In this document: positions 1 to 64,000 of the stretch, in pieces
How the letters are laid out: the number at the start of each line of letters is the position of its first letter
Numbering within the stretch: the first letter of the stretch is position 1
The notes under the pieces: generated by a model
Databases searched by the model: none
Told to the model about the DNA's origin: nothing
What the model saw: the letters and a program-made list of their open reading frames with translations, nothing else
Assembly: GCA_019894975.1 (NCBI GenBank)
Contig: JAGXNO010000003.1
Coordinates: forward strand, 32,001-96,000
Reading direction: 5' to 3'
Origin: Promethearchaeota archaeon
GTDB lineage: Archaea; Asgardarchaeota; Lokiarchaeia; Sigyniarchaeales; SOKP01
Length of the DNA stretch: 64,000 bases
Translations under genes and position numbers: made by a program

Positions 1-379
1 TTAACTTACTTACGTAGTTTTCCAGAGCATTTACATTTATAATATTTGAAATTTCTGTATTACAATTACAAATAATAACCCCAACTCGACTTATTTCACT
101 TCCCTTTGAATCTAAATACTCGTCAATATCTTCTCCTGATAAAATCCTTTTATTAATATTTAATATCTTAAGGACTCGCTTTCCTTCTTCTGTAAGAAAA
201 TATGATTTCTTATCTTTATCTATTAAGGATCCAATTTTTTTGAGATGGAAGTTTAACTGACCAGTTGTTTCTAAACCAAGTCTTTCCATTAAATCTGTAT
301 ACGGAAGATAACCCTCATTTTCTAGAAGGAGTAATACCTTTCTTCTAAATGGATGAGATAATATTGAATATATATCCAT
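1..379 (-). CDS. ArsR-like winged-helix regulator fused to an HdrA N-terminal Fe-S-like domain (runs off left edge)
   Basis: Not in ORF track. Manual translation from ATG at 379: MDIYSILSHPFRRKVLLLLENEGYLPYTDLMERLGLETTGQLNFHLKKIGSLIDKDKKSYFLTEEGKRVLKIL...SRVGVIICNCNTEISNIINVNALENYVSKL; open to position 1. Confidence 0.8.
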   Translation of the reverse strand, partial: MDIYSILSHPFRRKVLLLLENEGYLPYTDLMERLGLETTGQLNFHLKKIGSLIDKDKKSYFLTEEGKRVLKILNINKRILSGEDIDEYLDSKGSEISRVGVIICNCNTEISNIINVNALENYVSKL

Positions 380-480
380 CTTCTAAATCCCTCTCTTTTT
401 CGCCATTTTCAAACAGGATATTTAATTTTAATCAAATTAAAAAAAAAATATATTTAGTTTTTAAACATTGTTTATATTAC

Positions 481-1638
481 TTAATCGTCGTCAATTTCTA
501 AAGCTAAAGGTGGAGATTTCCATGTAATCAATTTATTTTTCATAAAGTTTTCAAATCGTTCCATCTTTAATTGACAGAATTGAGAAATTTTCTCTTTCAT
601 TTTCTCTTTGCTTGTTACCTCCAATCTAAAAGATTTAATTACTCCTGCATTAATTACTTTCCTAATTATATCTATTCCTTTTTTAGTGCGAGTGATTACT
701 GTAGTAAATTTATCCGTAGAACCTAATCCCCCAAATGAGATATCAGCATAAATACTAGTGAAATCGCTACAAGCAAGACAAGCTTGACGCATATAATCAT
801 TTATACTTTCAAAGGGGATATGGATTATTTTTTGAGTGGCTCCTCTGTTTTTCAATTTAATGATTAAATCTTCTTTAATGTTTATTCTTTCTACATTTTC
901 GAATTTCAGATTGAATTCTTTTTCAAACTTCTCAATTCTGAGCTTATCAAAAAAGAAGTTCTCGTAACAAAATAATCCTAAACAAAGCTCAATATTCTCT
1001 GAAGGAATAATACCTAAACTTTGCATGCATCTAATAGTATAAATTTGGCACGGTGTTCCAACCACAGCTAATCTTTTAAATTTGTAATCTCTTAATTGGG
1101 GAAGTGAACTTGTATATGTGTGAAATTTCTGTAATTCATTTAGCTGTGGAGATAAATCTAATTTAAGTCCTGATGCCTCTATTAAATCTTTTTTATTTCT
1201 AGCAATTGTGGCTTCTCTGGAAAAGGCAGTTTTTGTTTTTGCAACGATAGCCCCATCAATTACTTTCTTCTCTAATAAATAGTTTATTATTGAGTTTACT
1301 ACACCTCCATCTGTTCCAATTTTTAAAAAATCTTTATCTGTGGCTTGACATGAATAAATATTGTCGATAAATCCAAAGGGCATGGATGAAAAACTTGTAA
1401 AATTATAAGTTTTCTTGAGATCACCGTCTAAAATATGAGTCTGTGGGCAAAGTAAATAACAAATTCCGCATTCAAGACATTTATCCTCATTTATATATTT
1501 TGGAGGTGAATTAGGATCCTTCATGCTAATTACATCATGTTCAATCGAATTACAAAAACTTACACAACCTCCACATTGTTGGCATATACCAGGTTCGTGA
1601 ACTTCTTTAATTAAATCCTTAAAATTCTTTATCTTCAT
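481..1638 (-). CDS. Coenzyme F420 hydrogenase/dehydrogenase beta subunit (FrhB/FdhB family) with N-terminal ferredoxin
   Basis: CQQCGGC and CLECGICYLLCP; DGGVV, VGTPCQ, GLFC, CLACSDFTSIYADISFGGLGS; paralogue of 61477..62589. Confidence 0.88.
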   Translation of the reverse strand: MKIKNFKDLIKEVHEPGICQQCGGCVSFCNSIEHDVISMKDPNSPPKYINEDKCLECGICYLLCPQTHILDGDLKKTYNFTSFSSMPFGFIDNIYSCQATDKDFLKIGTDGGVVNSIINYLLEKKVIDGAIVAKTKTAFSREATIARNKKDLIEASGLKLDLSPQLNELQKFHTYTSSLPQLRDYKFKRLAVVGTPCQIYTIRCMQSLGIIPSENIELCLGLFCYENFFFDKLRIEKFEKEFNLKFENVERINIKEDLIIKLKNRGATQKIIHIPFESINDYMRQACLACSDFTSIYADISFGGLGSTDKFTTVITRTKKGIDIIRKVINAGVIKSFRLEVTSKEKMKEKISQFCQLKMERFENFMKNKLITWKSPPLALEIDDD

Positions 1639-2054
1639 TATCAGAAATCACCAACTGTATTTATAATCTCGACATCCTAATGACTATTTTAGTAAATATT
1701 ATGATTACTATGATAAATATTATTGTCAAAATATATAAATATATCTTTTTTCGTATATTGATAAGTGAAAAACCTCAATTGAATATTAGAGAATGATAAG
1801 GAGTATATTGAATTTGGATCAGGGATAGGTCCGATTCGTTCATCAAATAAAAAATTGATAAGCAGATTTATCAAAATAACAAATATTTTTCTTATCAGAT
1901 TTTTTAAATTTCTCTCACCTCATAATTTTATCGTAATAGAGTATTAGAAAGTGATTATTATTTCATTTTTGGAAATTCAGTATTTTTTTCAAAATTGAAA
2001 ATAAAAAATTTTTATTAAAAAAATAACGGGTGATATTTTACAAAGGTGGATTAG

Positions 2055-4091
2055 ATGTCTGAAGTGCAGACCAATGTTAGAATAGGAGTGTATATCTGTA
2101 GATGAGGAGTAAATATTGGTGCAAGCATTGATTGCGATATTCTGAGAAATTATGCGGAACTACTCACGGGTGTCATGATTGCTAGAGTAAATGATTTTAC
2201 TTGCAGTGATCCAGGACAAACACTTATTAAGAATGATATTTTAGACTTAGATTTAAATCGGATTGTCGTTGCTGCTTGTACACCAAAAATTCATGAATCC
2301 ACCTACCGAGCAGTATTAATTGAAGCAGGATTAAGTCCATACTATTTTCAAATGGTTAATCTACGCGAGCATTGCTCTTTTATTCACTTAAATGATAAAA
2401 AGAATGCTACTGAAAAAGCTCTAAGATTACTACAAGCAGGAATAAATCGTGCACGGGAATTAGAAATTATCCCTTATAAAAAAATATCGATGGAAAGAGC
2501 TGTTTTAATTATTGGAGCGGGAATTGCGGGGATGAATGCTGCTTTAGATTTAGCAAATCAGGGGATTCCTGTTTATTTAGTCGAAAAAGAAGCCACAATT
2601 GGTGGAAAAATGGCACAATTAGACAGAATTTACCCCACCGATGATTGTGGGATATGAGTACTCGCACCTATTATGGTGAGTGCTTCAAAGCACCCAAATA
2701 TAAAATTATTTACCTATAGTGAAATTATTGAATTTAATGGGATCCCTGGTAATTATAATGTCAAAATACGAAGAAATCCTCGTTATATTAATGAAAAGAA
2801 ATGTACTGGTTGCGGGTTATGTACAATAAAATGCCCAATAAAAGTCCCGAATGAATTTAATAGAGGTATTGGAGAAAGGAGCGCAATTTACATACTTTTT
2901 CCCCAAGCGGTTCCAAAAATTGCTTTAATTGATAGAGATGTCTGTATAGAATGTAAAAATTGTCAAAAAGACTGTCCAGCAGAAGCTATTGAATTTGAAC
3001 AAGAACCTGAGTTTATCGATTTAACAGTTGGAGCAATCATTGTTGCTACTGGATGGGATGAATATCCAATTATGAAATATAACGATTATAAATATGGTAT
3101 TTATCCTAATGTAATTACACAACTAGAGTTAGAACGAATTTTAAGTCCAATTGGACCAACAGGGGGTCATCTTTATAGAATCTCTGATGGTAAAACCCCA
3201 AGAACAGTAGCTATGATTCAATGTGTTGGCTCGAGATCCTTAAAGGGGAACCCTTATTGTTCTGTAGTTTGTTGCAGTGTTGCTCTTAAAAACGCTCAAC
3301 TGCTAAAACAAGAATATCCGGGTATGGATATTGTTATTTTTTATATAGATGTTCGAGCATGGGATAAAGGGAATGAAGAATATTATAGAAAAGCAAGAGA
3401 AGCAGGTATAATGATGGTTCGGGGAAAAGTAGGAGATATACGAGAAGATCCTGAAACAAAAAAGCTAAAGATTCGAGCTTCTTCAACTTTAACTGGTGAA
3501 TTTATTACCTTGAACGCAGATTTAGTCGTTTTATCAACAGGTATGGTCCCTTCTAAAAATACAGCAAAAATCATTGATATTTTAGGATTAAATAAGGATT
3601 CGAATGGTTTTTTAAAAGAGATTCATGGATGCCTCAAACCTCAAGAGACAAATAATATGGGTATTTATATATGTGGATGTGCCGCTGGACCTAAAAATAT
3701 CCCTTATTCCGTATCAACAGCCTTAGCTGCAGCAAGTAAGGTATCAACATTACTTTCTAAAGATACAATAATTCAAGAATTAATTATTGCTGAAATAGAT
3801 GAAAATCTGTGCATGGGTTGTCATAGATGTGAAAAACTCTGTAATTATAAAGCAATCACAGTAAATGGAGAAAATTTTGCGGAAGTAGATGATTTAAAGT
3901 GTAGAGGTTGTGGCGTTTGTGTTTCATCATGTCCCGCTCGAGCAATCGATCTCAAATATTATAGAGAAAAACAATTTGTCGAAGAAATAAAAGGGATTTG
4001 TAGTACTGAAATTGAATTTAAGGAGGAATATTTTGAATCTATTGAAATCGTAATGAAAGAGATTGAAGCATTAGCTCCTCATAAAATTTAA
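2055..4091 (+). CDS. hdrA: Heterodisulfide reductase subunit A (HdrA), putative selenoprotein with two in-frame UGA (Sec) codons
   Basis: ATG 2055 after AAGGTG; frame continuous with ORFs 2175..2657 and 2673..4091 apart from TGA at 2103-2105 (RIGVYICR-U-GVNIG) and 2655-2657 (PTDDCGI-U-VLAP); both align to Cys in HdrA paralogues of this window; GAGIAG FAD motif, ferredoxin motifs. Confidence 0.9.
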
Positions 4092-4092
4092 A

Positions 4093-4161
4093 CCGAAAAA
4101 GAATGATCCTTTCAAAAAAATTATAGTTGAAAGGGAACTAACCCATAGCTAGGGTTTTCGG
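4093..4161 (+). promoter_or_regulatory. Candidate SECIS element in hdrA 3' UTR
   Basis: AUGA (4103-4106), 9-bp stem UCCUUUCAA/UUGAAAGGG, A-rich loop, GA at 4135-4136; directly after stop codon of the UGA-containing gene. Confidence 0.65.
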
Positions 4162-4550
4162 AATAATAATTTATCTTAGATTTAGAGTTTTGATGTATAG
4201 AAAATTTTTTCTAATTTTAGCATTTTGATACTAAGTTTAAATTATGATTAATATATAACTTCCCTTATAGGCAATTTAAGGGATTTCTAATTTCCTATTA
4301 TAAGTGTCATTTAATTATTATATTTTTTTATTTTTTTGTTAAAAAAATTGACAATTTTTTTTTTCATATCATATCTATTAATATGCTAGAAATGTGATTT
4401 TTAACTTTATACTGCCATAAAAGAAAAATTCACTAAAGTTATAGATTGACAATAAAGTTTGTCAAATCCAATAAAATTTTTGTTATCAGATTCTTTAAAT
4501 TCTGAGCTTTTGTTTATTTACTTGGAATAGTTAGATTTATTTATTATGAG

Positions 4551-5204
4551 GTGAGAATTAAGATGGAAGTTTTGGAAATTAAACCTGTTAGGAATAAAGA
4601 AATTAGAGTATATCTGATAAAAATATCTAATAGAAAATCAAAACCTAATGCAAAGGTAAATTTAATTGAGTTTTTAAGTCGTATAAATGTTAATTTTGCC
4701 ACAATTGATTTAGAAAACGAGAATCTAAGAAGTTTTAATAAGTCATCCTTAGCAAAAACATTGGAACAATATAATATTCCTTATTACATAGTAAATATCC
4801 CTGAATATGCGATGGGTTATCTTATGACGGAAATAATAGAAAAAGTAGAACAAGTTGACGAATTAATAGAAGAATTTCTTAGTATGAGCAATAAAGAATC
4901 CATTAAAGGGCTGAATTTAAAATCTTGGATTGATTTTCTCAAAGAAGAGATCGATGAAAAGAAATTATTTTTAGAATTAAAGCTAAGACCAGAATGGGTT
5001 GTTAAGAAAATTCTAGATATAATAAGACCTAAAAATAATAATGAAATCACCTTCGTCCATTTTGCTCAGGATAAGATATTTAATGAAACAATGAAGCTAT
5101 TAAAAGATTTATCTATAGAAGTTAAAGTTTATGAGCAAAAAAAAGAACCTTTTATTGTACATTTAATTACAAATGAGGAGGAATTAGACCAATGGAAGTA
5201 TTAG
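4551..5204 (+). CDS. Hypothetical protein, paralogous to N-terminal domain of the downstream gene (likely start ATG 4563)
   Basis: MEVLEIKPVRNK vs MEVLELKPLKKK; IPYYIVNIPEYA vs IPYKMVDISENA; overlaps next start. Confidence 0.7.
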   Translation: MRIKMEVLEIKPVRNKEIRVYLIKISNRKSKPNAKVNLIEFLSRINVNFATIDLENENLRSFNKSSLAKTLEQYNIPYYIVNIPEYAMGYLMTEIIEKVEQVDELIEEFLSMSNKESIKGLNLKSWIDFLKEEIDEKKLFLELKLRPEWVVKKILDIIRPKNNNEITFVHFAQDKIFNETMKLLKDLSIEVKVYEQKKEPFIVHLITNEEELDQWKY

Positions 5205-6868
5205 AATTGAAACCATTAAAGAAAAAAAGTTTAAAACTGGTGTTGATAGAAAGTGAATTTCCAATAGAATGGTGGTTTGAGGTATCGGCACAAAAGAAAC
5301 ACGATTTAGTTTGGAATTTAAATCTAGTTTCGAGGGAGTATCTTAATCTAATTGAAGATCTTATAAAAAAACACAATCCAAATTTCGCTATTGAGGAAAA
5401 GGGGAGTCGTTGGGAGGATACGATATCCCATGAAGATCCTATTGAGATATTATTTAGAGAACACGAGATTCCCTACAAAATGGTTGATATTTCAGAGAAC
5501 GCTGAAGATTATCTCTCTTCAAACTTGGAGGATCTAAGAACTTTTATAAAACAGTTAACAAAATCGATTAAAAGTTCAAAAAAGGTTGAGGGTTATAAGG
5601 ATGATTATATGTTTCTACGACAATTATTATGGAAGGATTATCTACAACAAGAATATGATAGTCAAGAAGATGAAATAAGGTATAAAGTTCGAGAAGCTTG
5701 GATGATGATGGGGATTCTTAAAATAGCAAAAAATTTGGAAGATAAAAAGCTAAACGCATTCTTTATCTGTGATTCTAATCATTTCAAAGGTATTACTCAA
5801 TTAGCTGAAGAGTTGGCTATAGAAACTGAAGAAATAAAAGTTAAACGATCAATTAAAATTATAAATAATCCTGGCTCAGGATCGATTAAAAATATAATTG
5901 GAAAATCTATACTTGAATTAACACCAATTAAAGTAAAAAAAAAGGAAAAACTTGATAAAATCTGTTATTTTTTTGATACAGACGAAAATGCTTCTCCTTT
6001 TGATATAAATATGGCTTATGACGCAGGCTTTGACGTGGTGATCCCATTTAGCAACATAAAAGCAAATCAGGTACAAAAATTAGTCCAAGATGCTATTTTT
6101 TCACGTAAACCAGGGGCACCTACATCATTTTTTATTGGGGGATCGAATGTGAAAGAAGGTGCAAAAATAGTCACAAAAGTTATAAAATCATTAGTACCAC
6201 CCTTTGAATGTCCAATCATTATCGATCCTAGAGGATCGCACACAACGGCATCTTCGATTGTGGCAAAAACCATGGAGATAGCTGAAAACCATAATATTGA
6301 TGATTTGAGAGGAAAAAAGGTTGTAATTTTAGGAGCGGGCCCTGTAGCTCAGATCGCAGCGATATTATCTGCTAAATTAAAATGTGAAACATATTTGGTA
6401 GAGACTTGGAATAAATCAAATAAGGAGTTTATCGAAGAATTATCAAAAGAGTTATCTAAAGAAGCAGGAAATGCTGCTACAATAATTCATGGAGAATTTG
6501 CTATAACTGAGGAAGAAAAATACAGTATTTTAAAAGATGCAGATTTTATATGGTCTTTGGCTGCAGTAGGTATTCAAGTTTTATCGAAAGATTTAATGGT
6601 TAAGCTAAAAAATAAAATCGTATGTGATATTAATTTAGTTCCACCCTATGGAATTGATGGATTAAAACCAAAGGATTTTAATGCTGAAATATTTCCTAGT
6701 ATTTTTGGAACTGGAGCATTAGCCATTGGTCGTCTCAAATCCAAAGTTGAGGAAACAATTTTAAAGGAAGCTTCAGCTACCATTGGAAAGAAAACATTTG
6801 ATTATCGATATGCTTTTGAAACAGCGAAGAAGATTTTGTTTGGAAGTGAAATTAAAATTACTCTTTAA
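5192..6868 (+). CDS. NAD(P)-dependent methylene-H4MPT dehydrogenase (MtdA/MtdB type) with ~250-aa extra N-terminal domain
   Basis: SPFDINMAYDAGFD, VQDAIFSR, PPF...DPRGSHTTA, GAGPVA Rossmann, DINLVPPYGIDG, GALAIGRLK. Confidence 0.82.
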   Translation: MEVLELKPLKKKSLKLVLIESEFPIEWWFEVSAQKKHDLVWNLNLVSREYLNLIEDLIKKHNPNFAIEEKGSRWEDTISHEDPIEILFREHEIPYKMVDISENAEDYLSSNLEDLRTFIKQLTKSIKSSKKVEGYKDDYMFLRQLLWKDYLQQEYDSQEDEIRYKVREAWMMMGILKIAKNLEDKKLNAFFICDSNHFKGITQLAEELAIETEEIKVKRSIKIINNPGSGSIKNIIGKSILELTPIKVKKKEKLDKICYFFDTDENASPFDINMAYDAGFDVVIPFSNIKANQVQKLVQDAIFSRKPGAPTSFFIGGSNVKEGAKIVTKVIKSLVPPFECPIIIDPRGSHTTASSIVAKTMEIAENHNIDDLRGKKVVILGAGPVAQIAAILSAKLKCETYLVETWNKSNKEFIEELSKELSKEAGNAATIIHGEFAITEEEKYSILKDADFIWSLAAVGIQVLSKDLMVKLKNKIVCDINLVPPYGIDGLKPKDFNAEIFPSIFGTGALAIGRLKSKVEETILKEASATIGKKTFDYRYAFETAKKILFGSEIKITL

Positions 6869-6979
6869 TCTTTTTTATTTTCTTAATTTTTAAAATTGAT
6901 CTTGTTTTTAATTCTATTTTACTCATATATTTTCTAAGCAAAGTAGGATTTAAAGAGAATAATGTAAAGGTTCAGAAAG

Positions 6980-7480
6980 GTGAAAATTAATAACAATGAA
7001 TATTATATCAAAATATTAGAGGTGATAATTATTTATAAAAAAATACTTTTAGCTATAGACGGATCTCTTCATTCTAATAATGCGGTTAATAAAACAGTCG
7101 AATTTCAAAAGATTTTGAATTGTAAGGTTTTAATAATTCATTCAATCAAAGATAATCGATTACCATCTGATCTATATCCTAATGTAAAGGTTCTTTATTC
7201 AAGATACAATACTCTTGACGAAGTATATAAAGAAGCAGGAGAAAAACTATTAAAAAGTACAAAGCAAAAGTTTGGAACAGCCCAAGATCTTGTTGAAACT
7301 CGCTTAATTGAAGATATTTCCCCTGAAGATTATATCCCTAAAGTTGTGGAAGAAGAAGAAATCGAGCTGGTTGTATTGGGGAGTAGAGGCCACCATTCAA
7401 AAATAAAAAAAGTTTTTTTAGGAACAGTTTCCACTAATATTGCAAAAAATGCACCTTGTGATGTTTGGATTGTTAAATAA
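6980..7480 (+). CDS. Universal stress protein (true start possibly ATT 7031)
   Basis: YKKILLAIDGS...VVLGSRG...LGTVS...APCDVWIVK. Confidence 0.9.
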   Translation: MKINNNEYYIKILEVIIIYKKILLAIDGSLHSNNAVNKTVEFQKILNCKVLIIHSIKDNRLPSDLYPNVKVLYSRYNTLDEVYKEAGEKLLKSTKQKFGTAQDLVETRLIEDISPEDYIPKVVEEEEIELVVLGSRGHHSKIKKVFLGTVSTNIAKNAPCDVWIVK

Positions 7481-7866
7481 TATTGAAATATTATTATCAT
7501 TTTCAAAGAATATAAAAAGATCCTCTACCCAATATTTCAAATTCTTTTTTTTAGCTCATTGTACTATGACATTCTTAAACCATTATAAATCTTAAAATCT
7601 AAAAGTCATATTATCACAGTATAAATAATCAGTTATTAGCACATACATTATCAATTCATAGCTTCTAATTGTAGTATACTATATATTTTTATCGAATCTA
7701 AGAAAGGAGTGACTGAATCCGATATTTATATCATATCTATCCAAACATTTATAAGATCAATTTGCGTATATTATTATTGTGTAAAAAATATATGAAATAT
7801 GATAATGGGATATAATCTCAGAAATAATACTTAAGTAAAAATCGTTAAGAATTAGAGGTAGAGTAA

Positions 7867-8127
7867 ATAATCAATAGAAAAGATATAGAATCAAGAATAA
7901 AAAATGCAAGTTTAAATATTCAAAATAGATATAATCGTGTAAATCCAAAATTCATAAAAAATGAAATAGCTCCATTCAAAGTTATTAATTTGCAACCTAA
8001 CTTGAAAAAACTGAGCTCAAATTTGAACGAAGGGAGGAATAGTTCAAGAACCAATTCTAGATACTATTATCATAGCGTTGATATAGATGCAAAAATTAAT
8101 CATAGAAAAATAAGAGAAGGGGATTAG
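7867..8127 (+). CDS. Possible 86-aa hypothetical protein with non-AUG (ATA) start
   Basis: 86 stop-free codons in very AT-rich DNA, GAGGT at 7855-7859, in-frame TAA immediately upstream. Confidence 0.4.
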   Translation: MINRKDIESRIKNASLNIQNRYNRVNPKFIKNEIAPFKVINLQPNLKKLSSNLNEGRNSSRTNSRYYYHSVDIDAKINHRKIREGD

Positions 8128-8264
8128 AAATAAAAGTAAATTTTGAAATTAAGTAAAAAGTGATATATATCTCATGAAGGGTTATATAAACAAAATAAAT
8201 ATTAAAAAATAGAAAAGAGGTTAAGATTATTATTTTTTTCTCCCACTCAATCCAAATTTTTATA

Positions 8265-8807
8265 ATGTATTGTGATGAAGTCAGGGGGATTTTTCCTCTT
8301 TTAATTTTCCCAGATGAATCTATAAAAAATTCTGAATATTTAATGCGTCCTATCAATTTTCATCCGATTTGGTTTTTAGATACGGAAAGAGAGACAGATT
8401 CTGAACATGTAGATCTAACTTATAACGGAAAAATCTATTTTGCTAAAAAATTCCGAATCGTTTCAGAAGTAGGAAAAAAAAAGGGGGAGTATAAAGAAAC
8501 ACCTTTCAATATGATGGCAGTTATTACAGTTTTCCCTAAAGAAATGAGTATTTATAAAAACACTTTTTCCAAAATTATCTCAGAAGCTATTATAAAAGAT
8601 TTTAAAGATTATTTTCATAAGATTATAAAATCTGAGAAATTGAAAACAGATTTAATTAAGATACCCCGAAATGAAAAATTTATCAAAGAAGGAGATTTTT
8701 TGAAAGAAATTATTAAAAATTTCTTAGACATCATTTTGCAGGATCGCTTTTCCTTTTTGAAACATTATTCTCATAAAGGAGAAAACATGATAAACTTAGA
8801 GAGCTAA
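8265..8807 (+). CDS. uDENN/longin-like domain protein (probably extends to ATT ~8229)
   Basis: YCDEVRGIFPLLIFPD...MRPINFHPIWFL, paralogous to N-terminus of 30412..31455. Confidence 0.6.
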   Translation: MYCDEVRGIFPLLIFPDESIKNSEYLMRPINFHPIWFLDTERETDSEHVDLTYNGKIYFAKKFRIVSEVGKKKGEYKETPFNMMAVITVFPKEMSIYKNTFSKIISEAIIKDFKDYFHKIIKSEKLKTDLIKIPRNEKFIKEGDFLKEIIKNFLDIILQDRFSFLKHYSHKGENMINLES

Positions 8808-8965
8808 GAGAGAGATTCCAAGTAAAGGTTTTCTTTTATAAGTTTATAACAAAAAGCACCTAGCAGGAACTGTTAAATTGTATATATTAATTGAAGGAAA
8901 AAGGAATTTATTAAATTTAAAAAAGAACTATTTGAATTTTATTCGGGATTAAAAAGAAGTGAGAG

Positions 8966-9436
8966 GTGGAATTTGTGTATAAAAAAATTTTGCTGGCTAT
9001 TGATGGATCATCAAATTCAGAAAGAGCTTTGCGCAAAGTGATTGAACTTCAAAAAAATGGGAATAGCAAAGTTGTAATGATTCATTCAATCAAATATTCT
9101 AAAAACTTATTATTACCACCAATAGGCCTTGCATCTGGATATGGCTCATATTACATAAGCGAACCAGAAATATTAGAGGAATCAAAAAGGGAGAGTGAAA
9201 AATTATTATTTTCAATGCAAGAACTATTTAAAAAAGAAAACTTACCAGTTGAAACACGGGTAATTTTAGATGAACATCCTGAAGATTATATTAAAAGAAT
9301 TGTAAAACAAGAACATTTTGATCTTGTCGTAATTGGAACAAAAGGTATCCATTCCAAACGAAATCAGTTAATAATTGGTTCTATAGCCCAGAAAGTAGTA
9401 AAGCATGTAGTGTGTGATATTTTAATTATTAGATAA
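8966..9436 (+). CDS. Universal stress protein (likely start GTG 8975)
   Basis: YKKILLAIDGS...VVIGTKG...IGSIAQKVVKHVVCDILIIR. Confidence 0.9.
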   Translation: MEFVYKKILLAIDGSSNSERALRKVIELQKNGNSKVVMIHSIKYSKNLLLPPIGLASGYGSYYISEPEILEESKRESEKLLFSMQELFKKENLPVETRVILDEHPEDYIKRIVKQEHFDLVVIGTKGIHSKRNQLIIGSIAQKVVKHVVCDILIIR

Positions 9437-9464
9437 TTGAATAAAAAGAGGTGATGTTAAGACA

Positions 9465-9659
9465 ATGCATAATGAAATTACGGATATGAACATCAAAAAT
9501 CATATAAAACCTTCTAATAATGTAAATCATCAAGATCGTCAAAAGGAATTAAGACATAACCCGGGTACTATAAAAAAAGACTTTATATCTTCTATTCGTC
9601 AATGGGAATATAGAAAAAAAATTGAGAAATTTAAAGGAAACTTAAGGAAACTAAGATAA
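9465..9659 (+). CDS. Small basic hypothetical protein
   Basis: ATG preceded by GAGGTG; follows usp gene. Confidence 0.45.
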   Translation: MHNEITDMNIKNHIKPSNNVNHQDRQKELRHNPGTIKKDFISSIRQWEYRKKIEKFKGNLRKLR

Positions 9660-9947
9660 ATCATTCATTTGTTGGCATTAATATTGAATTAAAAGAAGTC
9701 GCGAAGTTTACCAGTTGAATTCGATGTTGAAAGTTTACTTCGAAGAAGTTAAGTTATATCCCTAATCATATTTATAGAAATATATCTAAGGACGTATAGG
9801 GGTGATAATTATAATAGAATTATTGAATAAAAAGAAAAAAGTCATAGGATATGTAGAGGGAAAAAAATATTTCTGGAAACCGATCTATAGAAGAGATTTG
9901 GATGAGGATATGGACATTTCAAATTTTAAATTCATATTAAAACTAAT

Positions 9948-10232
9948 TTATTCATTTAACATTTCAAGTATTTTTTTTCCGAGCTTTTTTATAATAGGAA
10001 CATGTCCTTGAGTAAACATTATACCATTTATGAATATTATAGGTGGTTCAAGGTTTCCATATTTTTCAATAACCTCATTAGATGTCGCATCCTTATATAT
10101 AATTTCAATTTTATCCTTGAAAATAGTAACGGTGTCCATCATTCTTTCAATAACCTGCTTAGTTTTACAACATTTTGCACAAGAATTTTCAGGATCTTCC
10201 TTAATCAAGATTTGAATAACAATCTCATCCAA
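9948..10232 (-). CDS. Thioredoxin/glutaredoxin-like protein
   Basis: CAKC motif; PPIIFING..F..GHVP. Confidence 0.75.
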   Translation of the reverse strand: MDEIVIQILIKEDPENSCAKCCKTKQVIERMMDTVTIFKDKIEIIYKDATSNEVIEKYGNLEPPIIFINGIMFTQGHVPIIKKLGKKILEMLNE

Positions 10233-10269
10233 TTAAATCACTAATTTCTTGATTTGTTTTCAGTATATC

Positions 10270-10800
10270 TTATTTATTTTTACTTTTTTCTAATTCTTCT
10301 AATTTCTGTTCAGTTATTTTATATTTAGTAATGTCACGTATTGTCTCAATTGCTCCAATGATTTTATCATGAATTCCGTATAAAGGTTCCGCCTTAATCC
10401 ACAGATATTTACCCTCGTATGATAATTGTGGCAAAAACACTTCAGCTGTTATCGTATTTTTTATTTTTTCAAAGTGAATAAATTTTTTTTCATTTTCCTC
10501 ATGGGATTTTATTAATAATTCCGCTAAATTTGGAATTTTCTCCTCATAATAAGGGATTTGATATTCATAACTATCTTTTCCGATCATATCTTCTGCTTTT
10601 ATATTTGTAAATTCCTCCATTGCAGGATTCCATGCAATAACTTTTTCCTCATGATTGAGAATGAAAGTTGGGTCTGGTAAAAAATTAAGAATTTCTGCTA
10701 ATTCACACTTAATTTTCAGATATTCTTCTGCTAACTTTAGCGTTAAACCTTTCCCGTTTTCTTCAAATTGTTTTGATTTATTTTCGGCATCCTTCAACAT
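10270..10800 (-). CDS. Stand-alone PAS domain protein
   Basis: LPDPTFILN..KVIAWNPAMEEFT...GAIETIRDIT. Confidence 0.85.
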   Translation of the reverse strand: MLKDAENKSKQFEENGKGLTLKLAEEYLKIKCELAEILNFLPDPTFILNHEEKVIAWNPAMEEFTNIKAEDMIGKDSYEYQIPYYEEKIPNLAELLIKSHEENEKKFIHFEKIKNTITAEVFLPQLSYEGKYLWIKAEPLYGIHDKIIGAIETIRDITKYKITEQKLEELEKSKNK

Positions 10801-10826
10801 TCTTCACCTTTATTATTCCAATTTTA

Positions 10827-11315
10827 TTAATCTTCCTCAATAAGTCTTCTTTCCATTACAATCATAATGGGCATGAATCCCGCGTTCCCAAATACCTTAA
10901 GCAATTTTTCCTGAGTACCATAACCAAGATTAATTCTTATTGATTCACATCCCCATGATCTTAGTATCTGAATCGCTTTATCTGCTAAAATTTTACCTAC
11001 ATGTTTACCGATAAATTCTTTGGTTATAACCCAATTTTCCAAGTACCCAATATATTGCCCTAAAGTATTCTTTGAAGCCTCTATCATTCCCATGCCTATA
11101 ACTTCCTTAGTTGATTTTAACTCAGCAATTAAAGTTATTCGCTTTAATTTTGGTTTAAATTGTCTTAGACCAGATGAAGATCTCCAATGTTCTTCCTTTA
11201 ACCCGATATCATATATATCGTGGAGTTGCTTTAATAATTCTAATGTAGCTTGATAATCTGTAGTTTTGTAATTTCTGATTACAATCTCATCTTCCTTAAC
11301 TTCATTATTTAACAT
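10827..11315 (-). CDS. GNAT family acetyltransferase
   Basis: IRNY N-terminus, FIGKHVGKIL acetyl-CoA loop; paralogue of 29914..30390. Confidence 0.8.
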   Translation of the reverse strand: MLNNEVKEDEIVIRNYKTTDYQATLELLKQLHDIYDIGLKEEHWRSSSGLRQFKPKLKRITLIAELKSTKEVIGMGMIEASKNTLGQYIGYLENWVITKEFIGKHVGKILADKAIQILRSWGCESIRINLGYGTQEKLLKVFGNAGFMPIMIVMERRLIEED

Positions 11316-11407
11316 GAGATTTTAGTAGTTAATTTTTTAATAATTTTATTGAAGCACTAAGAACCTCCTTAATTTCAATTAAATGATAACCAACTAGAAT
11401 AAATGAA

Positions 11408-12775
11408 TTAAGGGAAAATCCCTCTTAATTCAATCGCTTTGACGATTCTTGATACAGCAATAATATAAGCAGCTGTACGGAGTGTAGTCTTTTTATCTTT
11501 TGATAACGTATAAACTTGTTCAAAGGCTTTTAAAATGATCATTTTCAACTCTTTATTAATTCGTTCTAAATCCCAGAAGTAAGCATGAATATCTTGAACG
11601 TATTCAAAATATGAAACACAAACACCTCCTGCATTCGCTAGAATATCAGGAACTACATGAACACCTTTGTTAAATAGGATCTTATCGGCATTAGGTGTAG
11701 TAGGTCCATTTGCCCCTTCCAAAACAATTTTACATTTAATTTCATTAGCATTAGTTTCTGTGATTTGATTTTCAAGGGCAGCAGGAATCAAAACATCACA
11801 CTCGAGTGTAAGCAAATCCTCGTTTGTAATTAACCTATACCTCTCATCCTTATAATCTTTTAAGTATTTGCCCTCTCGAGTCCATTTTAGTAATTTATCA
11901 ATTTCTAATCCTTCCGAAGAAAAAATACCACCACTAATATCTGATACAGCAACTATTTTGCATCCTTCTTTGAATAATAAATTGGCAACAGTACCCCCTA
12001 CATTTCCAAAACCTTGAATCACAATTTTCTGAGATTTTAGGTCTAAATTTAGCTTTTCACAAAAAGCTTCAAGTACAAAATATAATCCCATACCAGTTGC
12101 TGTTTCTCTCCCAACTGACCCCCCAATTTCTATTGGTTTACCAGTCACAACTCCGGGTACGGCTCTCCCTTTATTCATACTGTAAGTATCCATTATCCAT
12201 GCCATAATTTGAGCATTGGTATTAACATCTGGAGCAGGTATATCAATATCGGGGCCTATAATGTTAATTATTTCAGAAGTATACCTCCTTGTAAGTTTTT
12301 CTAATTCAGTTCTTGATAAGTATCTGGGATCAACACAGATTCCACCCTTTGCTCCACCTAAAGGTAGATCTAGTAGACTACATTTCCAAGTCATCCACAT
12401 AGCTAACGCTTTAACTTCATCAAGGTTAACATTTGGAGCGAATCTAATACCCCCTTTTCCCGGACCACGAATGGTTGAATGATGGACCCTATATCCTTCA
12501 AAAATCTCTAAATCCCCATTATCCATCTTTATTGGGATTGAAACAATTAGAGCTCGCTCTATTCTTTTAAGAAATTTCTTAATATTATGATTTAGTCCCA
12601 TCTCTTCGGCAACAATATCAATTTGTTTTTTTGCCACCTCAAATGGTTTGTTTTCAATTGCAGTTTCTTTCTCTACTCTTTTAGAAATACTAATTTGATT
12701 AGAGGTAATTGGAACGTCTGGATAAATTAATTTTGTCTGATCTTCTTTTTTATTTTCTAACATCTTCAAATGCAA
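11408..12775 (-). CDS. gdhA: Glutamate dehydrogenase (Glu/Leu/Phe/Val DH family; likely start ATG 12763)
   Basis: GPGKGGIRF, GGAKGG, DIPAPDVNT, GFGNVG, EGANGP. Confidence 0.95.
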   Translation of the reverse strand: MHLKMLENKKEDQTKLIYPDVPITSNQISISKRVEKETAIENKPFEVAKKQIDIVAEEMGLNHNIKKFLKRIERALIVSIPIKMDNGDLEIFEGYRVHHSTIRGPGKGGIRFAPNVNLDEVKALAMWMTWKCSLLDLPLGGAKGGICVDPRYLSRTELEKLTRRYTSEIINIIGPDIDIPAPDVNTNAQIMAWIMDTYSMNKGRAVPGVVTGKPIEIGGSVGRETATGMGLYFVLEAFCEKLNLDLKSQKIVIQGFGNVGGTVANLLFKEGCKIVAVSDISGGIFSSEGLEIDKLLKWTREGKYLKDYKDERYRLITNEDLLTLECDVLIPAALENQITETNANEIKCKIVLEGANGPTTPNADKILFNKGVHVVPDILANAGGVCVSYFEYVQDIHAYFWDLERINKELKMIILKAFEQVYTLSKDKKTTLRTAAYIIAVSRIVKAIELRGIFP

Positions 12776-12802
12776 TTCAGAATTATTTTTATTCTACCTT
12801 AT

Positions 12803-13069
12803 TTAATCTGATAAACAAATGCAGTTCCATTTACGTTTGACTTTTTGCGTTGTCATGATTTCTGTATCATTTAAGTTTGACTTAGTCTTTGACTCAATGG
12901 GGCAATGTTTCAACCCTGCAGGAATCGAGTTTGTTTCACAATTCCATTGGTATTCTCTCCTGTCTCCATTAAGTAAAGCACCAAAAAATATGAAATGATC
13001 TTTACATAAATGACATATATTCCTAACAGAAGAATATACATGTCCGCATTTTGGACATCTATTCAACAT
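12803..13069 (-). CDS. Small zinc-ribbon protein
   Basis: CPKC...CHLC; co-oriented just upstream of gdhA. Confidence 0.65.
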   Translation of the reverse strand: MLNRCPKCGHVYSSVRNICHLCKDHFIFFGALLNGDRREYQWNCETNSIPAGLKHCPIESKTKSNLNDTEIMTTQKVKRKWNCICLSD

Positions 13070-13243
13070 AAGATTTTTTCTATCCTATTAGATTTAATTC
13101 AAATTAATTTCTATGTAGAATATGATAACAATAGGTTAAAAATCTATCGTAAGTGGGTGAAGGATGGGATCTAAGTATAGATAAGACATATTGATAATCT
13201 ATTGAAGTTAAACTTATATAATATTAATTTTTTCTTTTTTATA

Positions 13244-13534
13244 ATGCCAAATATCGAATTAAGTGATATTGTTAAACAAAAATTAGATACCTTAAAGGAA
13301 ACTTCTGGTAGTAAAACTTATTCAGATACTATCAATTATTGCATGCTTCAAGTGGAATTATTAAAACAAAATCAAGAACTCTTAAAAGAAATAAGACATA
13401 GACAAGAAGCATTAACTGAAATAAAAGATATTCTCGATAAAAGAAACTTTACTGATATTTTTATTCAAATTGTAAAAGAAATTTTAAATTTGAGTGATGC
13501 AGAAAAGGAAAAAATTATGAAGACTATTGATTAA
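13244..13534 (+). CDS. Ribbon-helix-helix/antitoxin-like protein with coiled coil
   Basis: MPNIELSDIVKQKLDTLK....TYSDTI pattern; ATG 13244 inside ORF 13202. Confidence 0.6.
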   Translation: MPNIELSDIVKQKLDTLKETSGSKTYSDTINYCMLQVELLKQNQELLKEIRHRQEALTEIKDILDKRNFTDIFIQIVKEILNLSDAEKEKIMKTID

Positions 13535-13609
13535 GAACATTTTCTTCACTTAAATTTGGGTTCTTTAATGTGAAATTACCAATTCTAAGTTAATCTCCTT
13601 CATGGAAAA

Positions 13610-14848
13610 TTAGAAGAGTGCCAATGGTACATCTTTAAGAAGGTCAACTGTTGTGTATTGATTTTTACCTCCAGATCTCAAGAAACTCATTGCTTGCTCA
13701 ATACCTTTAATTGTTAAGTGAAAAGTAGGAATGACTCTAGCTATTTTCATTTTGGTCCAGGACATCCAATCATACCTTACTGGCTCAGGATTCAGCCATA
13801 TTACATTCTTTTTGTAATGATTTGCAATTTCATTAATATAATAAAGCCCAGATTTTTTACTGCTCACATCATCATAAAGAGCACCGTGGGGATTTACTAT
13901 TTCGCTGCGGTGCATTGTTTGGTCTCCCACAATTATTACTCGGTAAGAATCATCATATTTTTTTAATAAATCTTCGAATTCTATTGCTTCCTCTACATTC
14001 CTCTCAGCGTTATCATACAAATAATTATAGATACAATTATGAAAGTAATAATACTTAAAGTCTTTCCAATGTGATATATTGTTGGCTGCAGAGAATAACA
14101 GGTTTACTTGGTGGATATAGATGTCCATCGTTCCTCCAACATCCATCAGAAGTAAAATCTTAATGTCATTCTTTTTCCTCTTGTTAAAAATTAGTTCAAT
14201 ATCACCGCCGTTACGTCCGGTCTCATGGATAGTTTTTGGGAGATCTAGTTCATCCCTTTTCCCAATCTCATCTAATCTTCTAAGTCGCTTTAACGCCATT
14301 TTTATTCGTCGTGTGTCTATTACTAAATCTTTCCGGTAATCTTTAAAAATCCTTTTCTGAGCAATTTTCACAGCACTATGCATACCATAGTCTCCACCAA
14401 TTCTGAAACCTTCTACATTTAGTCCCGAATGACCGAAGTTTGATTGTCCCTGGGTACCAATCCATCTATTTCCAAAATTATGTTCCTCATCCTGCTCGCT
14501 AAGTAGTTGTCTGAATTGTCTTTCCAATTCTTCTAAACTTGTATTCTCAAAAAATTCTTTCAGAGATCCAGGAATGCGAAAAATTGAAAGATTTGTTTGA
14601 AGCCACTCCCAAATCTCTTGTTTAATGTCTTCAGGAAATTCTATACCCGCATCTTTGAAGTAATTAGCGAATGCAATGTCATAAATATCAAAATGATGTT
14701 CATTCTTACACAGAATAGAACGAGAAATATAATAGAAATCAACCATGTTATTTATTAATCCCTTATCGAGTGCTTCCAATAAGGTCATAAATTCGGTAAT
14801 ACTAACAGGTAGTATTTCTTTAAGGTAAAAAAAATAGTCTAAGAACAT
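13610..14848 (-). CDS. VWA-domain CoxE-like protein
   Basis: LLMDVGGTM MIDAS-like, YYFHNCIY, VIIVGD, WLNP; follows MoxR. Confidence 0.88.
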   Translation of the reverse strand: MFLDYFFYLKEILPVSITEFMTLLEALDKGLINNMVDFYYISRSILCKNEHHFDIYDIAFANYFKDAGIEFPEDIKQEIWEWLQTNLSIFRIPGSLKEFFENTSLEELERQFRQLLSEQDEEHNFGNRWIGTQGQSNFGHSGLNVEGFRIGGDYGMHSAVKIAQKRIFKDYRKDLVIDTRRIKMALKRLRRLDEIGKRDELDLPKTIHETGRNGGDIELIFNKRKKNDIKILLLMDVGGTMDIYIHQVNLLFSAANNISHWKDFKYYYFHNCIYNYLYDNAERNVEEAIEFEDLLKKYDDSYRVIIVGDQTMHRSEIVNPHGALYDDVSSKKSGLYYINEIANHYKKNVIWLNPEPVRYDWMSWTKMKIARVIPTFHLTIKGIEQAMSFLRSGGKNQYTTVDLLKDVPLALF

Positions 14849-14861
14849 GGAAATTTGAAAT

Positions 14862-15722
14862 TTAAGTTGGAAATTTTAATTTTTCTATAGCGATTTCCAG
14901 ATCTTTTTCTTTCTTAATCAAGACACCTAAAAATGGAACTCCTTTCTTTAATTCCTCAATTGTAATTCCACTTTTCAGTAAAACCCCAATCCAATCAAGG
15001 AGCTCAGACGTAGAAGGTAATTTCCGCATCTTTGTTATAGCTCTTAAGGCATAAAAATGATTGAGGCACTGTTCCAATAAATTTTCTTTTAGGTTAGGAT
15101 AATGAAGATTACATATATCTGCCATGAAATTTCTCGAAGGAAATTCAATCCAATGAAATACACATCGTCTTAAAAAAGCGTCAGGAAGTTCTTTTTCATT
15201 ATTGGATGTAATGATGACTATCGGTCTGGTTTTTGATTTTACGAATTCCTTTGTCTCTTTGATATAAAACTCCATAACATCTAATTCTTGTAATAGATCG
15301 TTTGGAAACTCGATGTCAGCTTTATCAATCTCATCTAAAAGAAGAACAACTTGCTCCTCATCATCAAAAGCTTCTCCTAATGGTCCAAAAGTGAGATAAT
15401 CATGTATGTTATTAACATCGCGATCATCGCAACCAAATCTGCTATCATTCAATCTTTGAACTGTATCATACATGTAGCATCCATCAATAGCTTCAGTTGT
15501 ACTCTTGATATTCCAGATTATCAGTTTTTTATTTAAACTTAATGCGATCGCATGGGCTAGCATAGTTTTTCCTGTTCCAGGTTCTCCTTTCACTAATAAA
15601 GGACGTCCTAGCGCAATAGATACATTAACGATGTTTCTTAATTGGGGATCTGCTAAATATTTAACAGTATCTGTTTTTACGTCTCCTTTAAATTTATTAA
15701 AAGTAGCATCCATACTAATCAA
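14862..15722 (-). CDS. MoxR family AAA+ ATPase
   Basis: GEPGTGKT, LLDEIDKAD, ITSNNEKELPDAFLRRC. Confidence 0.92.
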   Translation of the reverse strand: MISMDATFNKFKGDVKTDTVKYLADPQLRNIVNVSIALGRPLLVKGEPGTGKTMLAHAIALSLNKKLIIWNIKSTTEAIDGCYMYDTVQRLNDSRFGCDDRDVNNIHDYLTFGPLGEAFDDEEQVVLLLDEIDKADIEFPNDLLQELDVMEFYIKETKEFVKSKTRPIVIITSNNEKELPDAFLRRCVFHWIEFPSRNFMADICNLHYPNLKENLLEQCLNHFYALRAITKMRKLPSTSELLDWIGVLLKSGITIEELKKGVPFLGVLIKKEKDLEIAIEKLKFPT

Positions 15723-15859
15723 AATTATTGTAAAATTAAATAATTTTTGAATTTAAACTCTAATATAATAAGTCAGAATTCTCTTTTGAGGTTCAAAAAA
15801 GTTTATTAATAAGTTTGGCATAGTTTAAAATTAGATAAGAGAATCCATTTTTTTAAAAA

Positions 15860-16963
15860 ATGCCTAATATTACATCTCTAATAACTCGGAGAATTAAGCC
15901 CATATGTGCAGTATGGGAAATTACGTTAAGATGTAATAGTAAATGTATTCATTGTGGCTCAAAAGCAGGAGAAAGTCGTTTTAATGAGTTGAATACCAAT
16001 GAAGCTTTAACATTAGTAAAAGAATTAAACGATTGTGGTTATAAAGGAGTTGCATTAATGGGCGGCGAACCGCTCATAAGGGAAGATTGGTCTAAAATTG
16101 CTAAAGAAATAAAAAGATATAAAATGGATTTATCAATTGTCACAAATGGATTAAATCTGATTAGGCAAAGTCATGATCTGAAAAGAGTAAAACCAGATTG
16201 CGTCAGCTTAAGTTTAGATGGAGGTACTCCAAAGACACATGATCATATTCGGGGATTTCAAGGATCATTTAAGAAAACACTTGAAGCTATTAATGTGTTA
16301 AAGGATTTAAAAATACCCACAAGTGTAATTACAAGTGTTAACAAAATTAATCTTAAGGAATTGAATCTAATTAAGAATTTACTTTTAGATAGAAGTATTG
16401 CTTGGCAAGTTCAAATCTGTGTTCCTATTGGACGATTTCCTAAAGAACTAGTTATAAACAGAGAAGAATTTTACACATTAGCATTATTTATAGCGATAAA
16501 TCAAAAAAAATATTCATCTCGAAGATTACCATTGATAGGAGCTCATTGTCTTGGGCATTTCTCAAGATTTTTGCCAAATTTAGGTTTAAGTCCATGGGTC
16601 GGATGCCAAGCAGGATTATCAGTATTAGGAATTCAAAGTAATGGAGATATTAAGGGATGCTTAACTCTTCCAGACGAATTTATTCAAGGGAATGTAAGAA
16701 CTCAGAGTTTAAAAGATATTTTAGAAAATTTAAGATCCAGAAAGAAACAGCTACCTCGTAAGTGTATTAATTGTGATGTAGTAAAATCATGTAGAGGCCA
16801 TTGTTTAGGAACTGCTTATGCACTTAAGGATTTTGAAGATCATTATTGTTTAAGAACTATTGAAAAAGAACTTTTTAATTTAGAACAACTATCAATTAGA
16901 GGAAAATTGGATTCAACTTACTCAAAATTTAAAAATTTTTATTATAATCTTATAATCAAATAA
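15860..16963 (+). CDS. Radical SAM/SPASM domain protein (putative peptide maturase)
   Basis: CNSKCIHC, GGEP, SPASM cysteines GCQAG...KGC...CINC.....CRGHC...C. Confidence 0.9.
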   Translation: MPNITSLITRRIKPICAVWEITLRCNSKCIHCGSKAGESRFNELNTNEALTLVKELNDCGYKGVALMGGEPLIREDWSKIAKEIKRYKMDLSIVTNGLNLIRQSHDLKRVKPDCVSLSLDGGTPKTHDHIRGFQGSFKKTLEAINVLKDLKIPTSVITSVNKINLKELNLIKNLLLDRSIAWQVQICVPIGRFPKELVINREEFYTLALFIAINQKKYSSRRLPLIGAHCLGHFSRFLPNLGLSPWVGCQAGLSVLGIQSNGDIKGCLTLPDEFIQGNVRTQSLKDILENLRSRKKQLPRKCINCDVVKSCRGHCLGTAYALKDFEDHYCLRTIEKELFNLEQLSIRGKLDSTYSKFKNFYYNLIIK

Positions 16964-16993
16964 TTTAACAATAATAGAGAAGGGTTTTAAAAA

Positions 16994-17302
16994 TTGATTA
17001 AAGAATTATTTCAAATATATAAAATTGGTAAGGACCTAAATCTTTCTAAAAAAGAAATTAATGGATCTCTTTCTTTTAAAGAAGAATCTCATAAATTTAG
17101 AGATAGGATCATTTATTCGATAATTTTGCTGGTTCTGGTAATTTTAACGGGAGCTGTAATTTTTCTTGCCACTCAAATTGGAATAATTGAACCCATCACT
17201 ACTTCAGGTTCAAATACATATGGAGCAGATGGCGCAAGATATTCCACCATAAGGATAAAGGACTTTAAAAAAAAATTTAGATATTACATTCAAATAAAAT
17301 AA
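16994..17302 (+). CDS. Single-TM small protein, putative precursor peptide 1
   Basis: FQIYKIGKDLNLSKKEI leader, TM helix, TYGADGARYSTIRIKDFK. Confidence 0.75.
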   Translation: MIKELFQIYKIGKDLNLSKKEINGSLSFKEESHKFRDRIIYSIILLVLVILTGAVIFLATQIGIIEPITTSGSNTYGADGARYSTIRIKDFKKKFRYYIQIK

Positions 17303-17332
17303 TGTGTTGAAAAAGGAGGTGAAATTCTAAGT

Positions 17333-17587
17333 ATGATTAAAAATTCTTTTCATTTATTTCAAATTGGAAAGGAATTGGGATTAACTAAGAAAGAAATAAA
17401 AAATTTATCCCTGTTTGGAAATACTAAGCACCCATTCTTATATACGATCGTAATGATCGTATCAATTGTTGCATTTGGGATTTTAATAATTTTTTTAGGT
17501 ATACAAGCCTTTAGAAAGATATATCCCTCGGGAACATTATACTCAACAGTAAAGAAAGAGGATTTCAAACGAAATAAACAAATTTAA
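17333..17587 (+). CDS. Single-TM small protein, putative precursor peptide 2
   Basis: GGAGGTGA RBS; FHLFQIGKELGLTKKEI, TM, IYPSGTLYSTVKKEDFK. Confidence 0.8.
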   Translation: MIKNSFHLFQIGKELGLTKKEIKNLSLFGNTKHPFLYTIVMIVSIVAFGILIIFLGIQAFRKIYPSGTLYSTVKKEDFKRNKQI

Positions 17588-17688
17588 TTAAAAAAATTAA
17601 TAAGAAATTTAAAAGTGAATGCTCTTCTAAAATAAGAATAAATGTAAGATCAACTAAAAGGGTTGAAAAGAGAGGTGAAAACTAAAAA

Positions 17689-17934
17689 ATGTTCAAAGAT
17701 TTTTTTCAGTTATATCAAATTGGTAAAGATTTAGGTTTAACTAAGAAAGAAATAAAAGATTTTTCCCTATTTGGGAATACCAAGCACCCATTCTTATATT
17801 CGATTTTATTGGTTTTATCTATTATTGCAATTGGGATTTCAATAATTTTAGGTATATATATTGAAAGAAGTACATATGCCTCAGGATCGTATTACTCTAC
17901 AGTAAAAAAAAATGATTTCAAACTAAGAAAGTGA
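17689..17934 (+). CDS. Single-TM small protein, putative precursor peptide 3
   Basis: GAGGTGA RBS; FQLYQIGKDLGLTKKEI, TM, TYASGSYYSTVKKNDFK. Confidence 0.8.
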   Translation: MFKDFFQLYQIGKDLGLTKKEIKDFSLFGNTKHPFLYSILLVLSIIAIGISIILGIYIERSTYASGSYYSTVKKNDFKLRK

Positions 17935-17983
17935 ATTTAATTGAGAATTTAAGAAGAAATATCAATGTAAACCCTCTTAAAAA

Positions 17984-27180: not shown

Positions 27181-28551
27181 ATGAAAGGTCCTGTAGAGCC
27201 ATTTAAAATAAAAATGGTCGAACATGTTGGAATGCCAGATGAAAAGAGAAGGATTGCAGCAATTAGAGAAGCAGGTTATAACACATTTTTATTAAAATCT
27301 GAAGATGTATTTATTGATCTATTAACGGATTCTGGTACATCCGCTATGTCCGATTATCAATGGAGTGGTATGCTATTAGGGGATGAAGCTTATGCTGGTG
27401 CCAAAAACTTTTACCATCTTGAAAAATCAGTTCAAGATGTTTTAGGTTATAAATATTTAGTCCCAACGCACCAAGGTCGAGGTGCTGAACATCTTATGTA
27501 TAGTCACCTTGTTAAACCAGGGCAAATTGTACCTAGAAACATGTATTTTACGACTTCGAAGTTACATGTTGAACTCCCTGGGGGAAAGATGGTTGATACG
27601 ATTATTGATGAAGCTCATGATCCAGAAAACGAATATCCATTCAAAGGAAATGTAGATTTTAAGAAGTTACAAGCCTATATTGATAATTTTGGTTTGGATA
27701 AAATTGCGTTCGTAAATGTGGAAATGAATTGTAACATGAGTGGTGGTCAACCTGTATCTATGCAGAATCTAAGAGAGTTAAGAAAGATTTGTAACGAGTA
27801 TCAACTCAAAATAATATTTGACGCAACTCGCTCTAGTGAAAATGCATACTTCATTCGTGAACGCGAAAAAGGTTATGAAAGTACACCAATAATCGATATC
27901 CTTAGAGAGATGATGAGCTACTCTGATGGGTGCATTTATAGCGCGAAGAAAGATTGCCTAGTGAACATTGGTGGCTTTCTTGCCACAAATGATAATGATA
28001 TTTTTGAAGCTACTAGGAACATGGTTGTAGTCTATGAAGGACTTCACACTTATGGCGGTATGGCTGGTCGTGACATGGAAGCAGTTGCACGGGGTCTAAG
28101 GGAAGGAGCCCAATATGAGTATTTAAAGTATAGAATTAACCAAGTTCGCTATTTAGGTGATTTACTAAAAGACGAAGGTGTTCCGATTGTAAAACCAATT
28201 GGAGGTCACGGAGTATTTATAAACGCTCTAAAGTTCTTGCCACATCTCGAAAGAGAACAATGGCCGGCGCAAACGCTAAGCGCTGCGATTTATGAGGATT
28301 CAGCAGTAAGAAGCATGGAACGTGGTGCAGTATCCAAAGGACGTGATAAGGAAACAGGTGAGAACATTTTTCCAGCATTAGAATTAGTAAGATTAACAAT
28401 TCCAAGAAGAGTATACACAAATTCGCATATGGAATACACAGCGGAGTCGGTTATTCGTCTCTTTGAGAAACGGGAAACAATCCGAGGATTAAAAATGGTG
28501 TACGAACCAGAATATTTAAGATTTTTTCAGGCTCGATTTGAAAAATTATGA
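27181..28551 (+). CDS. tpl: Tyrosine phenol-lyase / tryptophanase family beta-eliminating lyase (TPL-like residues)
   Basis: IDLLTDSGT, HQGRGAE, MYFTT, SAKKD (PLP Lys), VRSMERG, LRFF. Confidence 0.8.
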   Translation: MKGPVEPFKIKMVEHVGMPDEKRRIAAIREAGYNTFLLKSEDVFIDLLTDSGTSAMSDYQWSGMLLGDEAYAGAKNFYHLEKSVQDVLGYKYLVPTHQGRGAEHLMYSHLVKPGQIVPRNMYFTTSKLHVELPGGKMVDTIIDEAHDPENEYPFKGNVDFKKLQAYIDNFGLDKIAFVNVEMNCNMSGGQPVSMQNLRELRKICNEYQLKIIFDATRSSENAYFIREREKGYESTPIIDILREMMSYSDGCIYSAKKDCLVNIGGFLATNDNDIFEATRNMVVVYEGLHTYGGMAGRDMEAVARGLREGAQYEYLKYRINQVRYLGDLLKDEGVPIVKPIGGHGVFINALKFLPHLEREQWPAQTLSAAIYEDSAVRSMERGAVSKGRDKETGENIFPALELVRLTIPRRVYTNSHMEYTAESVIRLFEKRETIRGLKMVYEPEYLRFFQARFEKL

Positions 28552-28745
28552 GAAACTTACATTTAAAAAAAATCTTTTAAAAAAACCAAAAGACTAATAT
28601 AACTAGAGAAAAAGAAAATATTTACAAGTCCTTTTCTTTGCTGTCCTCTATCTCATCTCTTTATAACATTCCACACAGTAACAAACTTTATCGCGAGGGT
28701 TACAAGTCATATTTAGGTTTGTTCTCATTCAGAATAATCTGAAGG

Positions 28746-28792
28746 CATACATTTTTATGAGGGGGCCCACGGGGAAGGTAGTGAAAATAAAA
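28746..28792 (+). repeat. G-rich imperfect direct repeat, copy 1
   Basis: CATACATTTTTATGAGGGGGCCCACGGGGAAGGTAG, similar to 29582-29631. Confidence 0.6.
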
Positions 28793-28865
28793 TCAAATTT
28801 AAGATTAATAGTAAAAATTAAGAATATTATATTCTAGTTGAGAAAAAATTGCTAGATAATTATTA

Positions 28866-28892
28866 ATATGTGTATTCACATATATTCACATA
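28866..28892. promoter_or_regulatory. Putative RHH antitoxin operator
   Basis: ATATGTG-N4-CACATAT inverted repeat overlapping tandem TATTCACATA x2, ~30 bp upstream of antitoxin start. Confidence 0.55.
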
Positions 28893-28920
28893 ATTAGTAA
28901 ATTAATAAATTACAATTAAA

Positions 28921-29145
28921 ATGGCAAACTTAACTTTATCACTCCCAAATGAATTAAAAAAAATGATGGAAGATTTTCCAGAAATTAATTGGTCTGAAGT
29001 AGCAAGAGATTCAATTAAAAAAAAGATTGCACAATTAAATTTTATGAAAAGTTTCCGAATCGATAGTGAAATATCTCCAGAAGAAGCTTTAAATCTTGGA
29101 AGAGAAGTAAGTGAACTCTTATTAAAACATTATAAGAGTGAGTAA
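28921..29145 (+). CDS. RHH/CopG-type antitoxin (VapB-like)
   Basis: MANLTLSLPNELKKMM..FPEINWSEVARDSI; 3 bp before PIN gene. Confidence 0.85.
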   Translation: MANLTLSLPNELKKMMEDFPEINWSEVARDSIKKKIAQLNFMKSFRIDSEISPEEALNLGREVSELLLKHYKSE

Positions 29146-29148
29146 AAA

Positions 29149-29568
29149 ATGAAATTAGTTATTGATGCTAATATTCTTTTTGCTGCTTTAATAAAAGAGG
29201 GCTTAACTGCTGAGCTCTTGATTAGCGATAAATTACAACTTTTTGCTCCCGAATTCTTATTCACAGAATTTGCAAAATATGAAAAACTCATTCTTAAGAA
29301 GACTTATCGTTCACATAAAGAATTTTACCAATTATTAGATTTATTAAAAGAGCAGATCACCATTATACCGAAAAAGGAGATAATCCCTTTTATAGATAAA
29401 GCTAGAAAAATCTCTCCCGATCCTAAAGATACAGTGTATTTGGCTCTTGCATTCTTACTTGATTCCAATATCTGGTCGAATGACAAAAGACTAAAACAAA
29501 GTCAACAAAAAATAACGGTTTTCCCAATAGAAGAATTAATTAAAAAAACTAATTTATTAAAATCCTAG
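29149..29568 (+). CDS. PIN-domain toxin (VapC-like)
   Basis: LVIDANILFAALI...DPKDTVYLALA...IWSNDK. Confidence 0.9.
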   Translation: MKLVIDANILFAALIKEGLTAELLISDKLQLFAPEFLFTEFAKYEKLILKKTYRSHKEFYQLLDLLKEQITIIPKKEIIPFIDKARKISPDPKDTVYLALAFLLDSNIWSNDKRLKQSQQKITVFPIEELIKKTNLLKS

Positions 29569-29581
29569 ATGTATGTCTAAT

Positions 29582-29631
29582 CTCCTACTTTTTTAGGAGG
29601 GGGCACCACGGGGGAGGGAGATAAAATTAAA
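29582..29631 (+). repeat. G-rich imperfect direct repeat, copy 2
   Basis: CTCCTACTTTTTTAGGAGGGGGCACCACGGGGGAGGGAG. Confidence 0.6.
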
Positions 29632-29707
29632 GGTTAGACGGAAAACCATAATAGAATAAAGAATTTATTGATGTATGGAAAGATGAACTATTTTGAACGG
29701 TATAGTC

Positions 29708-29917
29708 AAGGAAACAGGTGGATATATCTTTTTGGTTTTAGATTTAGCAGGACTGACGATTCTTATAAAGACTTGTGCCAATTCCCAAATGGAAAATACC
29801 GCGGAGTCAATTATAAGACTCTATGAGAAGAGAGATATAATTTCTGGATTAAAAATGACTTATGAATCCGAGTATTTACGGTTTTTTCAAGATCGTTTTG
29901 AAAAGCTATCTCTTTAA
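29708..29917 (+). pseudogene. 3'-terminal stub of the TPL/tryptophanase gene
   Basis: KETG...TAESIIRLYEKRDIISGLKMTYESEYLRFFQDRFEKL, colinear with 28348..28548 (offset 1360). Confidence 0.85.
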
Positions 29918-30390
29918 AATCTTTTTTCAAGCACAGTAAGTATTGGATGAAATCCTGTTTTTCCGAATACATCAAGTAATTTTGAATCAGTTATATATGG
30001 AAGGTTTATTCGTATTGAATCGCATCCCCATGATTGCAAAATCTGAATAGCTCTATCTGCTAAGAGTTTTCCAACACCCTTGCCAATATATCCTTTTTTA
30101 GTGGCCCAGTTATCTAAATAACCAACATATTGACCTAAAGTGTTCTTTTGAGCTTCAATTACACCCATACTCACTACATCACCATTAGATTTTAATTCTG
30201 CAATTAGAGTTATTCGTTTCAAATTTGGTTTGAATTGTCTTAATCCCGAAGATTCTCTCCACTGATTTTCATCAAAACCGATATCAAAAAGTTCATTAAG
30301 TGCTGTTAAAATTTCTAAAGTTGCCTTATAATCTGATGTTCTGTAATTTCTTATAATGATATCTTCTTCTTTTAATATAACATCTGACAT
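29914..30390 (-). CDS. GNAT family acetyltransferase
   Basis: YIGKGVGKLL; paralogue of 10827..11315. Confidence 0.8.
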   Translation of the reverse strand: MSDVILKEEDIIIRNYRTSDYKATLEILTALNELFDIGFDENQWRESSGLRQFKPNLKRITLIAELKSNGDVVSMGVIEAQKNTLGQYVGYLDNWATKKGYIGKGVGKLLADRAIQILQSWGCDSIRINLPYITDSKLLDVFGKTGFHPILTVLEKRF

Positions 30391-30411
30391 TATTTCTTCC
30401 CTATTTTAACA

Positions 30412-31455
30412 TTAAATTTTATTTATTAATTTTAAATCTATTCTCTGAGTCAGCATTTTCAAACTATCCCCATTACCAACTTTTTGATTGACGGAAAATA
30501 GATATTCATCAATACTAGGAACTATTGGTGATACAAATAAGAGTTCTTCTTGAGGAAACCAAAATTTTACTTCTTGGTTCATGACTTCTTTCTCAAAAAA
30601 TTCCCTCACATGAGTTATGGATACAGAAATGTTATTCAGTTCCTTGTCAGTATTATTTTGAATCGTAATTTCGATTTCTTGACTATTCTCAATATAATTA
30701 ATTTTAATTATTGAAAGGAGTGGCGTAGTCGAGATACTTTCAGTTACTTGTTTTGTAGGATCAAATATTTCTATATTTGAAAATGCTTCATTTCCTTTTA
30801 AATTACCAAGTGGCGAAAAATCAAATCCTTTTAACGCGAAATAAGATATAGCTTTTTGTGTTTTAAGGGATGGAGAATCAGTCTTTGTCTTAATTGCATT
30901 TGGGAAATAGTTTTTAATTGTGGTATCGATTAACTCTCGCATAAATAACTTAGTTTTCTTACCCTTAGTTATACGCTCTTGCATTTTGGGGGTTTTAATT
31001 ATATTTTCACTTGCAATCTCACTTTCAATAACTTCAAAGAATTGTTCTTCGAATTTATTTCGGATTTTCTCCGTTAACTGTCGAATAAGCCCATCCCCAA
31101 AAATCTCTAACTCAATTGGCAAGGAAACTATAATGACAATCGTTTCTGGAGTTTCTTCTTCTAATCCAGCTCTTCTCTTAGGTCTATCAGACTTTACAAG
31201 AAATTTCTTACCAAAGAATGCGTAACCTTTATATTCTAAATCTATATGGTCAAGGTCTTCAGTTTCCAAAAACCAAACAGGATGATAATTTATTGGTCGC
31301 ATATATCTTCTGTCATTTCGAAATGTGTCATTAGGATACATCAACAAAGGAACTTGGCCTTTTTTTTCATCAAAATATAATAGATAAACGACACATAAAT
31401 CTTCGTTAGGGTTCTTGTACACTGGTCCATTAAAGATATCCGACAATAAAACCAA
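30412..31455 (-). CDS. uDENN/longin-like N-terminal domain plus C-terminal beta-sandwich
   Basis: LLYFDEKKGQVPLLMYP; C-terminal EIEITIQNNTDKELNNISVSI. Confidence 0.6.
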   Translation of the reverse strand: MVLLSDIFNGPVYKNPNEDLCVVYLLYFDEKKGQVPLLMYPNDTFRNDRRYMRPINYHPVWFLETEDLDHIDLEYKGYAFFGKKFLVKSDRPKRRAGLEEETPETIVIIVSLPIELEIFGDGLIRQLTEKIRNKFEEQFFEVIESEIASENIIKTPKMQERITKGKKTKLFMRELIDTTIKNYFPNAIKTKTDSPSLKTQKAISYFALKGFDFSPLGNLKGNEAFSNIEIFDPTKQVTESISTTPLLSIIKINYIENSQEIEITIQNNTDKELNNISVSITHVREFFEKEVMNQEVKFWFPQEELLFVSPIVPSIDEYLFSVNQKVGNGDSLKMLTQRIDLKLINKI

Positions 31456-31579
31456 TCCAATAGTAATTTAAAGGAAAATAATTATTTCTACTTCAAATGA
31501 ATTAAATTCTGCTTATTCTAAAAATTTAACTAAAAAAAAATGTTAAATTAGTATGAAAATACTATAGTTGAAATAAATT

Positions 31580-32668
31580 ATGATAGTTACAGATGTTAAA
31601 ACTCATTTATTAGAACTCGATTTTAAAATTAAAATAGGCTCAATGCCACGATTTAAAGCAACGGGACTTTATATAAACATTCTCACCGATGAGGGGATTG
31701 ATGGCTGGGCGCTGAGTCACTGGAATCTTAGCAACGCTGCTCAAAAAGTATTCATAGAGGAAGCTCTTAAGAAAATGTTAATCAGGAAGGATCCTTTTAT
31801 GACTGAAGATATATTTCATACAATTTACACATCGAGTAATAGAATTTTATTCGGAATTCCATCATCGACTTCTGCTATTATGGTTGCGTGCTGGGATATC
31901 ATCGGTAAAGCAACCAAACAGCCAATTTATCGATTATTAGGAGGAAGAAAACAGAAAATTAGAGCTTATGCTTCTATGCCACGGGGATATAAACCAAAAG
32001 CCGCTGTGGGTGCAGTTGAGTCTACTATGAAACCAGAATTAGGTGGTTTTAAAGCAGTCAAATTAAGAATTGGAAATGGGTTAAAAAAAGATGAGGAATT
32101 AATAAGAGAAGTGAGAGATACATTTCCAGAAATTGACATTATGGTTGATGCGAATTCTGCTTATGATTCTGTAAATGAAGCATTAAAATTGGCAAACATT
32201 TGTTTTAAATATGATATTACATGGCTAGAGGAACCTATTCCAACTGATAATCTTAATGGATTAGCAAAGATTAGACAAAAATCACCTGTTGAAATAGCGG
32301 GAGGAGAAAATGATATGGGAATATTTAGATTTGAAGATGTTCTTTCTAAAGGATGTTTCGATATTATACAACCAGATGTTACCAGAAGTGGGGGTTTTCT
32401 ACAAATGAAAAAGATAGATGCTATGGCAGAGGTAAAAGGGGTTAGGTGTATTCCTCATATATTTGGATTTGGTCATATTTTAGCAGCAAACCTTCATTTC
32501 ATAATGTCAACGAGATGTGACTGGTGTGAATTTCCCTTTATACCTGATGAATATCAACTTTTAGAAGAACCTATTAGAGCTGAAAATGGTATTGTAAAAG
32601 CATTAGAAAAACCTGGTTTAGGCGTGGAAATCAATAAGAAAATGTTTGAAGATAATGTTCTTACTTAA
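31580..32668 (+). CDS. Mandelate racemase/muconate lactonizing enzyme (enolase superfamily)
   Basis: WDIIGK, KLR, MVDAN, WLEEP, GGEN, QPD, PGLG. Confidence 0.92.
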   Translation: MIVTDVKTHLLELDFKIKIGSMPRFKATGLYINILTDEGIDGWALSHWNLSNAAQKVFIEEALKKMLIRKDPFMTEDIFHTIYTSSNRILFGIPSSTSAIMVACWDIIGKATKQPIYRLLGGRKQKIRAYASMPRGYKPKAAVGAVESTMKPELGGFKAVKLRIGNGLKKDEELIREVRDTFPEIDIMVDANSAYDSVNEALKLANICFKYDITWLEEPIPTDNLNGLAKIRQKSPVEIAGGENDMGIFRFEDVLSKGCFDIIQPDVTRSGGFLQMKKIDAMAEVKGVRCIPHIFGFGHILAANLHFIMSTRCDWCEFPFIPDEYQLLEEPIRAENGIVKALEKPGLGVEINKKMFEDNVLT

Positions 32669-32708
32669 CTTTCCATGGATCTTTTTTAAATCCATTGAGC
32701 ATATTGGT

Positions 32709-34685
32709 TTAGGACAATTTAATTATCCTTTCTTTTTCTAGATAACTTATCAGTTCTCCGATCTTACTAGGGAGAAGGATTGTGTTATATTCAAGAGACA
32801 AGAAGGATGCTACCCTCAAAATAGTAAAACCTTTACATACTAAATTAACAAGTTCACTCATGGATCCCATATACTCAGATTTGAGATTTTTACAAAATTC
32901 TTTAAAAATCGGTATGTCAGATAAGGCAAATAATTTATCTACTAATAATGGCCCCTCAAAATTAGGCATATATTTTTGAGTAAATCCCGCTTCTACTATT
33001 TTTAGGTCTTTGTCTTCAATTGTCTCATCAATTTTTTTACTCCATCTTGCACTATGAACTTCAAGTATTTTTGAAATTTCTTCTTTTGCGGAATCTAGCA
33101 AACTGATTACCATAGGGGATGAATCGATATTTTCTATCCACCTCAATACTTCTATTTCATAATTTTGAGAGGTTTGAAGGATATCCCTTCCCAATAATAA
33201 TAATTCGACCAAATCATTTTTAGATAGTTTTTCTTTTTGCAACGTTATATTGACGGTTAAATCTTCTAGCAATTTAATCGTTATTCCCCATCTTTTATAT
33301 ATACCTTGATGAATAATGGGCCATAACTCTAAAAATATATTTTTGTCTAATAATGAGAGAACGTGAGAGATTGATATACTCATTCCAATGACTCTCTTCA
33401 GTTCTGTTGGATCACAGTATTCTACAGTATCCATTGAAGAGTGATAATAGGGATCTTCGTGACCAAACATAATTGAAGGAATCCCGAAATAAAAATCTGA
33501 AAAAAGAACGTGATCACTTCCCCCTTCATAACTTGTTATTTTATAACTCATTGGAACTTTTGTACCATTAATCGCAATCCCATTTGGATTATGAGCTATT
33601 TTTTCGACAAAGAATGTTGCAATATCATTAAGGATTGATGGAGTAGTGCAAGGTGCTAAACATAACTCTAGAGGATATCCAATTTTAAGGCGATGTTCTC
33701 CAATCATATCTAAATTAAGGCAAGCTATCACACTTTTAATCTTATCTTCGTGATACTTCATCCATGGAGCAGTTCCATTGAATTCTGGAACCCATACAAA
33801 TCGTATTGTCTTTCTCGGTTGCTTAATTTTCTTTTCATTGACTAAAATTTTAAATACTCTTGCTAATTCTAATAATCCCGCAGCACCACTTGCATTATCA
33901 TTTGCACCAGGAAATGGGTGACATAGGTGAGCAATTATAATTACTTCTTGCTCAGGATTTTGCTCTCCCTGAATAGAGGTACTAATTACTTCTAGGTTGC
34001 CCTCTGAAAATTCAGCTTTGATTTTTGCATGCGCTTTTACAGATCCTTTTTTCAACAATTCTTTTAAATGCATTGCCTGTTTGTAGGAAATGCTGAATCC
34101 AAATTTTGCTTTATCAATCCTGTCATGTGTTGTGAAGAAACTATTGTAAATTCGTTTATCTAATTGGTCACCTGTTCTCATCAAATCAGGATAATAAATC
34201 ACCCCTAAAGCTCTTGAATTCTCTATGAGAGGATGATACATGTAAGTAGAACTCGACATCAATATCAACTTCCCGTCGATATCCTTATTTTCATAATCCT
34301 CTTTTTTATCCCCTTTTCCTATATCAACTATTTCAGCTATAATATCACATGACTTGGAATGGGTTATAATAGAAGTAGGAATTTCGTTATAATCACAAAG
34401 TTTGATCCTCTCTGGCTCTGTAATCCAAAGCTCAGCAGATTCAATTTCCCATTGATATGCTGGTATGTATCCCCAGATGTCGTTTTTACCATCAGCAGGG
34501 GCCTTAAAGTGTTCAATTTCCCTATATCCAATTCGGTATAATTCTTGTTTTATTATTTCAGCTATTTCATGATAACCATTAGAAGCTTGAATTCTACTAT
34601 GTTGAGAAATCTTAGCGACCCAATCCCATGCTCCTTGACCATTCACTTCAGATAAAATTGTATTAATGTATTTTTCAAAATCCAT
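32709..34685 (-). CDS. M28 family peptidase (DUF4910-like) with PA-like insert
   Basis: AHLCH, GANDNASG, PEFNG, LNLDMIG, GSDH, YYHSSMD. Confidence 0.85.
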   Translation of the reverse strand: MDFEKYINTILSEVNGQGAWDWVAKISQHSRIQASNGYHEIAEIIKQELYRIGYREIEHFKAPADGKNDIWGYIPAYQWEIESAELWITEPERIKLCDYNEIPTSIITHSKSCDIIAEIVDIGKGDKKEDYENKDIDGKLILMSSSTYMYHPLIENSRALGVIYYPDLMRTGDQLDKRIYNSFFTTHDRIDKAKFGFSISYKQAMHLKELLKKGSVKAHAKIKAEFSEGNLEVISTSIQGEQNPEQEVIIIAHLCHPFPGANDNASGAAGLLELARVFKILVNEKKIKQPRKTIRFVWVPEFNGTAPWMKYHEDKIKSVIACLNLDMIGEHRLKIGYPLELCLAPCTTPSILNDIATFFVEKIAHNPNGIAINGTKVPMSYKITSYEGGSDHVLFSDFYFGIPSIMFGHEDPYYHSSMDTVEYCDPTELKRVIGMSISISHVLSLLDKNIFLELWPIIHQGIYKRWGITIKLLEDLTVNITLQKEKLSKNDLVELLLLGRDILQTSQNYEIEVLRWIENIDSSPMVISLLDSAKEEISKILEVHSARWSKKIDETIEDKDLKIVEAGFTQKYMPNFEGPLLVDKLFALSDIPIFKEFCKNLKSEYMGSMSELVNLVCKGFTILRVASFLSLEYNTILLPSKIGELISYLEKERIIKLS

Positions 34686-34711
34686 GATTTTAACAAAATT
34701 TTTTGTTCTTA

Positions 34712-36076
34712 TTATAATTTTCTTTCTAGATCATTTCTCCTTTGTAATAGTATCTCTCTACATTCTTTTAGTTCTCGTGGATAATAAAAATATGGAATAA
34801 TCCAAAAAAGAGATCCTAATAACCAAATAATTAAAACTAATAAAATTGCATAAGGTAACAATGATATATTCCTTTCGATCATGGAAGATATCACTAAATT
34901 TCCAATAATACCCCCGAGATTCACCATTAATCCATTCATAGCATTCGCAGTACTTCTAATTTCAGGTAGAGATACCTCTGAATAAATAGCAAATTGATTT
35001 CCAGAGGAGAAAGCTACAAAAAAAAAACCTAAATATCCTATTATCACAAAAAATATCCAGGAAAAAACGACTTGAACTATTGTTTCAGTATAGAATGGTA
35101 TTAAGTAAAATGCAGATAAAAGAGAAATTCCTACAATAAGACCGATTAATGAAACAACAACTCGACCTTTTAACTTTCCGGATCTGAAATACCTATCTCC
35201 TAATCTTCCACCTATAATGGCTCCAAGGAGAGCACCACTTCCAGCTAGAATATAAATAGTTGTGACTATTAGTTCGGCATCCATACTATCTATTTTTATT
35301 GTTAAATAGAAGATTGCCCACATCCCAAGTGTAACATTAGCTATACCTGAGCAGAACACTGAAATTAATATTCCTCCTACTGATCGTGTTCTAAATAGTT
35401 GCTTTAGATTACTGTAAGTTATTTTGTAGTTATAATTTATTTCACCTTTAAAATTCTCAAATTCTGGTTCTGAGCGTAACCGTTCTGGTTCTATAGCTGA
35501 GAAAGTATAAAAGATTAAAGTAAATAATCCGAAAATAAATCCGATACCATAGGCAATTCTCCATCCTAAAGGTCCTGCATAATTTCCTAGCAACCCTCCA
35601 AATATAATCCCCATGCCTGCCCCTAAAGTTAAACTAAATTGCATCATTCCATATTTTTTACCTCTATCTTTAGGTGAATAAAAATCTCCAATCATAGAAA
35701 ATCCAAGAGGTAAAAAAGCTCCAGCTCCAATTGCGCCTACTATAATAAAAAGGAGGTAATAAAAATAATTTAATGATAAGGAAGCTAAACCATAAGTTAA
35801 AATCCATATAAAATTAGTATAGATAAAAATTGTCTTCCTTGAAAATCTTTCTGAGATTTTATCTCCATAATAACCAAATATTAAGATACTAATAATCCCG
35901 ATAATTAATGATGAAACTGAAACTATTCCTATTCCAAATTTTGTTGTTTTAGGAAGATATGCCAATAAATTGCCTATATTCACAGGTAAAATTCCTCCAC
36001 AAAAAAACATCATGAAATAAAGAAGAAAAATCGAGTGGAAAGTTTTCTTTCGGTTAATTTGATAAACTTCACTCAT
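34712..36076 (-). CDS. MFS transporter
   Basis: ~12 TM helices, GYYGDK..RK, DFYSPKDRG, GRLGD. Confidence 0.9.
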   Translation of the reverse strand: MSEVYQINRKKTFHSIFLLYFMMFFCGGILPVNIGNLLAYLPKTTKFGIGIVSVSSLIIGIISILIFGYYGDKISERFSRKTIFIYTNFIWILTYGLASLSLNYFYYLLFIIVGAIGAGAFLPLGFSMIGDFYSPKDRGKKYGMMQFSLTLGAGMGIIFGGLLGNYAGPLGWRIAYGIGFIFGLFTLIFYTFSAIEPERLRSEPEFENFKGEINYNYKITYSNLKQLFRTRSVGGILISVFCSGIANVTLGMWAIFYLTIKIDSMDAELIVTTIYILAGSGALLGAIIGGRLGDRYFRSGKLKGRVVVSLIGLIVGISLLSAFYLIPFYTETIVQVVFSWIFFVIIGYLGFFFVAFSSGNQFAIYSEVSLPEIRSTANAMNGLMVNLGGIIGNLVISSMIERNISLLPYAILLVLIIWLLGSLFWIIPYFYYPRELKECREILLQRRNDLERKL

Positions 36077-36224
36077 AATTCAAATGGATCCGCAAATTAT
36101 CCTTTTTTTTGGTTTTACAAATAATAATATTTGAATTTTATCTTATTAGAATGTTTATGTTAAGCAATTTTCATCAAAATAGAGGATAATGATTGAAGTA
36201 ATAGAAAAAATATGAAATTTAATC

Positions 36225-38444
36225 TTATTCAACTTTAATAAACTTCCCAATACCATTTCCAAGGATTTTCAGTGTTTCTTCCTCTAATTCCTCGGGAATA
36301 TGTCTAAACGAAAAATCTTCGAGTGCGGGTAAGAGGTTCTGAAGCGTTACTCTTGTTAGATAGTCTAACTGATCACATAAGGCAATTAGTTGAAAATGAG
36401 TTGAATTCTCTATTAAAATAGCACCCTTACTTACAGTAAAATAATTCACTTGTTGTTGTAACATATATTTCTTCACGTTTATCCAGAGATCAAGAAATCC
36501 TCTAAGATAAATTGAGTCTTGTGTAGAGCCACTCTTTTCATTTTTTAGAATTAATTCCCAGGCCGAATCTTGTGTTCCAATATATAAAGTATGTACTTCA
36601 ATTTTCTTTTTTGACTTTGTTTCCTCAGATTTCCTGAATGTTAATCTTTGAAACATTCTTCGTAATACTGAATCCGCTGATTTTTCAATCACTCCCGTAT
36701 TTAACTGATTTAAATTTACATTAATATCATTTTCAAGACTGGATAAATCAAAATCATGGGCAATTTTTAAAGCTTCTTCGAAATAAAGTCTTGCTTGTTC
36801 TGGTAGCTTACTCTCTGCAGCAAGCAATCCTTTTAGAAGAACTAATCTACAGAGATCCAAATAACTTTGATTTTCGATAGCAATGGTTTTGGCTAAGTCC
36901 AAATGATTGTATGCGTGATTTAAATGCTCTAGATCTCCGCTCTCCTGGAAGAATTTAAAATATCCTTCAGCAAGTCTAATTTCAATATCACTTGCATCTT
37001 CTACAGACTGATTTTTAAACATGATTTCTCTTTCTTCAATAAGGTGATTGATTAATTCTGCCCAGTTTCCGCGTAATTCTCCTTCAATAGCTTGTAGATC
37101 GTGCATAAAAATATCACCTACCGGTGATTCTAAGAAATCGGGATCATTTGGTAAGTTATTTCTCACAAAATCTATTAATTCAAGAGAATCTGTTTTCCCT
37201 GCAATTCTTTTCAGAGTAGAAAGGAGATCGAGTTTATAATAACTTGGAACATTTTCTTCTGATAGTAGTTTTTGACATAATTCTTTTGATTCATCATACC
37301 GTTCAGATATAAATAGTGTTTCAGCAATAATGCTCATTAAAGAGCTTTTTATAAAGAATTCTTCTTGAACGATTGGTAGTTCTAATATGGCTTGTTGACG
37401 TGTTAATGCTTGATCATATAATCCTTTTTTAGATTCCAGTACAGACATATTTGAGGAAACAACTGCATTAGTTCTTTCATCACCTAGTTCCTCGCTAACT
37501 TCTAAAACGATTTCAAAGACTTTTAGAGCTTTATCTAAATCTCCGCTAGATTGGTTAACAGCGGCATAAAAATTTCCTACAACACTTATGATTTCTCTGT
37601 TTTCTAATAATTGTCCAAAATTGAAAACGGGTTCAATATATTCTATAGCTTTGTTTATTTTTCCAAGAAAATATAGTCTAAATCCATAGTACCCCTGCAA
37701 AAGCATTAATCCAGTCCTCATCTCAATGGAAGTTTGATCTCCCCATTCTTCTTGACAATAATCATATAATTCTTCTAAAAGATCGTAAGCACTTAACCGA
37801 AGATAAACTTCAGCTTTTGCAATTGCCGCTTCTAATTGAATTAATGGTGGAGCTGACTTGAAATCAATTCTCTTGGCTATTAATGTAAGTTCTGATGAGG
37901 GAGAAAATCTTGCTTGTAACCTTAAGTATATTAGATAACTCCAAGAGCGTGGATTGTATTTATAGTTTAGAAGATCTTTACCCTTTCCAATGATAAATCC
38001 CCATTTGACCGCTAAAAATGTGAGTAATTGACTATCGGGATTATTCTGCCTCAAATCGATTAAAAACTCAAACCATTCCTCAACATTTTTAATTTTTAAT
38101 CCCGAAGCCGAAGTAAGAATTTTAATTTCTTCTTCATTTGCTAAAGACATGTAAGCCCGAAGTTCTAGGGGAATTAAACGTTGAAGGGTACTCCATAAAT
38201 CAGGAGCACCTCTTTCACTCTTTTTCTCTTTATAATAATCTTTGTGAGCCCGGTAAGCTCCCTTCTCATCGATTACAACCACATTAATATGCAGTGAATC
38301 TGAATCAATAGGATGTCCTACTCTAACAGTAAAGAGTTTTCCAATCATTGGATTACCTGATTCGGATTTATGGATGTAAGAATTAGGATTATTAATATCA
38401 AAGTTGATTTTATGTTCACACATTTTACAACTAATCTCAGTCAT
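36225..38444 (-). CDS. TPR/helical-repeat protein with N-terminal CxxC domain and C-terminal longin-like domain
   Basis: CKMC...H; GDLDKALKVFEIVLEVSEELGD TPR pattern; DSIYLRGFL longin-like helix. Confidence 0.65.
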   Translation of the reverse strand: MTEISCKMCEHKINFDINNPNSYIHKSESGNPMIGKLFTVRVGHPIDSDSLHINVVVIDEKGAYRAHKDYYKEKKSERGAPDLWSTLQRLIPLELRAYMSLANEEEIKILTSASGLKIKNVEEWFEFLIDLRQNNPDSQLLTFLAVKWGFIIGKGKDLLNYKYNPRSWSYLIYLRLQARFSPSSELTLIAKRIDFKSAPPLIQLEAAIAKAEVYLRLSAYDLLEELYDYCQEEWGDQTSIEMRTGLMLLQGYYGFRLYFLGKINKAIEYIEPVFNFGQLLENREIISVVGNFYAAVNQSSGDLDKALKVFEIVLEVSEELGDERTNAVVSSNMSVLESKKGLYDQALTRQQAILELPIVQEEFFIKSSLMSIIAETLFISERYDESKELCQKLLSEENVPSYYKLDLLSTLKRIAGKTDSLELIDFVRNNLPNDPDFLESPVGDIFMHDLQAIEGELRGNWAELINHLIEEREIMFKNQSVEDASDIEIRLAEGYFKFFQESGDLEHLNHAYNHLDLAKTIAIENQSYLDLCRLVLLKGLLAAESKLPEQARLYFEEALKIAHDFDLSSLENDINVNLNQLNTGVIEKSADSVLRRMFQRLTFRKSEETKSKKKIEVHTLYIGTQDSAWELILKNEKSGSTQDSIYLRGFLDLWINVKKYMLQQQVNYFTVSKGAILIENSTHFQLIALCDQLDYLTRVTLQNLLPALEDFSFRHIPEELEEETLKILGNGIGKFIKVE

Positions 38445-38507
38445 ATGAACACCTCATCTTATTTGGTATTTGGAAGATGAGAGTTTTGATTTAAATGTAT
38501 TACGTCC

Positions 38508-39116
38508 TTAATATTTAGTAAGGAGTTTTTTACCTAAATCTGTAATCTCATCTAATAATTTATCAATCCCTCTTCCATCTAAAGAACAGGTTTCTATATA
38601 TCTTTGAAAATATTTTCTCTTTCCAACTACAGACTCAACTAATTCATCCGATATATTTCTTTCTAGATCTATTTTATTTCCTACAAGGATTAAGCCTATT
38701 TTTCCATTTTTATGTTTATGATCAAGATCCATGAGTTCCATCCAATTATTTAAATTTTCAAAGGATTCATATCGATCTACTGAAAAAACAAAAATATAGA
38801 TATCGATGGATTTTATAACTTGGTCTTTGATAAGATCTAAAGGATGACCACCGGGAGTTCGTTGCCCAGCTAAATCATAACATTGAAAATGTAAATCTTT
38901 ATATGCCCAAGATTCAATTTCCATAAATGGGGTGCGAGTAATTTCTTTTTTATCCAACACTTCTTTAGGATTTGAACCATTTACATTGTCTGTTGTTTTC
39001 TCAATTAGAGCTTGGACTAATGTTGTTTTTCCGACTGCACCATCCCCTACAATAGTCATACGCACTAATTTTCTTGACTTTTTAACTCTTTTTAAAAATT
39101 GAGATAATTTACCCAT
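38508..39116 (-). CDS. Ras-superfamily small GTPase, Arf-like features
   Basis: GDGAVGKT, T, DLAGQ, NKID, ETCS. Confidence 0.9.
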   Translation of the reverse strand: MGKLSQFLKRVKKSRKLVRMTIVGDGAVGKTTLVQALIEKTTDNVNGSNPKEVLDKKEITRTPFMEIESWAYKDLHFQCYDLAGQRTPGGHPLDLIKDQVIKSIDIYIFVFSVDRYESFENLNNWMELMDLDHKHKNGKIGLILVGNKIDLERNISDELVESVVGKRKYFQRYIETCSLDGRGIDKLLDEITDLGKKLLTKY

Positions 39117-39430
39117 ATAAAATACTCCTATCTTGATATATTCAATTTGTTGAAAAGTTATCCCGAAATAAGAAAGTAGATATTCTTCAGATGTTGGTTA
39201 ATAGATTTTAAAGTATGTTTTAAAATATTTGTACGTGTCATCAATAGAAACAATAGATTTATCATTTTATTCATTTGACAAAAACGATTTGATTAGAATT
39301 CTAACGAATCATCAGTAATTTAGAATCATTAATGTAACTGATAACTAAAATAAAGTCAAGTTTGTGGGTTAAAAAACGAATGTGATATTGAAATATATAT
39401 CAAGAATTTTTCCTAAAAATTTCTCCTCAT

Positions 39431-40705
39431 TTAGTTAAAAACAGGTTCAAAATCCAAGTAAAGACTGAATTCCTTTTTTGTTTTATCAAATTCTTGTCTA
39501 GAACTTCTGAAGATGTTAGTCAGAGTATGATAGTTTAGCTCTTGTTTAAATTTTCTATCCCAATTCCACCAATTAGGCAATCCCATGAAGTGTATATTCC
39601 AAAGATACTCCTGTTCTTCTGATGTCCTGCTCCGAATTTCATTTGACAATAAAAGCCAGAATAAAATAAGATTGCTGGATATTTCCTCATCTTCCTTAAT
39701 TGGTCCCCTGAAGAATTTATTAAATGCTAATAACATTAGCATTGCAAGGCCATATTTCATTTGAATTTTTGAAGTATTCGCTAGGTATTTTTTTCGTATA
39801 GCATCCCAACTTATTTCATTGACAATATTCTCTATATCATTATTGATGCTTTCTCGAATTTTATTAAAATAGAATTCTTCTGTTAAATATGGTTGGGTTT
39901 CAATATATTGAAAAATTCGAAGAGCACAGGCAATTCTCCATTCTAACCATTCTTGAGAATATTCGAATGCTAATTTTAATGCTTTTTCTTTATCTGGCCA
40001 TGAGTTTAAGATAAGGCTTAGTTTATTATTTATTTCATCATAGAATTTTACATAATGATCATATATACGAGCATAAGAATAGCCTAGAATATCAATATAA
40101 GTAAAAATTTCTAATGTATCAATAAAACTGTTAATCTTCACTCTATTATCTAGCAAGCTATTAAATTCAGTATCATTTAGGAGGGAATATACTCCATAAA
40201 AAGTAGATTCTCCTGTAAATATTGTTGCAAATAATAGATGGTACTGAATGGTTTTGTTAATTATTACTTTTTCTGTATCAGATAGCTTAAATTGATCAAG
40301 TAATTTCATTTTAGAGATTAGATAATAACTATGGTAAGGATGGTCTTTCTTATCTTCTAATCTACCAATATCATGATACATTAATACGATTGGGAGAATT
40401 ATATTATTTTGAGAATGCAGCTTTAGAAGTTTTTCCCTAATTACATTCAAAGAATCAGGTGAAAGAGTATCGTGTAAGAACTCTCCGTCTAAAATAAGGA
40501 AGAATATTTTAAAGAGTCTAAATATATGTCGTATTGTTCTTTGGAATTCATCCTTTTCACTCAAGCTACCCTCTTGGAATATATTTTCTAAATTTGGGAA
40601 AATAGAGATCAATTGAAAATAAGCTTTTGAATCTGTGATCTCATTAGAGTTGTCGATCCAATCAAGGTCAATATCTATAAATAGCTTGTGGAGAGATTCA
40701 ATCAT
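39431..40705 (-). CDS. HD-domain-like hypothetical protein
   Basis: H...LMYHDIGR...H...YH...D pattern. Confidence 0.55.
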   Translation of the reverse strand: MIESLHKLFIDIDLDWIDNSNEITDSKAYFQLISIFPNLENIFQEGSLSEKDEFQRTIRHIFRLFKIFFLILDGEFLHDTLSPDSLNVIREKLLKLHSQNNIILPIVLMYHDIGRLEDKKDHPYHSYYLISKMKLLDQFKLSDTEKVIINKTIQYHLLFATIFTGESTFYGVYSLLNDTEFNSLLDNRVKINSFIDTLEIFTYIDILGYSYARIYDHYVKFYDEINNKLSLILNSWPDKEKALKLAFEYSQEWLEWRIACALRIFQYIETQPYLTEEFYFNKIRESINNDIENIVNEISWDAIRKKYLANTSKIQMKYGLAMLMLLAFNKFFRGPIKEDEEISSNLILFWLLLSNEIRSRTSEEQEYLWNIHFMGLPNWWNWDRKFKQELNYHTLTNIFRSSRQEFDKTKKEFSLYLDFEPVFN

Positions 40706-40707
40706 TA

Positions 40708-41679
40708 TTATAGCACTTTTTCTTCTAATAGGTTAAAAAATGGTTCAATATCGATATTACCACCACTTAAAATGATACCAACTCTTTCATTTTCTACGTG
40801 AATCTTATTTCCAAGCAAAGCTGCTAAGGGCACTGCTCCTGAAGGTTCAACTATAATTTTCATCCGTTGCCAAAGAAATTTCATAGCGTCGATAATTTCA
40901 ATTTCAGAAACAGTTAGTATATGGTTAACGTATTTTCGAATTATATTAAATGTCCTTTCGCAAATAGAGGTACGTAATCCGTCTGCGATAGTATTTGGAT
41001 ATGTACTGGGAACGATATAACCTGCTTGAATAGATCTATAAGCATCATCTGCTATTGAAGGCTCTACGCCAACAATTTGAGCATTTGGGCATAATTCTTT
41101 AGTTGCAAGAGCAGTACCACTTAATAATCCTCCACCTCCAAGTGGAGCAATTATCAGATCGAGATCTCCTATCTCTTTTATTAATTCATAAGCTGCAGTT
41201 CCTTGGCCACATATTACGTCGTAATTATCATAAGGGTGAATTAGAACATATTGATGACTTTTAATTAATTTTTCAGTGATTTGAGATCGAGCTATTAGAG
41301 TATTATCACAAAATACAACAGTAGCACCATATCCTTTAGTAGCATCAATCTTATTAGGGGGGGCTCCTTTAGGCATTACAATAGTAGCTTTAATCCCTAG
41401 TATCGACGCTGCAAGAGCAACCGCTTGAGCATGATTTCCACTCGAATGTGTAATGACACCACGTTTTTTATCTTTTTCAGAAAGTAAACTTAATGCGTTA
41501 TAAGCCCCACGGAATTTAAAAGCCCCAACTCTTTGGAAATTTTCGCATTTAAAATAAATATCTGCTTTTATTATGGAATTTAATGTCCTTGAATTCATAA
41601 CAGCAGTGTTATTGACGATACCACTATTCCTTTTGAAAGCTTGTTCTATTCCTTGAAATGACATCAGTATTTGTTTCAA
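40708..41679 (-). CDS. PLP-dependent serine/threonine dehydratase (serine racemase-like)
   Basis: KCENFQRVGAFKFRGA, SSGNHAQ, GGGGLLSG, EPSGA, SGGN. Confidence 0.92.
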   Translation of the reverse strand: MKQILMSFQGIEQAFKRNSGIVNNTAVMNSRTLNSIIKADIYFKCENFQRVGAFKFRGAYNALSLLSEKDKKRGVITHSSGNHAQAVALAASILGIKATIVMPKGAPPNKIDATKGYGATVVFCDNTLIARSQITEKLIKSHQYVLIHPYDNYDVICGQGTAAYELIKEIGDLDLIIAPLGGGGLLSGTALATKELCPNAQIVGVEPSIADDAYRSIQAGYIVPSTYPNTIADGLRTSICERTFNIIRKYVNHILTVSEIEIIDAMKFLWQRMKIIVEPSGAVPLAALLGNKIHVENERVGIILSGGNIDIEPFFNLLEEKVL

Positions 41680-41734
41680 ATACTACTAAATTATAATTTT
41701 AAAAATCTTTCAAAGATTAAATTTTATTAGATAT

Positions 41735-42257
41735 TTACTCTAGATTTAGTCGCAATTCAAGGTCTCCCACCTTTAATTTATTCCCAGTCGGTTCAAAACC
41801 TAATCTTTTGTAAAATTCAAGTGCTTTTTTGTTTTCAGGCAAGGTATATACAATCAATTGTCTTGCGTTATATTTGGATTTTACGTGTTCAAATATCTTT
41901 TTGCATAGCTTTTTTACCATATCCCTTTTCTTGATATTTATCTGCGATCATAAATCTCCAGATGTAGAGAAAAGGTTTAAAATGCTTTATAATCTTATAC
42001 TTCAGAGCATTATCTCCAAGCATTACAAATCCAATTGGAATTTCACCCAAATATATTGCACGCATCCATGCTTCTCTGTAAAAATAAGCATCTGCCATAG
42101 ACACAGCATTAGAAGCAATAAAAAACCTCTGTTTTGGTTTTACTTCTATTCTTGTAATTTCACGATAATTACGTCTAGTAATTCTCCGTAAAGTAATCAC
42201 TTTGTTATCATTCAAGGGTGTGTTTTCCTCTGTCATACTTAGAATAAACCATTTCAT
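41735..42257 (-). pseudogene. GNAT acetyltransferase (spermidine acetyltransferase-like) split by a frameshift in an A-run
   Basis: YIWRFMIADKYQEKGYGKKAMQK then other frame KIFEHVK...NKKALEFYKRLGF; shift at ~41900. Confidence 0.75.
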
Positions 42258-43249
42258 ATTTCTAAAAGAATTTTAACAAAATCTCTTTCACCTGGCTTGG
42301 TATACTTCTCAAACACATTTTGGATATCTTTTAAAGAAACCATTTCGGAGATAATTTGATGAGCATCTACCTCATTATTGGTAATAGTATCAATTGCAGT
42401 TAAGATATCCTCACTATCATGCCCTAAACATCCTTTTAAAGTAACTTCTTTAGAATTTATCATAAAGAAAGGAAATGGTATGCTACCCTTATGAATTCCC
42501 TCAAGAACAATAGTTCCTCCTCTTTTTATTAAAAAGATTGAATCTGATAACGTTTCTTGGTTTCCAACACAATCAAAAATGAAAGTTGGTTCTCCCAGAC
42601 TTTTTATTGTCTTCTTTATTTTTGCTCTTCTTGGAGCCACTGCATCAGTGGCCCCCATTTCTATTGCTTTTTTTCTTAGGAATTCTTCTGGTTCAACCAC
42701 TACGATATAATTGGGATCTTTATGAATTTTTAAAGCTTTTAGGATTGTTAATCCCACACTACCTCCTCCAAATATTAAAACTCTTTCCTCAGCTTTTATT
42801 TGAGATAATTTGAATGCCCTATGCGCCAATGCAAAAGTTTCAATTAGAACTGCTTCTTTCATTGTAATCTTTTGTGGAATTTTAAAAACCCATTCTTTTG
42901 GTGCTTTAACAAATTCGGCAAATCCCCCATCTTGAAATGTTCCTAATCCCCTTAAAACACCTTTACTAGGATCAAGTGAAACAGTAAAACAAACGACTTT
43001 TTCTCCTACTTTTAATTCAGAAACATTTTCTCCTATTTCTGCAACTTCACCTGAGATTTCATGCCCCATTACTAAAGGAACTTGATACATTCTGTATTTA
43101 AAATTTGTTATATCTGAACCACAAATTCCGCAATAATATACTTTAACCAAAACATCATCAGGACCAATTATAGGCTTCGGATAATCTTCTCTATAGACAA
43201 TTTTTTGAATGTCTTTAAAAACTGCAGCTTTAATTGTTCTTCTCCTCAA
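42254..43249 (-). CDS. Zn-dependent alcohol/sugar dehydrogenase lacking structural Zn lobe
   Basis: CGICGSD, GHE, GGGSVG. Confidence 0.88.
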   Translation of the reverse strand: MRRRTIKAAVFKDIQKIVYREDYPKPIIGPDDVLVKVYYCGICGSDITNFKYRMYQVPLVMGHEISGEVAEIGENVSELKVGEKVVCFTVSLDPSKGVLRGLGTFQDGGFAEFVKAPKEWVFKIPQKITMKEAVLIETFALAHRAFKLSQIKAEERVLIFGGGSVGLTILKALKIHKDPNYIVVVEPEEFLRKKAIEMGATDAVAPRRAKIKKTIKSLGEPTFIFDCVGNQETLSDSIFLIKRGGTIVLEGIHKGSIPFPFFMINSKEVTLKGCLGHDSEDILTAIDTITNNEVDAHQIISEMVSLKDIQNVFEKYTKPGERDFVKILLEI

Positions 43250-43425
43250 ATAACTTATGTATTGATGATGCTTTCAAAAAATATGCAGCACCATATATTA
43301 CTATCTTGAATTGTAAATTGATATTATAATTATGCTAGAATACAATGCTTTTAAGTAAATACGTTGAATATATTTGATCAAACTAATCAATATATAATAA
43401 TTTACAATCTTATAAGGTTTAAACT

Positions 43426-44664
43426 ATGAACAAAAGACTTTATTCACTTGATTTTTTCAGAGGTATTGCCATAATAATGGTCATAATCTTTCATAGGTTC
43501 ATGTATGATTGGCCAGGGGCAGAGTTTTTCTTTACAGATCCAAAGGGATTTCTTAAAATACCTTGGTTTACAGCAATAATGTTCTTTGCTGGTATGGGAG
43601 GTATTTTTTCTATAATTAGTGGGGTGGTTACAGCTTATTCAACTCATAATCGTATAACTTCAGGAAAAGCTAATAAAAAAATGATTTTATATGCTGGTCT
43701 TTTTTCTTTTTTATGGTTAGCACTAGTAGATTATATCAGAAAATTCCTGTTTAGTACTAAGAGCTATTTTGAAGGAGTATTTTATAATGGGTTAATCACA
43801 GGTTCACTTTTAGAAGGAGAATTAGTCATTCCTCAATTGGAATTATTATACTATACGAGCACTCTGATGATAGTCGGACTTTCTGGATTTATAGTTCCTC
43901 TTATAATGATACTCCTGTCGCGTAATGGTGGTTTTGAAAAAGTAAGTCGTAATAAAATTATTCTTGGAACTCTTGCTGGTGCAATTCTAATTGTAACCCC
44001 AATTTTGTCATTTGCATTTCAACCAATCGTAGATGATTTATTTATTAGTGGTAACTATATAGGAGGTTTTTTTTTAGGGTTATTTGTTTCCCCATACTTT
44101 CCAATTTTCCCCATTATCGCTTATGCCCTACTCGGGGGCATATTAGGAATCTCTTTAGCTAGAGACGATAACAAACGTAATCTAACCATTTTCTGGTTGA
44201 CGTTTGGATTTGCCTTGTTAAGTATTGGAAACTACCTTTTATTAACATTCTTAATTCGTTTCGAGGTTTATAATTATAATTTCGTTCGATTTATGCAATT
44301 AGGAGTCTATCTTATGATTATTATTATTTTACTAAGATTAATAGATTTTAAGCCAGAAGATAAACAAGAGAAGATTGTCAAAAAAACAAGTCCTATTATC
44401 ATGTTTGGGAGAGTATCACTTACAATTTTTGTCTTTGAAGCCATTGTTGCCACAATTTTTCATTGGATTCTCGATTTTATTAATCCTAGGTGGAATACAG
44501 AAGCTTATGTAGTATTGATATTTGGTCTTTTCAATCTAGCTTTTTGGTACTTAATAGTATATTTCTGGAAGAAAAAAGACTTTAAAGGTTCAGTTGAATG
44601 GACGGGAGTATATGTTATCAAAAAACTCTCTGGAATTGGGAAAAAAGAACCAGAAAACAATTGA
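43426..44664 (+). CDS. Multi-TM membrane protein, HGSNAT/DUF418-like acyltransferase family
   Basis: RLYSLDFFRGIAIIMVIIFH; GRVSLTIFV; KGSVEW. Confidence 0.7.
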   Translation: MNKRLYSLDFFRGIAIIMVIIFHRFMYDWPGAEFFFTDPKGFLKIPWFTAIMFFAGMGGIFSIISGVVTAYSTHNRITSGKANKKMILYAGLFSFLWLALVDYIRKFLFSTKSYFEGVFYNGLITGSLLEGELVIPQLELLYYTSTLMIVGLSGFIVPLIMILLSRNGGFEKVSRNKIILGTLAGAILIVTPILSFAFQPIVDDLFISGNYIGGFFLGLFVSPYFPIFPIIAYALLGGILGISLARDDNKRNLTIFWLTFGFALLSIGNYLLLTFLIRFEVYNYNFVRFMQLGVYLMIIIILLRLIDFKPEDKQEKIVKKTSPIIMFGRVSLTIFVFEAIVATIFHWILDFINPRWNTEAYVVLIFGLFNLAFWYLIVYFWKKKDFKGSVEWTGVYVIKKLSGIGKKEPENN

Positions 44665-44753
44665 TTCAAGTAACCCTATCTACTTTTTTTAAATTCTAAA
44701 ATTGAATCATTAACTTTTATATAAAAAAAAATAATTAAAAAATAATTGTAGAA

Positions 44754-45494
44754 TCATTTATTTAATAGCCCACTCATACTTCTTACAATACTCTCTATTT
44801 CATCATCAAAAGTCTTAACCTGATCGAAAAAGATATTATTCACTTGTAGTAGTTGTGAGACAGCATGTTCGGGAGATTGAATTATTTGTTTAGCCATCTT
44901 AATGGTTTCATCTAAAACCTCCCCCTTCTCAACAAGTTTATTTATTATATTTAATCGATATGCTTCTTCTGCGGTAAGGAAAGTCTCCCTTGTGCCCGTA
45001 TTTAAGGTAATTTCAAGAGCTTTACCTCGTCCCACAAGAGTTATATAGGGAAATAAAAGTGGACACGCTCCAAACCTAATTTCTGGGTGACCAAACAGCG
45101 TTCCTTTTGAAGCAATACGGAGATGACAGATGACTGCAAGGTCAAATCCTCCTGCTAGTGCGTATCCATTTATTGCTGCTATTAATAATTTCGGGAACTC
45201 AAATATTTTCTGATGGAAAAGATGATTGGAATCTACAAAATGTTGATAATCTCCCGTTCCTTGAATCACTGCCTGAACCTCATCTCTATCAAATCCTGCA
45301 GTAAAAACTTCTTCACCTCCATAGAGTACAACTGCTTTTACTCTTTTTTCTTCTTTAAGTGAATCTAATGCTTCAATTATTTCAGCTCGCATGGATTCAC
45401 TTAGAGCGTTTTTTTTCTCAGGTCGATTTAACTTAATTATTGCGATTTTACCTTTTTGCTCAACTAATATAAATTGATATTCTTTATTTGCCAA
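44754..45494 (-). CDS. Enoyl-CoA hydratase/isomerase
   Basis: LNRPEKKNAL, FTAGFD, AINGYALAGG, FGHPE. Confidence 0.92.
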   Translation of the reverse strand: MANKEYQFILVEQKGKIAIIKLNRPEKKNALSESMRAEIIEALDSLKEEKRVKAVVLYGGEEVFTAGFDRDEVQAVIQGTGDYQHFVDSNHLFHQKIFEFPKLLIAAINGYALAGGFDLAVICHLRIASKGTLFGHPEIRFGACPLLFPYITLVGRGKALEITLNTGTRETFLTAEEAYRLNIINKLVEKGEVLDETIKMAKQIIQSPEHAVSQLLQVNNIFFDQVKTFDDEIESIVRSMSGLLNK

Positions 45495-45638
45495 ATTTTA
45501 CATCTCATCAAATTTTATTTTAGATTGTTTAAAATCTAGATAAACATACTTAAATTTCTTTAATATAATCCAAAATATTATAAATTAATTTAGGCTTTTA
45601 AATAGTATTTTAAGAGTAAAACATGAGGATATAGCTTA

Positions 45639-46265
45639 ATGTTTTCTATTTGTACTGCTTTTGTTGAAAACGGAAAATTAGAAGAGACATTAAAACAATA
45701 TGCCGACTCAGAAAGAAAATTCACTAAAGAGATTGGTGTTCTTTTTCGAAAATTTTTTCAATGTCAAATTCAACCTCACATTATTTGGTCAATTACAGAA
45801 TGGGAATCTGAAAAAGCACATCATGATGCTGCTCAATCAATTATGGAAATAAGGCGAGATGATCGTTTCGCTGCGATAGCTTTTGGTCCTGAGCCCTATT
45901 TTGAAATATTCTGTAATGAAGAGGAGTCACTTAACTCTGGTAAGTTCTCAGAAAAACTTCAAATAGTAATTGTTATCCATGGTCTTATTAGTGAAAAAGT
46001 TAAAGATAAATATTTAGAAATTAGAAAAGAAAGAATAAGAGAACATAGAGAACAGTTTCATTGGTTAAGAGTTTTTTATAATACTTATAATTCAAATGAG
46101 TTTGTATCATTTTTGGGATTTAATTCTGAAGATTATTTTAATAAGATCAGAAAAATAGATGATTATTTTTTAGAAGAATATTTGTTTACAGGACTACGAA
46201 ATCCTCTTGGAATGTCATATATTGCTAATTATAATCAGTTTATATGTAAACCAATCAAATTTTAG
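45639..46265 (+). CDS. Double ABM (dimeric alpha+beta barrel) domain protein
   Basis: ITEWESEKAH motif; two similar halves. Confidence 0.6.
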   Translation: MFSICTAFVENGKLEETLKQYADSERKFTKEIGVLFRKFFQCQIQPHIIWSITEWESEKAHHDAAQSIMEIRRDDRFAAIAFGPEPYFEIFCNEEESLNSGKFSEKLQIVIVIHGLISEKVKDKYLEIRKERIREHREQFHWLRVFYNTYNSNEFVSFLGFNSEDYFNKIRKIDDYFLEEYLFTGLRNPLGMSYIANYNQFICKPIKF

Positions 46266-46274
46266 GTTAATTCT

Positions 46275-46508
46275 ATGAAACCTCCTATATGTAGAGTATG
46301 TAATAAAGAGTTAGAGGAAAAAGAAGATGGTGGATTAATCTATTTTAAAAAACGCCAATCTGATATAAAGTGGGAAAAAAGAATGGAAGAAATTGGAGGT
46401 GTTGGACATCCACCCTATGCGGAATGGTTCTGTAAAAGGCATTTTAAGAAGGCAAATGAGCTAAAACATTTACCTATTGATAAAGCTTTAGAGCAGTTAT
46501 TGCTTTAA
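46275..46508 (+). CDS. Small Zn-finger-like protein
   Basis: MKPPICRVC...GHPPYAEWFCKRH. Confidence 0.7.
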   Translation: MKPPICRVCNKELEEKEDGGLIYFKKRQSDIKWEKRMEEIGGVGHPPYAEWFCKRHFKKANELKHLPIDKALEQLLL

Positions 46509-46940
46509 AGGGCCTAATTCCTTTATTTGATTCGTAAATTCAGTGATTACTTCTGAAAATCTCTTACCTTCAGATGCACTTACCCATTCTAATCGCACTC
46601 GTTTAGGATCTACTCCTAATTGTTTAATTAAAATGTTATGCAGTCTTTCGAATCTCTCTTGTGTATACTCATTCCCTGTTATATAGTGACAATCACCTAT
46701 ATGACAACCGCTTACAAGAATGCCATCAGCACCGTTCTTGAGGGCTTTTAAAACAAATGAAGGATCTACTCTTCCTGAGCACATTACCCTTATAATTCTG
46801 ATATTAGGAGGATACTGAAATCGAGATACGCCCGCTAAATCTGCTCCCGCATAACTGCACCAATTGCAACAGAAAACCAATAGTTTTGGTTCAAATCCTT
46901 CTTTTTTTACACTATTTTTTGATTTTGACATGAATATCAC
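46497..46940 (-). CDS. mvhD: MvhD [2Fe-2S] subunit (Cys form)
   Basis: CCNWCSYAGADLAG, VMCSGRVD, GCHIGDCHY, WVSASEG. Confidence 0.93.
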   Translation of the reverse strand: MIFMSKSKNSVKKEGFEPKLLVFCCNWCSYAGADLAGVSRFQYPPNIRIIRVMCSGRVDPSFVLKALKNGADGILVSGCHIGDCHYITGNEYTQERFERLHNILIKQLGVDPKRVRLEWVSASEGKRFSEVITEFTNQIKELGPLKQ

Positions 46941-49900
46941 CTATAAACCGTTTTTAACTTCCTCCTTTTCTAATAAATAAGAATCAATCATTGTGTTAAT
47001 TTGATCAAAATCATAGTGTTTTACCATAATAGCTCCAACAGGGCATGTAGCGGCGCATGTTCCGCATCCTTTACATACAGCAGCGTTAATGGATGATTTT
47101 GGTACAATAATACTAATATCTTCGAATTCTTTAGTTATTTCTATAAGACTAATAGCTTTATAGGGACATATATCCTCACATTTTCCACATCCGATACATT
47201 TTTCTTCCAAAACTTCAGCAACTAATCCAGAAGTTGTAATTTTATCTGAGCTTAGGAATCTACTTGCTCTACCTGCAGCTCCATTAGCTTGTGAAATTGA
47301 ATCCTGTAAATTTTTTGGCCATTGTGCACACCCACATAAGAATATTCCATCTGTAGCAAAATCTAAAGGTCTTAATTTAACATGTGCTTCTAAAAAGAAT
47401 CCATTCTTATCTAATGGAACTTTCAACATCATAGCTAATTCTTTTAGATTATCGGAAGGAATCATTGGTGTTGAAAGTATTAATAAATCTGTTTCAAATT
47501 CGACAGTATCTTTTAAATTTGTATCATATACTTTTAACTGATATTTTTCAGGACTTCCCTCACTCTTTGTCACCTCAGGAAGCTTATCTAAGTCGTATCT
47601 GAGAAAAATTGCGTCCTTTCGACGTTCACGGTAGTATTCCTCAAATTCTTTCTTAGCCATCTGTAGATCTCTGTAAATTACAACAACTTCTAATTCGGGT
47701 TTCAATTCTTTTAAGATTCTAACATTTTTTAGTGAAGTAGCGCAGCAAATATTAGAACAGTAAGTTATGCCTTCATTCTGACGAGCATTAACACATAATA
47801 TTATTGTTACTCGATTAATTTGGTCTAACCATGAGTTATCCTTATTTTGCAACTTCTGTTCTAATTCTAATTGAGTCATAATATTTTCATTCTTTTCTTG
47901 ATATCCAAAAAGACCTGTTGGTTTGAGTTCTTGTCCTCCGGTAGCGACAATAATGGTTCCAATTTTTACATTGTGGGATTCGTTATTTGAATCTTTAATT
48001 ACTACATCATAATTCCCTACATATCCTTTAATGTCTTCAAATTTAGCATTAAGAAATACTTGAATGTGGTTGTGCTTCTCAATTTTTTCCTTTGTTTCAT
48101 TTAATAATTCTAACGCATTTTTATGAACAGGATATAATACATTAAGAAATCTTAAATTCCCCCCTAATTCACTGTCTTTCTCTACAATAATAGTTTTAAA
48201 TCCCTGATTTGCGGTATTTAAAGCTGCAGTCATCCCAGATATACCTCCCCCAATAACTAATGATGTGTGAGTAATATCAACTTTCTCTTCTTTCTGAGGT
48301 TTCAATAATCTGGATTTAGCAATATGCATTCTGATTAAATCTTTAGATTTCTCTGTAGCAGCTTCTTTTTCCGTCATATGAACCCAGGAACACTGATCTC
48401 TGATATTTACTAGTTCAAATAAATATTTATTTAATCCTGCTTCTTGACAGGTTTCTTGAAATAACGATTCATGAGTTCTTGGGGTACAAGAAGCTACAAT
48501 AAACCTGTTTAAATTGTGTTCAGCAATTAATTCCTTAATTCTAATTTGAGAATCTGAAGAACAGGAATAAAGATTACTTTCACATACTACAACATTTGGA
48601 AGGCCTTTTACATATTCTACAACCCTAGGAACATCTACATAATTTCCTATATTTATCCCACAGTGACAGACCATAACACCGATTCTTGGCTCATCTGTAA
48701 TTTTTATTACTTTTTCAGGAACATCAAACACTTTTTCCTTCATAAGAGTGTATTTAACAGAACTTAGCAAATCTGCTATTTGGGCTGCTACTCCACTGGC
48801 ATCTGCAACTGTTTCAGGAATATCCATTGGTCCCTGACAGAATCCACATAAGTACACTCCCTCTCTTGTAGATTTTAGTTTATCAAAATAAGAAGCTTCT
48901 TGGAAAAAATCATATTTATCCAACCCAATGTCTAAAGCTTTTCCTAATTCTTTAACACCCTTAGATGGAACAAGCGGTGATGCTAACACTACAAGGTTTG
49001 CTCTAAAATCTTTGAATTCCCCCGTTTTAAGATCTTCATATCTTAAAATTAAATCATTAGTTTCAAGATCTTCTTCAATTGTACTTATCTTAGACTGAAA
49101 GTATTTTACCCCATATTCTTCTTGGGCTCTTTGAATAAATTCATAAAAGTTTTTACCGTAAGCTCGTATATCGTGCCGAAATACATAACAATCTGAATTA
49201 TCTGAATGTTCTTGAGTGATAATTGCTTGTTTTGCTGTATAAGTGCAACAAACGCTTGAACAAAAAGGTACATTTTCATGAAGATCTCGAGAACCCGCAC
49301 ACTGGACAAAAGCAATTACTTCAGGTTCCTTACCATCACTTAATCGCTTTACATGACCCTCAAATGGTCCAGATGCACATAAAATCCTTTCATATTCAAG
49401 TGCACTTACAACATTCTCGAATCGATACCCCCATCTAGAGGATAACTCTTCAGCAGGCATTTCATATCCCGTTGCGACTACTACAGCACCAATATTAATT
49501 TCAAATTCTTCAGGTTTCTGTTCAAAGTCTATTGCATCCGCAGTACAAACTTTTTTGCATACTTGACAGACTCCCTTCTTTAAATATAGACACATCTCTG
49601 AATCAATTAAGTAGATAGGAGGTACTGCTTGAGGAAAAGGAATATACACTGATTTTATTTTCCCAATATTCATTTCAAAAGGATTTGGAGCTAAAATTTT
49701 TGGACATTTATTTGCACAATCCCCACATCCCTTACATTTAGTTTCATCAACATATCGAGGTTTTTTCAAAATTTTTGCTGTAAAATCCCCTGGCTGGCCT
49801 TCAAGTTGAAGAACTTCATGATAAGTCATCAATTCAACATTAGGATTGCGAAAGACTTCAACCATTTTGGGAGCAAGGATACATAGTGAACAGTCCAAAG

Positions 49901-50048
49901 TAGGGAAAGTCTTATCTAATTGAGCCATCCTTCCTCCAATCGAAGGAGATTTTTCCACTAAATAGACTTTAAATCCTAGTTCTGTAAGATCAAGAGATAT
50001 CTGAATTCCAGCTATTCCTCCTCCAATTACCAAAACTGAACCTTCCAT
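46941..50048 (-). CDS. hdrA: Large HdrA-like flavoprotein with two FAD-binding modules
   Basis: GGGIAG twice, PTLDCSLC, CHCGINIG, ASCTPRTHE, EAHVKLRP, C-terminal ferredoxin. Confidence 0.9.
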   Translation of the reverse strand: MEGSVLVIGGGIAGIQISLDLTELGFKVYLVEKSPSIGGRMAQLDKTFPTLDCSLCILAPKMVEVFRNPNVELMTYHEVLQLEGQPGDFTAKILKKPRYVDETKCKGCGDCANKCPKILAPNPFEMNIGKIKSVYIPFPQAVPPIYLIDSEMCLYLKKGVCQVCKKVCTADAIDFEQKPEEFEINIGAVVVATGYEMPAEELSSRWGYRFENVVSALEYERILCASGPFEGHVKRLSDGKEPEVIAFVQCAGSRDLHENVPFCSSVCCTYTAKQAIITQEHSDNSDCYVFRHDIRAYGKNFYEFIQRAQEEYGVKYFQSKISTIEEDLETNDLILRYEDLKTGEFKDFRANLVVLASPLVPSKGVKELGKALDIGLDKYDFFQEASYFDKLKSTREGVYLCGFCQGPMDIPETVADASGVAAQIADLLSSVKYTLMKEKVFDVPEKVIKITDEPRIGVMVCHCGINIGNYVDVPRVVEYVKGLPNVVVCESNLYSCSSDSQIRIKELIAEHNLNRFIVASCTPRTHESLFQETCQEAGLNKYLFELVNIRDQCSWVHMTEKEAATEKSKDLIRMHIAKSRLLKPQKEEKVDITHTSLVIGGGISGMTAALNTANQGFKTIIVEKDSELGGNLRFLNVLYPVHKNALELLNETKEKIEKHNHIQVFLNAKFEDIKGYVGNYDVVIKDSNNESHNVKIGTIIVATGGQELKPTGLFGYQEKNENIMTQLELEQKLQNKDNSWLDQINRVTIILCVNARQNEGITYCSNICCATSLKNVRILKELKPELEVVVIYRDLQMAKKEFEEYYRERRKDAIFLRYDLDKLPEVTKSEGSPEKYQLKVYDTNLKDTVEFETDLLILSTPMIPSDNLKELAMMLKVPLDKNGFFLEAHVKLRPLDFATDGIFLCGCAQWPKNLQDSISQANGAAGRASRFLSSDKITTSGLVAEVLEEKCIGCGKCEDICPYKAISLIEITKEFEDISIIVPKSSINAAVCKGCGTCAATCPVGAIMVKHYDFDQINTMIDSYLLEKEEVKNGL

Positions 50049-51328
50049 TATTTTTCTACCTCCACCTTTTCCTTAGAATCCACAATACTTATTAGGTCTA
50101 CTAAAAATTCCGAAAAATCAACTATTTCTATTGAAGAGATATCTTCATAGTCATTTTGTAAACAAGATAAATGAATTTTACATTTTGGGCATGATGTGAC
50201 CATTATATCTCCTGCATCTTTTGCTTCTAAGAGTCGCTTATATCGTAATGCTTTTGAGCGATCATTACAGTTCATCCAAGAGCTCACACCACAGCATAGT
50301 GCTTCAGTCTTATTATGTGCCATTTCATTGAATTTATACCCCAGTTCTTTTAAATGTGAAAATATTTCACGTACATTATCTATAATATTACTCTCCTTAG
50401 GTAGAAACCTACTTAATCTGCATGGATCATGATAAGTGAATGGAATTGCTTGTTCTTGCTCTTTTGGATTCTTAAATTCAATTTTGTTATCTTTCCATTT
50501 CTCATAAACATATTCGATTAAATGTTTCACCACAAATTTTTCATTGAAATCTTCAAATATATCTTGATAGTCTACTTTAAATGTTCGATAACATTCAGCA
50601 CAAGCAGTGACGATTGTTTTAGCTCCAGTTTGTTCTAATCTATGGATGTTTTTCTTTGCTAAATCAATGAAGGCATTAAGTTTTCCTTGTCCCCAATATA
50701 AATCATGCCCACAGCAAATTTCATCTTGAAGAACTGCAATTGGTTCATTTTCAATTTGACAAAGTATTTTTAACGTACTTTCTGCTATTGAGTCTGAGTT
50801 TTCGAACTCAAAATTAAAATATGGTAAACACCCAACATAATATAAGATATTACCTTGATCTGAAATTTTGCATTCCTTTGGAACCCATTCAAGAGATCTC
50901 TCTGGTTTAATATGTGGTTCACTCATGATTTCTGAAATAGTTGTATATACTCCTTTATGGGCTATATACTCATCAGGATTTTGTCCTTTAGAAGTTCTCA
51001 TTTTATACTTTGCCATCCTTACAATATCAGCAAAATTTATTCCTTCAGGACAGTTCTGGAGACATGCATTACATGTAAGACAATCCCATAAAATACCACT
51101 ATCAATAATTTTTTCTTCAAATCCTTCCAAGATCATTTGAATTATTCTACTTGGTTCAAAACTTTGAACTCGACTTAGTTGACATACACCACTACAACGA
51201 ACACATTGGTAACATCTATATAATAATTTTTTTATATCAGGTTCATAAATTTTTTCAAGATAATGTTTATTATTATCGCTAGATTTTTTTGAGTCGTCTA
51301 CTTTCTTAATCTCAGTAATTACATTCAC
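50048..51328 (-). CDS. HdrD-like (HdrC-HdrB fusion) CCG Fe-S protein
   Basis: CYQCVRCSGVC, CLTCNACLQNCP, CCG, YHDPC, CPKC. Confidence 0.88.
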   Translation of the reverse strand: MNVITEIKKVDDSKKSSDNNKHYLEKIYEPDIKKLLYRCYQCVRCSGVCQLSRVQSFEPSRIIQMILEGFEEKIIDSGILWDCLTCNACLQNCPEGINFADIVRMAKYKMRTSKGQNPDEYIAHKGVYTTISEIMSEPHIKPERSLEWVPKECKISDQGNILYYVGCLPYFNFEFENSDSIAESTLKILCQIENEPIAVLQDEICCGHDLYWGQGKLNAFIDLAKKNIHRLEQTGAKTIVTACAECYRTFKVDYQDIFEDFNEKFVVKHLIEYVYEKWKDNKIEFKNPKEQEQAIPFTYHDPCRLSRFLPKESNIIDNVREIFSHLKELGYKFNEMAHNKTEALCCGVSSWMNCNDRSKALRYKRLLEAKDAGDIMVTSCPKCKIHLSCLQNDYEDISSIEIVDFSEFLVDLISIVDSKEKVEVEK

Positions 51329-51551
51329 TTTTTTTAATTAATTTAGAACTTAATAATATGTAACTATAATGATTAGGGAAAAAAGGGAAACAATTTATTT
51401 TTTCTGATTAGTTTTCATAATTCCACTAAGTCTTAATTGAAAAGGAAATAAAAAATGAAAATACCATGTTCTTTTCTATTTCTATATTAGAGTAATTATG
51501 GATTTTCTTCAATTTTATTAAAAATTCAATAATATCTAATAAAAGAATATT

Positions 51552-53072
51552 TTGGTTGAATATTATATGAAAACAACAGAAATAATTGAAACTTCGGTTG
51601 GGAACATTAAAGGATATGAAGATGGGGTTCTTAAGGTTTTTAAGGGGATTCCCTATGCAGAACGGCCTATTGGAGAATTGAGATTTAAGCCGCCCGTTCC
51701 ACGAAAAAAATGGTTTGGTGTTTTTGATGCTTTGGATTACAGCCCTATTTGTGTTCAAACATCGGACTTTCCGGGATTAATTTTACCACCTATACCACAA
51801 AGTGAAGCAGATTCTTTAACTCTGAATATCTGGACCCATGGTACTGACAATAAAAAAAGGCCCGTAATGGTAAGAATTCATGGGGGTGGTTTGACAACAG
51901 GAAGTGGGAGATTGCCTAATGGATTTAAATTAGCTCGGAGAGGAGAAGTCGTAGTAGTTACAATCAATTATCGTTTAGGTGCTTTAGGATTTAGTGAAAT
52001 GCAAGGCATTGAAAGTAATATTGGTATACTTGATCAGATAGAAGCCTTGAAATGGATTCAAAAGAATATTGAACTTTTTGGGGGTGATCCAAACTGTGTT
52101 ACGATATTTGGTATCAGTGCGGGAGGTTGGTCTGTTTCAACATTGATGGCAATACCCGAAGCAAAAGGGCTTTTTAATCGAGTGATTGCGCAAAGCGGAG
52201 CAGTGCATCCTTTAAGTTTTCAAACCGAAAAAGGTGTGGATAGAACTAATAGGATACTAAAAACTCTTAAAATTAAGAAGGGAGATATCAAATCCTTACA
52301 AAGAATTACAGCATATGAGTTAGCAAAAACCTATACAAGTATTGCAAATGAGGATGGGTTAGCTCAAATTCCTTGGGTTCTAAATACGCCCCCCTATATA
52401 GATGGAAAATCTATTCCTGAGCATCCACTCAGGATGATAAAAAAGGGAGTTGCGTCCGATATTGATCTAATGGTAGGAAGCACATTAAATGAGTCTGTTT
52501 TATGGCGAATTCTAATAGGAGCATCTGAAAAACTGGATATAGATAAAGTAAAAAATAGAATTGTACAAGCAACAAAATATTTAGGTCTTGATGAAAAAAA
52601 AGGTTTGGAACTATTTGAAGTGTATAAAGGCAAGGGAGATCCTGAAGCAGTATTGAATGCTTTTTTTACTGATCTTGAATTTAGGATCTCTGCAATAAGA
52701 TTAGCGGAAGAACAATCAGTACATAACCAAAATACATACATGTATCTCTTCACTTACCTCCTTAAATTTCAAGGAAAAGAAGTTGGAGCTGTTCATGGTG
52801 GAGATGCAGGATTTATGTATGGAACCCTCGATTATCCAAATATCCTTGGTCAGATTGAAAATTCTGAAGAAGCTCAACTTTTAAGCGAAAAAATGATGGA
52901 CAGCTGGATTGCTTTTGCAAAAACCGGAAATCCTAACCACGATGGAATTGAAGAATGGCAAAAATACGAAAAAAACAATAGAAAAACAATGATGTTAGGA
53001 ATAGAAACAACTTCTGTCGATGACCCATTGGCAAAACAACGTGTAGCCTGGTCCGACATCATGAAAATATAG
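51552..53072 (+). CDS. Type-B carboxylesterase (likely start ATG 51567)
   Basis: FKGIPYA, HGGG, NYRLG, FGGDP, GISAGG, H in AVHGGD. Confidence 0.93.
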   Translation: MVEYYMKTTEIIETSVGNIKGYEDGVLKVFKGIPYAERPIGELRFKPPVPRKKWFGVFDALDYSPICVQTSDFPGLILPPIPQSEADSLTLNIWTHGTDNKKRPVMVRIHGGGLTTGSGRLPNGFKLARRGEVVVVTINYRLGALGFSEMQGIESNIGILDQIEALKWIQKNIELFGGDPNCVTIFGISAGGWSVSTLMAIPEAKGLFNRVIAQSGAVHPLSFQTEKGVDRTNRILKTLKIKKGDIKSLQRITAYELAKTYTSIANEDGLAQIPWVLNTPPYIDGKSIPEHPLRMIKKGVASDIDLMVGSTLNESVLWRILIGASEKLDIDKVKNRIVQATKYLGLDEKKGLELFEVYKGKGDPEAVLNAFFTDLEFRISAIRLAEEQSVHNQNTYMYLFTYLLKFQGKEVGAVHGGDAGFMYGTLDYPNILGQIENSEEAQLLSEKMMDSWIAFAKTGNPNHDGIEEWQKYEKNNRKTMMLGIETTSVDDPLAKQRVAWSDIMKI

Positions 53073-53106
53073 AATCTTAGAAATTTTCGAAACATCTTTT
53101 TTTTAT

Positions 53107-56100
53107 TTATATTATAAGTGCCTTTATAGAAGCCTCAATTTGCTCAAAATCGTAATGCTTAATTGAGATTGCCCCCACAGGACAGCTTACCGCGCAAGTT
53201 CCACATCCTTTACAGAGACTTGAATTGACAGAAGACTTTTTTATAGGAAGACTTACCTCTTCAAATTCTTTAAGGCTATCTATTATTTCTATTGCATTGT
53301 AAGCACATGTCTCCTCGCAAGTCCCACACCCAATACACATATCTTGATTTACTTCAGCAATTAATCCTGACGATGTAATCTCTCCCGCACTTAAAAATCT
53401 ACTTGCTCTTCCCGCAGCACCATTTGCTTGCGATATTGAATCCTGTATATTTTTTGGCCACTGAGCACATCCACATAAGAATATTCCCTCAGTAGCAAAA
53501 TCTAATGGTCTTAATTTTACATGTGCTTCTAGAAAAAAACCATTTTTATCTAAAGGAACCTTGAGCATTTTTGCTAACCCATCTAAATTGTCAGCGGGAA
53601 CCATAGGAGTCGATAGAACTAATAAATCTGTGTTAAATTTGATATCATCTTGTAAATTAGTATCAAAAACTTTAATTTCAAACTTACTTGTTCCTTCATC
53701 TATCTCTTTAATCACCGGTGGACTCTCTAAATCATATCTCAAAAAAATAGCATCTTTTCTTCGCTCACGGTAATATCTTTCAAATTCTTTTTTTGCCATT
53801 TGAAGATCTCGATAGAGAACGATTAATTTGAGGTCCTGCTTTAGCTCTTTTAGGATGTTAATATTTTTTATAGCACTTTCGCAACAAATATTTGAGCAAT
53901 ATGTTATTCCGCTCTCCTGCCTAGCATTAACGCATAATAACGTTGTAATATGATTCAGATTATCAAGCCATGAATTATCCTCATCTTTAAATTTCTGTTC
54001 GAGTTGCAGTTGTGTAATTACATTATGGTTCGTATACTTATAGTCAAAAAATTCATTAGGTGTTAATTCTTGGCCGCCAGTAGCAACAATAATAGTACCA
54101 ATTTTTAATTCATGAACATTTTTATCTGAATCGAGCAATGCAACATCATAATTACCAATATATCCCGTAATATCTTTAAATTCAGAATTTAAAAAGATTT
54201 GAATGTTTTTATTATTCTTAACTTTTTCTATGGTTTCGTTTAATAAGATTGAAGCATCTTCTTGAGTGGGAAATAACATATTTAGGTGCCTTAGATTTCC
54301 ACCTAGGTTTTTCTCCTTTTCTATAAGATAAGTATTAAATCCTTGATTAGCAATGTTCAAAGCAGCCGTCATTCCAGATATCCCTCCACCAATTACCATT
54401 GTAGTTTGAGTGATTTTCAATTTCTTTTCTTCTTGTGGTCTTAACAACCTTGATTTAGCAATACCCATTCTTATTAAATCAATTGCCTTTTCAGTAGCAA
54501 GCTCTTTTTCTGTCATATGTACCCATGAACATTGATCACGGATATTTACCATATCAAATAAGTATTTATTTAATCCCGCTTCTTGACAGGTTTCTTGGAA
54601 TAATGACTCGTGTGTTCTTGGTGTACATGATGCTACAATAAATCTATTTAAATCAAATTCACTTATTACTTCCTTTATTCGCTCTTGAGAATCTGAGCTA
54701 CAAGAATATAGATTGTCTTCACAGAAGGCTACATTAGGTAACGTTTTTATTTGTTCAATAACTTGAGGGATATCAACATATTTCCCTATATTAATTCCAC
54801 AATGACAGATTAATACTCCAATTCTTGGATCATCAGTATCTTTTACTATTTTTTCGGGTATTCCAATAATTTTCTCTTTTGTTTCAGTAAATTTAAAGGA
54901 ATTAAGCAATGTAGCTATTTGTGAGGCAACTCCACTGGCATCAGCAACAGTTTCTGGTATATCCATTGGACCTTGACAAAAACCAGCCAAAAAAATTCCT
55001 TCTTTGGAAGACAGTGATTTATTGAAGTATGATCTTTCCTTAAAGAAATTATAATCATCTAATTCGATATCTAAAACTTTAGAAAATTCTTTGGTCCCAG
55101 CCGAAGGAACTAGAGGTGAAGCTAGTACGACAAGATTTGCCTTAAAATCTTTAAATTCACCTGTTTTTAGATCCTCATAGTGAATGATTAAATCATTAGA
55201 TTCTGGATCTTCTATTATTCTACTAACCTTTGTCTGGAAATATTTTATACCATATTCTTCTTGAGCTCTCTGAGTAAACTCATAAAAATTTTTTCCATAA
55301 GCTCTAATATCATGTCTAAATACAAAACATTTTGAGTTTTCAGAGTGTTCTCGTGTTATAATCGCTTCTTTTGCAGTATACATGCAACATACACTGGAAC
55401 AATAGGGGATTCCCTCACGTAAGTCTCTAGATCCCGCACATTGAATAAATGCGATTATTTCTGGTTCTTCCTCATCGCTAGGTCGTAAAATATGACCTCC
55501 AAATGGCCCAGAGGCAGACAGCATTCGTTCGTATTCCAAGGCATTTACCACATTTTTATACTTATAACCCCATCGTGAGCTTAATTCTTCCCCAAGTACA
55601 TCATATCCCGTAGCAACAACAATAGCTCCAACGTTTAATTTGATTTCTTGAGGTTTTTGTTCATAATCTATTGCTTCTACTTTACAAACCTTTTCACAAA
55701 CTCCGCATACTCCCTTAGTTAGTTTTAAACATAGCTCAGAGTCAATTAAGTACACAGGAGGTACTGCTTGAGGAAATGGAATGTACACAGATTTTCTTTT
55801 ACCAAGATTCATATCAAAGATATTAGGTGATTCAATCTTTGGACATTTGGTAGCACAATCACCACACCCTTTACATTTAGTCTCGTCAATATAACGAGGT
55901 TTCTTAAGGACTGTAACCACAAAATTCCCAGGCTTACCAGATACTTTTTGAACTTCATGATAGGTCATTAATTCAATATTAGGATTTCTAAATACCTCTA
56001 CCATTTTAGGAGCTAAAATACATAGACTGCAATCATTTGTAGGAAAGGTTTTATCAAGTTGAGCCATCCTTCCTCCGATTGAAGGTGTTTTTTCTACTAA

Positions 56101-56187
56101 ATAAACGTTAAATCCTAATTCAGATAAATCTAAAGATGTTTGTATCCCTGCAATCCCACCACCAATAACTAACACTGATCCTTCCAT
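53107..56187 (-). CDS. hdrA: Large HdrA-like flavoprotein, close paralogue of 46941..50048
   Basis: Same motifs and near-identical N-terminus MEGSVLVIGGGIAGIQ. Confidence 0.9.
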   Translation of the reverse strand: MEGSVLVIGGGIAGIQTSLDLSELGFNVYLVEKTPSIGGRMAQLDKTFPTNDCSLCILAPKMVEVFRNPNIELMTYHEVQKVSGKPGNFVVTVLKKPRYIDETKCKGCGDCATKCPKIESPNIFDMNLGKRKSVYIPFPQAVPPVYLIDSELCLKLTKGVCGVCEKVCKVEAIDYEQKPQEIKLNVGAIVVATGYDVLGEELSSRWGYKYKNVVNALEYERMLSASGPFGGHILRPSDEEEPEIIAFIQCAGSRDLREGIPYCSSVCCMYTAKEAIITREHSENSKCFVFRHDIRAYGKNFYEFTQRAQEEYGIKYFQTKVSRIIEDPESNDLIIHYEDLKTGEFKDFKANLVVLASPLVPSAGTKEFSKVLDIELDDYNFFKERSYFNKSLSSKEGIFLAGFCQGPMDIPETVADASGVASQIATLLNSFKFTETKEKIIGIPEKIVKDTDDPRIGVLICHCGINIGKYVDIPQVIEQIKTLPNVAFCEDNLYSCSSDSQERIKEVISEFDLNRFIVASCTPRTHESLFQETCQEAGLNKYLFDMVNIRDQCSWVHMTEKELATEKAIDLIRMGIAKSRLLRPQEEKKLKITQTTMVIGGGISGMTAALNIANQGFNTYLIEKEKNLGGNLRHLNMLFPTQEDASILLNETIEKVKNNKNIQIFLNSEFKDITGYIGNYDVALLDSDKNVHELKIGTIIVATGGQELTPNEFFDYKYTNHNVITQLQLEQKFKDEDNSWLDNLNHITTLLCVNARQESGITYCSNICCESAIKNINILKELKQDLKLIVLYRDLQMAKKEFERYYRERRKDAIFLRYDLESPPVIKEIDEGTSKFEIKVFDTNLQDDIKFNTDLLVLSTPMVPADNLDGLAKMLKVPLDKNGFFLEAHVKLRPLDFATEGIFLCGCAQWPKNIQDSISQANGAAGRASRFLSAGEITSSGLIAEVNQDMCIGCGTCEETCAYNAIEIIDSLKEFEEVSLPIKKSSVNSSLCKGCGTCAVSCPVGAISIKHYDFEQIEASIKALII

Positions 56188-56290
56188 TATTTAGCACTTC
56201 TAATTTTTTTTAATAAGGTTTAGTTTACAGAATCTTTTTTCCCGTTGAATAAAAAATAAGGATATGAAATTATATAAACATTTTTATAAT

Positions 56291-56399
56291 GAATGATCAG
56301 AATCTAACATTTTTTGCTTTGTGAATGATCAGTCCCAAATATTTGTCACTTTTATATTTTCGTAATCAACCATTCCGTTACTTTTGTATTTTCGTAATC
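56291..56399. promoter_or_regulatory. Two pairs of direct repeats (32-bp spacing) upstream of hdrA
   Basis: GAATGATCAG at 56291 and 56323; GT(C/T)ACTTTT(A/G)TATTTTCGTAATC at 56345 and 56377. Confidence 0.5.
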
Positions 56400-56703
56400 G
56401 TTTATTTTGTTTGTTAATGTTATATTATTAGGAAGAATAGATCCAGATTGATAACTTATTTTGGGTTTTAAGATGGATTCAAGCATGATCACAATTCTTT
56501 CTTACCTATTATCTGCATTATGTTTATTGGTGATAATAAAAAATGGATTAATGATCCATATCTCTCACACAAATCCAAATACTTATTAAGATTGATCAAA
56601 GATCAAAGATATAATAGAGAAAATACTATTCTTTGAAAAAAAATGATTTTAGAATAAAAATTTTTTTTGGAACTATTAATAAAAATTGAGATAAATTCTT
56701 TAT

Positions 56704-57135
56704 TTATTTTAGTTTTAAAGGTCCTTGTTCTTTTATTTGATTTGTAAATTCTGTAATTACCTCTGAAAATCTCTTCCCTTCAGAGGCACTAACCCATTCA
56801 AGTCTAAACCTTTTTTTAAGATTAAATATTTTTAAAACATCCTGAAAACGTTCAAATCTATCTCGTGCAAACTCGTTACCTTTTAAGTAGTGACAATCTC
56901 CAATATGACACCCAGTTACAATAACTCCATCAATGCCATCTTTAAATGCTTCTAAAATGAAGGCAGGATCTACTCTCCCAGAGCACATTACCCGTACTAT
57001 CCTAATTGTAGCAGGGTATTGAAATCGTGAGACTCCCGCCAAATCTGCTCCCGCATAACTGCACCAATTGCAACAAAAACATAAAATTTTTGGGTGAAAT
57101 TCCTTTTGACTTACTTTTTTTTTTGACTTAGACAT
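56704..57135 (-). CDS. mvhD: MvhD [2Fe-2S] subunit (Cys form)
   Basis: CCNWCSYAGADLAG, GCHIGDCHY. Confidence 0.93.
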   Translation of the reverse strand: MSKSKKKVSQKEFHPKILCFCCNWCSYAGADLAGVSRFQYPATIRIVRVMCSGRVDPAFILEAFKDGIDGVIVTGCHIGDCHYLKGNEFARDRFERFQDVLKIFNLKKRFRLEWVSASEGKRFSEVITEFTNQIKEQGPLKLK

Positions 57136-57159
57136 AAGTTACTACCTTAGAATTTAACT

Positions 57160-60100
57160 TTAGGTTAATAGTGCTGAAATCATTGCATTAATTTGCTCAA
57201 AACCAAAATGTTTGATTACTATTGTGGAATTAGGACATTGAGCCCCACAAGTACCACAACCTTTACAGAGTGCAGGATTAATATGAGATTTCTTTGTAGC
57301 CATTGTAAAATCTTCAAACACTCGTTCTTTCTCTATTAGTTCAATCGCGTTGAATTGGCAGACATCTTGACAATTTCCACAACCAATACAATTTTCTTCT
57401 ATTACAGTCGCTACAAGCCCTGATGTTACAATTTTTTCAGCACTTAATATTTTTACTGCTTGAGCAGCAGCTCCATTGGATTGTGCTATTGACTCTCGAA
57501 GATCTTTAGGTGAATGAGCACATCCACATAGGTATATTCCATCGGTTGCGAAATCTATTGGTCTCAACTTAACGTGAGCTTCTAAAAAGAATTTATCCTC
57601 GTTTAACGGAACTTTTAACATTTTCGCTAATTCTTCGTTTTCTTTGATTGGTGCTTCTAATCCTGTACTTAAAACGATTAGATCTGGATTTATTATAAGT
57701 TCTCCTAAATCAGGATTATTTACTCTTAAATTTAATTGTTTGTTTTTTAAATTTAATTCTGGGGGATTGGTTTTATCAAATCTGATAAAAATAATGTTAT
57801 TATCTCGCGCTTGGTTATAATATTTTTCTTTAAAGCCATAGGTTCTAATATCGCGATATAAGACCACTATTTCTATATTAGGATTAATTTCTTTTGCTTT
57901 TAACGCATTTTTTATGGCTTCTGAACAACAGATTCTACTACAATATGAGTGTTCTTCATTTCTGGACCCAACACATTGAATCATAACTATAGATTTTAAT
58001 CCTTTTATCTTATCTGTAGTAAAAAGATCTTTTTCAAAGTTAGTTTGAGTTATAATTCTTTTATCTTGCCCAAATTTATATTCTTTTGGTTGATATTCTT
58101 TTGCTCCAGTAGCTACAATAATTATGCCATGATCAAGATCAATGCTTTTCTTAATACTCCCATGGCTAATGTTTGTGGAAAAATTTCCAATATATCCTGA
58201 GATTGAATTAATTCTGGCTTCTTTAAATACATGGATAAGTTGATTACTTTCTACATTTTTAATCAAATTCCTAAGATAATCTTGAATATCATCATTTTCA
58301 AGTGTTTTATAAAGATTATTTGCAATCCCCCCTAAAGAATCTTCTTTTTCAATTAAAAATATCTCAAAACCTTGAGAGGCAAGGTTTAATGCTGCAGTGA
58401 TTCCAGATACACCCCCACCTATAATTAATCCCTTATCTATCACAGCTATTTCTTGTTCTTGTAATGGTATTAATTGACTAGCCTTTGCTACTGACATCCT
58501 TAGTAAGTCTTTCGATTTTGCTGTTGCTTTTTCTGGTTCATGCATATGAACCCATGAGCATTGATCACGGATATTAACCATTTCAAAAAGATATTTATTC
58601 AAACCAACCTCTCTTATAGTTGCTTGAAATAAAGATTCATGAGTTCTTGGGGTACATGAGGCAACTATTACTCTATTAAGTTGGTTCTTTTCTATTTTTT
58701 CTTTAATATTAGTTTGAGTATCTGCTGAACATGTATACAAATTATGCTCTGCATAAACGACATCGGGCAGTGTCTTAACATATTCTACAACACTAGGAAC
58801 ATCAACTACACCCCCGATGTTTATCCCACAGTGACATATAAATACACCTATTCGGGGTGGAAGACTACTTACGTCTAATTCATTGGGAAGTTCTTTCTTT
58901 GAGATTAATTTATTTCTTGCTTCTGATAATAGAACATTGACACGTCCTGCAGCAGCACTAGCTTCAATAACAGTTTCTGGAATATCTTTAGGTGCTGCAA
59001 ATGCACCACATACATAAATTCCCGGTTTAGAGGTCTCTACGGGAGAAAAAGTTTCAGTTTTACAAAATCCATAATCATTTAATTCAAAATTTAATACTTG
59101 TGCTAATTCTTTTGCTTTTTGATTTGGTTGCATTCCAACAGAAAGAACAACTAAGTTAAAAATTTCTTCCACAATTTTTCCATTTTCATTTTCATAATAG
59201 ACTCTTAAATCTTTAGAGTTAGGGTTTTCTTTTATGTAAGAAATTCTACGTCTGATGTATCTTACTCCATATTCATCTCTCGCTCTCTCAATATACTTAT
59301 CAAAGTCTTTACCGTACGCTCTGATATCCATCGTAAAAATGGTTGGTTTTATAATTTCCATATGTTCTTTCGCGATTACAGCTTCTTTTGTAGTGTACAT
59401 ACAGCATACTGAAGAACAGTATTCAATACCTTTACTTCTATCCCTTGAACCAATACAATGTAAAAATGCTATTTTTTTAGGAATAGTTCCGTCAGAAGGT
59501 CGAATTATTAAACCGGAATGCGGTCCACTTGCACTAAGAATACGTTCAAATTCAATACTGGTAATCACATTAAGATATTTACCATAACCATATTGTGTCA
59601 GAGGAGTGGGATCATATTCATCAAATCCAGTTGCTACTACTACAGCACCCACATTAAGAGATATCTCTTTATCTTGAATTTCATAGTCTATAGCTTTTGC
59701 TTTACATATCCCTTTGCACATTCCACAGCCAATGCATTTTTCTTTATTTATTGAAAACACTAATGGAACCGCCTGTGGAAATTTTACAGATATTGCAGCT
59801 TTATTAGAAAGCTTTTCATTAAAAAAATCAATAGCTTCAATAGGGCATTCCTGAGCGCATAAACCACATCCAGTACATTTGCTTTGATCCAAACGAAGCG
59901 TCCCTTGAGTTAATTCAACATTAAAATTACCAGGTTCACCATCAATTTTTTCGATTGAAGTGTTAATTAAAATATCGATATTTTCATGTCGACCAGTTTC
60001 TACTAATTTCGGGGCCAGAATACATATTGCACAGTCATTAGTTGGAAATGTTTTATCCAATTGAGACATAACCCCCCCAATACTGGTAGTGGATTCTGCG

Positions 60101-60195
60101 AGGTAAACTTTATATCCAGAATCTGCTAGATCTATAGAGGTTTGAATACCTGCAATTCCACCACCAATAACTAAAACAGCTCCAACTTTTTCCAT
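57160..60195 (-). CDS. hdrA: Large HdrA-like flavoprotein with two FAD-binding modules
   Basis: PTNDCAIC, CHCGINIG, YCSSVCC, YCSRICC, ferredoxins. Confidence 0.9.
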   Translation of the reverse strand: MEKVGAVLVIGGGIAGIQTSIDLADSGYKVYLAESTTSIGGVMSQLDKTFPTNDCAICILAPKLVETGRHENIDILINTSIEKIDGEPGNFNVELTQGTLRLDQSKCTGCGLCAQECPIEAIDFFNEKLSNKAAISVKFPQAVPLVFSINKEKCIGCGMCKGICKAKAIDYEIQDKEISLNVGAVVVATGFDEYDPTPLTQYGYGKYLNVITSIEFERILSASGPHSGLIIRPSDGTIPKKIAFLHCIGSRDRSKGIEYCSSVCCMYTTKEAVIAKEHMEIIKPTIFTMDIRAYGKDFDKYIERARDEYGVRYIRRRISYIKENPNSKDLRVYYENENGKIVEEIFNLVVLSVGMQPNQKAKELAQVLNFELNDYGFCKTETFSPVETSKPGIYVCGAFAAPKDIPETVIEASAAAGRVNVLLSEARNKLISKKELPNELDVSSLPPRIGVFICHCGINIGGVVDVPSVVEYVKTLPDVVYAEHNLYTCSADTQTNIKEKIEKNQLNRVIVASCTPRTHESLFQATIREVGLNKYLFEMVNIRDQCSWVHMHEPEKATAKSKDLLRMSVAKASQLIPLQEQEIAVIDKGLIIGGGVSGITAALNLASQGFEIFLIEKEDSLGGIANNLYKTLENDDIQDYLRNLIKNVESNQLIHVFKEARINSISGYIGNFSTNISHGSIKKSIDLDHGIIIVATGAKEYQPKEYKFGQDKRIITQTNFEKDLFTTDKIKGLKSIVMIQCVGSRNEEHSYCSRICCSEAIKNALKAKEINPNIEIVVLYRDIRTYGFKEKYYNQARDNNIIFIRFDKTNPPELNLKNKQLNLRVNNPDLGELIINPDLIVLSTGLEAPIKENEELAKMLKVPLNEDKFFLEAHVKLRPIDFATDGIYLCGCAHSPKDLRESIAQSNGAAAQAVKILSAEKIVTSGLVATVIEENCIGCGNCQDVCQFNAIELIEKERVFEDFTMATKKSHINPALCKGCGTCGAQCPNSTIVIKHFGFEQINAMISALLT

Positions 60196-61472
60196 TATTT
60201 TTCTCCTTTAGGTTCATTTGAGTTTACTACTTCTATCATGTCTACTAAAAACTCAGAAAAATCTATAATATCAATTGAAGAAAAATCTTCATAATCTTTT
60301 TTTAGACATCTTAAATGCATTCGGCATTTTGGACAGGAAGTAATCATTTTTGTTCCTACTGCTTTAGCTTCCAAAAGACGCTTATATCGTAGAGCTTTAG
60401 ATTTTTCATTACAATTCATCCAGGAATTCACCCCACAACAATAAGAATTTTCTTTATTATGTTCCATTTCTTTGAAATCATATCCAATGGTTTTCAAATG
60501 CTTAAAAATTTCTCGGACATTCTCAATTACCTTATTCTCCTTTGGTAAAAACCGACTTAATCTACAAGGATCGTGATAAGTGAAAGGAATAACATCATTA
60601 GATTCATTAGGATTTTTAAATTGAACTTCTCCCTGCTTCCACTTATCAAAAATATATTCAATTATATGTTTAACTTCAAATTTATTATTAAATTCTTCAA
60701 AAATATTTGGGTAATCAATTTTAAAGGTTCTATAACATTCAGCACATGCGGTTATAATTGTTTTGATACCTGCGTCTTCAAAATTACTCAAATTTTTTTT
60801 TCCTAATTCGATAAATGCTTCGAACTTTGCCTGGCCCCAATATAGATCATGACCACAACATGTTTCATTTTTAAGAACGACTACGGGATCTCTTTCTAAT
60901 TGACAAATAATCTTTAAAGTGCTTTCCGCTATAGAAGTTGAACCTTCAAATTCATAATTAAATAAAGGTAAACATCCCACATAATATAAAATTTCTCCTT
61001 TATTTGAAACGTTACAACCTTTTGGAATCCAATCTAAAGGTCTTTCAATATTAATATTATCTTGAACCATTAGTTCTGACATTAGAGGATAAATACCTTT
61101 GTGAGCAATTGAACGATCAGGATTCTGAATATCATTTAATCGCATTTTATACCTGGCAATTCTAACAATATCAGCAAAATTAATGTCTTTAGGACAATGT
61201 TGTAGGCAACTATTACACATTAAACAATCCCATAATACCTGGCTATTAATTATCTCATCTTCAAAGCCTTCTAATATCATCTGAATAATTCTACTTGGCG
61301 TAAATTTTTGAACTTTACTAATTTGACATACACCTGAGCAACGAGCGCATTGGTAACACTTTTTTAGTAAATTAACTAAATCAGGTTCATAAATTTTTCC
61401 TATATATAAATTAGAATCAGTTTTTCCTATTTTTTCTTTTTTTAATTTTTCCAATTCTGTTATACGATTCAC
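60195..61472 (-). CDS. HdrD-like CCG Fe-S protein
   Basis: Paralogue of 50048..51328. Confidence 0.88.
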   Translation of the reverse strand: MNRITELEKLKKEKIGKTDSNLYIGKIYEPDLVNLLKKCYQCARCSGVCQISKVQKFTPSRIIQMILEGFEDEIINSQVLWDCLMCNSCLQHCPKDINFADIVRIARYKMRLNDIQNPDRSIAHKGIYPLMSELMVQDNINIERPLDWIPKGCNVSNKGEILYYVGCLPLFNYEFEGSTSIAESTLKIICQLERDPVVVLKNETCCGHDLYWGQAKFEAFIELGKKNLSNFEDAGIKTIITACAECYRTFKIDYPNIFEEFNNKFEVKHIIEYIFDKWKQGEVQFKNPNESNDVIPFTYHDPCRLSRFLPKENKVIENVREIFKHLKTIGYDFKEMEHNKENSYCCGVNSWMNCNEKSKALRYKRLLEAKAVGTKMITSCPKCRMHLRCLKKDYEDFSSIDIIDFSEFLVDMIEVVNSNEPKGEK

Positions 61473-61476
61473 TACC

Positions 61477-62589
61477 TTATTTTAGGTTTTTCATAAATTC
61501 ATGTTTTCTTTCCATTTTTGATTCAGAAAACTTTACGATTAGATTTTTTATACTTCTTCTTTTACTTTCGTCGAGTTTTAAACTTTTTATAATGTTTTTT
61601 TCCAACACCTTATTAAATATCTGTTTTCCTTTTTCAGTACGGGGCAATACAGTAGTAAATTTATCTGGGGAACCAAGTCCACCAAACGAAATATCTGAAT
61701 AAACATTAGTAAAATCAGTGCAGGAATGACAAGCAGGACGAATATAATTAACTAGTTTATTAAAAGGAATATGGATTATTTTTTCTTTTTCTTTTTCATC
61801 CTTTAGTTTTAGAATTAAATCTTCCTTAATATTTATCTTGATTATATCTTCGAATTTTATCTTAAATTCTTCTTCAAATTTCCCAATTTGAGATTTTTCA
61901 AATAAAAAATTATGATAACAGAATAAGCCAAAAGTAATCTCAACATGTTCTGAAGGGGTAACCCCAAGATTTTGCATACATCTAATCGTGTAGATTTGAC
62001 ATGGTGTTCCCACAATTGCTAGTTTTTTAAATTTATAATGATTCAGTTGAGGAATTGATTGTGTATAAGTATTAAACCTTTGAATTTCATCTAAATGAGG
62101 TGATATATTCAAATTTGTACCTGAAGCTTTGATTAAGTCGTCTTTAGTCTCTGCAAACATAGCTTCTCGGGAAAAAGGACCCTCAGCTTTAGAGACTATT
62201 GCCCCATCAATAATTTTATTTTCCAATAAAAAATTTAAAAGTGTATTAACCACGCCCCCATCTGTACCATATTTTAGAAATTCTTCATCTGTGGTTTGAC
62301 ATGAATAGATTTCTTCAGCAAATCCATAAGGCATTGAAGTGAAATCAGTGAATTGATAAGTTTTATTCAGATCATCATCTAAAATATGTGTTTGAGGGCA
62401 TAATATATAACATATACCACAATCGAGACATGCCTCCTTATTTATATATTCAGGGGGAGAATTAGGTTTTTTAAAGCCAATAACTTTTTCAAAAGCCGCT
62501 GAGCAGAATGATGTACATCCTCCACATTCTTGGCAGATCCCTTTTTCATGAACTTCCTTAATTAAATCTTGGAATGTTTTTACAGGCAT
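61477..62589 (-). CDS. FrhB/FdhB-family F420-binding subunit
   Basis: Start MPVKTFQDLIKEVHE aligns with MKIKNFKDLIKEVHE of 481..1638; TDGGVV, VGTPCQ, GLFC. Confidence 0.88.
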   Translation of the reverse strand: MPVKTFQDLIKEVHEKGICQECGGCTSFCSAAFEKVIGFKKPNSPPEYINKEACLDCGICYILCPQTHILDDDLNKTYQFTDFTSMPYGFAEEIYSCQTTDEEFLKYGTDGGVVNTLLNFLLENKIIDGAIVSKAEGPFSREAMFAETKDDLIKASGTNLNISPHLDEIQRFNTYTQSIPQLNHYKFKKLAIVGTPCQIYTIRCMQNLGVTPSEHVEITFGLFCYHNFLFEKSQIGKFEEEFKIKFEDIIKINIKEDLILKLKDEKEKEKIIHIPFNKLVNYIRPACHSCTDFTNVYSDISFGGLGSPDKFTTVLPRTEKGKQIFNKVLEKNIIKSLKLDESKRRSIKNLIVKFSESKMERKHEFMKNLK

Positions 62590-62605
62590 ATTTTTAATAT
62601 TTACA

Positions 62606-64000
62606 TTACTCTTTCTGTAAAATAATTGGTTTACAATTTTTTCTCTTAATACCAGCAATCCTTTCGAGTAAGGGTTGTCCTGGTTTGACATCTTTCAAAC
62701 TTTTTGATTCAATTAATCCTGCTTTAACTGCTTCTTTATAGATTTTTTCACCTTTTTTATTTCTTGTAATGACTGAAGACCACCCGCTGGGAGATCCAAT
62801 TGATCCAACAGAAATATCAGCATAATCAGCAGTTAGGTCTTCACAATAATGACAATTGTGACGAGCGTAGGATTTAACATCGTTCAAGGGAACGTTTAGA
62901 TCTTCACCTGAATCTAGATAAATAATGAATTTACCCCCACTTATGTCCATTTTTGTTACTTTTTGAAAATCTGTTTCAAATTGTTCTTTAATTAAGCTTA
63001 GGACGCCTTCATAAGGAAATGATTCCATACAAAAGAGCCCTATTCTATATTTTATATTTTTGAAAAAAGGTAACCCGCTTGGAAATAAGCTACCCTTTTC
63101 CAAGGCGTTCATCATACAAGGAACACCTACAACTGCGATGTTATCAAACTTTTTTGTACCATCTATAATACTTAAAGTTGAGGCATTAGCGTATTTAGTA
63201 CCACTTGTTTTATATAAATCCTTGACATCTTCTATTATTACTGGTTCTGGCTTCCATAGTTCTTCTGAATGTTTTACTGCTACAATTGCATCAACTAATT
63301 TATTCTCGAGTAAATACTCAAGTAGAGATGTAACGATACCCCCATCTTGTCGTACTTTTTTAATATCATCCTTGGTGGTGCTGGCTGAATATGCGTTAAC
63401 ATAGCCATTAATATTTTCTGAAAACTTCAAGGATTTCTCAATTTTGCTTATACTTTTACCCGCTTGCTCAATTGAAAATGATCTTGGGCAAACAGAATAA
63501 CATAAGCCACATTTCATGCATGTCGCATCGTCGATCTCCAAAGTGTCTGCTGTCACTGTAATGGCATTTACTGGACAAATTGATGAGCACCAACCACATT
63601 GACAACATACTTCAGAATCAAACACAATGGAAACAGGTTCAAAAAACCGTTCGATAAAACCATCAGGTAGATCTTTAACCTGGTATCGGTAGAAATATTC
63701 TTTTTCTTCGACTTCTTTTTCTTCTCCCTTTATTTTCTTAATAACAGTTTTAGTTTTTATTTCAATATGTTCTTCTATATATCCTTGTTCTTTCAGATAA
63801 ATTACATCGCGAATTACATTTTCAGGAGGAAAATCTTTTATAATTTTAGCAATTTCTTCTAAAAATAACGGTTCTTTACCTTTTAAAGATTCTAAAACTA
63901 ACTTACGCTCTGTTTCAGCATCGATCATAGCATCTAGGAATTCATAAAATTCTTCTTCAGAATATTTACCAGTTTCTAAAATTTCACCTTTAGCTTCGAA
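62606..64000 (-). CDS. FrhB-family F420-binding protein with upstream winged-helix-like segment; frame open past right edge
   Basis: QDGGIVT, GTKY, VGVPC, GLFCME, ADISVGSIGS; 24 more open codons upstream of ATG 63928 (FEAKGEILETGKYSEEEFYEFLDA). Confidence 0.85.
   Translation of the reverse strand, partial: FEAKGEILETGKYSEEEFYEFLDAMIDAETERKLVLESLKGKEPLFLEEIAKIIKDFPPENVIRDVIYLKEQGYIEEHIEIKTKTVIKKIKGEEKEVEEKEYFYRYQVKDLPDGFIERFFEPVSIVFDSEVCCQCGWCSSICPVNAITVTADTLEIDDATCMKCGLCYSVCPRSFSIEQAGKSISKIEKSLKFSENINGYVNAYSASTTKDDIKKVRQDGGIVTSLLEYLLENKLVDAIVAVKHSEELWKPEPVIIEDVKDLYKTSGTKYANASTLSIIDGTKKFDNIAVVGVPCMMNALEKGSLFPSGLPFFKNIKYRIGLFCMESFPYEGVLSLIKEQFETDFQKVTKMDISGGKFIIYLDSGEDLNVPLNDVKSYARHNCHYCEDLTADYADISVGSIGSPSGWSSVITRNKKGEKIYKEAVKAGLIESKSLKDVKPGQPLLERIAGIKRKNCKPIILQKE

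Follow-up and report, generated by a model that had tools for sequence, protein, structure and literature searches.

The analyzed window comprises 64,000 nucleotides (nt) of an Asgard archaeal contig (JAGXNO010000003.1, positions 32,001 to 96,000). At its left edge lies a minus-strand open reading frame (ORF; positions 2 to 379), which starts with an ATG at position 379 and exits the window with its frame still open. The ORF covers the initial 126 codons of a gene for an 849-aa protein; 723 further codons are located beyond the window. The sequence-only reading had described a minus-strand winged helix-turn-helix (wHTH) joined in frame to the N-terminal domain of HdrA. This description was confirmed: the strings that it quoted are found in the translation, where the RVGVIICNCNTEISNIINVNALENYVSKL stretch comes after the winged helix, there is a Pfam match, and no stop is present at the junction. 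The HdrA string used for comparison also occurs in the window, on the minus strand from 58854. The placement was correct as well, with an FrhB-like gene upstream on the same strand and a divergent Sec-hdrA. The features of the locus are listed here by window position.

1 to 88, minus strand: beginning of the [4Fe-4S] domain at the HdrA N terminus (aa 98-126), including C104 and C106
89 to 136, minus strand: end of alpha5 and tether (aa 82-97) between the wHTH and HdrA, delimited by pLDDT, predicted interface, and conservation
137 to 379, minus strand: ArsR-type winged helix, aa 1-81 of the fusion, based on Pfam, AF2, Foldseek, and invariant residues
481 to 1638, minus strand: FrhB-like gene, 385 aa, first operon gene in the window's genus (FrhB_FdhB_C, E 2.6e-35; FrhB_FdhB_N, E 3.7e-15)
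1711 to 1728, no strand assigned: candidate operator O1, TGATAAATATTATTGTCA, promoter-proximal, ~80 nt upstream of the frhB-like ATG
1732 to 1739, minus strand: TATA-like element, TTTATATA, directly 5' of O1
1856 to 1873, no strand assigned: candidate operator O2, TGATAAGCAGATTTATCA, distal; strict match, 15.4 bits, in the divergent region with Sec-hdrA
2055 to 4091, plus strand: divergent Sec-hdrA with two in-frame TGA, possibly sharing the O2 region
4349 to 4366, no strand assigned: intergenic operator-like site upstream of the 213-aa gene, 16.3 bits
4447 to 4464, no strand assigned: candidate operator O3, TGACAATAAAGTTTGTCA, ~100 nt upstream of the 213-aa/mtdA-like pair
4563 to 5204, plus strand: gene for a 213-aa protein
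5192 to 6868, plus strand: MtdA-like dehydrogenase, 558 aa (Pfam Mpt_N, E 1.5e-26)

Beyond the window, the fusion gene continues through FAD, ferredoxin, and MvhD domains to G000:C109:29830. The 849-aa protein consists, in this order, of the ArsR-type winged helix (aa 1-81), the tether, a full-length HdrA, and MvhD at the C terminus. Residues 95-715 align end to end with a solved HdrA (8rvu_a, E 4e-112). The MvhD part (aa 722-841) aligns to 8rvu_F and 5odc_D, and Pfam detects a FlpD domain in it (aa 725-841, E 9.7e-35). The adjacent sequence was searched for the remaining ligands of the HdrA N-domain, and these are present and conserved: in the four-Cys [4Fe-4S] site (HA3), all 18 diverse members compared keep C104, C106, C139, and C164, and 16 of them keep C195. 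A FAD domain was also sought past the window edge and found there, followed by the ferredoxin and MvhD domains. It contains GGGIAG at aa 247-252 and a DCSIC motif, the C291 and C294 of which are invariant beside the flavin, and it matches NAD_binding_8 and Pyr_redox_2 in Pfam. The inserted and the C-terminal ferredoxin domains (Fer4 families, 2 x [4Fe-4S] each) retain 8 + 8 Cys in all 18 members, as does MvhD its [2Fe-2S] ligands C730, C733, C759, C784, and C789. The HA4 motif, CxGSRD...CSxxCC, is degraded in the window protein (QCAGSPDHQHKLHD, one of four Cys left). The whole close family has lost this motif; distant members and Bathyarchaeia retain it intact.

Between the wHTH and HdrA parts, the fusion gene contains 0 stops and 0 alternative starts. 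An assembly chimera, against which the sequence-only reading had cautioned, and a two-gene read-through were both rejected, given this clean junction and the recurrence of the architecture in hundreds of assemblies. One open frame spans both parts in ~118 of 400 genomes of the phylum, from at least nine families. The architecture is common to >120 protein clusters of ~849 aa, identity within the fusion family extends down to 37%, and the module also occurs in Bathyarchaeia MAGs. Forms of 818 to 821 aa, which lack the first 30 residues, begin at the conserved M31 and were therefore taken as start-codon miscalls. Apart from these and from contig-end fragments, no short wHTH-HdrA-N form was detected in the >120 clusters.

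The fusion gene is located in the same operon as genes for MvhG- and MvhA-like [NiFe] hydrogenase subunits and, in the window's genus, also for the FrhB-like subunit. The conserved module is wHTH-hdrA-mvhD/mvhG/mvhA, and the order fusion-mvhG-mvhA was found in all complete loci examined. FrhB was rejected as a fixed partner, its adjacency to the fusion not being conserved beyond close relatives. Since the protein comprises a full HdrA and MvhD and is cotranscribed with [NiFe] subunits, it represents an enzyme subunit bearing a predicted DNA-binding head and not a small sensor. ORF 2-379 is the start of a hydrogenase subunit carrying this ArsR-type head.

Genes for HdrBC are absent from the fusion operon at every locus examined. 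A second, conventional mvhAG-hdrCB cluster is present elsewhere in the genome (contig C93), with hdrC and hdrB beside that hydrogenase. The MvhA-like large subunit of the fusion operon ends at the His of DPCLSCVAH; 5odc_F is 25 residues longer. Large subunits without a C-terminal extension were found only in the window's clade (L004, L035, L036), and a tail of 6-13 aa is present in the other clades. In the window's clade, the L1 His of the large subunit is in addition replaced by Gln. The best solved relatives of the large subunit are group 3c MvhA, NAD-reducing hydrogenase, and sulfhydrogenase, not group 2b sensors. A histidine kinase gene, for which Pfam shows HATPase_c only, lies directly downstream in the window genome; a kinase is found near the island also in genomes without the fusion. 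The 213-aa and mtdA-like genes (4563 to 6868) are recurrent neighbors of the fusion operon. The 213-aa protein was considered as the true regulator and rejected, since it matches no Pfam DNA-binding family and the ESM Atlas returned only unnamed Asgard clusters. It has marginal similarity to a Bathyarchaeial 179-aa protein (E 0.002 over 36 aa). In the conserved genes of the module, no other DNA-binding domain was found.

At aa 2-71 of the fusion, Pfam detects the winged helix DUF7347 (E 1.8e-11) and, more weakly, HTH_24 and HTH_20. In the AF2 model, pLDDT is 95-97 over aa 11-70 and the topology is that of ArsR, the secondary structure matching the ArsR/SmtB fold alpha1-alpha2-alpha3-alphaR-beta-beta-alpha5. 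The parts comprise alpha1, alpha2, alpha3, a recognition helix at aa 39-52 (TGQLNFHLKK), a beta wing at aa 53-62, and the start of alpha5. The best Foldseek matches, to ArsR, HxlR, and MarR repressors with TM 0.5-0.75 and weak E-values (2.6e-3 or higher), are all DNA-binding repressors, among them YodB, CadC, BigR, NolR-DNA, and QsrR-DNA. A weak sequence match to 1y0u was also obtained (E 0.016). Three residues of the recognition helix, G40, N43, and H45, do not vary across 32 diverse members.

The wHTH is predicted to pair in the ArsR manner, via alpha1 and alpha5. The homodimer prediction scored 0.58 versus 0.01 for the best of three controls, a pass that may stem from resemblance to solved ArsR dimers. 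For calibration, proteins of solved structure were scored, of which 20 of 30 one-chain pairs and 1 of 23 single chains attained this mark. Agreement of contacts between runs was at least 93%, with a partner pLDDT of at least 85. The predicted interface consists of aa 2-13 and 68-92 and leaves the recognition helix free. In the full-length model, aa 76-94 have a pLDDT below 50 and form a flexible tether of roughly 19 residues, and the wHTH does not pack against the core. Conserved in the close family are N76, R78, L80, G82, I85, and Y88, and aa 64-92 are highly conserved overall. When aa 1-97 were inspected for a metal- or thiol-sensing site, no Cys was found, and the only His residues were H9 and H45. 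With such ligands missing from the wHTH, any signal would have to originate in the enzyme part.

An 18-bp palindrome, TGAYAA-N6-TTRTCA, is present in the fusion-operon promoters of most clades and also in the promoters of neighboring mtdA-like genes. In 240 kb from 31 orthologous loci of other genomes, 27 strict sites were counted, a number that overstates independence because genomes of the same genus are related. The reversed motif gave 0 sites, and the Markov null gave a mean of 0.17 and a maximum of 1. The sites precede the first operon gene, which in the window's genus is the FrhB-like gene, by 50-300 nt and are also found at +4630, before the mtdA-like gene. With a matrix trained on other genomes, O1 was the best match in the 3.9-Mb genome (20.9 bits) and O3 the second best (20.1 bits). 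The position of O1 is kept in congeners, in which a paired site ~145-170 bp from it recurs, and a site equivalent to O3 precedes the mtdA-like gene in distant clades. The TTTATATA element is conserved beside O1 in loci of the window's genus and presumably acts as a TATA box. The 213-aa/mtdA-like gene pair is putatively coregulated with the fusion operon. The sequence-only reading had proposed a regulatory role and two intergenic target regions. The conserved palindrome makes this role plausible, and the region 1639-2054 harbors two candidate sites; the region 56188-56703 harbors none.

The distribution of the palindrome was then compared between genomes. In G000, three of the seven strict sites of the genome are inside 2.7 kb, and in G122 the sole strict site in 3.8 Mb is located ~90 nt upstream of the fusion gene. 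Genus g54 has 2, 2, 3, 2, 1, and 3 sites per genome with the fusion versus 1, 1, 0, 0, and 0 without it. Three fusion-less congeners possess the mtdA-like gene and have 0 palindrome sites within 17-18 kb. In the AT-rich genus g1, the counts were noisy (5.2 versus 3.8 per genome; controls, 2.5 and 2.7), and g54 gave the clearer difference. No site was found in two clades, f28 and f2 (the latter with a partial locus). In Bathyarchaeia, only a 10-base core was detected, at cluster ends and not directly upstream. A regulon of all hdrA genes was rejected: the window contains five hdrA N-domain motifs, and sites are found only at 1711, 1856, 4349, and 4447. Another strict match, C93:25581, falls within an unrelated ORF at a distance of 3.6 kb from the other hydrogenase and is probably due to chance. 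Other intergenic matrix matches (on C138, C87, C111, and C97) showed no link to redox genes.

The conserved palindrome in promoters of the operon encoding wHTH-hdrA-mvhD is new and suggests autorepression. We consider it fairly probable that the fusion is a bifunctional hydrogenase subunit and autorepressor similar to PutA and BirA, the link between wHTH and palindrome being drawn from their co-occurrence in genome sequences. Two wHTH heads would pair through alpha1/alpha5 and bind the palindrome, and the hydrogenase subunit would repress its own operon together with a small local regulon. Because O1 is located just downstream of the TATA-like box, a bound protein would prevent the transcription machinery from assembling. 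More speculatively, the enzyme's redox, cofactor, or assembly state could release or tighten DNA binding, coupling catalysis to repression in the manner of PutA and BirA. Since the wHTH is attached to the N-domain with its mobile "shuttle" cluster, expression could follow the H2 or ferredoxin redox state. It is doubtful, in our estimate, that the MvhA/MvhG/(wHTH-HdrA-MvhD) complex is itself a transcription factor brought on or off its operator by electrons from H2 or reduced ferredoxin. If this were true, Asgard archaea and some Bathyarchaeia would read the H2 partial pressure at the DNA, without a separate sensor or phosphorelay, and the enzyme of the window's clade may have drifted toward a pure sensor.

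PutA combines an RHH domain with a proline dehydrogenase/P5C dehydrogenase flavoenzyme and is switched by flavin reduction, and BirA combines an N-terminal wHTH with a biotin ligase. Both are enzyme-repressor fusions with a palindromic operator in their own promoter and dimer-dependent binding. The wHTH-HdrA-MvhD protein resembles them in having a predicted DNA-binding head on an enzyme and a candidate palindromic operator in its own promoter. In contrast to PutA and BirA, to which it is unrelated in folds and chemistry, it belongs to a multisubunit metallo-hydrogenase, and its switch and DNA binding are proposals. In Pyrococcus furiosus, hydrogenase genes are regulated by SurR, a stand-alone ArsR-type wHTH protein that has a CxxC redox switch and recognizes a GTTn3AAC site. 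Here too, an archaeal ArsR-type wHTH is tied to a hydrogenase operon, with redox control known for SurR and proposed for the fusion. Unlike SurR, the fusion has its wHTH inside a hydrogenase subunit, without Cys, and its candidate site is TGAYAA-N6-TTRTCA.

HdrA2 of Methanosarcina is an HdrA-MvhD fusion, and our protein similarly carries MvhD C-terminally on HdrA. With the methanogen MvhADG-HdrABC complex (5ODC, 8RVU, 9SW2; PMC13580544), the Asgard module shares the HdrA core from end to end, homologs of MvhD, MvhG, and MvhA, the N-domain cluster, the FAD-adjacent Cys pair, and both ferredoxin domains. It differs from that complex in its N-terminal wHTH, in the fusion of MvhD to HdrA, in the operon without hdrBC and, in the window's clade, in the missing HA4 motif and the large subunit without a C-terminal extension. 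A survey of Asgard and TACK HdrA fusions, which reports Asgard genomes with several hdrA copies, names no DNA-binding domain (PMC11237513).

The sequence-only reading had interpreted the ORF as a sensor built from a piece of HdrA. Such a small one-component Fe-S sensor, with a wHTH and the HdrA N-terminal Fe-S domain only, fits the 126 residues visible in the window but is refuted by the adjacent sequence, in which the 849-aa frame continues with FAD, two ferredoxin domains, and MvhD. This interpretation fails, as the protein is a full HdrA plus MvhD and a subunit of a hydrogenase operon, and we give it practically no credence. A different possibility, which we regard as unlikely, is that the wHTH serves the hydrogenase complex structurally or for docking, fixing the mobile arm, a partner subunit, or a second complex without DNA binding, and that an unlinked transcription factor uses the palindrome to control this island of redox genes. 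Winged helices are often protein interfaces in archaea and eukaryotes. The high conservation of aa 64-92 is in line with docking, and the operator adjoins the fusion gene, so their joint loss could be a simple codeletion. There is also a precedent in BamF, the MvhD-like adaptor of class II benzoyl-CoA reductase, the wHTH motif of which is a protein-protein interface contacting BamI (bioRxiv 10.64898/2026.04.10.717634). BamF and the fusion both have a winged helix-turn-helix on an MvhD/HdrA-type electron-bifurcation module; unlike that of BamF, the head of the fusion is N-terminal, tethered, ArsR-like, and associated with a palindrome. Docking is opposed by the full-length model, with its unpacked wHTH and tether of low pLDDT, by the nearest folds, all of which are DNA-binding repressors, and by the predicted ArsR-type self-dimer, which exposes the recognition helix containing the invariant G40, N43, and H45. 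Moreover, the motif excess is missing in fusion-less congeners, an absence that an unlinked general regulator would not predict.

We also considered that the module of the window's clade is an H2/redox sensor, i.e., a regulatory hydrogenase that no longer works as an enzyme. MvhAG would read H2 and electrons would pass via MvhD to the flavin and Fe-S clusters of HdrA, and in their reduced state these would make the wHTH bind or leave DNA. HoxBC-HoxJ-HoxA of Cupriavidus contains a regulatory [NiFe] hydrogenase with a large subunit lacking the C-terminal extension, and it operates with a phosphorelay. The missing extension (in the window's clade only) and the nearby kinase gene are shared with this system, from which the Asgard module differs in its group 3c-like relatives, in an output that would be direct DNA binding, and in the catalytic appearance of distant family members. 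In the window's clade, the reduction of the HA4-type cluster to one of four Cys, the L1 His-to-Gln exchange in the large subunit without extension, the operon without hdrBC and with a histidine kinase gene directly downstream, and the conventional mvhAG-hdrCB cluster elsewhere in the genome would suit a sensor. Nevertheless, we judge a sensor improbable. Every other cofactor ligand is intact, the closest solved relatives are group 3c MvhA and not group 2b sensors, and the kinase adjoins the island in fusion-less genomes too. In addition, the operon of the window's genus has gained an FrhB-like catalytic subunit under the candidate operator, which hints at a functional output. HA4 and the large-subunit tail persist in distant clades that share this wHTH and operator, and therefore sensing cannot explain the origin of the fusion.

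To our knowledge, almost nothing is known about the regulation of Asgard H2 and electron-bifurcation enzymes. H2 metabolism and electron bifurcation hold a central place in the presumed Asgard syntrophy and in models of eukaryote origin. Literature searches on DUF7347, on wHTH with HdrA, and on Asgard hydrogenase regulators yielded no description of a wHTH-HdrA protein. As an autorepressor, the fusion would add a new example of enzymes doubling as repressors and, if its DNA binding were redox-dependent, would be the first hydrogenase-borne transcription switch. The ~100-residue head, the 18-bp candidate operator, and the small regulon (hydrogenase operon and MtdA-like C1 enzyme) constitute a directly testable circuit. 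In methanogen Hdr, HA4 passes electrons on to HdrBC (PMC13580544); the stepwise loss of HA4 in one clade represents a natural experiment on HdrA without the HdrBC branch.

In the window (G000:C109:32001-96000), a minus-strand frame opened by an ATG at position 379 runs out over the left edge, with 126 residues visible. The sequence strings quoted for it in the sequence-only reading are present in these residues, and the winged helix-turn-helix (wHTH) domain was recovered by Pfam at amino acids (aa) 2 to 71 (DUF7347, E 1.8e-11; HTH_24 and HTH_20 weaker). When the neighbouring DNA was added, the frame extended to 849 aa, with the following parts:

aa 1-81: wHTH (Pfam and solved structures)
between wHTH and HdrA: short connecting stretch
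aa 95-715: complete HdrA (end-to-end alignment with 8rvu_a, E 4e-112, and 5odc_A)
aa 722-841: MvhD/FlpD domain (FlpD, E 9.7e-35; aligns with 8rvu_F and 5odc_D)

This fusion protein is a full enzyme subunit bearing a putative DNA-binding head. The sequence-only reading had proposed a one-component Fe-S redox sensor made of a wHTH and a piece of HdrA. Its observation was right, but its interpretation is supported in part only: such a sensor is ruled out by the 849-aa frame, in which a complete HdrA and MvhD follow the wHTH.

The fusion gene is followed, on its own strand, by genes for an MvhG-like protein (small subunit, 252 aa) and an MvhA-like protein ([NiFe] large subunit, 437 aa), the stop codon of one gene overlapping the start of the next. 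Next after mvhA is a membrane histidine kinase gene (L004 6624-7700, outside the window), in whose product only HATPase_c was found; a homologue of this kinase is also encoded near the mtdA-like gene in congeners without the fusion. Beyond the kinase follows an hdrD-like/double-hdrA/mvhD/frhB-like operon (L004 49-6073, outside the window), in which the HdrD-like protein has 409 aa and CCG domains, the double HdrA has 1037 aa and the FrhB-like protein is a second of its kind. On the other side of the fusion gene, the window contains an FrhB-like gene and a divergent Sec-hdrA, as had been noted from the sequence, and two further genes:

481-1638, minus strand: FrhB-like gene, upstream of the fusion gene
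2055-4091, plus strand: Sec-hdrA, 678 codons, two in-frame TGA
4563-5204, plus strand: unknown protein, 213 aa, Asgard-specific
5192-6868, plus strand: 558-aa protein, C-terminal half MtdA-like (Mpt_N, E 1.5e-26, and Rossmann domain)

Both TGA codons of the 2055-4091 hdrA fall at positions that are Cys in paralogues (ICRUG, DCGIU), and its product is probably an HdrA with two selenocysteines. The gene is not followed by mvhD. The first ~265 residues of the 558-aa protein are apparently paralogous to the 213-aa protein (BLAST against the orthologous MtdA-like genes of genomes G186 and G215, 23-26% identity, E ~1e-10). We regard the architecture of the fusion protein and its operon as practically certain.

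More than 120 protein clusters combine DUF7347, HdrA and FlpD (66-93% identity, nearly all 849 aa). Most come from Promethearchaeota/Lokiarchaeia metagenome-assembled genomes (MAGs), and their annotations go no further than 'hydrogenase iron-sulfur subunit' or 'FAD-dependent oxidoreductase'. When 400 genomes of the phylum were searched with aa 1-235 of the fusion protein, a single ~850-aa frame spanning the wHTH and the HdrA N-domain was found in ~118 genomes from at least nine families, with identity down to 37%. The distribution is patchy: the fusion occurs in ~40 of the 53 genomes of the window's genus and is missing from several that are 97-99% complete. In G190, a genome without the fusion operon, a 56-aa mvhA relic (L040 8659-8826, 68% identity) remains beside the mtdA-like gene, suggesting that the hydrogenase module was recently deleted there. 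The order fusion-mvhG-mvhA was constant across 20 diverse loci; the FrhB-like gene was added recently, in the close relatives. One divergent cluster (825 aa) from Bathyarchaeia MAGs has the same three genes. In the Bathyarchaeia locus L043 (GCA_038882875.1), the module lies behind gcvH, HoxE/F/U-like genes and a gene for a 477-aa small-subunit-like protein, all on the same strand.

Ligand conservation was scored in 18 diverse fusion members. The remaining ligands of the HdrA N-domain cluster, which the sequence-only reading had left to the adjacent DNA, are there: C104, C106, C139 and C164 in 18/18 and C195 in 16/18. Also kept in all 18 were the flavin-adjacent pair C291 and C294, the Cys of MvhD and the ligands of both ferredoxin domains. 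The HA4 cluster motif, CxGSRD...CSxxCC (aa 478-500 of the fusion protein, outside the window; compared in L017-L036), retains all four Cys in distant clades and in Bathyarchaeia. In the window's clade these Cys were lost stepwise, leaving two, one or none, and the window protein retains one of the four. Through HA4 the bifurcating FAD delivers its high-potential electron to HdrBC, and the N-domain cluster HA3 is a shuttle on a mobile arm (PMC13580544). There is no hdrBC in the fusion operon, and the loss of HA4 in the window's clade fits this; it is later than the wHTH fusion. The last residue of the large subunit (L004 7772-9085, G000:C109:27772-29085, outside the window) is the His of DPCLSCVAH, where 5odc_F continues for another 25 residues; in its L1 motif, RICGLCYASQ, Gln replaces His. 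Both features are peculiar to the window's clade; elsewhere the His is retained and the large subunit carries a tail of 6-13 residues.

Modelled with AlphaFold, aa 1-100 took the ArsR topology, with confident pLDDT of 95-97 over aa 11-70. The leading Foldseek matches (TM 0.5-0.75; weak E-values, at least 2.6e-3) were all DNA-binding repressors of the ArsR/SmtB, HxlR and MarR types: YodB, CadC, BigR, NolR with DNA, PagR, and QsrR with DNA. The HdrA fusions are among the 2,425 proteins that the wHTH profile matched; the majority are small DUF7347/HTH_20/HTH_5 proteins that stand alone. A two-copy prediction of the wHTH scored 0.58, compared with 0.01 for the best of three controls; 20 of 30 proteins with structures solved as pairs of one chain attained this mark, and 1 of 23 with single-chain structures did so. 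Contact agreement between runs was at least 93%, with partner pLDDT of at least 85. The predicted interface (aa 2-13 and 68-92) corresponds to alpha1/alpha5 as in ArsR dimers, leaving the recognition helix and wing free, and it explains why the apparent linker is conserved (N76, R78, L80, G82, I85, Y88). The prediction supports a wHTH homodimer; its score may reflect resemblance to solved ArsR dimers. In the full-length model (pLDDT 84.7), aa 76-94 were below 50 and the wHTH was not packed on the enzyme, so that the domain looks like a tethered head. G40, N43 and H45 of the recognition helix are among the residues invariant in 32 members with 37-93% identity to the window protein.

The upstream regions of loci with only 37-60% protein identity share an inverted repeat, TGAYAA-N6-TTRTCA. 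We counted 27 strict sites in 31 loci of other genomes (240 kb), compared with none for the backwards pattern and a mean of 0.17 (maximum 1) in second-order Markov simulations. At least one strict site was present in 7 of 11 clade representatives. Sites are found 50-300 nt upstream of the operon's first gene (frhB where present) and are often paired, 145-230 bp apart; in distant clades an extra site is located at +4630, directly after mvhA. The window's genome (3.93 Mb) has seven strict sites, compared with one to six in simulations, and three of them are at window 1711 (O1), 1856 (O2) and 4447 (O3). A weight matrix trained solely on sites from other genomes ranked 1711 first (20.9 bits) and 4447 second (20.1 bits) in the whole genome. 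Further intergenic matches were at window 4349, at 1856 and upstream of the hdrD-like operon, where a palindrome-like site of 15.8 bits is found at C109:26372; most others were inside ORFs. Distant genomes have one to three strict sites each, one of them at the operon in 4/5, and the sole strict site in the 3.8 Mb of G122 is ~90 nt upstream of the fusion gene. Clade f4 keeps a 10-base core in the promoter, and the Bathyarchaeia locus has two identical 18-mers, AGACAAGAAAATTTGTCT, one per end of the larger cluster. No site was detected in clades f28 and f2 (f2 being a partial locus). Taken together, the palindrome is very probably a functional element. Window 4447 and the +4630 site of distant clades precede the same genes, for the ~213-aa unknown and the ~560-aa MtdA-like protein; elsewhere, in other clades, they and the fusion gene diverge from the candidate operator region between them. 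The pair accompanies the fusion operon and has the same palindrome, pointing to a functional link of the fusion hydrogenase with a C1-carrier dehydrogenase.

Does the palindrome belong to the wHTH? In genus g54, genomes with the fusion (n=6) had 2, 2, 3, 2, 1 and 3 strict sites (controls 1, 0, 0, 0, 0, 0), and those without it (n=5) had 1, 1, 0, 0 and 0 (controls 1, 1, 1, 0, 1). The contrast was weaker in the window's AT-rich genus, with 5.2 and 3.8 sites per genome, respectively (controls 2.5 and 2.7). Among the sites listed in that genus, close pairs (~150-170 bp) occur solely at the fusion operon. Three fusion-less congeners keep the mtdA-like gene with no site within 17-18 kb, and in one of them the 56-aa mvhA relic lies beside it. 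In every locus examined in the window's genus, a conserved TTTATATA lies directly 5' of O1. The position adjoining such an element is the usual site of archaeal repressor action, and a site 3' of TTTATATA would suit this. Because the motif tracks the fusion, O1 lies beside TTTATATA, and no other DNA-binding domain was found in the products of the conserved genes, autoregulation by the wHTH is the simplest reading. Co-deletion of adjacent DNA, or an unlinked regulator, may also account for this co-occurrence.

In the model that we propose, alpha1/alpha5 contacts would join the wHTH heads of the dimeric subunit, and the joined heads would bind the palindrome, so that the hydrogenase operon and the mtdA-like pair are repressed. 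From the comparative evidence, we lean towards this model, with the fusion's own wHTH as the palindrome binder. A structural wHTH, for which the wHTH motif of BamF is a precedent, together with an unlinked regulator that binds the palindrome is unlikely. The derived losses in the window's clade could point to a sensor hydrogenase there; this seems improbable, because an FrhB-like subunit has been added and the distant relatives are intact. For the autoregulatory model, a response of binding to the enzyme's redox or assembly state has some appeal, since the head is attached to the mobile domain of HA3, and we put it forward only tentatively.

The enzyme part of the fusion protein belongs to Mvh/HdrA, from which the window protein departs in its incomplete HA4 motif and in having no linked hdrBC. 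HdrA-MvhD fusions as such are not new: they were surveyed in Asgard genomes, with no DNA-binding domain mentioned (PMC11237513). Our literature search found no description of a wHTH-HdrA fusion, DUF7347 or the palindrome. PutA and BirA each combine an enzyme with repression of its own operon, and SurR, a protein of ArsR type, regulates hydrogenases of archaea according to redox state; by analogy, these three may be the closest functional models. The fusion protein can be placed with HdrA-MvhD hydrogenase subunits and, as proposed here, with enzyme-repressor fusions, and a concrete candidate operator open to test goes with it.

In the window's genus (window 1700-1760; L007, L009, L012, L015, L016), O1 is flanked by GATCA motifs in the arrangement GATCAYATTTATATAT - O1 - TAGAGATCAT; these conserved flanks could be a second protein's site or reflect shared ancestry. 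The only other [NiFe] hydrogenase of the genome (G000:C93:19076-24289) consists of a 439-aa small-subunit-like protein and a 434-aa large subunit, followed by hdrC- and hdrB-like genes. It is preceded by the gene of a 187-aa protein whose N-terminus appears Lrp/AsnC-like by eye only.

What the first reader, a model, noticed from the sequence alone, without database searches (positions are those of the whole stretch)
2055..4091. Hidden HdrA selenoprotein with two UGA codons
Seen: the two annotated ORFs and 40 further upstream codons form one frame (679 codons incl. stop) broken only by TGA at 2103 and 2655. Both TGAs fall exactly on Cys of the three paralogues in this window (ICHCG -> ICRUG; DCAIC/DCSLC -> DCGIU), which is very unlikely for random nonsense mutations. 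Known: methanococcal HdrA carries Sec at the second (CxxU) site, and Lokiarchaeota encode selenoproteins (Mariotti et al. 2016). The additional N-terminal CxU is the less familiar part; it would make Sec a ligand of a second Fe-S cluster (inference).
Basis: partly seen in the sequence, partly recalled or inferred. Interest (0 to 1): 0.85.

Follow-up and report, generated by a model that had tools for sequence, protein, structure and literature searches.

The report
Two-selenocysteine HdrA with its own SECIS
The two 'broken' ORFs are one intact heterodisulfide-reductase A gene of a Loki-type Asgard archaeon whose two in-frame UGA codons encode selenocysteine; this kind of gene was described in 2016, but this copy has lost the usual partner gene vhuD and carries the insertion signal (SECIS) itself.

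Summary
Observation confirmed. Window 2055-4091 (+) is one 678-codon frame, broken only by TGA at 2103 and 2655. It matches solved HdrA structures end to end (E 3e-217). TGA-2 falls on the residue that is Sec197 in Methanococcus maripaludis HdrA. TGA-1 falls on the second Cys of the invariant N-terminal CxCG motif.

The genome (Promethearchaeota, i.e. Lokiarchaeia) holds tRNA-Sec, PSTK, SepSecS, SelB/EFSec and two Sec-containing SelD genes. A Loki-type SECIS (AUGA, 9-bp stem, 11-nt A-rich loop) starts 11 nt after the stop and has compensatory changes.

In 80 species-representative loci, TGA is kept at site 201 in 80 and at site 17 in 79. dN/dS is 0.11-0.16 in every segment. It is a real selenoprotein gene.

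Multi-Sec Loki HdrA is already published (Mariotti 2016), so the kind is known. Two points seem new. This clade (33 loci) has no downstream vhuD and owns its SECIS, contrary to the published 'always neighbours'. Across 100 genes Sec in the N-terminal third occurs only at {17, 50, 75, 201}, never at Cys15 or Cys198.

This suggests that both Sec residues serve one site, the N-terminal shuttle cluster and its contact with the partner's flavin-side CxxU, rather than a second, separate cluster (inferred). Another reader of this scan had already flagged the same stretch.

The parts
2045..2049 (+). Shine-Dalgarno-like GGTGG, 5 nt before the start codon
   Evidence: Sequence. All 15 congeneric orthologues start at the same ATG.
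2055..4091 (+). hdrA coding sequence, 678 codons plus TAA, read with UGA = Sec at codons 17 and 201
   Evidence: colinear with solved HdrA (9sfi_A E 3e-217, 5odc_A E 9e-210). dN/dS is 0.11-0.16 in all segments.
2103..2105 (+). UGA-1 = Sec17, in the motif C15-R-U17-G of the N-terminal Fe-S domain
   Evidence: Aligns to the second Cys of CHCG/CYCG in 5odc_A and 9sfi_A and in all Cys paralogues. TGA in 79/80 loci.
2655..2657 (+). UGA-2 = Sec201, canonical HdrA Sec site (C198-G-I-U201) beside the FAD domain
   Evidence: Aligns to X (Sec197) of 9sfi_A and Cys197 of 5odc_A. TGA in 80/80 loci.
2055..2459 (+). N-terminal Fe-S domain (residues 1-135) with invariant Cys15, Sec17, Cys50, Cys75
   Evidence: AF2 model pLDDT 84.7. 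Z 18.5-20.7 to the N-domains of 8rvy_A, 7bkd_A and 5odc_A. Cys invariance.
4093..4161 (+). SECIS element. Helix I 4093-4099/4155-4161; AUGA core 4103-4106; helix II 4107-4115/4127-4135; 11-nt A-rich apical loop 4116-4126; 3' core AA 4136-4137; side hairpin 4142-4144/4152-4154
   Evidence: 96% of cells paired in 15 orthologues, 4 pairs with compensatory changes, 28-65% paired when slid. Covariance model R1 scores 102 bits here and also finds the SECIS after vhuD of two paralogues.
481..1638 (-). FrhB-like Fe-S flavoprotein gene, divergent upstream neighbour and possible partner subunit
   Evidence: Pfam FrhB_FdhB_N/C plus Fer4. A FrhB-like gene matches in 39 of the 48 clade-A locus entries; these overlap (the same loci were fetched twice), and 6 of the matches are only 30-34% identical.

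Best explanation
Window 2055-4091 is one functional hdrA gene. It encodes the flavin/iron-sulfur subunit A of a heterodisulfide-reductase-type electron-bifurcating complex, in a Lokiarchaeial (Promethearchaeota) genome. Both in-frame UGA codons are decoded as selenocysteine.

Decoding uses the archaeal/eukaryotic-type pathway: tRNA-Sec, PSTK, SepSecS, SelD and SelB/EFSec, all present in the genome. It is directed by a single eukaryote-like 'lokiSECIS' that begins 11 nt after the TAA stop and acts on UGAs 2.0 kb and 1.45 kb upstream.

The gene belongs to a subfamily that arose inside the usual hdrA-vhuD-SECIS tandem family by duplication and loss of vhuD, with the SECIS kept directly behind hdrA.

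Function (inferred): Sec201 is the canonical flavin-side CxxU residue. Sec17 sits in the CxUG motif of the mobile N-terminal domain that carries the [4Fe-4S] 'shuttle' cluster (HA3/A3). The two selenols therefore most likely act at one site across the HdrA dimer interface: the contact between the shuttle cluster and the partner's CxxU next to FAD. They would act either as cluster ligands or as an exchangeable or redox-active Se pair, tuning low-potential electron transfer.
For: Shown by tools:
- Gene identity: full-length colinear match to solved HdrA. U201 falls on Sec197 of M. maripaludis, and all ferredoxin, FAD and CC motifs are present.
- Sec machinery: tRNA-Sec at 62.6 bits with anticodon TCA, next to SepSecS (482 bits) and SelB (248 bits; 4ac9 E 3e-84). 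PSTK matches 3a4l at E 4e-24. Two selD genes each carry a TGA.
- TGA conservation: kept in 79/80 and 80/80 loci, never TAA/TAG. Invariant in 15 congeners at dS about 0.7.
- Selection: dN/dS is 0.12 (codons 1-16), 0.11 (18-200) and 0.14 (202-678).
- SECIS: a 9-bp stem and 11-nt loop starting AAAAA, as published for lokiSECIS. It has covariation support and genome-wide specificity, with 5 hits of which 4 lie behind hdrA or vhuD.
- Code: TGA is an ordinary stop for 5 of 38 long ORFs in the window.
- Origin: the clade without vhuD is monophyletic (SH-aLRT 99) and nested in the vhuD-linked clade.

For the one-site inference:
- Residue 197 of the partner protomer ligates the N-terminal cluster (PMC9012536).
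- Cryo-EM papers place the CxxC/CxxU pair between the mobile-arm clusters and FAD.
- In 100 Sec-HdrA genes, Sec in the N-terminal third occurs only at 17, 50, 75 and 201, never at Cys15 or Cys198.
Against: There is no direct evidence of translation or selenium incorporation. Which N-domain cysteines ligate the cluster could not be read, because no coordinates were available and the primary structure paper is not held. The domain has four invariant Cys/Sec (15, 17, 50, 75) and residue 201' makes five candidates for four ligand positions. So Sec17 may be a spare, non-ligand residue. Recent cryo-EM work describes the CxxC pair as binding an unknown ligand or forming a Se-S bond rather than ligating the cluster. 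No hdrBC or vhuD lies next to this gene, so its complex partners are unknown.
Confidence: 0.9

Rival explanations
1. Pseudogene: two nonsense mutations have inactivated a former Cys-type hdrA.
For: Standard ORF calling splits the gene. The genome has many intact Cys-type HdrA paralogues that could compensate.
Against: The same two TGAs sit at the same Cys columns in 79-80 of 80 species-level loci and in three other paralogues. dN/dS is 0.11-0.16 before, between and after the TGAs. The SECIS is conserved and the Sec machinery is complete.
Confidence: 0.01
2. A naturally split HdrA: the TGAs are true stops, and the N-terminal Fe-S domain and the flavoprotein core are made as separate polypeptides. 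Split and fused HdrA forms exist in ANME archaea and in this genome.
For: HdrA halves with complementary N-domain and Cys197 exist (PMC9012536). An ATG lies 5 codons after TGA-2.
Against: The stop would always have to be TGA, always exactly on a ligand-type Cys codon, and never TAA/TAG in 160 sites. Codons 1-16 before TGA-1 and codons 202-206 between TGA-2 and the next ATG are under the same purifying selection. No ribosome-binding site precedes 2673. The canonical site is proven Sec in M. maripaludis.
Confidence: 0.02
3. UGA is read through as Cys, Trp or another standard residue (a leaky stop or partial code change) rather than as Sec.
For: Cys insertion at Sec codons is known under selenium limitation in other systems (general knowledge, not tested here).
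Against: TGA ends ordinary genes in the window. A dedicated tRNA-Sec with anticodon TCA, SelB and a SECIS are present. In-frame TGAs are confined to known selenoprotein families: HdrA, VhuD and SelD.
Confidence: 0.03
4. Same gene and same decoding, but Sec17 is not a ligand of the N-terminal [4Fe-4S]. Instead it is the spare redox-active residue of the CxUG motif, analogous to the 'additional' Cys16 of MvhD (Sec in VhuD). It would form a transient Se-Se/Se-S relay with Sec201'/Cys198' when the mobile arm docks.
For: The first Sec of VhuD aligns to M. marburgensis MvhD Cys16. PMC13580544 calls that residue an additional conserved cysteine facing HdrA Cys202/205, which correspond to our 198/201. 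The HdrA N-domain has one Cys more than the three it needs if 197' is a ligand. The minimal Sec pair in this clade is exactly {17, 201}. Se-S-like density was reported at Sec197.
Against: Homology of the HdrA N-domain to MvhD was not demonstrable here. hhalign gave no significant match. Foldseek gave only weak hits (E 3e-3 to 8e-3, TM 0.4), none of them in the VIA top 50. Cys15, not residue 17, is the position that never becomes Sec, which fits Cys15 being the odd one out equally well.
Confidence: 0.35

Closest known systems
Multi-Sec HdrA of Lokiarchaeota (Mariotti et al. 2016, PMC4989117; Asgard survey PMC11227280)
   Same: Same phylum. HdrA has the canonical Sec near residue 200 plus further Sec at conserved Cys positions, up to four per protein. 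One eukaryote-like lokiSECIS (AUGA, 9-bp stem, 11-nt A-rich loop; the AUGA_AA core variant) serves UGAs about 2 kb away. The stop codon is UAA/UAG.
   Different: Both papers state that Loki/Asgard hdrA is always followed by vhuD/frhD and shares the SECIS behind it. Here, and in 33 of 80 related loci, there is no vhuD and the SECIS starts -1 to +23 nt from the hdrA stop. The 2016 paper predates the structures and says the Sec sites are not cluster-coordinating.
[quoted passage not shown]
   Same: The sequence match is E 3e-217 over residues 7-651. Sec lies at the identical CxxU position and the domain order is the same.
   Different: The methanogen protein has Cys at the N-terminal CxCG site. 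It uses the archaeal-type SECIS and sits in an hdrA-vhuD operon. Our organism is not a methanogen, and the physiological substrate of its Hdr is unknown.
Cys-type HdrA of Methanothermococcus thermolithotrophicus / Methanothermobacter marburgensis (PDB 5ODC, 8RVU, 9SW2)
   Same: All cofactor motifs are shared. Cys197 (or Cys205) and the four N-domain cysteines are conserved.
   Different: They have no Sec. They are the structural reference for deciding what residues 17 and 201 touch.
Eukaryotic type-I SECIS
   Same: It has the AUGA...(G/A)A kink-turn core, unpaired As in the apical loop, a 3'-UTR location and action at a distance on several UGAs.
   Different: No SBP2 is known in Asgard archaea. 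Here the element is enclosed by a helix I and carries a small conserved side hairpin, giving a three-way junction. No Rfam family reached its gathering score in the window.

Membership tests
HdrA (heterodisulfide reductase subunit A) | Full-length colinear similarity to solved HdrA | tested here: met
   9sfi_A E 3e-217 (7-651), 5odc_A E 9e-210, 8rvu_a E 3e-195, 7bkb_A E 4e-158.
HdrA (heterodisulfide reductase subunit A) | FAD-binding thioredoxin-reductase-like domain with a GxGxxG Rossmann motif | tested here: met
   Pyr_redox_2, NAD_binding_8, DAO and FAD_oxidored at residues 149-187. The motif IIGAGIAG is seen.
HdrA (heterodisulfide reductase subunit A) | Inserted and C-terminal 2x[4Fe-4S] ferredoxin domains | tested here: met
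   four CxxCxxCxxxC(P) motifs at 250-260, 297-307, 586-596 and 615-625, with Fer4 family hits.
HdrA (heterodisulfide reductase subunit A) | N-terminal Fe-S domain with conserved cysteines, plus Cys/Sec197 in a CxxC motif | tested here: met
   C15, U17, C50, C75 and C198-x-x-U201. The model matches HdrA N-domains at Z 18.5-20.7.
HdrA (heterodisulfide reductase subunit A) | Works with HdrBC (CCG-domain subunits), usually encoded nearby | tested here: not met
   No CCG-domain gene lies within about 2 kb on either side. HdrD-like Fer4+CCG genes exist elsewhere in the window at 50048-51328 and 60195-61472, beside Cys-type HdrA genes. This concerns the partner, not the identity of the subunit.
Selenoprotein gene (archaeal/eukaryotic Sec system) | In-frame UGA aligned to Cys or Sec in homologues and conserved as UGA | tested here: met
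Selenoprotein gene (archaeal/eukaryotic Sec system) | SECIS element in the 3' UTR | tested here: met
   lokiSECIS architecture, covariation, and model hits behind other Sec genes.
Selenoprotein gene (archaeal/eukaryotic Sec system) | Genome encodes tRNA-Sec, PSTK, SepSecS, SPS and SelB/EFSec | tested here: met
   PSTK is below the NCBIfam equivalog cut-off (125 vs 290 bits), but its best PDB match is Ser-tRNA(Sec) kinase over the full length.
Selenoprotein gene (archaeal/eukaryotic Sec system) | Selenium actually incorporated into the protein | not testable with these tools
   Needs 75Se labelling or mass spectrometry.
Loki hdrA-vhuD tandem sharing one SECIS (Mariotti 2016) | vhuD directly downstream on the same strand, with the SECIS only behind vhuD | tested here: not met
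   no ORF in any frame of 4092-4550. The SECIS starts at 4093. The same holds in 31 of 33 clade-A loci; in the other two it could not be read. The paralogue on C110 does have vhuD and then the SECIS.
MvhD/VhuD-like fold for the HdrA N-terminal domain | Detectable sequence or structural homology to MvhD | tested here: inconclusive
   hhalign E 0.043 over 21 columns only. No Pfam family. Foldseek E 3e-3 to 8e-3, TM about 0.4 to MvhD chains. MvhD is not among the top 50 VIA rows.

The most novel reading that the evidence does not exclude
Sec17 and Sec201' are both selenolate ligands, or an exchangeable ligand pair, of the same N-terminal [4Fe-4S] 'shuttle' cluster (HA3) of an electron-bifurcating HdrA dimer. 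The neighbouring 4-Sec paralogue (U17, U50, U75, U201; just past the window end) would then carry a naturally all-selenocysteine-ligated [4Fe-4S] cluster. That would make Lokiarchaeial HdrA a natural series of [4Fe-4S] clusters with 1 to 4 Se ligands, used to tune the low-potential branch of flavin-based bifurcation.
Probability: 0.3. Interest if true: 0.65.

Novelty: new member of a known kind. Interest (0 to 1): 0.35.

Why it matters
For annotation, this gene, three paralogues in the genome and well over a hundred orthologues in related genomes are split or truncated by standard gene callers. Asgard Hdr inventories and metabolic reconstructions that rely on called proteins therefore miss or miscount them.

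For Sec biology, a widespread hdrA clade with its own SECIS and no vhuD corrects the published generalisation that Asgard hdrA always borrows the vhuD SECIS. It also gives a clean natural example of one SECIS serving two UGAs 1.45 and 2.0 kb upstream in a monocistronic context.

For bioenergetics, Sec is restricted to {17, 50, 75, 201} and never found at Cys15 or Cys198. This is a comparative-genomic pointer to which residues act together at the still unresolved contact between the mobile shuttle cluster, the CxxC pair and the bifurcating flavin. Three recent structural papers leave that question open.

Tried and rejected
- Rfam at gathering thresholds found nothing in the window, so no curated SECIS family matches.
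- MFE folding of the 3' region alone gave a z-score of only -1.6. Support for the structure comes from covariation instead.
- hhalign of HdrA N-domains against VhuD gave no significant alignment.
- Pfam at E<=10 found no family for the N-domain.
- Foldseek and VIA-align on the N-domain model gave only weak, non-specific similarity to MvhD among generic flavodoxin-like folds. The idea that U17 is the homologue of MvhD Cys16 therefore stays a motif-level analogy.
- I tried to find which N-domain cysteines ligate the cluster. The primary structure paper (Science 2017) is not held, and the other papers searched do not list the ligands.
- The supplements of Mariotti 2016 are not held. That position 17 is one of their five Sec positions is therefore inferred, from their count and our census, not read.
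- No RNA holder was listed among public runs, so nothing can be said on expression.
- Complex prediction was not used. Its output has no residue-level contacts, and a pass would only reflect likeness to solved HdrA dimers.
- A global TGA reassignment was considered and rejected.

Full report
**Observation**

The sequence is as described. An ATG at 2055, preceded by GGTGG, opens a frame of 678 sense or TGA codons that ends in TAA at 4089-4091. The only interruptions are TGA at 2103-2105 (codon 17) and 2655-2657 (codon 201). Standard ORF calling returns only two fragments, 2175-2657 and 2673-4091.

Read through, the product hits the FAD/NAD Rossmann families and four ferredoxin-type motifs in Pfam. 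It aligns colinearly over residues 7-651 with solved HdrA subunits: 9sfi_A at E 3e-217, 5odc_A at E 9e-210, plus 8rvu and 7bkb.

Codon 201 aligns with the X (selenocysteine 197) of the M. maripaludis chain and with Cys197 of M. thermolithotrophicus. Codon 17 aligns with the second Cys of the CHCG/CYCG motif.

**Is it more than chance?**

A tblastn search of the product against the window's own 3.9-Mb assembly finds more than 20 HdrA-like segments. Four full-length genes have TGA at both sites:
- this one;
- C110:25092-27098 (74% identical, 2 TGA);
- C103:8901-10874 (3 TGA: 17, 50, 201);
- C109:96712-98631, just past the window end (4 TGA: 17, 50, 75, 201).

All other paralogues have TGT/TGC at these sites.

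In 40 related genomes nearly every close homologue carries 2-5 in-frame TGAs. In 80 loci from species-representative genomes, TGA is present at site 201 in 80/80 and at site 17 in 79/80 (one GGA). TAA or TAG never occurs there.

Among 15 congeneric orthologues both TGAs are invariant while dS is about 0.7. dN/dS is 0.12 for codons 1-16, 0.16 for codons 1-40 (upstream of any callable ORF), 0.11 for 18-200 and 0.14 for 202-678.

Contigs from three DNA runs of two studies cover both sites. They show two haplotypes with 37 differences across 2585-3011, and no variant is listed at either TGA, though the table was truncated.

**Sec machinery**

Record titles of the closest loci name Promethearchaeota/Promethearchaeia, the current NCBI name for Lokiarchaeota. 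The genome holds:
- a tRNA-Sec (Rfam 62.6 bits; ARAGORN anticodon TCA);
- SepSecS beside it (482 bits);
- SelB/EFSec 5 kb away (248 bits; best PDB match M. maripaludis SelB, E 3e-84);
- a PSTK, below the NCBIfam equivalog cut-off but matching M. jannaschii Ser-tRNA(Sec) kinase over its full length at E 4e-24;
- two selD genes, each with its own in-frame TGA.

TGA also ends 5 of 38 ordinary long ORFs in the window, so the code is not globally changed.

**SECIS**

Eleven nucleotides after the stop lies the element AUGA, then a 9-bp stem, an 11-nt loop that begins AAAAA, the other stem strand and AA. This is exactly the '9-bp stem and 11-nt apical loop' lokiSECIS of Mariotti et al. 2016, with the AUGA_AA core variant noted by the 2024 Asgard survey.

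It is enclosed by a 7-bp helix I and followed by a small CCC/GGG hairpin. On an alignment of the 15 orthologous 3' ends, 96% of cells pair and four pairs show changes on both sides. Sliding the partners drops pairing to 28-65%.

A covariance model built from these 15 elements hits the genome only five times:
- here (102 bits);
- behind a short hdrA fragment on C74;
- behind vhuD of the C110 paralogue;
- behind vhuD of the 4-Sec paralogue;
- behind a small UGA-containing ORF on C98.

**What differs from the published picture**

Multi-Sec HdrA in Lokiarchaeota is known. [quoted passage not shown] Both that paper and the 2024 survey state that Asgard hdrA is always followed by vhuD/frhD and borrows the single SECIS behind it.

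Here no ORF exists in any frame between 4092 and 4550. The 80 loci fall into two groups:

| Group | Loci | Identity to this gene | vhuD | SECIS position relative to hdrA stop |
|---|---|---|---|---|
| This gene's group | 33 | at least 77% | absent | -1 to +23 nt (seen in 31 of 33) |
| vhuD-linked group | 47 | 70-76% | present | 373-460 nt (seen in 40 of 47) |

In five loci of the first group, the UGA of the AUGA core serves as the stop codon.

In a maximum-likelihood tree the vhuD-less group is one clade (SH-aLRT 99), nested inside the vhuD-linked group. All Sec-HdrA genes form one clade apart from the Cys paralogues. The parsimonious history is duplication of an hdrA-vhuD-SECIS unit and deletion of vhuD.

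A FrhB-like gene is the conserved upstream neighbour. No hdrBC lies nearby. HdrD-like and FrhB-like genes elsewhere in the window accompany Cys-type fused HdrA genes.

**What the two Sec residues do (inference)**

The literature points to one site rather than two.
- PMC9012536, citing the crystal structure, states that the N-terminal [4Fe-4S] is bound by N-domain cysteines plus Cys197 of the other HdrA protomer. Residue 197 corresponds to our 201.
- The 2026 M. maripaludis cryo-EM paper sees density interpreted as a Cys-Sec197 bond between the N-domain cluster and FAD.
- The 2026 M. marburgensis paper describes Cys202/Cys205 (our 198/201) as a dynamic pair. It binds an unknown ligand and faces the mobile arm, together with the 'additional' Cys16 of MvhD.
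- I found that VhuD's first Sec aligns exactly with that MvhD Cys16. Known archaeal Sec residues therefore already sit on both sides of this contact.

The HdrA N-domain has four invariant Cys/Sec positions (15, 17, 50, 75). That is one more than needed if 197' is a ligand.

In the 100 Sec-HdrA genes tabulated for these sites, Sec in the N-terminal third occurs only at 17, 50, 75 and 201. The combinations range from {201} alone to all four. Sec never occurs at 15 or 198.

This fits either of two models:
- {17, 50, 75, 201'} is the ligand set of the shuttle cluster;
- 17 and 201' form an exchangeable Se pair beside it.

I could not decide between them. No coordinates were available, and homology of the N-domain to MvhD was inconclusive.

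**Verdict**

This is a real and strongly conserved selenoprotein gene of an already described kind. Its modest new content is the vhuD-less, self-SECIS subfamily and the restricted set of Sec positions. Another reader of this scan had flagged the same stretch and its SECIS. I tested both notes here and they agree with my reading.

Noticed in passing
G000:C98:164590-164991 (outside the window): The SECIS model R1 hits at 42.8 bits behind a small ORF. The ORF has an N-terminal membrane helix, an acidic run and the motif C-D-I-F-U (one in-frame TGA), and it ends inside the AUGA core. It is a candidate small membrane-anchored selenoprotein.
   Followed up: partly
G000:C109:96163-98631, i.e. just beyond the window end (about 64163-66631 in window numbering): An hdrA paralogue with four TGAs (sites 17, 50, 75, 201), followed by a two-Sec vhuD and a SECIS. 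The same 4-Sec pattern is conserved in 11 of 12 congeneric orthologues examined (10 with exactly these four Sec, one with a fifth at 619); the twelfth has Cys at site 50.
   Followed up: partly
L028/L062 (sites 260+297); L030, L066, L069, L075, L100 (406/407); L100, L143 (622/619): Some orthologues carry extra Sec at Fe-S ligand cysteines. Sites 260 and 297 are, by the usual 2x[4Fe-4S] ferredoxin wiring, ligands of the same cluster of the inserted domain. Sites 406/407 are the CC motif of the thioredoxin-reductase-domain cluster.
   Followed up: no
L028, L034, L070, L073, L081: In these orthologues the normal TAA is lost, and the reading frame runs 5 codons on to the UGA inside the SECIS AUGA core. 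That UGA then serves as the stop codon, as reported for Loki VhuU.1.
   Followed up: no
L031/L114 codon 112; L061 codon 17: One orthologue has TGA at a Leu position (TTA to TGA), which may be an error or a pseudogene. Another has GGA (Gly) instead of TGA at site 17, the only exception in 80 loci.
   Followed up: no
window 46941-63928 (- strand): Two (perhaps three) repeated Cys-type operons carry a ~1,000-aa fused double HdrA. Its first half has Cys201 but no N-domain, and its second half has the N-domain but no Cys201. Two of them are directly preceded by an HdrD-like Fer4+CCG gene, and two FrhB-like genes lie upstream (61477-63928). This is the same complementarity described for ANME and Moorella HdrA fusions.
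   Followed up: partly
G000:C108:10686-12773 (outside the window): Two adjacent selD (selenophosphate synthetase) genes, each with one in-frame TGA.
   Followed up: no
L074 and others: One contig carrying this Loki hdrA is deposited in a MAG labelled Candidatus Nanopelagicaceae bacterium, which is probably mis-binned. The tree places its gene 0.025 substitutions per site from that of L072, inside the vhuD-less clade. Other closely related loci carry Odin-, Thor-, Hod- or Hermodarchaeota labels.
   Followed up: no
window 1-1638 (- strand) and 1639-2054: The Sec-hdrA is transcribed divergently from the FrhB-like gene. Downstream of that gene lies a winged-helix-HdrA-MvhD fusion gene described in earlier notes of this scan. 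The 416-nt intergenic region has AT-rich inverted repeats (1849-1904, 1981-2025). I did not test whether they are the operator described there.
   Followed up: no

What the first reader, a model, noticed from the sequence alone, without database searches (positions are those of the whole stretch)
4093..4161. Eukaryote-like SECIS candidate within a possible three-way junction, serving two UGAs
Seen: 12 nt after the hdrA stop: AUGA-UCCUUUCAA-AAAAAUUAUAG-UUGAAAGGG-A, i.e. AUGA...GA flanking a stem with unpaired apical As. It is followed by hairpin AACCC/GGGUU (4140-4156) and enclosed by CCGAA/UUCGG (4093-4097/4157-4161). Known: AUGA/GA kink-turn core and apical As define eukaryotic SECIS, and Lokiarchaeal SECIS resemble them. 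The GA/GA register needs a bulged U or a shifted stem, so the fit is imperfect. I see only one such element, implying a single 3' SECIS recodes two UGAs 1.4 and 2.0 kb upstream.
Basis: partly seen in the sequence, partly recalled or inferred. Interest (0 to 1): 0.72.

Follow-up and report, generated by a model that had tools for sequence, protein, structure and literature searches.

The report
Three-armed Lokiarchaeal SECIS behind stand-alone hdrA
This 69-nt RNA right after the hdrA gene is the already published Loki-type (eukaryote-like) signal that lets the ribosome read two distant UGA codons as selenocysteine, and comparison with about 90 sister elements shows it folds as a conserved three-armed junction that the papers I could read do not describe.

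Summary
Observation confirmed. Window 4093-4161 holds AUGA, a 9-pair stem, an 11-nt loop (AAAAA...AG) and AAC, the published lokiSECIS consensus (Mariotti 2016; the AUGA_AA variant is in Huang 2024). It lies 11 nt after a 678-aa hdrA with UGA at codons 17 and 201. It is the only such element near the gene.

The genome has ten such elements, each behind a UGA-bearing gene, plus tRNA-Sec, SepSecS, SelB and selD.

The three-way junction is real. A lower helix and a second hairpin are kept and covary in 60-90 elements from six genera of one family. An invariant G-C pair closes a kink-turn.

This hdrA lacks the usual vhuD partner and carries the SECIS itself. That arrangement recurs in at least 12 related species.

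Verdict: a known kind of element. The added value is a fuller structural model and the stand-alone hdrA. This scan already noted the three-armed fold on other genomes. Function remains inferred: there are no RNA or protein data.

The parts
2055..4091 (+). hdrA, 678 codons, selenocysteine UGA at codon 17 (2103-2105) and codon 201 (2655-2657), stop TAA 4089-4091
   Evidence: Translation with TGA=U is open. Pfam gives the HdrA-like FAD/Fer4 architecture. UGA201 is kept in 13/13 orthologues and UGA17 in 4/4 checked.
4093..4098 (+). Lower helix (P1), 5' strand CCGAAA
   Evidence: Pairs with 4156-4161 in the MFE. In the unfitted alignment A3, 4 of 7 pairs show double changes, e.g. C-G to U-A 7 times.
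4100..4106 (+). Kink-turn bulged strand: A4100, G4101 (-2b, -1b), loop A4102-A4103-U4104, G4105 (1b), A4106 (2b); contains AUGA 4103-4106
   Evidence: Over 93 elements, G at -1b is paired with C at -1n in 92 and changed to A-U in one. The -2b/-2n position is paired in 74/93. AUGA is invariant.
4107..4135 (+). Main SECIS stem-loop: 9-position stem 4107-4115/4127-4135 (first pair U.G) and 11-nt apical loop AAAAAUUAUAG 4116-4126
   Evidence: All 9 pairs covary in A4, 94.9% paired. The loop is 11 nt in 87/93, starts AAAAA in 64/93 and ends AG in 85/93. This matches the text of PMC4989117.
4136..4139 (+). Kink-turn non-bulged strand: A4136 (2n), A4137 (1n), C4138 (-1n), U4139 (-2n)
   Evidence: [G/A]AC is invariant in shape: 2n is G in 60 and A in 33; C in 92/93.
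4141..4155 (+). Second hairpin (P3): ACCC / AUAGCUA / GGGU
   Evidence: Present in the MFE of 54/63 same-genus elements against 20.5% of flank shuffles, and in 24/29 from five other genera. All 6 pairs covary in A4.
4156..4161 (+). Lower helix (P1), 3' strand UUUCGG, abutting hairpin 2 with no spacer
   Evidence: The gap between hairpin 2 and the lower helix is 0-2 nt in most elements.
4205..4210 (+). First run of at least 5 T after the stop codon: candidate archaeal termination signal, 44 nt past the element
   Evidence: Read from the sequence. Inference only: no transcript data.
481..1638 (-). Divergently transcribed FrhB/FdhB-like gene (context of the stand-alone hdrA)
   Evidence: Pfam FrhB_FdhB_N and FrhB_FdhB_C. 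The synteny is kept in 4/4 other species checked.

Best explanation
The element is a functional Lokiarchaeia-type SECIS (lokiSECIS, i.e. Asgard type I eSECIS-like, AUGA_AA variant) in the 3' UTR of a stand-alone hdrA. Once transcribed it folds into a compact three-way junction. Arm 1 is a 6-bp lower helix. Arm 2 is a 2-bp C-stem (G4101-C4138, A4100-U4139), a kink-turn (loop AAU, sheared G.A and A.A, variable U.G) and an 8-9-bp stem capped by an 11-nt A-rich loop. Arm 3 is a short G+C-rich hairpin that abuts the lower helix and could stack on it. The folded RNA recruits the Sec-specific elongation factor (aSelB/EFSec, encoded on C44) carrying Sec-tRNASec, directly or through a still unknown kink-turn-binding protein. 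UGA17 and UGA201, 2.0 and 1.45 kb upstream, are then read as selenocysteine, as in eukaryotic 3'-UTR SECIS action. What is shown: the sequence and structure match, the covariation of all three helices, the strict association with UGA-bearing genes, and the presence of the Sec machinery. What is inferred: actual Sec insertion, the binding partner, the kink-turn geometry, and whether arms 1 and 3 are needed for function.
For: The element matches every stated lokiSECIS feature (PMC4989117; AUGA_AA in PMC11227280). Core CM R1 scores it at E = 1.3e-8. R1 finds 10 elements in the genome at E below 0.01. Each lies behind a gene with in-frame UGA: 3 hdrA, 2 vhuD, vhuU, 3 Prx-like, a 161-aa UU protein and a small membrane ORF. 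tRNA-Sec(TCA), SepSecS at 482 bits, SelB at 248 bits and two selD genes with TGA are present. In the ungapped, unfitted alignment A3, 93.2% of cells are paired against 87.2% in shuffles; the covariation score exceeds all 500 shuffles and partner slides fall to 61% or less. In the CM-fitted A4 (67 sequences), 22/22 pairs have double changes, with 91.8% paired against 64.9%. The unconstrained MFE is a three-way junction in 43/63 elements against 11.6% of 3780 flank shuffles, and in 19/29 core-selected elements from five other genera. Junction model R3 hits 25/25 genomes of the family, full length. The -1b/-1n pair is G-C in 92 elements and A-U in one. Orthologous hdrA+SECIS loci exist in at least 12 species and keep both UGAs.
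Against: There are no transcript, ribosome or mass-spectrometry data, so Sec insertion is inferred. The single-sequence fold is only z = -2.1. A4 was fitted to the structure, so its counts lean towards it. Many of the compared elements are orthologues and not independent. In the UU161-type elements the lower helix is A+U-rich and poorly defined. Rfam SECIS models do not match, as the 2016 paper also reported for its elements. I could not see the figures or supplements of the two papers, so the third arm may be drawn there.
Confidence: 0.85

Rival explanations
1. The core hairpin is the SECIS, but the lower helix and second hairpin are not part of the recoding signal. They would be a structural insulator that keeps the K-turn hairpin folded in A+U-rich mRNA, or a 3'-end stability or termination module that merely travels with it.
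For: The published models work with the core alone. The sequences of arms 1 and 3 vary freely between gene families. In the hdrA/vhuD AAC-type, the 3' arm of hairpin 2 is followed by U-rich sequence (GGGUUUUCGG), which looks terminator-like on the + strand. Oligo-U tracts follow many elements.
Against: Arms 1 and 3 are kept by compensatory change in all gene families and six genera. The spacing is tight: 0-2 nt between hairpin 2 and the lower helix, and 1-3 nt after the invariant C. In most families the sequence after hairpin 2 is not U-rich (AGGGG, UGGGA, AUUUGAU), so it is not a generic terminator. The terminator scan found none on the + strand here.
Confidence: 0.35
2. The register is the reader's alternative: an 8-bp stem with a canonical GA.GA quartet and a bulged U after AUGA.
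For: In this one sequence G4135-A4136 could be read as the 3' GA.
Against: The close paralogues C110 and C74 have A at the ninth 3' position paired to U, followed by AA, so no GA is available there. The orthologue L064 has 9 positions followed by GAC. Over 93 elements the frame '9 positions + [G/A]A + C' is constant and the first pair is the variable one, as expected for 3b.3n. AUGA_AA is published for these genes.
Confidence: 0.07
3. Each UGA is recoded by a local, bacterial-type hairpin just downstream in the coding sequence, and the 3' element is unrelated to recoding.
For: A hairpin starts at the second UGA (2656-2685): -13.5 kcal/mol for the 70-nt window, z = -2.0.
Against: That hairpin is broken without compensation in 12 orthologues. 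Nothing stable follows the first UGA, z = +1.2. The 3' element tracks UGA genes genome-wide.
Confidence: 0.03
4. The gene is a pseudogene or split gene and the hairpin is a chance fold or plain terminator.
For: Standard gene calling splits hdrA at the UGAs.
Against: Both UGAs and the full frame are kept at 78-91% protein identity in many species. The UGAs sit where other HdrA proteins have Cys (PMC4989117). CM E = 1.3e-8.
Confidence: 0.02

Closest known systems
lokiSECIS of Lokiarchaeota HdrA-VhuD, VhuU and PrxL genes (Mariotti et al. 2016, PMC4989117); the same as the Asgard type I eSECIS-like structure (Huang et al. 2024, PMC11227280)
   Same: AUGA before a 9-bp stem. An 11-nt apical loop that starts AAAAA and ends AG. 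GA or AA after the stem, followed by C. Location a few nt after the stop codon. One element serving several distant UGAs. Multi-Sec HdrA, including the canonical position near codon 200.
   Different: Both papers state that hdrA is always followed by vhuD/frhD, with the SECIS behind the second gene. Here hdrA stands alone with the SECIS 11 nt after its own stop, and this holds in at least 12 related species. The main text of neither paper mentions a third helix, a three-way junction or the G-C closing pair. Huang's model is two stems with an internal loop. I could not see the figures or supplements.
Eukaryotic SECIS (form 1), a kink-turn-like 3'-UTR element bound by SBP2
   Same: AUGA...GA-type non-Watson-Crick core. 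Unpaired adenines in the apical loop. 3'-UTR location. Action at kilobase distance on several UGAs.
   Different: The upper stem is 9 positions, shorter than in eukaryotes (PMC4989117). 2n is A here. The 3' side of the 'internal loop' is a hairpin, giving a three-way junction. No Rfam SECIS model matches. No SBP2 is known in Lokiarchaeota (PMC4989117), and only two L7Ae-family genes are present here.
k-junction of TPP riboswitches (Wang et al. 2014, PMC4005666)
   Same: A kink-turn combined with a three-way junction. The extra helix sits on the non-bulged strand below the G.A pairs and abuts the other helix, so the two could stack coaxially.
   Different: In the k-junction the third helix is inserted directly opposite the loop. 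Here a 2-3-bp C-stem (G-C, A-U) separates the kink-turn from the branch point. The resemblance is in secondary structure only: no 3D evidence.
Euryarchaeal SECIS (Methanococcales/Methanopyrus; GAA_A bulge, G+C-rich stems), especially the VhuD variant with AUGA and GAC/AAC
   Same: 3'-UTR location. The VhuD elements carry AUGA and the GAC/AAC trinucleotide (PMC4989117), the same invariant C seen here.
   Different: No GAA_A bulge and no G+C-rich two-stem hairpin here.

Membership tests
lokiSECIS / Asgard type I eSECIS-like element | AUGA immediately 5' of the main stem | tested here: met
   4103-4106. Invariant in the 8 own-genome elements aligned.
lokiSECIS / Asgard type I eSECIS-like element | 9-bp stem and 11-nt apical loop | tested here: met
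   4107-4115/4127-4135 with a U.G first pair; the loop 4116-4126 is 11 nt. The loop is 11 nt in 87/93 relatives.
lokiSECIS / Asgard type I eSECIS-like element | Adenine-rich start of the loop; G at the last loop position, preceded by A | tested here: met
   AAAAAUUAUAG.
lokiSECIS / Asgard type I eSECIS-like element | GA (or AA) directly 3' of the stem | tested here: met
   AA at 4136-4137. AA is published for VhuU and for Lokiarchaeia hdrA/frhD.
lokiSECIS / Asgard type I eSECIS-like element | Lies just downstream of a gene with in-frame UGA, in a genome with Sec machinery | tested here: met
   11 nt after hdrA. tRNA-Sec, SepSecS, SelB and selD are present.
lokiSECIS / Asgard type I eSECIS-like element | Actually directs Sec insertion | not testable with these tools
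   Needs a reporter assay or proteomics.
Eukaryotic SECIS (Rfam SECIS models) | Match to the curated covariance models | tested here: not met
   No Rfam hit at gathering score over the window. No SECIS family at E up to 10 in 3900-4600.
Eukaryotic SECIS (Rfam SECIS models) | GA.GA quartet, two helices around an internal loop | tested here: not met
   2n is A (an A.A pair) and the 3' side of the loop is a hairpin. It works like a eukaryotic SECIS but is not a member by these criteria.
Euryarchaeal SECIS | GAA_A asymmetric bulge between a G+C-rich 10-bp stem and a 3-bp G-C stem | tested here: not met
   No such arrangement in 4085-4175.
Kink-turn | C-stem, 3-nt loop, tandem sheared G.A/A.G (or A.A), NC stem | tested here: inconclusive
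   The sequence pattern fits: G-C at -1b/-1n in 92/93 with one A-U double change, loop R-A-U, G.A plus A.R, variable 3b.3n. The geometry cannot be tested here.
k-junction | Third helix inserted in the non-bulged strand directly opposite the k-turn loop, coaxial with the C helix | tested here: inconclusive
   The third helix is on the non-bulged strand but 2-3 bp below the loop (definition from PMC4005666). Coaxial stacking is not testable.

The most novel reading that the evidence does not exclude
The working SECIS of this archaeal family is not the published hairpin but a roughly 70-nt three-way junction built on a kink-turn. The third arm is a short G+C-rich hairpin with a near-constant G in its loop. 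That arm and the lower helix would be required for recruiting SelB or a still unknown SECIS-binding protein. The eukaryotic 'internal loop plus helix I' would then be the collapsed remnant of this junction.
Probability: 0.3. Interest if true: 0.6.

Novelty: new member of a known kind. Interest (0 to 1): 0.42.

Why it matters
[quoted passage not shown] A well-supported, larger structural model gives concrete targets for mutagenesis, probing and pull-downs. That model has a kink-turn with a G-C-closed C-stem, a three-way junction and a conserved third arm. It also gives a sharper covariance model for finding selenoprotein genes that gene callers split or miss. The stand-alone hdrA with its own SECIS, next to an FrhB-like gene, shows that the 'hdrA always pairs with vhuD' rule has a conserved exception. 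It hints at an Hdr complex fed by a donor module other than the Mvh hydrogenase.

Tried and rejected
- Rfam at gathering score and at E up to 10 gave no SECIS family; the three weak hits (SpF01, snoR09, idnO) are chance.
- A local hairpin after UGA201 looked promising (z = -2.0), but it is not conserved in 12 orthologues. Nothing stable follows UGA17.
- The terminator reading of hairpin 2 fails. The scan finds a terminator-like site only on the minus strand, and most families lack a U-tract after the hairpin.
- The 832-aa ORF upstream of the C98 element is Ribophorin-I-like plus Trm112-like. It is probably two genes, not a selenoprotein. That SECIS more likely serves a small ORF in the gap.
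- R1 found nothing in 14 genomes of the sister family f2, or in most other families. This says nothing about SECIS forms that the narrow model cannot see.
I redid it from references.
'Lokiarchaeia' rests on the SECIS type, the Ribophorin-I homologue, 31.6% G+C and earlier notes.
- Supplements of PMC4989117 are not held and figures cannot be seen.
- I did not use the large protein searches or structure prediction. They would not bear on an RNA element.

Full report
**What is there.**
The window is G000:C109:32001-96000, from a 3.93-Mb, 31.6% G+C assembly of 175 contigs. Completeness is 95% and contamination 8.6%. Read with TGA as U, bases 2055-4091 form one open frame of 678 codons, with U17 (2103-2105) and U201 (2655-2657). 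Pfam shows the HdrA-type FAD and 4Fe-4S architecture. Standard ORF calling splits the gene at the UGAs.

- CCGAAA, 4093-4098
- AAGA, 4099-4102
- AUGA, 4103-4106
- UCCUUUCAA, 4107-4115
- AAAAAUUAUAG, 4116-4126
- UUGAAAGGG, 4127-4135
- AAC, 4136-4138
- UA, 4139-4140
- ACCC-AUAGCUA-GGGU, 4141-4155
- UUUCGG, 4156-4161

RNAfold returns the three-way junction as both MFE and centroid (-16.1 kcal/mol, z = -2.1). On its own that is only modestly better than shuffles.

**Identity of the core.**
Mariotti et al. 2016 (PMC4989117) define the lokiSECIS by these features:
- AUGA before the stem.
- A 9-bp stem.
- An 11-nt loop whose first five bases prefer A and whose last base is an ultraconserved G, usually preceded by A.
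- GA after the stem (AA in VhuU).

Huang et al. 2024 (PMC11227280) report AUGA_AA for hdrA/frhD in Lokiarchaeia. The element meets every point.

The paralogues on C110 and C74 have U-A there, followed by AA. An orthologue (L064) has nine positions followed by GAC. Over 93 elements the first 'pair' is the variable one, as expected for the 3b.3n position of a kink-turn.

Rfam has no matching family. The 2016 authors likewise reported that existing SECIS models miss these elements.

**Is it shared by other UGA genes?**
A pattern scan and then a 42-position covariance model of the core (R1) find ten elements in this genome at E below 0.01. This one is the best, at E = 1.3e-8. Each lies at or just after the end of a gene with in-frame UGA:
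- This hdrA.
- An hdrA(2U)-vhuD(2U) pair on C110.
- An hdrA(4U)-vhuD pair just beyond the window's end, whose stop is the UGA of AUGA.
- A 1-kb contig (C74) with the C-terminus of another stand-alone-type hdrA.
- vhuU on C93, with its stop also inside AUGA.
- Three Prx-like genes (UxxU, or U paired with C).
- A 161-aa protein with two adjacent UGAs.
- A small membrane ORF on C98.

The Sec machinery is present. tRNA-Sec(TCA), SepSecS (482 bits) and SelB (248 bits) lie together on C44. Two tandem selD genes, each with one TGA, lie on C108. Only two L7Ae-family genes are found, so there is no obvious SBP2-like extra.

**The three-way junction.**
By eye, nine of the ten own-genome elements show all three of these:
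- a helix between the 5' flank and the far 3' flank;
- the core arm;
- a short G+C-rich hairpin starting 1-3 nt after the invariant C.

The exception is the C87 (UU161-type) element, which has the hairpin but only a weak, A+U-rich lower helix.

I then collected elements selected with the core model only. Those comprised the best hit from most of the 36 same-genus genomes, all hits from five of those genomes, and all hits from five genomes of five other genera. Four lines of evidence follow.

1. In an ungapped MAFFT alignment of 24 hdrA/vhuD-type elements, not fitted to any structure, 93.2% of cells pair against 87.2% in shuffles. Sliding the partners by one to three columns drops pairing to 61% or less. 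The lower helix has double changes at 4 of 7 pairs (C-G to U-A seven times) and hairpin 2 at 2 of 6.
2. In a CM-fitted alignment of 67 elements from all gene families, all 22 pairs show double changes, with 91.8% paired against 64.9% in shuffles. This alignment leans towards the structure.
3. Without any alignment, the unconstrained MFE is a three-way junction in 43 of 63 same-genus elements. It is so in 11.6% of 3780 controls with shuffled flanks. Hairpin 2 appears in 54/63 elements against 20.5% of controls.
4. In the five other genera, 19 of 29 elements give the junction and 24 of 29 give hairpin 2.

A junction model (R3) finds full-length matches in 25 of 25 genomes of the family. Outside the family it finds only two weak hits in about 125 genomes. 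Kin are not independent, so these are not probabilities, but the compensatory changes across gene families are clear.

**Kink-turn detail.**
Across 93 elements:
- The base two positions before AUGA is G and the base after [G/A]A is C in 92. In the remaining element both change, to A and U.
- The next pair out is A-U or U-A in 69 and paired in 74. The one after that is paired in 50. Further out, pairing is at background level.
- The base just before AUGA is A (67) or G (25), with U once.

This reads as a classical kink-turn: a 2-3-bp C-stem closed by G-C, a loop R-A-U, G.A then A.G or A.A, and a variable 3b.3n. In this element the C-stem is G4101-C4138 and A4100-U4139. The linkers at the branch point are 0-1 nt.

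The topology recalls the k-junction of TPP riboswitches, where a third helix sits on the non-bulged strand (PMC4005666). Here the branch lies 2-3 bp below the loop, so I do not file it as a k-junction. Geometry and stacking are inferences.

**Is the junction known?**
The main texts of the 2016 and 2024 papers contain no 'junction' or third helix. Huang's model is two stems with an internal loop. A library search for SECIS plus 'three-way junction' gave nothing relevant. Figures and supplements were not available to me, so I cannot exclude that it is drawn somewhere.

This scan has already noted the three-armed fold on other genomes, as unchecked AI notes. My tests here agree with those notes.

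**The stand-alone hdrA.**
Both papers say that hdrA is always followed by vhuD/frhD and that the pair shares one SECIS behind vhuD. Here nothing lies between the hdrA stop and the SECIS. The next ORF starts about 400 nt further on and has no Pfam match.

The same arrangement recurs with 78-91% identical HdrA in at least 12 other species, with stop and SECIS 11-23 nt apart. UGA201 is kept in 13 of 13. In four species examined in full, UGA17 is kept, as is a divergently transcribed FrhB-like gene.

This SECIS is nearly identical to the one behind vhuD on C110, including the CCGAA/UUCGG helix and the 11-nt distance from the stop. That suggests loss of vhuD or copying of the element. This is inference.

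**Rivals.**
- A bacterial-type local element is not supported. The hairpin at UGA201 is not conserved, and nothing stable follows UGA17.
- A plain terminator does not fit. Most families lack a U-tract after hairpin 2, and no + strand terminator-like site is found. No run of five or more T lies between the stop and 4161; the first is at 4205-4210.
- The live rival is that arms 1 and 3 only stabilise or insulate the core, rather than taking part in recognition. Only experiments can decide.

**Verdict.**
This is a correct finding of a known kind of element. Its added value is a well-supported three-armed, kink-turn-based model and a conserved exception to the hdrA-vhuD rule. Function remains inferred.

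Noticed in passing
G000:C109:96159-96239 (-), about 160-240 nt beyond the window's end (L004/L009); also G000:C93:20510-20595 (-) (L015): In the hdrA(4 Sec)-vhuD pair and in vhuU, the gene's stop codon is the UGA inside the SECIS core AUGA. Mariotti 2016 already described this for VhuU.1.
   Followed up: partly
G000:C87:80089-80167 (-) and the ORF L002:260-745 (-): A 161-aa ORF with two adjacent in-frame UGAs (...HADUUADIM...) and no Pfam match lies 7 nt before a lokiSECIS. Orthologues at 39-81% identity with the same SECIS exist in other species. Its lower helix is A+U-rich and ill defined, while a 4-bp stem next to the kink-turn (GUUG/CAAU) is possible.
   Followed up: partly
G000:C98:164914-164995 (+); ORF in L003:~4150-4430 (+): This SECIS follows a gap with a small ORF: a hydrophobic N-terminus, a run of D, then CDIF-UGA. 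The frame continues into the SECIS. The upstream 832-aa 'ORF with one UGA' is Ribophorin-I-like plus Trm112-like and is probably two genes.
   Followed up: partly
window 2-379 (-), 481-1638 (-); L134-L137: Upstream and divergent from hdrA lies a conserved minus-strand set: an FrhB/FdhB-like gene, then a gene that begins with an HTH-like part. That gene continues beyond the window start into a second, 34%-identical HdrA-like protein with Cys instead of Sec. This suggests an FrhB-linked Hdr module without MvhD.
   Followed up: partly
G000:C44:64016-71569: The Sec machinery is clustered: SepSecS (64016-65314, -), tRNA-Sec(TCA) (65491-65583, -) and SelB/EFSec (70454-71569, +). Two tandem selD genes, each with one TGA, lie on C108:10686-12773.
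   Followed up: no
Hairpin 2 loops in 93 elements (e.g. window 4145-4151): The loop of the third arm nearly always carries ...GC... or ...G(U/C)G... (UUGCA, AUAGCU, UGUGA), and the G is invariant in the 24 hdrA/vhuD-type elements (column 62). The arm itself is usually (A)CCY/RGG(U), in a genome of 31.6% G+C. It may be a contact site. Untested.
   Followed up: no
G023:C16:26175-26677 (L067): Two SECIS elements lie about 460 nt apart on one strand. One of them is the only element with A...U in place of the invariant G...C closing pair. The upstream genes were not identified by my six reference proteins.
   Followed up: no
G000:C74 (1030-nt contig, L001): This contig holds the C-terminus of a second stand-alone-type hdrA, with about 230 nt of non-coding sequence before a SECIS that is nearly identical to the window's. 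With 8.6% estimated contamination it may be a strain variant or another population.
   Followed up: no

What the first reader, a model, noticed from the sequence alone, without database searches (positions are those of the whole stretch)
16994..17934. Tripartite architecture of the three small paralogues
Each has (i) a conserved leader F(Q/H)(I/L)(Y/F)(K/Q)IGK(D/E)L(G/N)L(T/S)KKEI, (ii) a divergent ~22-aa TM helix, and (iii) a conserved tail Y-x(2-3)-G-x-x-Y-S-T-(I/V)-(R/K)-x-x-D-F-K. Conservation at both ends around a variable TM suggests a docking site plus a modification site. The invariant tyrosines and Y-S-T fit aromatic crosslinking such as three-residue cyclophanes (speculative). Copies 2 and 3 also share upstream DNA (GTTGAAAA..GAGGTGAAA), indicating tandem duplication. 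Both termini are basic, so topology is ambiguous; if the TM is inserted, leader and core would be on opposite sides, implying modification before insertion.
Basis: partly seen in the sequence, partly recalled or inferred. Interest (0 to 1): 0.78.

Follow-up and report, generated by a model that had tools for sequence, protein, structure and literature searches.

The report
Membrane-anchored substrates of archaeal splicease-like enzyme
Three small membrane proteins of an Asgard archaeon carry a docking helix and a tyrosine tail that the neighbouring radical-SAM enzyme, a relative of bacterial backbone-'splicing' enzymes, most likely edits chemically before they enter the membrane; the gene set is widespread in uncultured archaea and untested.

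Summary
Observation confirmed. The three ORFs (102, 84, 81 aa) are real genes under purifying selection. Across 66 homologues the leader and tail are about 82% conserved per column and the TM helix 49%. They always sit beside one radical-SAM/SPASM enzyme and a methyltransferase-TPR gene; in the host family 53 of 134 genomes have both peptide and enzyme, 3 have only one. The enzyme belongs with the tyramine spliceases (PlpX model 191 bits; triceptide models 26 bits or less), so the cyclophane idea is unlikely. Relatives keep leader and tail with 0, 1, 2 or 3 TM helices between them, and soluble ones repeat the tail up to six times, so the tail is the core. At the second invariant Tyr most other lineages read X-Y-G, the splice motif; this Lokiarchaeia clade reads X-Y-S (68/68). 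The TM ends about 30 residues from the C-terminus, which fits editing before post-translational insertion. Best reading: a spliceotide-like system with membrane-anchored substrates (chemistry about 0.5). The scan had noted this cassette in at least 8 other genomes; I found no experimental report.

The parts
15860..16963 (+). Radical SAM/SPASM enzyme, 367 aa, splicease clade; the likely maturase
   Evidence: Pfam Radical_SAM + SPASM; best NCBIfam TIGR04103 192 bits, TIGR03913 160, TIGR04133 151, all below cut-off; trees; shared motifs
16994..17302 (+). Precursor copy 1, 102 aa: leader 17009-17059, TM about 17108-17173, tail 17219-17269; candidate site Arg82-Tyr83-Ser84 (Tyr codon 17240-17242). 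Its first tail Tyr is followed by Gly
   Evidence: own orthologue group in 4 genomes, 99/98
17306..17324 (+). Upstream element of copy 2, containing the Shine-Dalgarno GGAGGTGA
17333..17587 (+). Precursor copy 2, 84 aa: leader 17348-17398, TM about 17435-17503, tail 17522-17569; candidate site Leu69-Tyr70-Ser71 (Tyr codon 17540-17542)
17662..17680 (+). Upstream element of copy 3, containing the Shine-Dalgarno GAGGTGA
17689..17934 (+). Precursor copy 3, 81 aa: helix-turn-helix leader 17704-17754, TM about 17791-17862, tail 17875-17922; candidate site Tyr68-Tyr69-Ser70 (Tyr69 codon 17893-17895)
   Evidence: AF2 helices 2-14, 19-25, 34-62, coil over the Tyr motif
17984..19321 (+). 445-aa protein: class I SAM-methyltransferase fold (about aa 1-155) plus helical/TPR-like domain; constant partner gene
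   Evidence: AF2 pLDDT 92; Foldseek top hits all class I methyltransferases, E about 4e-5, TM by target about 0.5; TPR_2; in 19/19 and 35/40 loci

Best explanation
The three genes encode ribosomal substrates of the adjacent radical-SAM/SPASM enzyme, in a two-component spliceotide-like system with an added methyltransferase. (1) Each 81-102 aa chain leaves the ribosome with its TM helix barely exposed and stays in the cytosol briefly (inferred). (2) The helix-turn-helix leader docks on and activates the enzyme, as the RhaA leader helix does (inferred by analogy). (3) The enzyme acts at the second invariant Tyr of the tail (strong inference from conservation), most likely excising tyramine (-135 Da) and leaving an alpha-keto-beta-amide of the preceding residue: Arg, Leu, Tyr in copies 1-3 (inferred from enzyme family; this clade has Ser, not Gly, after the Tyr). 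(4) The methyltransferase-TPR protein binds the chain and methylates the product (weak inference). (5) The chain is inserted post-translationally N-in/C-out, displaying the edited tail outside the cell, plausibly as a tethered protease-inhibiting warhead (speculative). Shown here: architecture, selection, gene linkage, enzyme kinship, motif correspondence. Not shown: any binding, chemistry or topology.
For: Linkage: peptide 55/134 and enzyme 54/134 genomes of the host family, 53 shared, 78 with neither (kin are not independent); all 19 loci have the methyltransferase, 17 the enzyme. Kinship; PlpX is in IPR026482 (PMC11002830; equating it with TIGR04103 is my knowledge). Modularity: TM-less relatives keep leader and tail (leader hhalign E 1.8e-5) and repeat the tail up to 6 times; other Asgard lineages have 2-3 TMs and one C-terminal Y-G-[VT]-[YF]. 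Residue after the second Tyr: G29/A13/S1 in other one-TM lineages, G19/A4/S1 in soluble ones, G23 of 31 in multi-TM ones; the residue before it varies freely, as X of XYG does. The Y-S enzymes form one clade (100/100) among Y-G lineages. Leader-helix activation in binary spliceases: PMC11414181. TM end to C-terminus: median 30 aa, 40 or fewer in 68/70, against a tunnel covering 30-40 aa (PMC8745461). Net charge flanking the TM higher on the N side in 43/70 and 33/43.
Against: The defining XYG motif is absent at the aligned Tyr in this clade (Ser in 68/68), and every splice site in the papers I could read has Gly. The enzyme is far below the cut-offs of TIGR04103 (192 vs 725) and TIGR03913 (160 vs 592), and radical-SAM chemistry often changes at about 34% identity. 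A second invariant Tyr, mostly followed by Pro (54/65), and the constant methyltransferase have no counterpart in described spliceotides. No conserved protease or transporter is in the cassette. The charge bias in this clade is modest (16/70 opposite). SRP can be recruited from inside the tunnel (PMC8745461), so post-translational insertion is not forced.
Confidence: 0.5

Rival explanations
1. Same substrates and enzyme, but a different Tyr-centred reaction: the splicease-derived enzyme forms a crosslink between or from the two invariant tyrosines, or cleaves or truncates the backbone at the second Tyr, and the methyltransferase caps the product.
For: Two Tyr six residues apart with an invariant Gly in the one-TM and soluble groups; Ser replaces Gly after the Tyr; low scores on the splicease models; obligatory methyltransferase.
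Against: Multi-TM members have only one tail Tyr, in Y-G-[VT]; catalytic-region motifs are shared with bacterial spliceases; almost no enzyme position distinguishes the Y-S clade from Y-G relatives (2 conservative columns).
Confidence: 0.27
2. Triceptide-type three-residue cyclophane between Tyr and the Ser/Thr two residues later.
For: Position i+2 after the second Tyr is Thr or Ser in the one-TM and soluble groups; Tyr-based i to i+2 links exist (PMC11002830).
Against: No match to TIGR04496, 21 bits on TIGR04261, 26 bits on TIGR04269, against 191 on TIGR04103; the enzyme groups with spliceases; i+2 is Val in most multi-TM members.
Confidence: 0.06
3. The edited tail is released: the TM acts as an export signal or temporary anchor and a housekeeping protease frees a short modified peptide.
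For: Soluble relatives with repeated cores look like classical multi-core precursors; spliceotides are usually thought to be released (PMC10533398).
Against: A small-x-small signal-peptidase motif lies before the tail in only 16/65; no protease gene is conserved in the cassette; 2-3 TM versions are hard to explain as signals. This rival is compatible with the splicing chemistry.
Confidence: 0.2
4. The small proteins are not substrates but membrane adaptors that tether the enzyme pair, which acts on another target such as a lipid or glycan.
For: They look like ordinary single-pass membrane proteins; paralogue types are kept across species.
Against: The TM is dispensable in relatives, the tail is repeated in tandem in soluble forms, copy number varies from 1 to 7, and the nearest characterised enzymes modify peptides.
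Confidence: 0.1

Closest known systems
Binary (type II) spliceotide systems: RhaX/RhaA, RcsX/RcsA, RasX/RasA of Rheinheimera (PMC11414181, PMC11626197)
   Same: rSAM/SPASM enzyme of the splicease clade next to small precursors; no separate RRE/Y protein; helical leader; variable residue before a conserved Tyr.
   Different: Archaeal; TM helix between leader and core; X-Y-S instead of X-Y-G; a further invariant Tyr upstream; constant methyltransferase-TPR gene; leader of a family not in Pfam.
Type I spliceotides PlpX/PlpY/PlpA (TIGR04103, Nif11-type precursors)
   Same: Best-scoring family model for the enzyme (192 bits); shared active-region motifs; the multi-TM Asgard tails Y-G-V-F resemble the PlpA-derived tag in PMC10533398.
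   Different: Far below cut-off (725); no PlpY; leader not detectably related to Nif11 (hhalign probability 0.1%).
GDL-motif / DUF1843 radical-SAM trio systems (TIGR03913)
   Same: Second-best model; tandem trios of small paralogues next to the enzyme; their N-terminal Tyr is followed by Gly, Ala or Met, one locus has a methyltransferase.
   Different: Soluble 54-70 aa precursors with the Tyr near the N-terminus; no sequence similarity to these proteins; whether those Tyr are splice sites I could not check.
Triceptides (XncB, OscB, MscB, YxdB, YhhB)
   Same: SPASM enzyme plus small precursor with a conserved aromatic residue and Ser/Thr at i+2.
   Different: Different enzyme families (26 bits or less); soluble precursors with transporter or protease.

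Membership tests
Spliceotide (tyramine splicease system) | rSAM/SPASM enzyme homologous to PlpX, in the splicease clade | tested here: met
   Top three NCBIfam models; 99/99 clade with TIGR04103, GDL and TIGR04133 members, apart from MftC and AhbD-like; motifs
Spliceotide (tyramine splicease system) | Score above the curated cut-off of a described splicease family | tested here: not met
   192 vs 725 (TIGR04103), 160 vs 592, 151 vs 425; a true member scores 853
Spliceotide (tyramine splicease system) | Adjacent precursor with a conserved X-Y-G site | tested here: not met
   Aligned site is X-Y-S in 68/68 of this clade; Gly dominates in sister lineages. Copy 1 alone has T-Y-G at the first tail Tyr (5/65 in the clade)
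Spliceotide (tyramine splicease system) | Activating helix from a Y protein or from the leader | tested here: inconclusive
   No Y gene; conserved helical leader predicted; its role is by analogy to PMC11414181
Spliceotide (tyramine splicease system) | Loss of tyramine (-135.07 Da) giving an alpha-keto-beta-amide | not testable with these tools
   Needs co-expression and MS
Triceptide (three-residue cyclophane) | Enzyme of the XyeB, GrrM/OscB or FxsB/MscB families | tested here: not met
   No match, 21 and 26 bits; later families such as YhhB were not tested separately
Triceptide (three-residue cyclophane) | Conserved aromatic-x-acceptor motif (i, i+2) | tested here: inconclusive
   Y-x-[ST] is conserved in three groups but is Y-G-V in most multi-TM members
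Triceptide (three-residue cyclophane) | C-C crosslink (-2 Da) | not testable with these tools
   Needs MS and NMR
Known structural membrane-protein family | Significant profile or fold match, occurrence independent of the rSAM gene | tested here: not met
   No Pfam or NCBIfam hit near cut-off; no fold match; Atlas hits under 0.9; occurrence tied to the enzyme

The most novel reading that the evidence does not exclude
Asgard archaea and Thermoplasmatota run a dedicated pathway that rewrites the backbone of small membrane proteins before tail-anchored-style insertion, displaying a methylated beta-amino-ketoamide (or a new Tyr-derived group) on the cell surface; the Lokiarchaeia branch does so at a non-canonical X-Y-S site.
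Probability: 0.3. Interest if true: 0.85.

Novelty: new variant of a known kind. Interest (0 to 1): 0.62.

Why it matters
If true it would be backbone splicing, or a new radical Tyr chemistry, on integral membrane proteins in archaea close to the origin of eukaryotes. It would widen the splice motif from X-Y-G to X-Y-S, which matters for protein-engineering tags. The natural series of 0, 1, 2 and 3 TM helices between one leader and one core shows how a peptide-modification system became a membrane-protein modification system, and the soluble members give an easy first experiment. Tempering this: the chemistry is untested, the main survey paper (Scott et al. 2022, not held) may already list archaeal spliceases, and this scan has recorded the cassette in other genomes.

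Tried and rejected
Complex prediction of enzyme plus copy 3 with clusters and SAM gave no answer (score 0.02); it is not used either way. Expression: one RNA run had two short contigs on the enzyme gene and none on the small genes; this shows neither transcription nor its absence. Nif11 kinship of the leader: not detected. Signal-peptidase site: not conserved. Enzyme residues specific to the Y-S clade: only two conservative columns. Promoter and terminator scan: at chance level and bacterial-type. PDB sequence search found only generic rSAM folds. Atlas and Foldseek searches of the peptide were uninformative. Scott et al. 2022 could not be read; searches for Asgard or archaeal splicease papers found none on this system. 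MscL and the MoxR/VWA genes nearby are local neighbours, not cassette parts. Two ArsA/Get3-like genes exist in the genome, but I did not test whether they are Get3-like, so they are not counted as support.

Full report
Observation. The window lies in an Asgard (Promethearchaeota/Lokiarchaeia-type) genome, judged from the titles of related loci. Three co-oriented ORFs of 102, 84 and 81 aa lie at 16994-17934 between a radical-SAM/SPASM gene (15860-16963) and a 445-aa gene (17984-19321). Seventy database homologues exist. In a 66-row alignment both tail tyrosines, the Gly between them and the terminal Phe are invariant. Column identity is 0.81 in the leader, 0.49 in the TM and 0.84 in the tail (permutation p 5e-5). 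All regions are under purifying selection, weakest in the TM (dN/dS 0.18, 0.35, 0.16). AF2 gives a helix-turn-helix leader, one long TM helix and a coil over the Tyr motif. The upstream 19-mer is unique to copies 2 and 3 and part of a 193-nt, 81% repeat, but its core is the Shine-Dalgarno sequence. Copies 2 and 3 each have an orthologue in another species, in a different order, so the duplication is old and the paralogue types are maintained.

Gene context. All 19 loci found with the peptides carry the 445-aa partner and 17 the enzyme. In 400 Asgard genomes the peptide profile hit 79 and the enzyme 103. Within the host family the pattern is patchy but joint: 53 have both, 78 neither, 3 only one; kin are not independent, so I give no statistic. 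The partner has a class I methyltransferase fold plus a helical/TPR region. No protease or transporter is conserved in the cassette.

The enzyme. Its best family models are TIGR04103, TIGR03913 and TIGR04133, all below cut-off. PlpX, the tyramine splicease, is in IPR026482 (PMC11002830), which from my own knowledge is TIGR04103. A tree places the archaeal enzymes with members of these families at 99/99, apart from MftC and AhbD-like proteins, and they share the WQxQ, GCxAG and PYC-region motifs. Triceptide models give no match, 21 and 26 bits, against 191 for TIGR04103. The cyclophane suggestion is therefore unlikely.

What the three parts are. Following the enzyme to other lineages dissects the architecture. 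Relatives from a Thermoplasmatales genome and similar contigs have the same leader and tail with no TM; some repeat the tail up to six times or duplicate leader plus tail. Other Asgard lineages have an extended N-terminus and one TM, or two to three TMs and a single C-terminal Y-G-[VT]-[YF], with up to seven tandem paralogues. A profile search found 216 clusters at 50% identity. So leader and Tyr tail are the ancient functional parts, and the TM is an exchangeable spacer and anchor. After the second Tyr, Gly dominates in all other groups (29/43, 19/24, 23/31) while this clade has Ser in 68/68; the residue before the Tyr varies (counts include close kin). That is the X-Y-G splice motif of PMC11414181 with one change. 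The enzymes of the Y-S clade are monophyletic (100/100) among Y-G lineages with the root on bacterial spliceases, which suggests that Y-S is derived; deeper branches are unresolved, so the order of TM gain or loss is not known.

Topology. Net charge flanking the TM is higher on the N side in 43/70 of this clade (16 opposite) and 33/43 of the sister one-TM group, favouring N-in/C-out, which puts leader and tail on opposite sides. The TM ends a median 30 residues from the C-terminus (40 or fewer in 68/70). The ribosomal tunnel covers 30-40 residues (PMC8745461) and such late helices are targeted after translation (PMC6593721). Both odd and even TM numbers occur in the family, which also argues that final sidedness does not matter to the enzyme. 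This is inference; SRP recruitment from within the tunnel is known.

Mechanism. Most likely the leader helix docks on and activates the enzyme, as in the binary Rha system; the enzyme excises tyramine at the second Tyr to give a ketoamide of Arg, Leu or Tyr; the methyltransferase-TPR protein holds and methylates the chain; and the protein is inserted with the edited tail outside. I put the substrate role at about 0.88, the second Tyr as target at about 0.75, and splicing chemistry overall at about 0.5. Ketoamide spliceotides inhibit proteases (PMC9811515), so a tethered inhibitor is plausible but speculative. The main rival is another Tyr-centred reaction by a splicease-derived enzyme (0.27).

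Comparison and novelty. It works like a binary spliceotide system but fails two membership tests (family cut-off; X-Y-G at the aligned site), so I do not file it as a spliceotide. I found no paper on this cassette, but Scott et al. 2022 was not available and PMC11626197 mentions spliceotide clusters in archaeal genomes. I formed the splicease reading before consulting the scan's notes; those notes record the same cassette in at least 8 other genomes and are not independent support. What this locus adds is the clade-wide X-Y-S variant, the 0-3 TM series and the tail-length argument. Verdict: new variant of a known kind, interest 0.62.

Noticed in passing
window 23697-24060: 364-nt, 96% identical copy of the middle of the methyltransferase-TPR gene (18741-19104), giving a 132-aa orphan ORF at 23663-24061 next to the thiolase 3' end.
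   Followed up: partly
L003 8528-9124; also L004, L005, L006, L010, L012, L088-L090: An unannotated multi-TM protein of about 200 aa follows the last precursor in many Lokiarchaeia loci but is absent from this genome; no Pfam hit. In L089 it appears fused to a Tyr tail, but across an assembly gap, so probably an artefact.
   Followed up: partly
L023, L025, L037, L038, L039: Loci with soluble precursors often carry two enzymes of the clade and B12-dependent radical-SAM genes nearby, possibly further tailoring.
   Followed up: no
L092 5024-5218: An Asgard locus has the enzyme and methyltransferase with a 65-aa soluble, Pro-rich peptide ending in a Y-G-V-Y motif and lacking the usual leader.
   Followed up: no
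L026 2495-3649 (Agathobacter rectalis plasmid record): The closest bacterial relative of the archaeal enzyme clade in my trees sits beside tuf and an MFS transporter with no evident small precursor (long branch, placement unsure).
   Followed up: no
window 17275-17974: One low-depth contig in run X5 joins across copies 2 and 3, as a relative with only copy 1 would; may come from another organism.
   Followed up: no
genome contig C44 15768-16811: Another SPASM enzyme of this genome scores 89-131 bits on the triceptide models, below cut-off.
   Followed up: no
L071 5566-6631: In G003 the enzyme gene is split into pieces while the precursors and methyltransferase are present.
   Followed up: no
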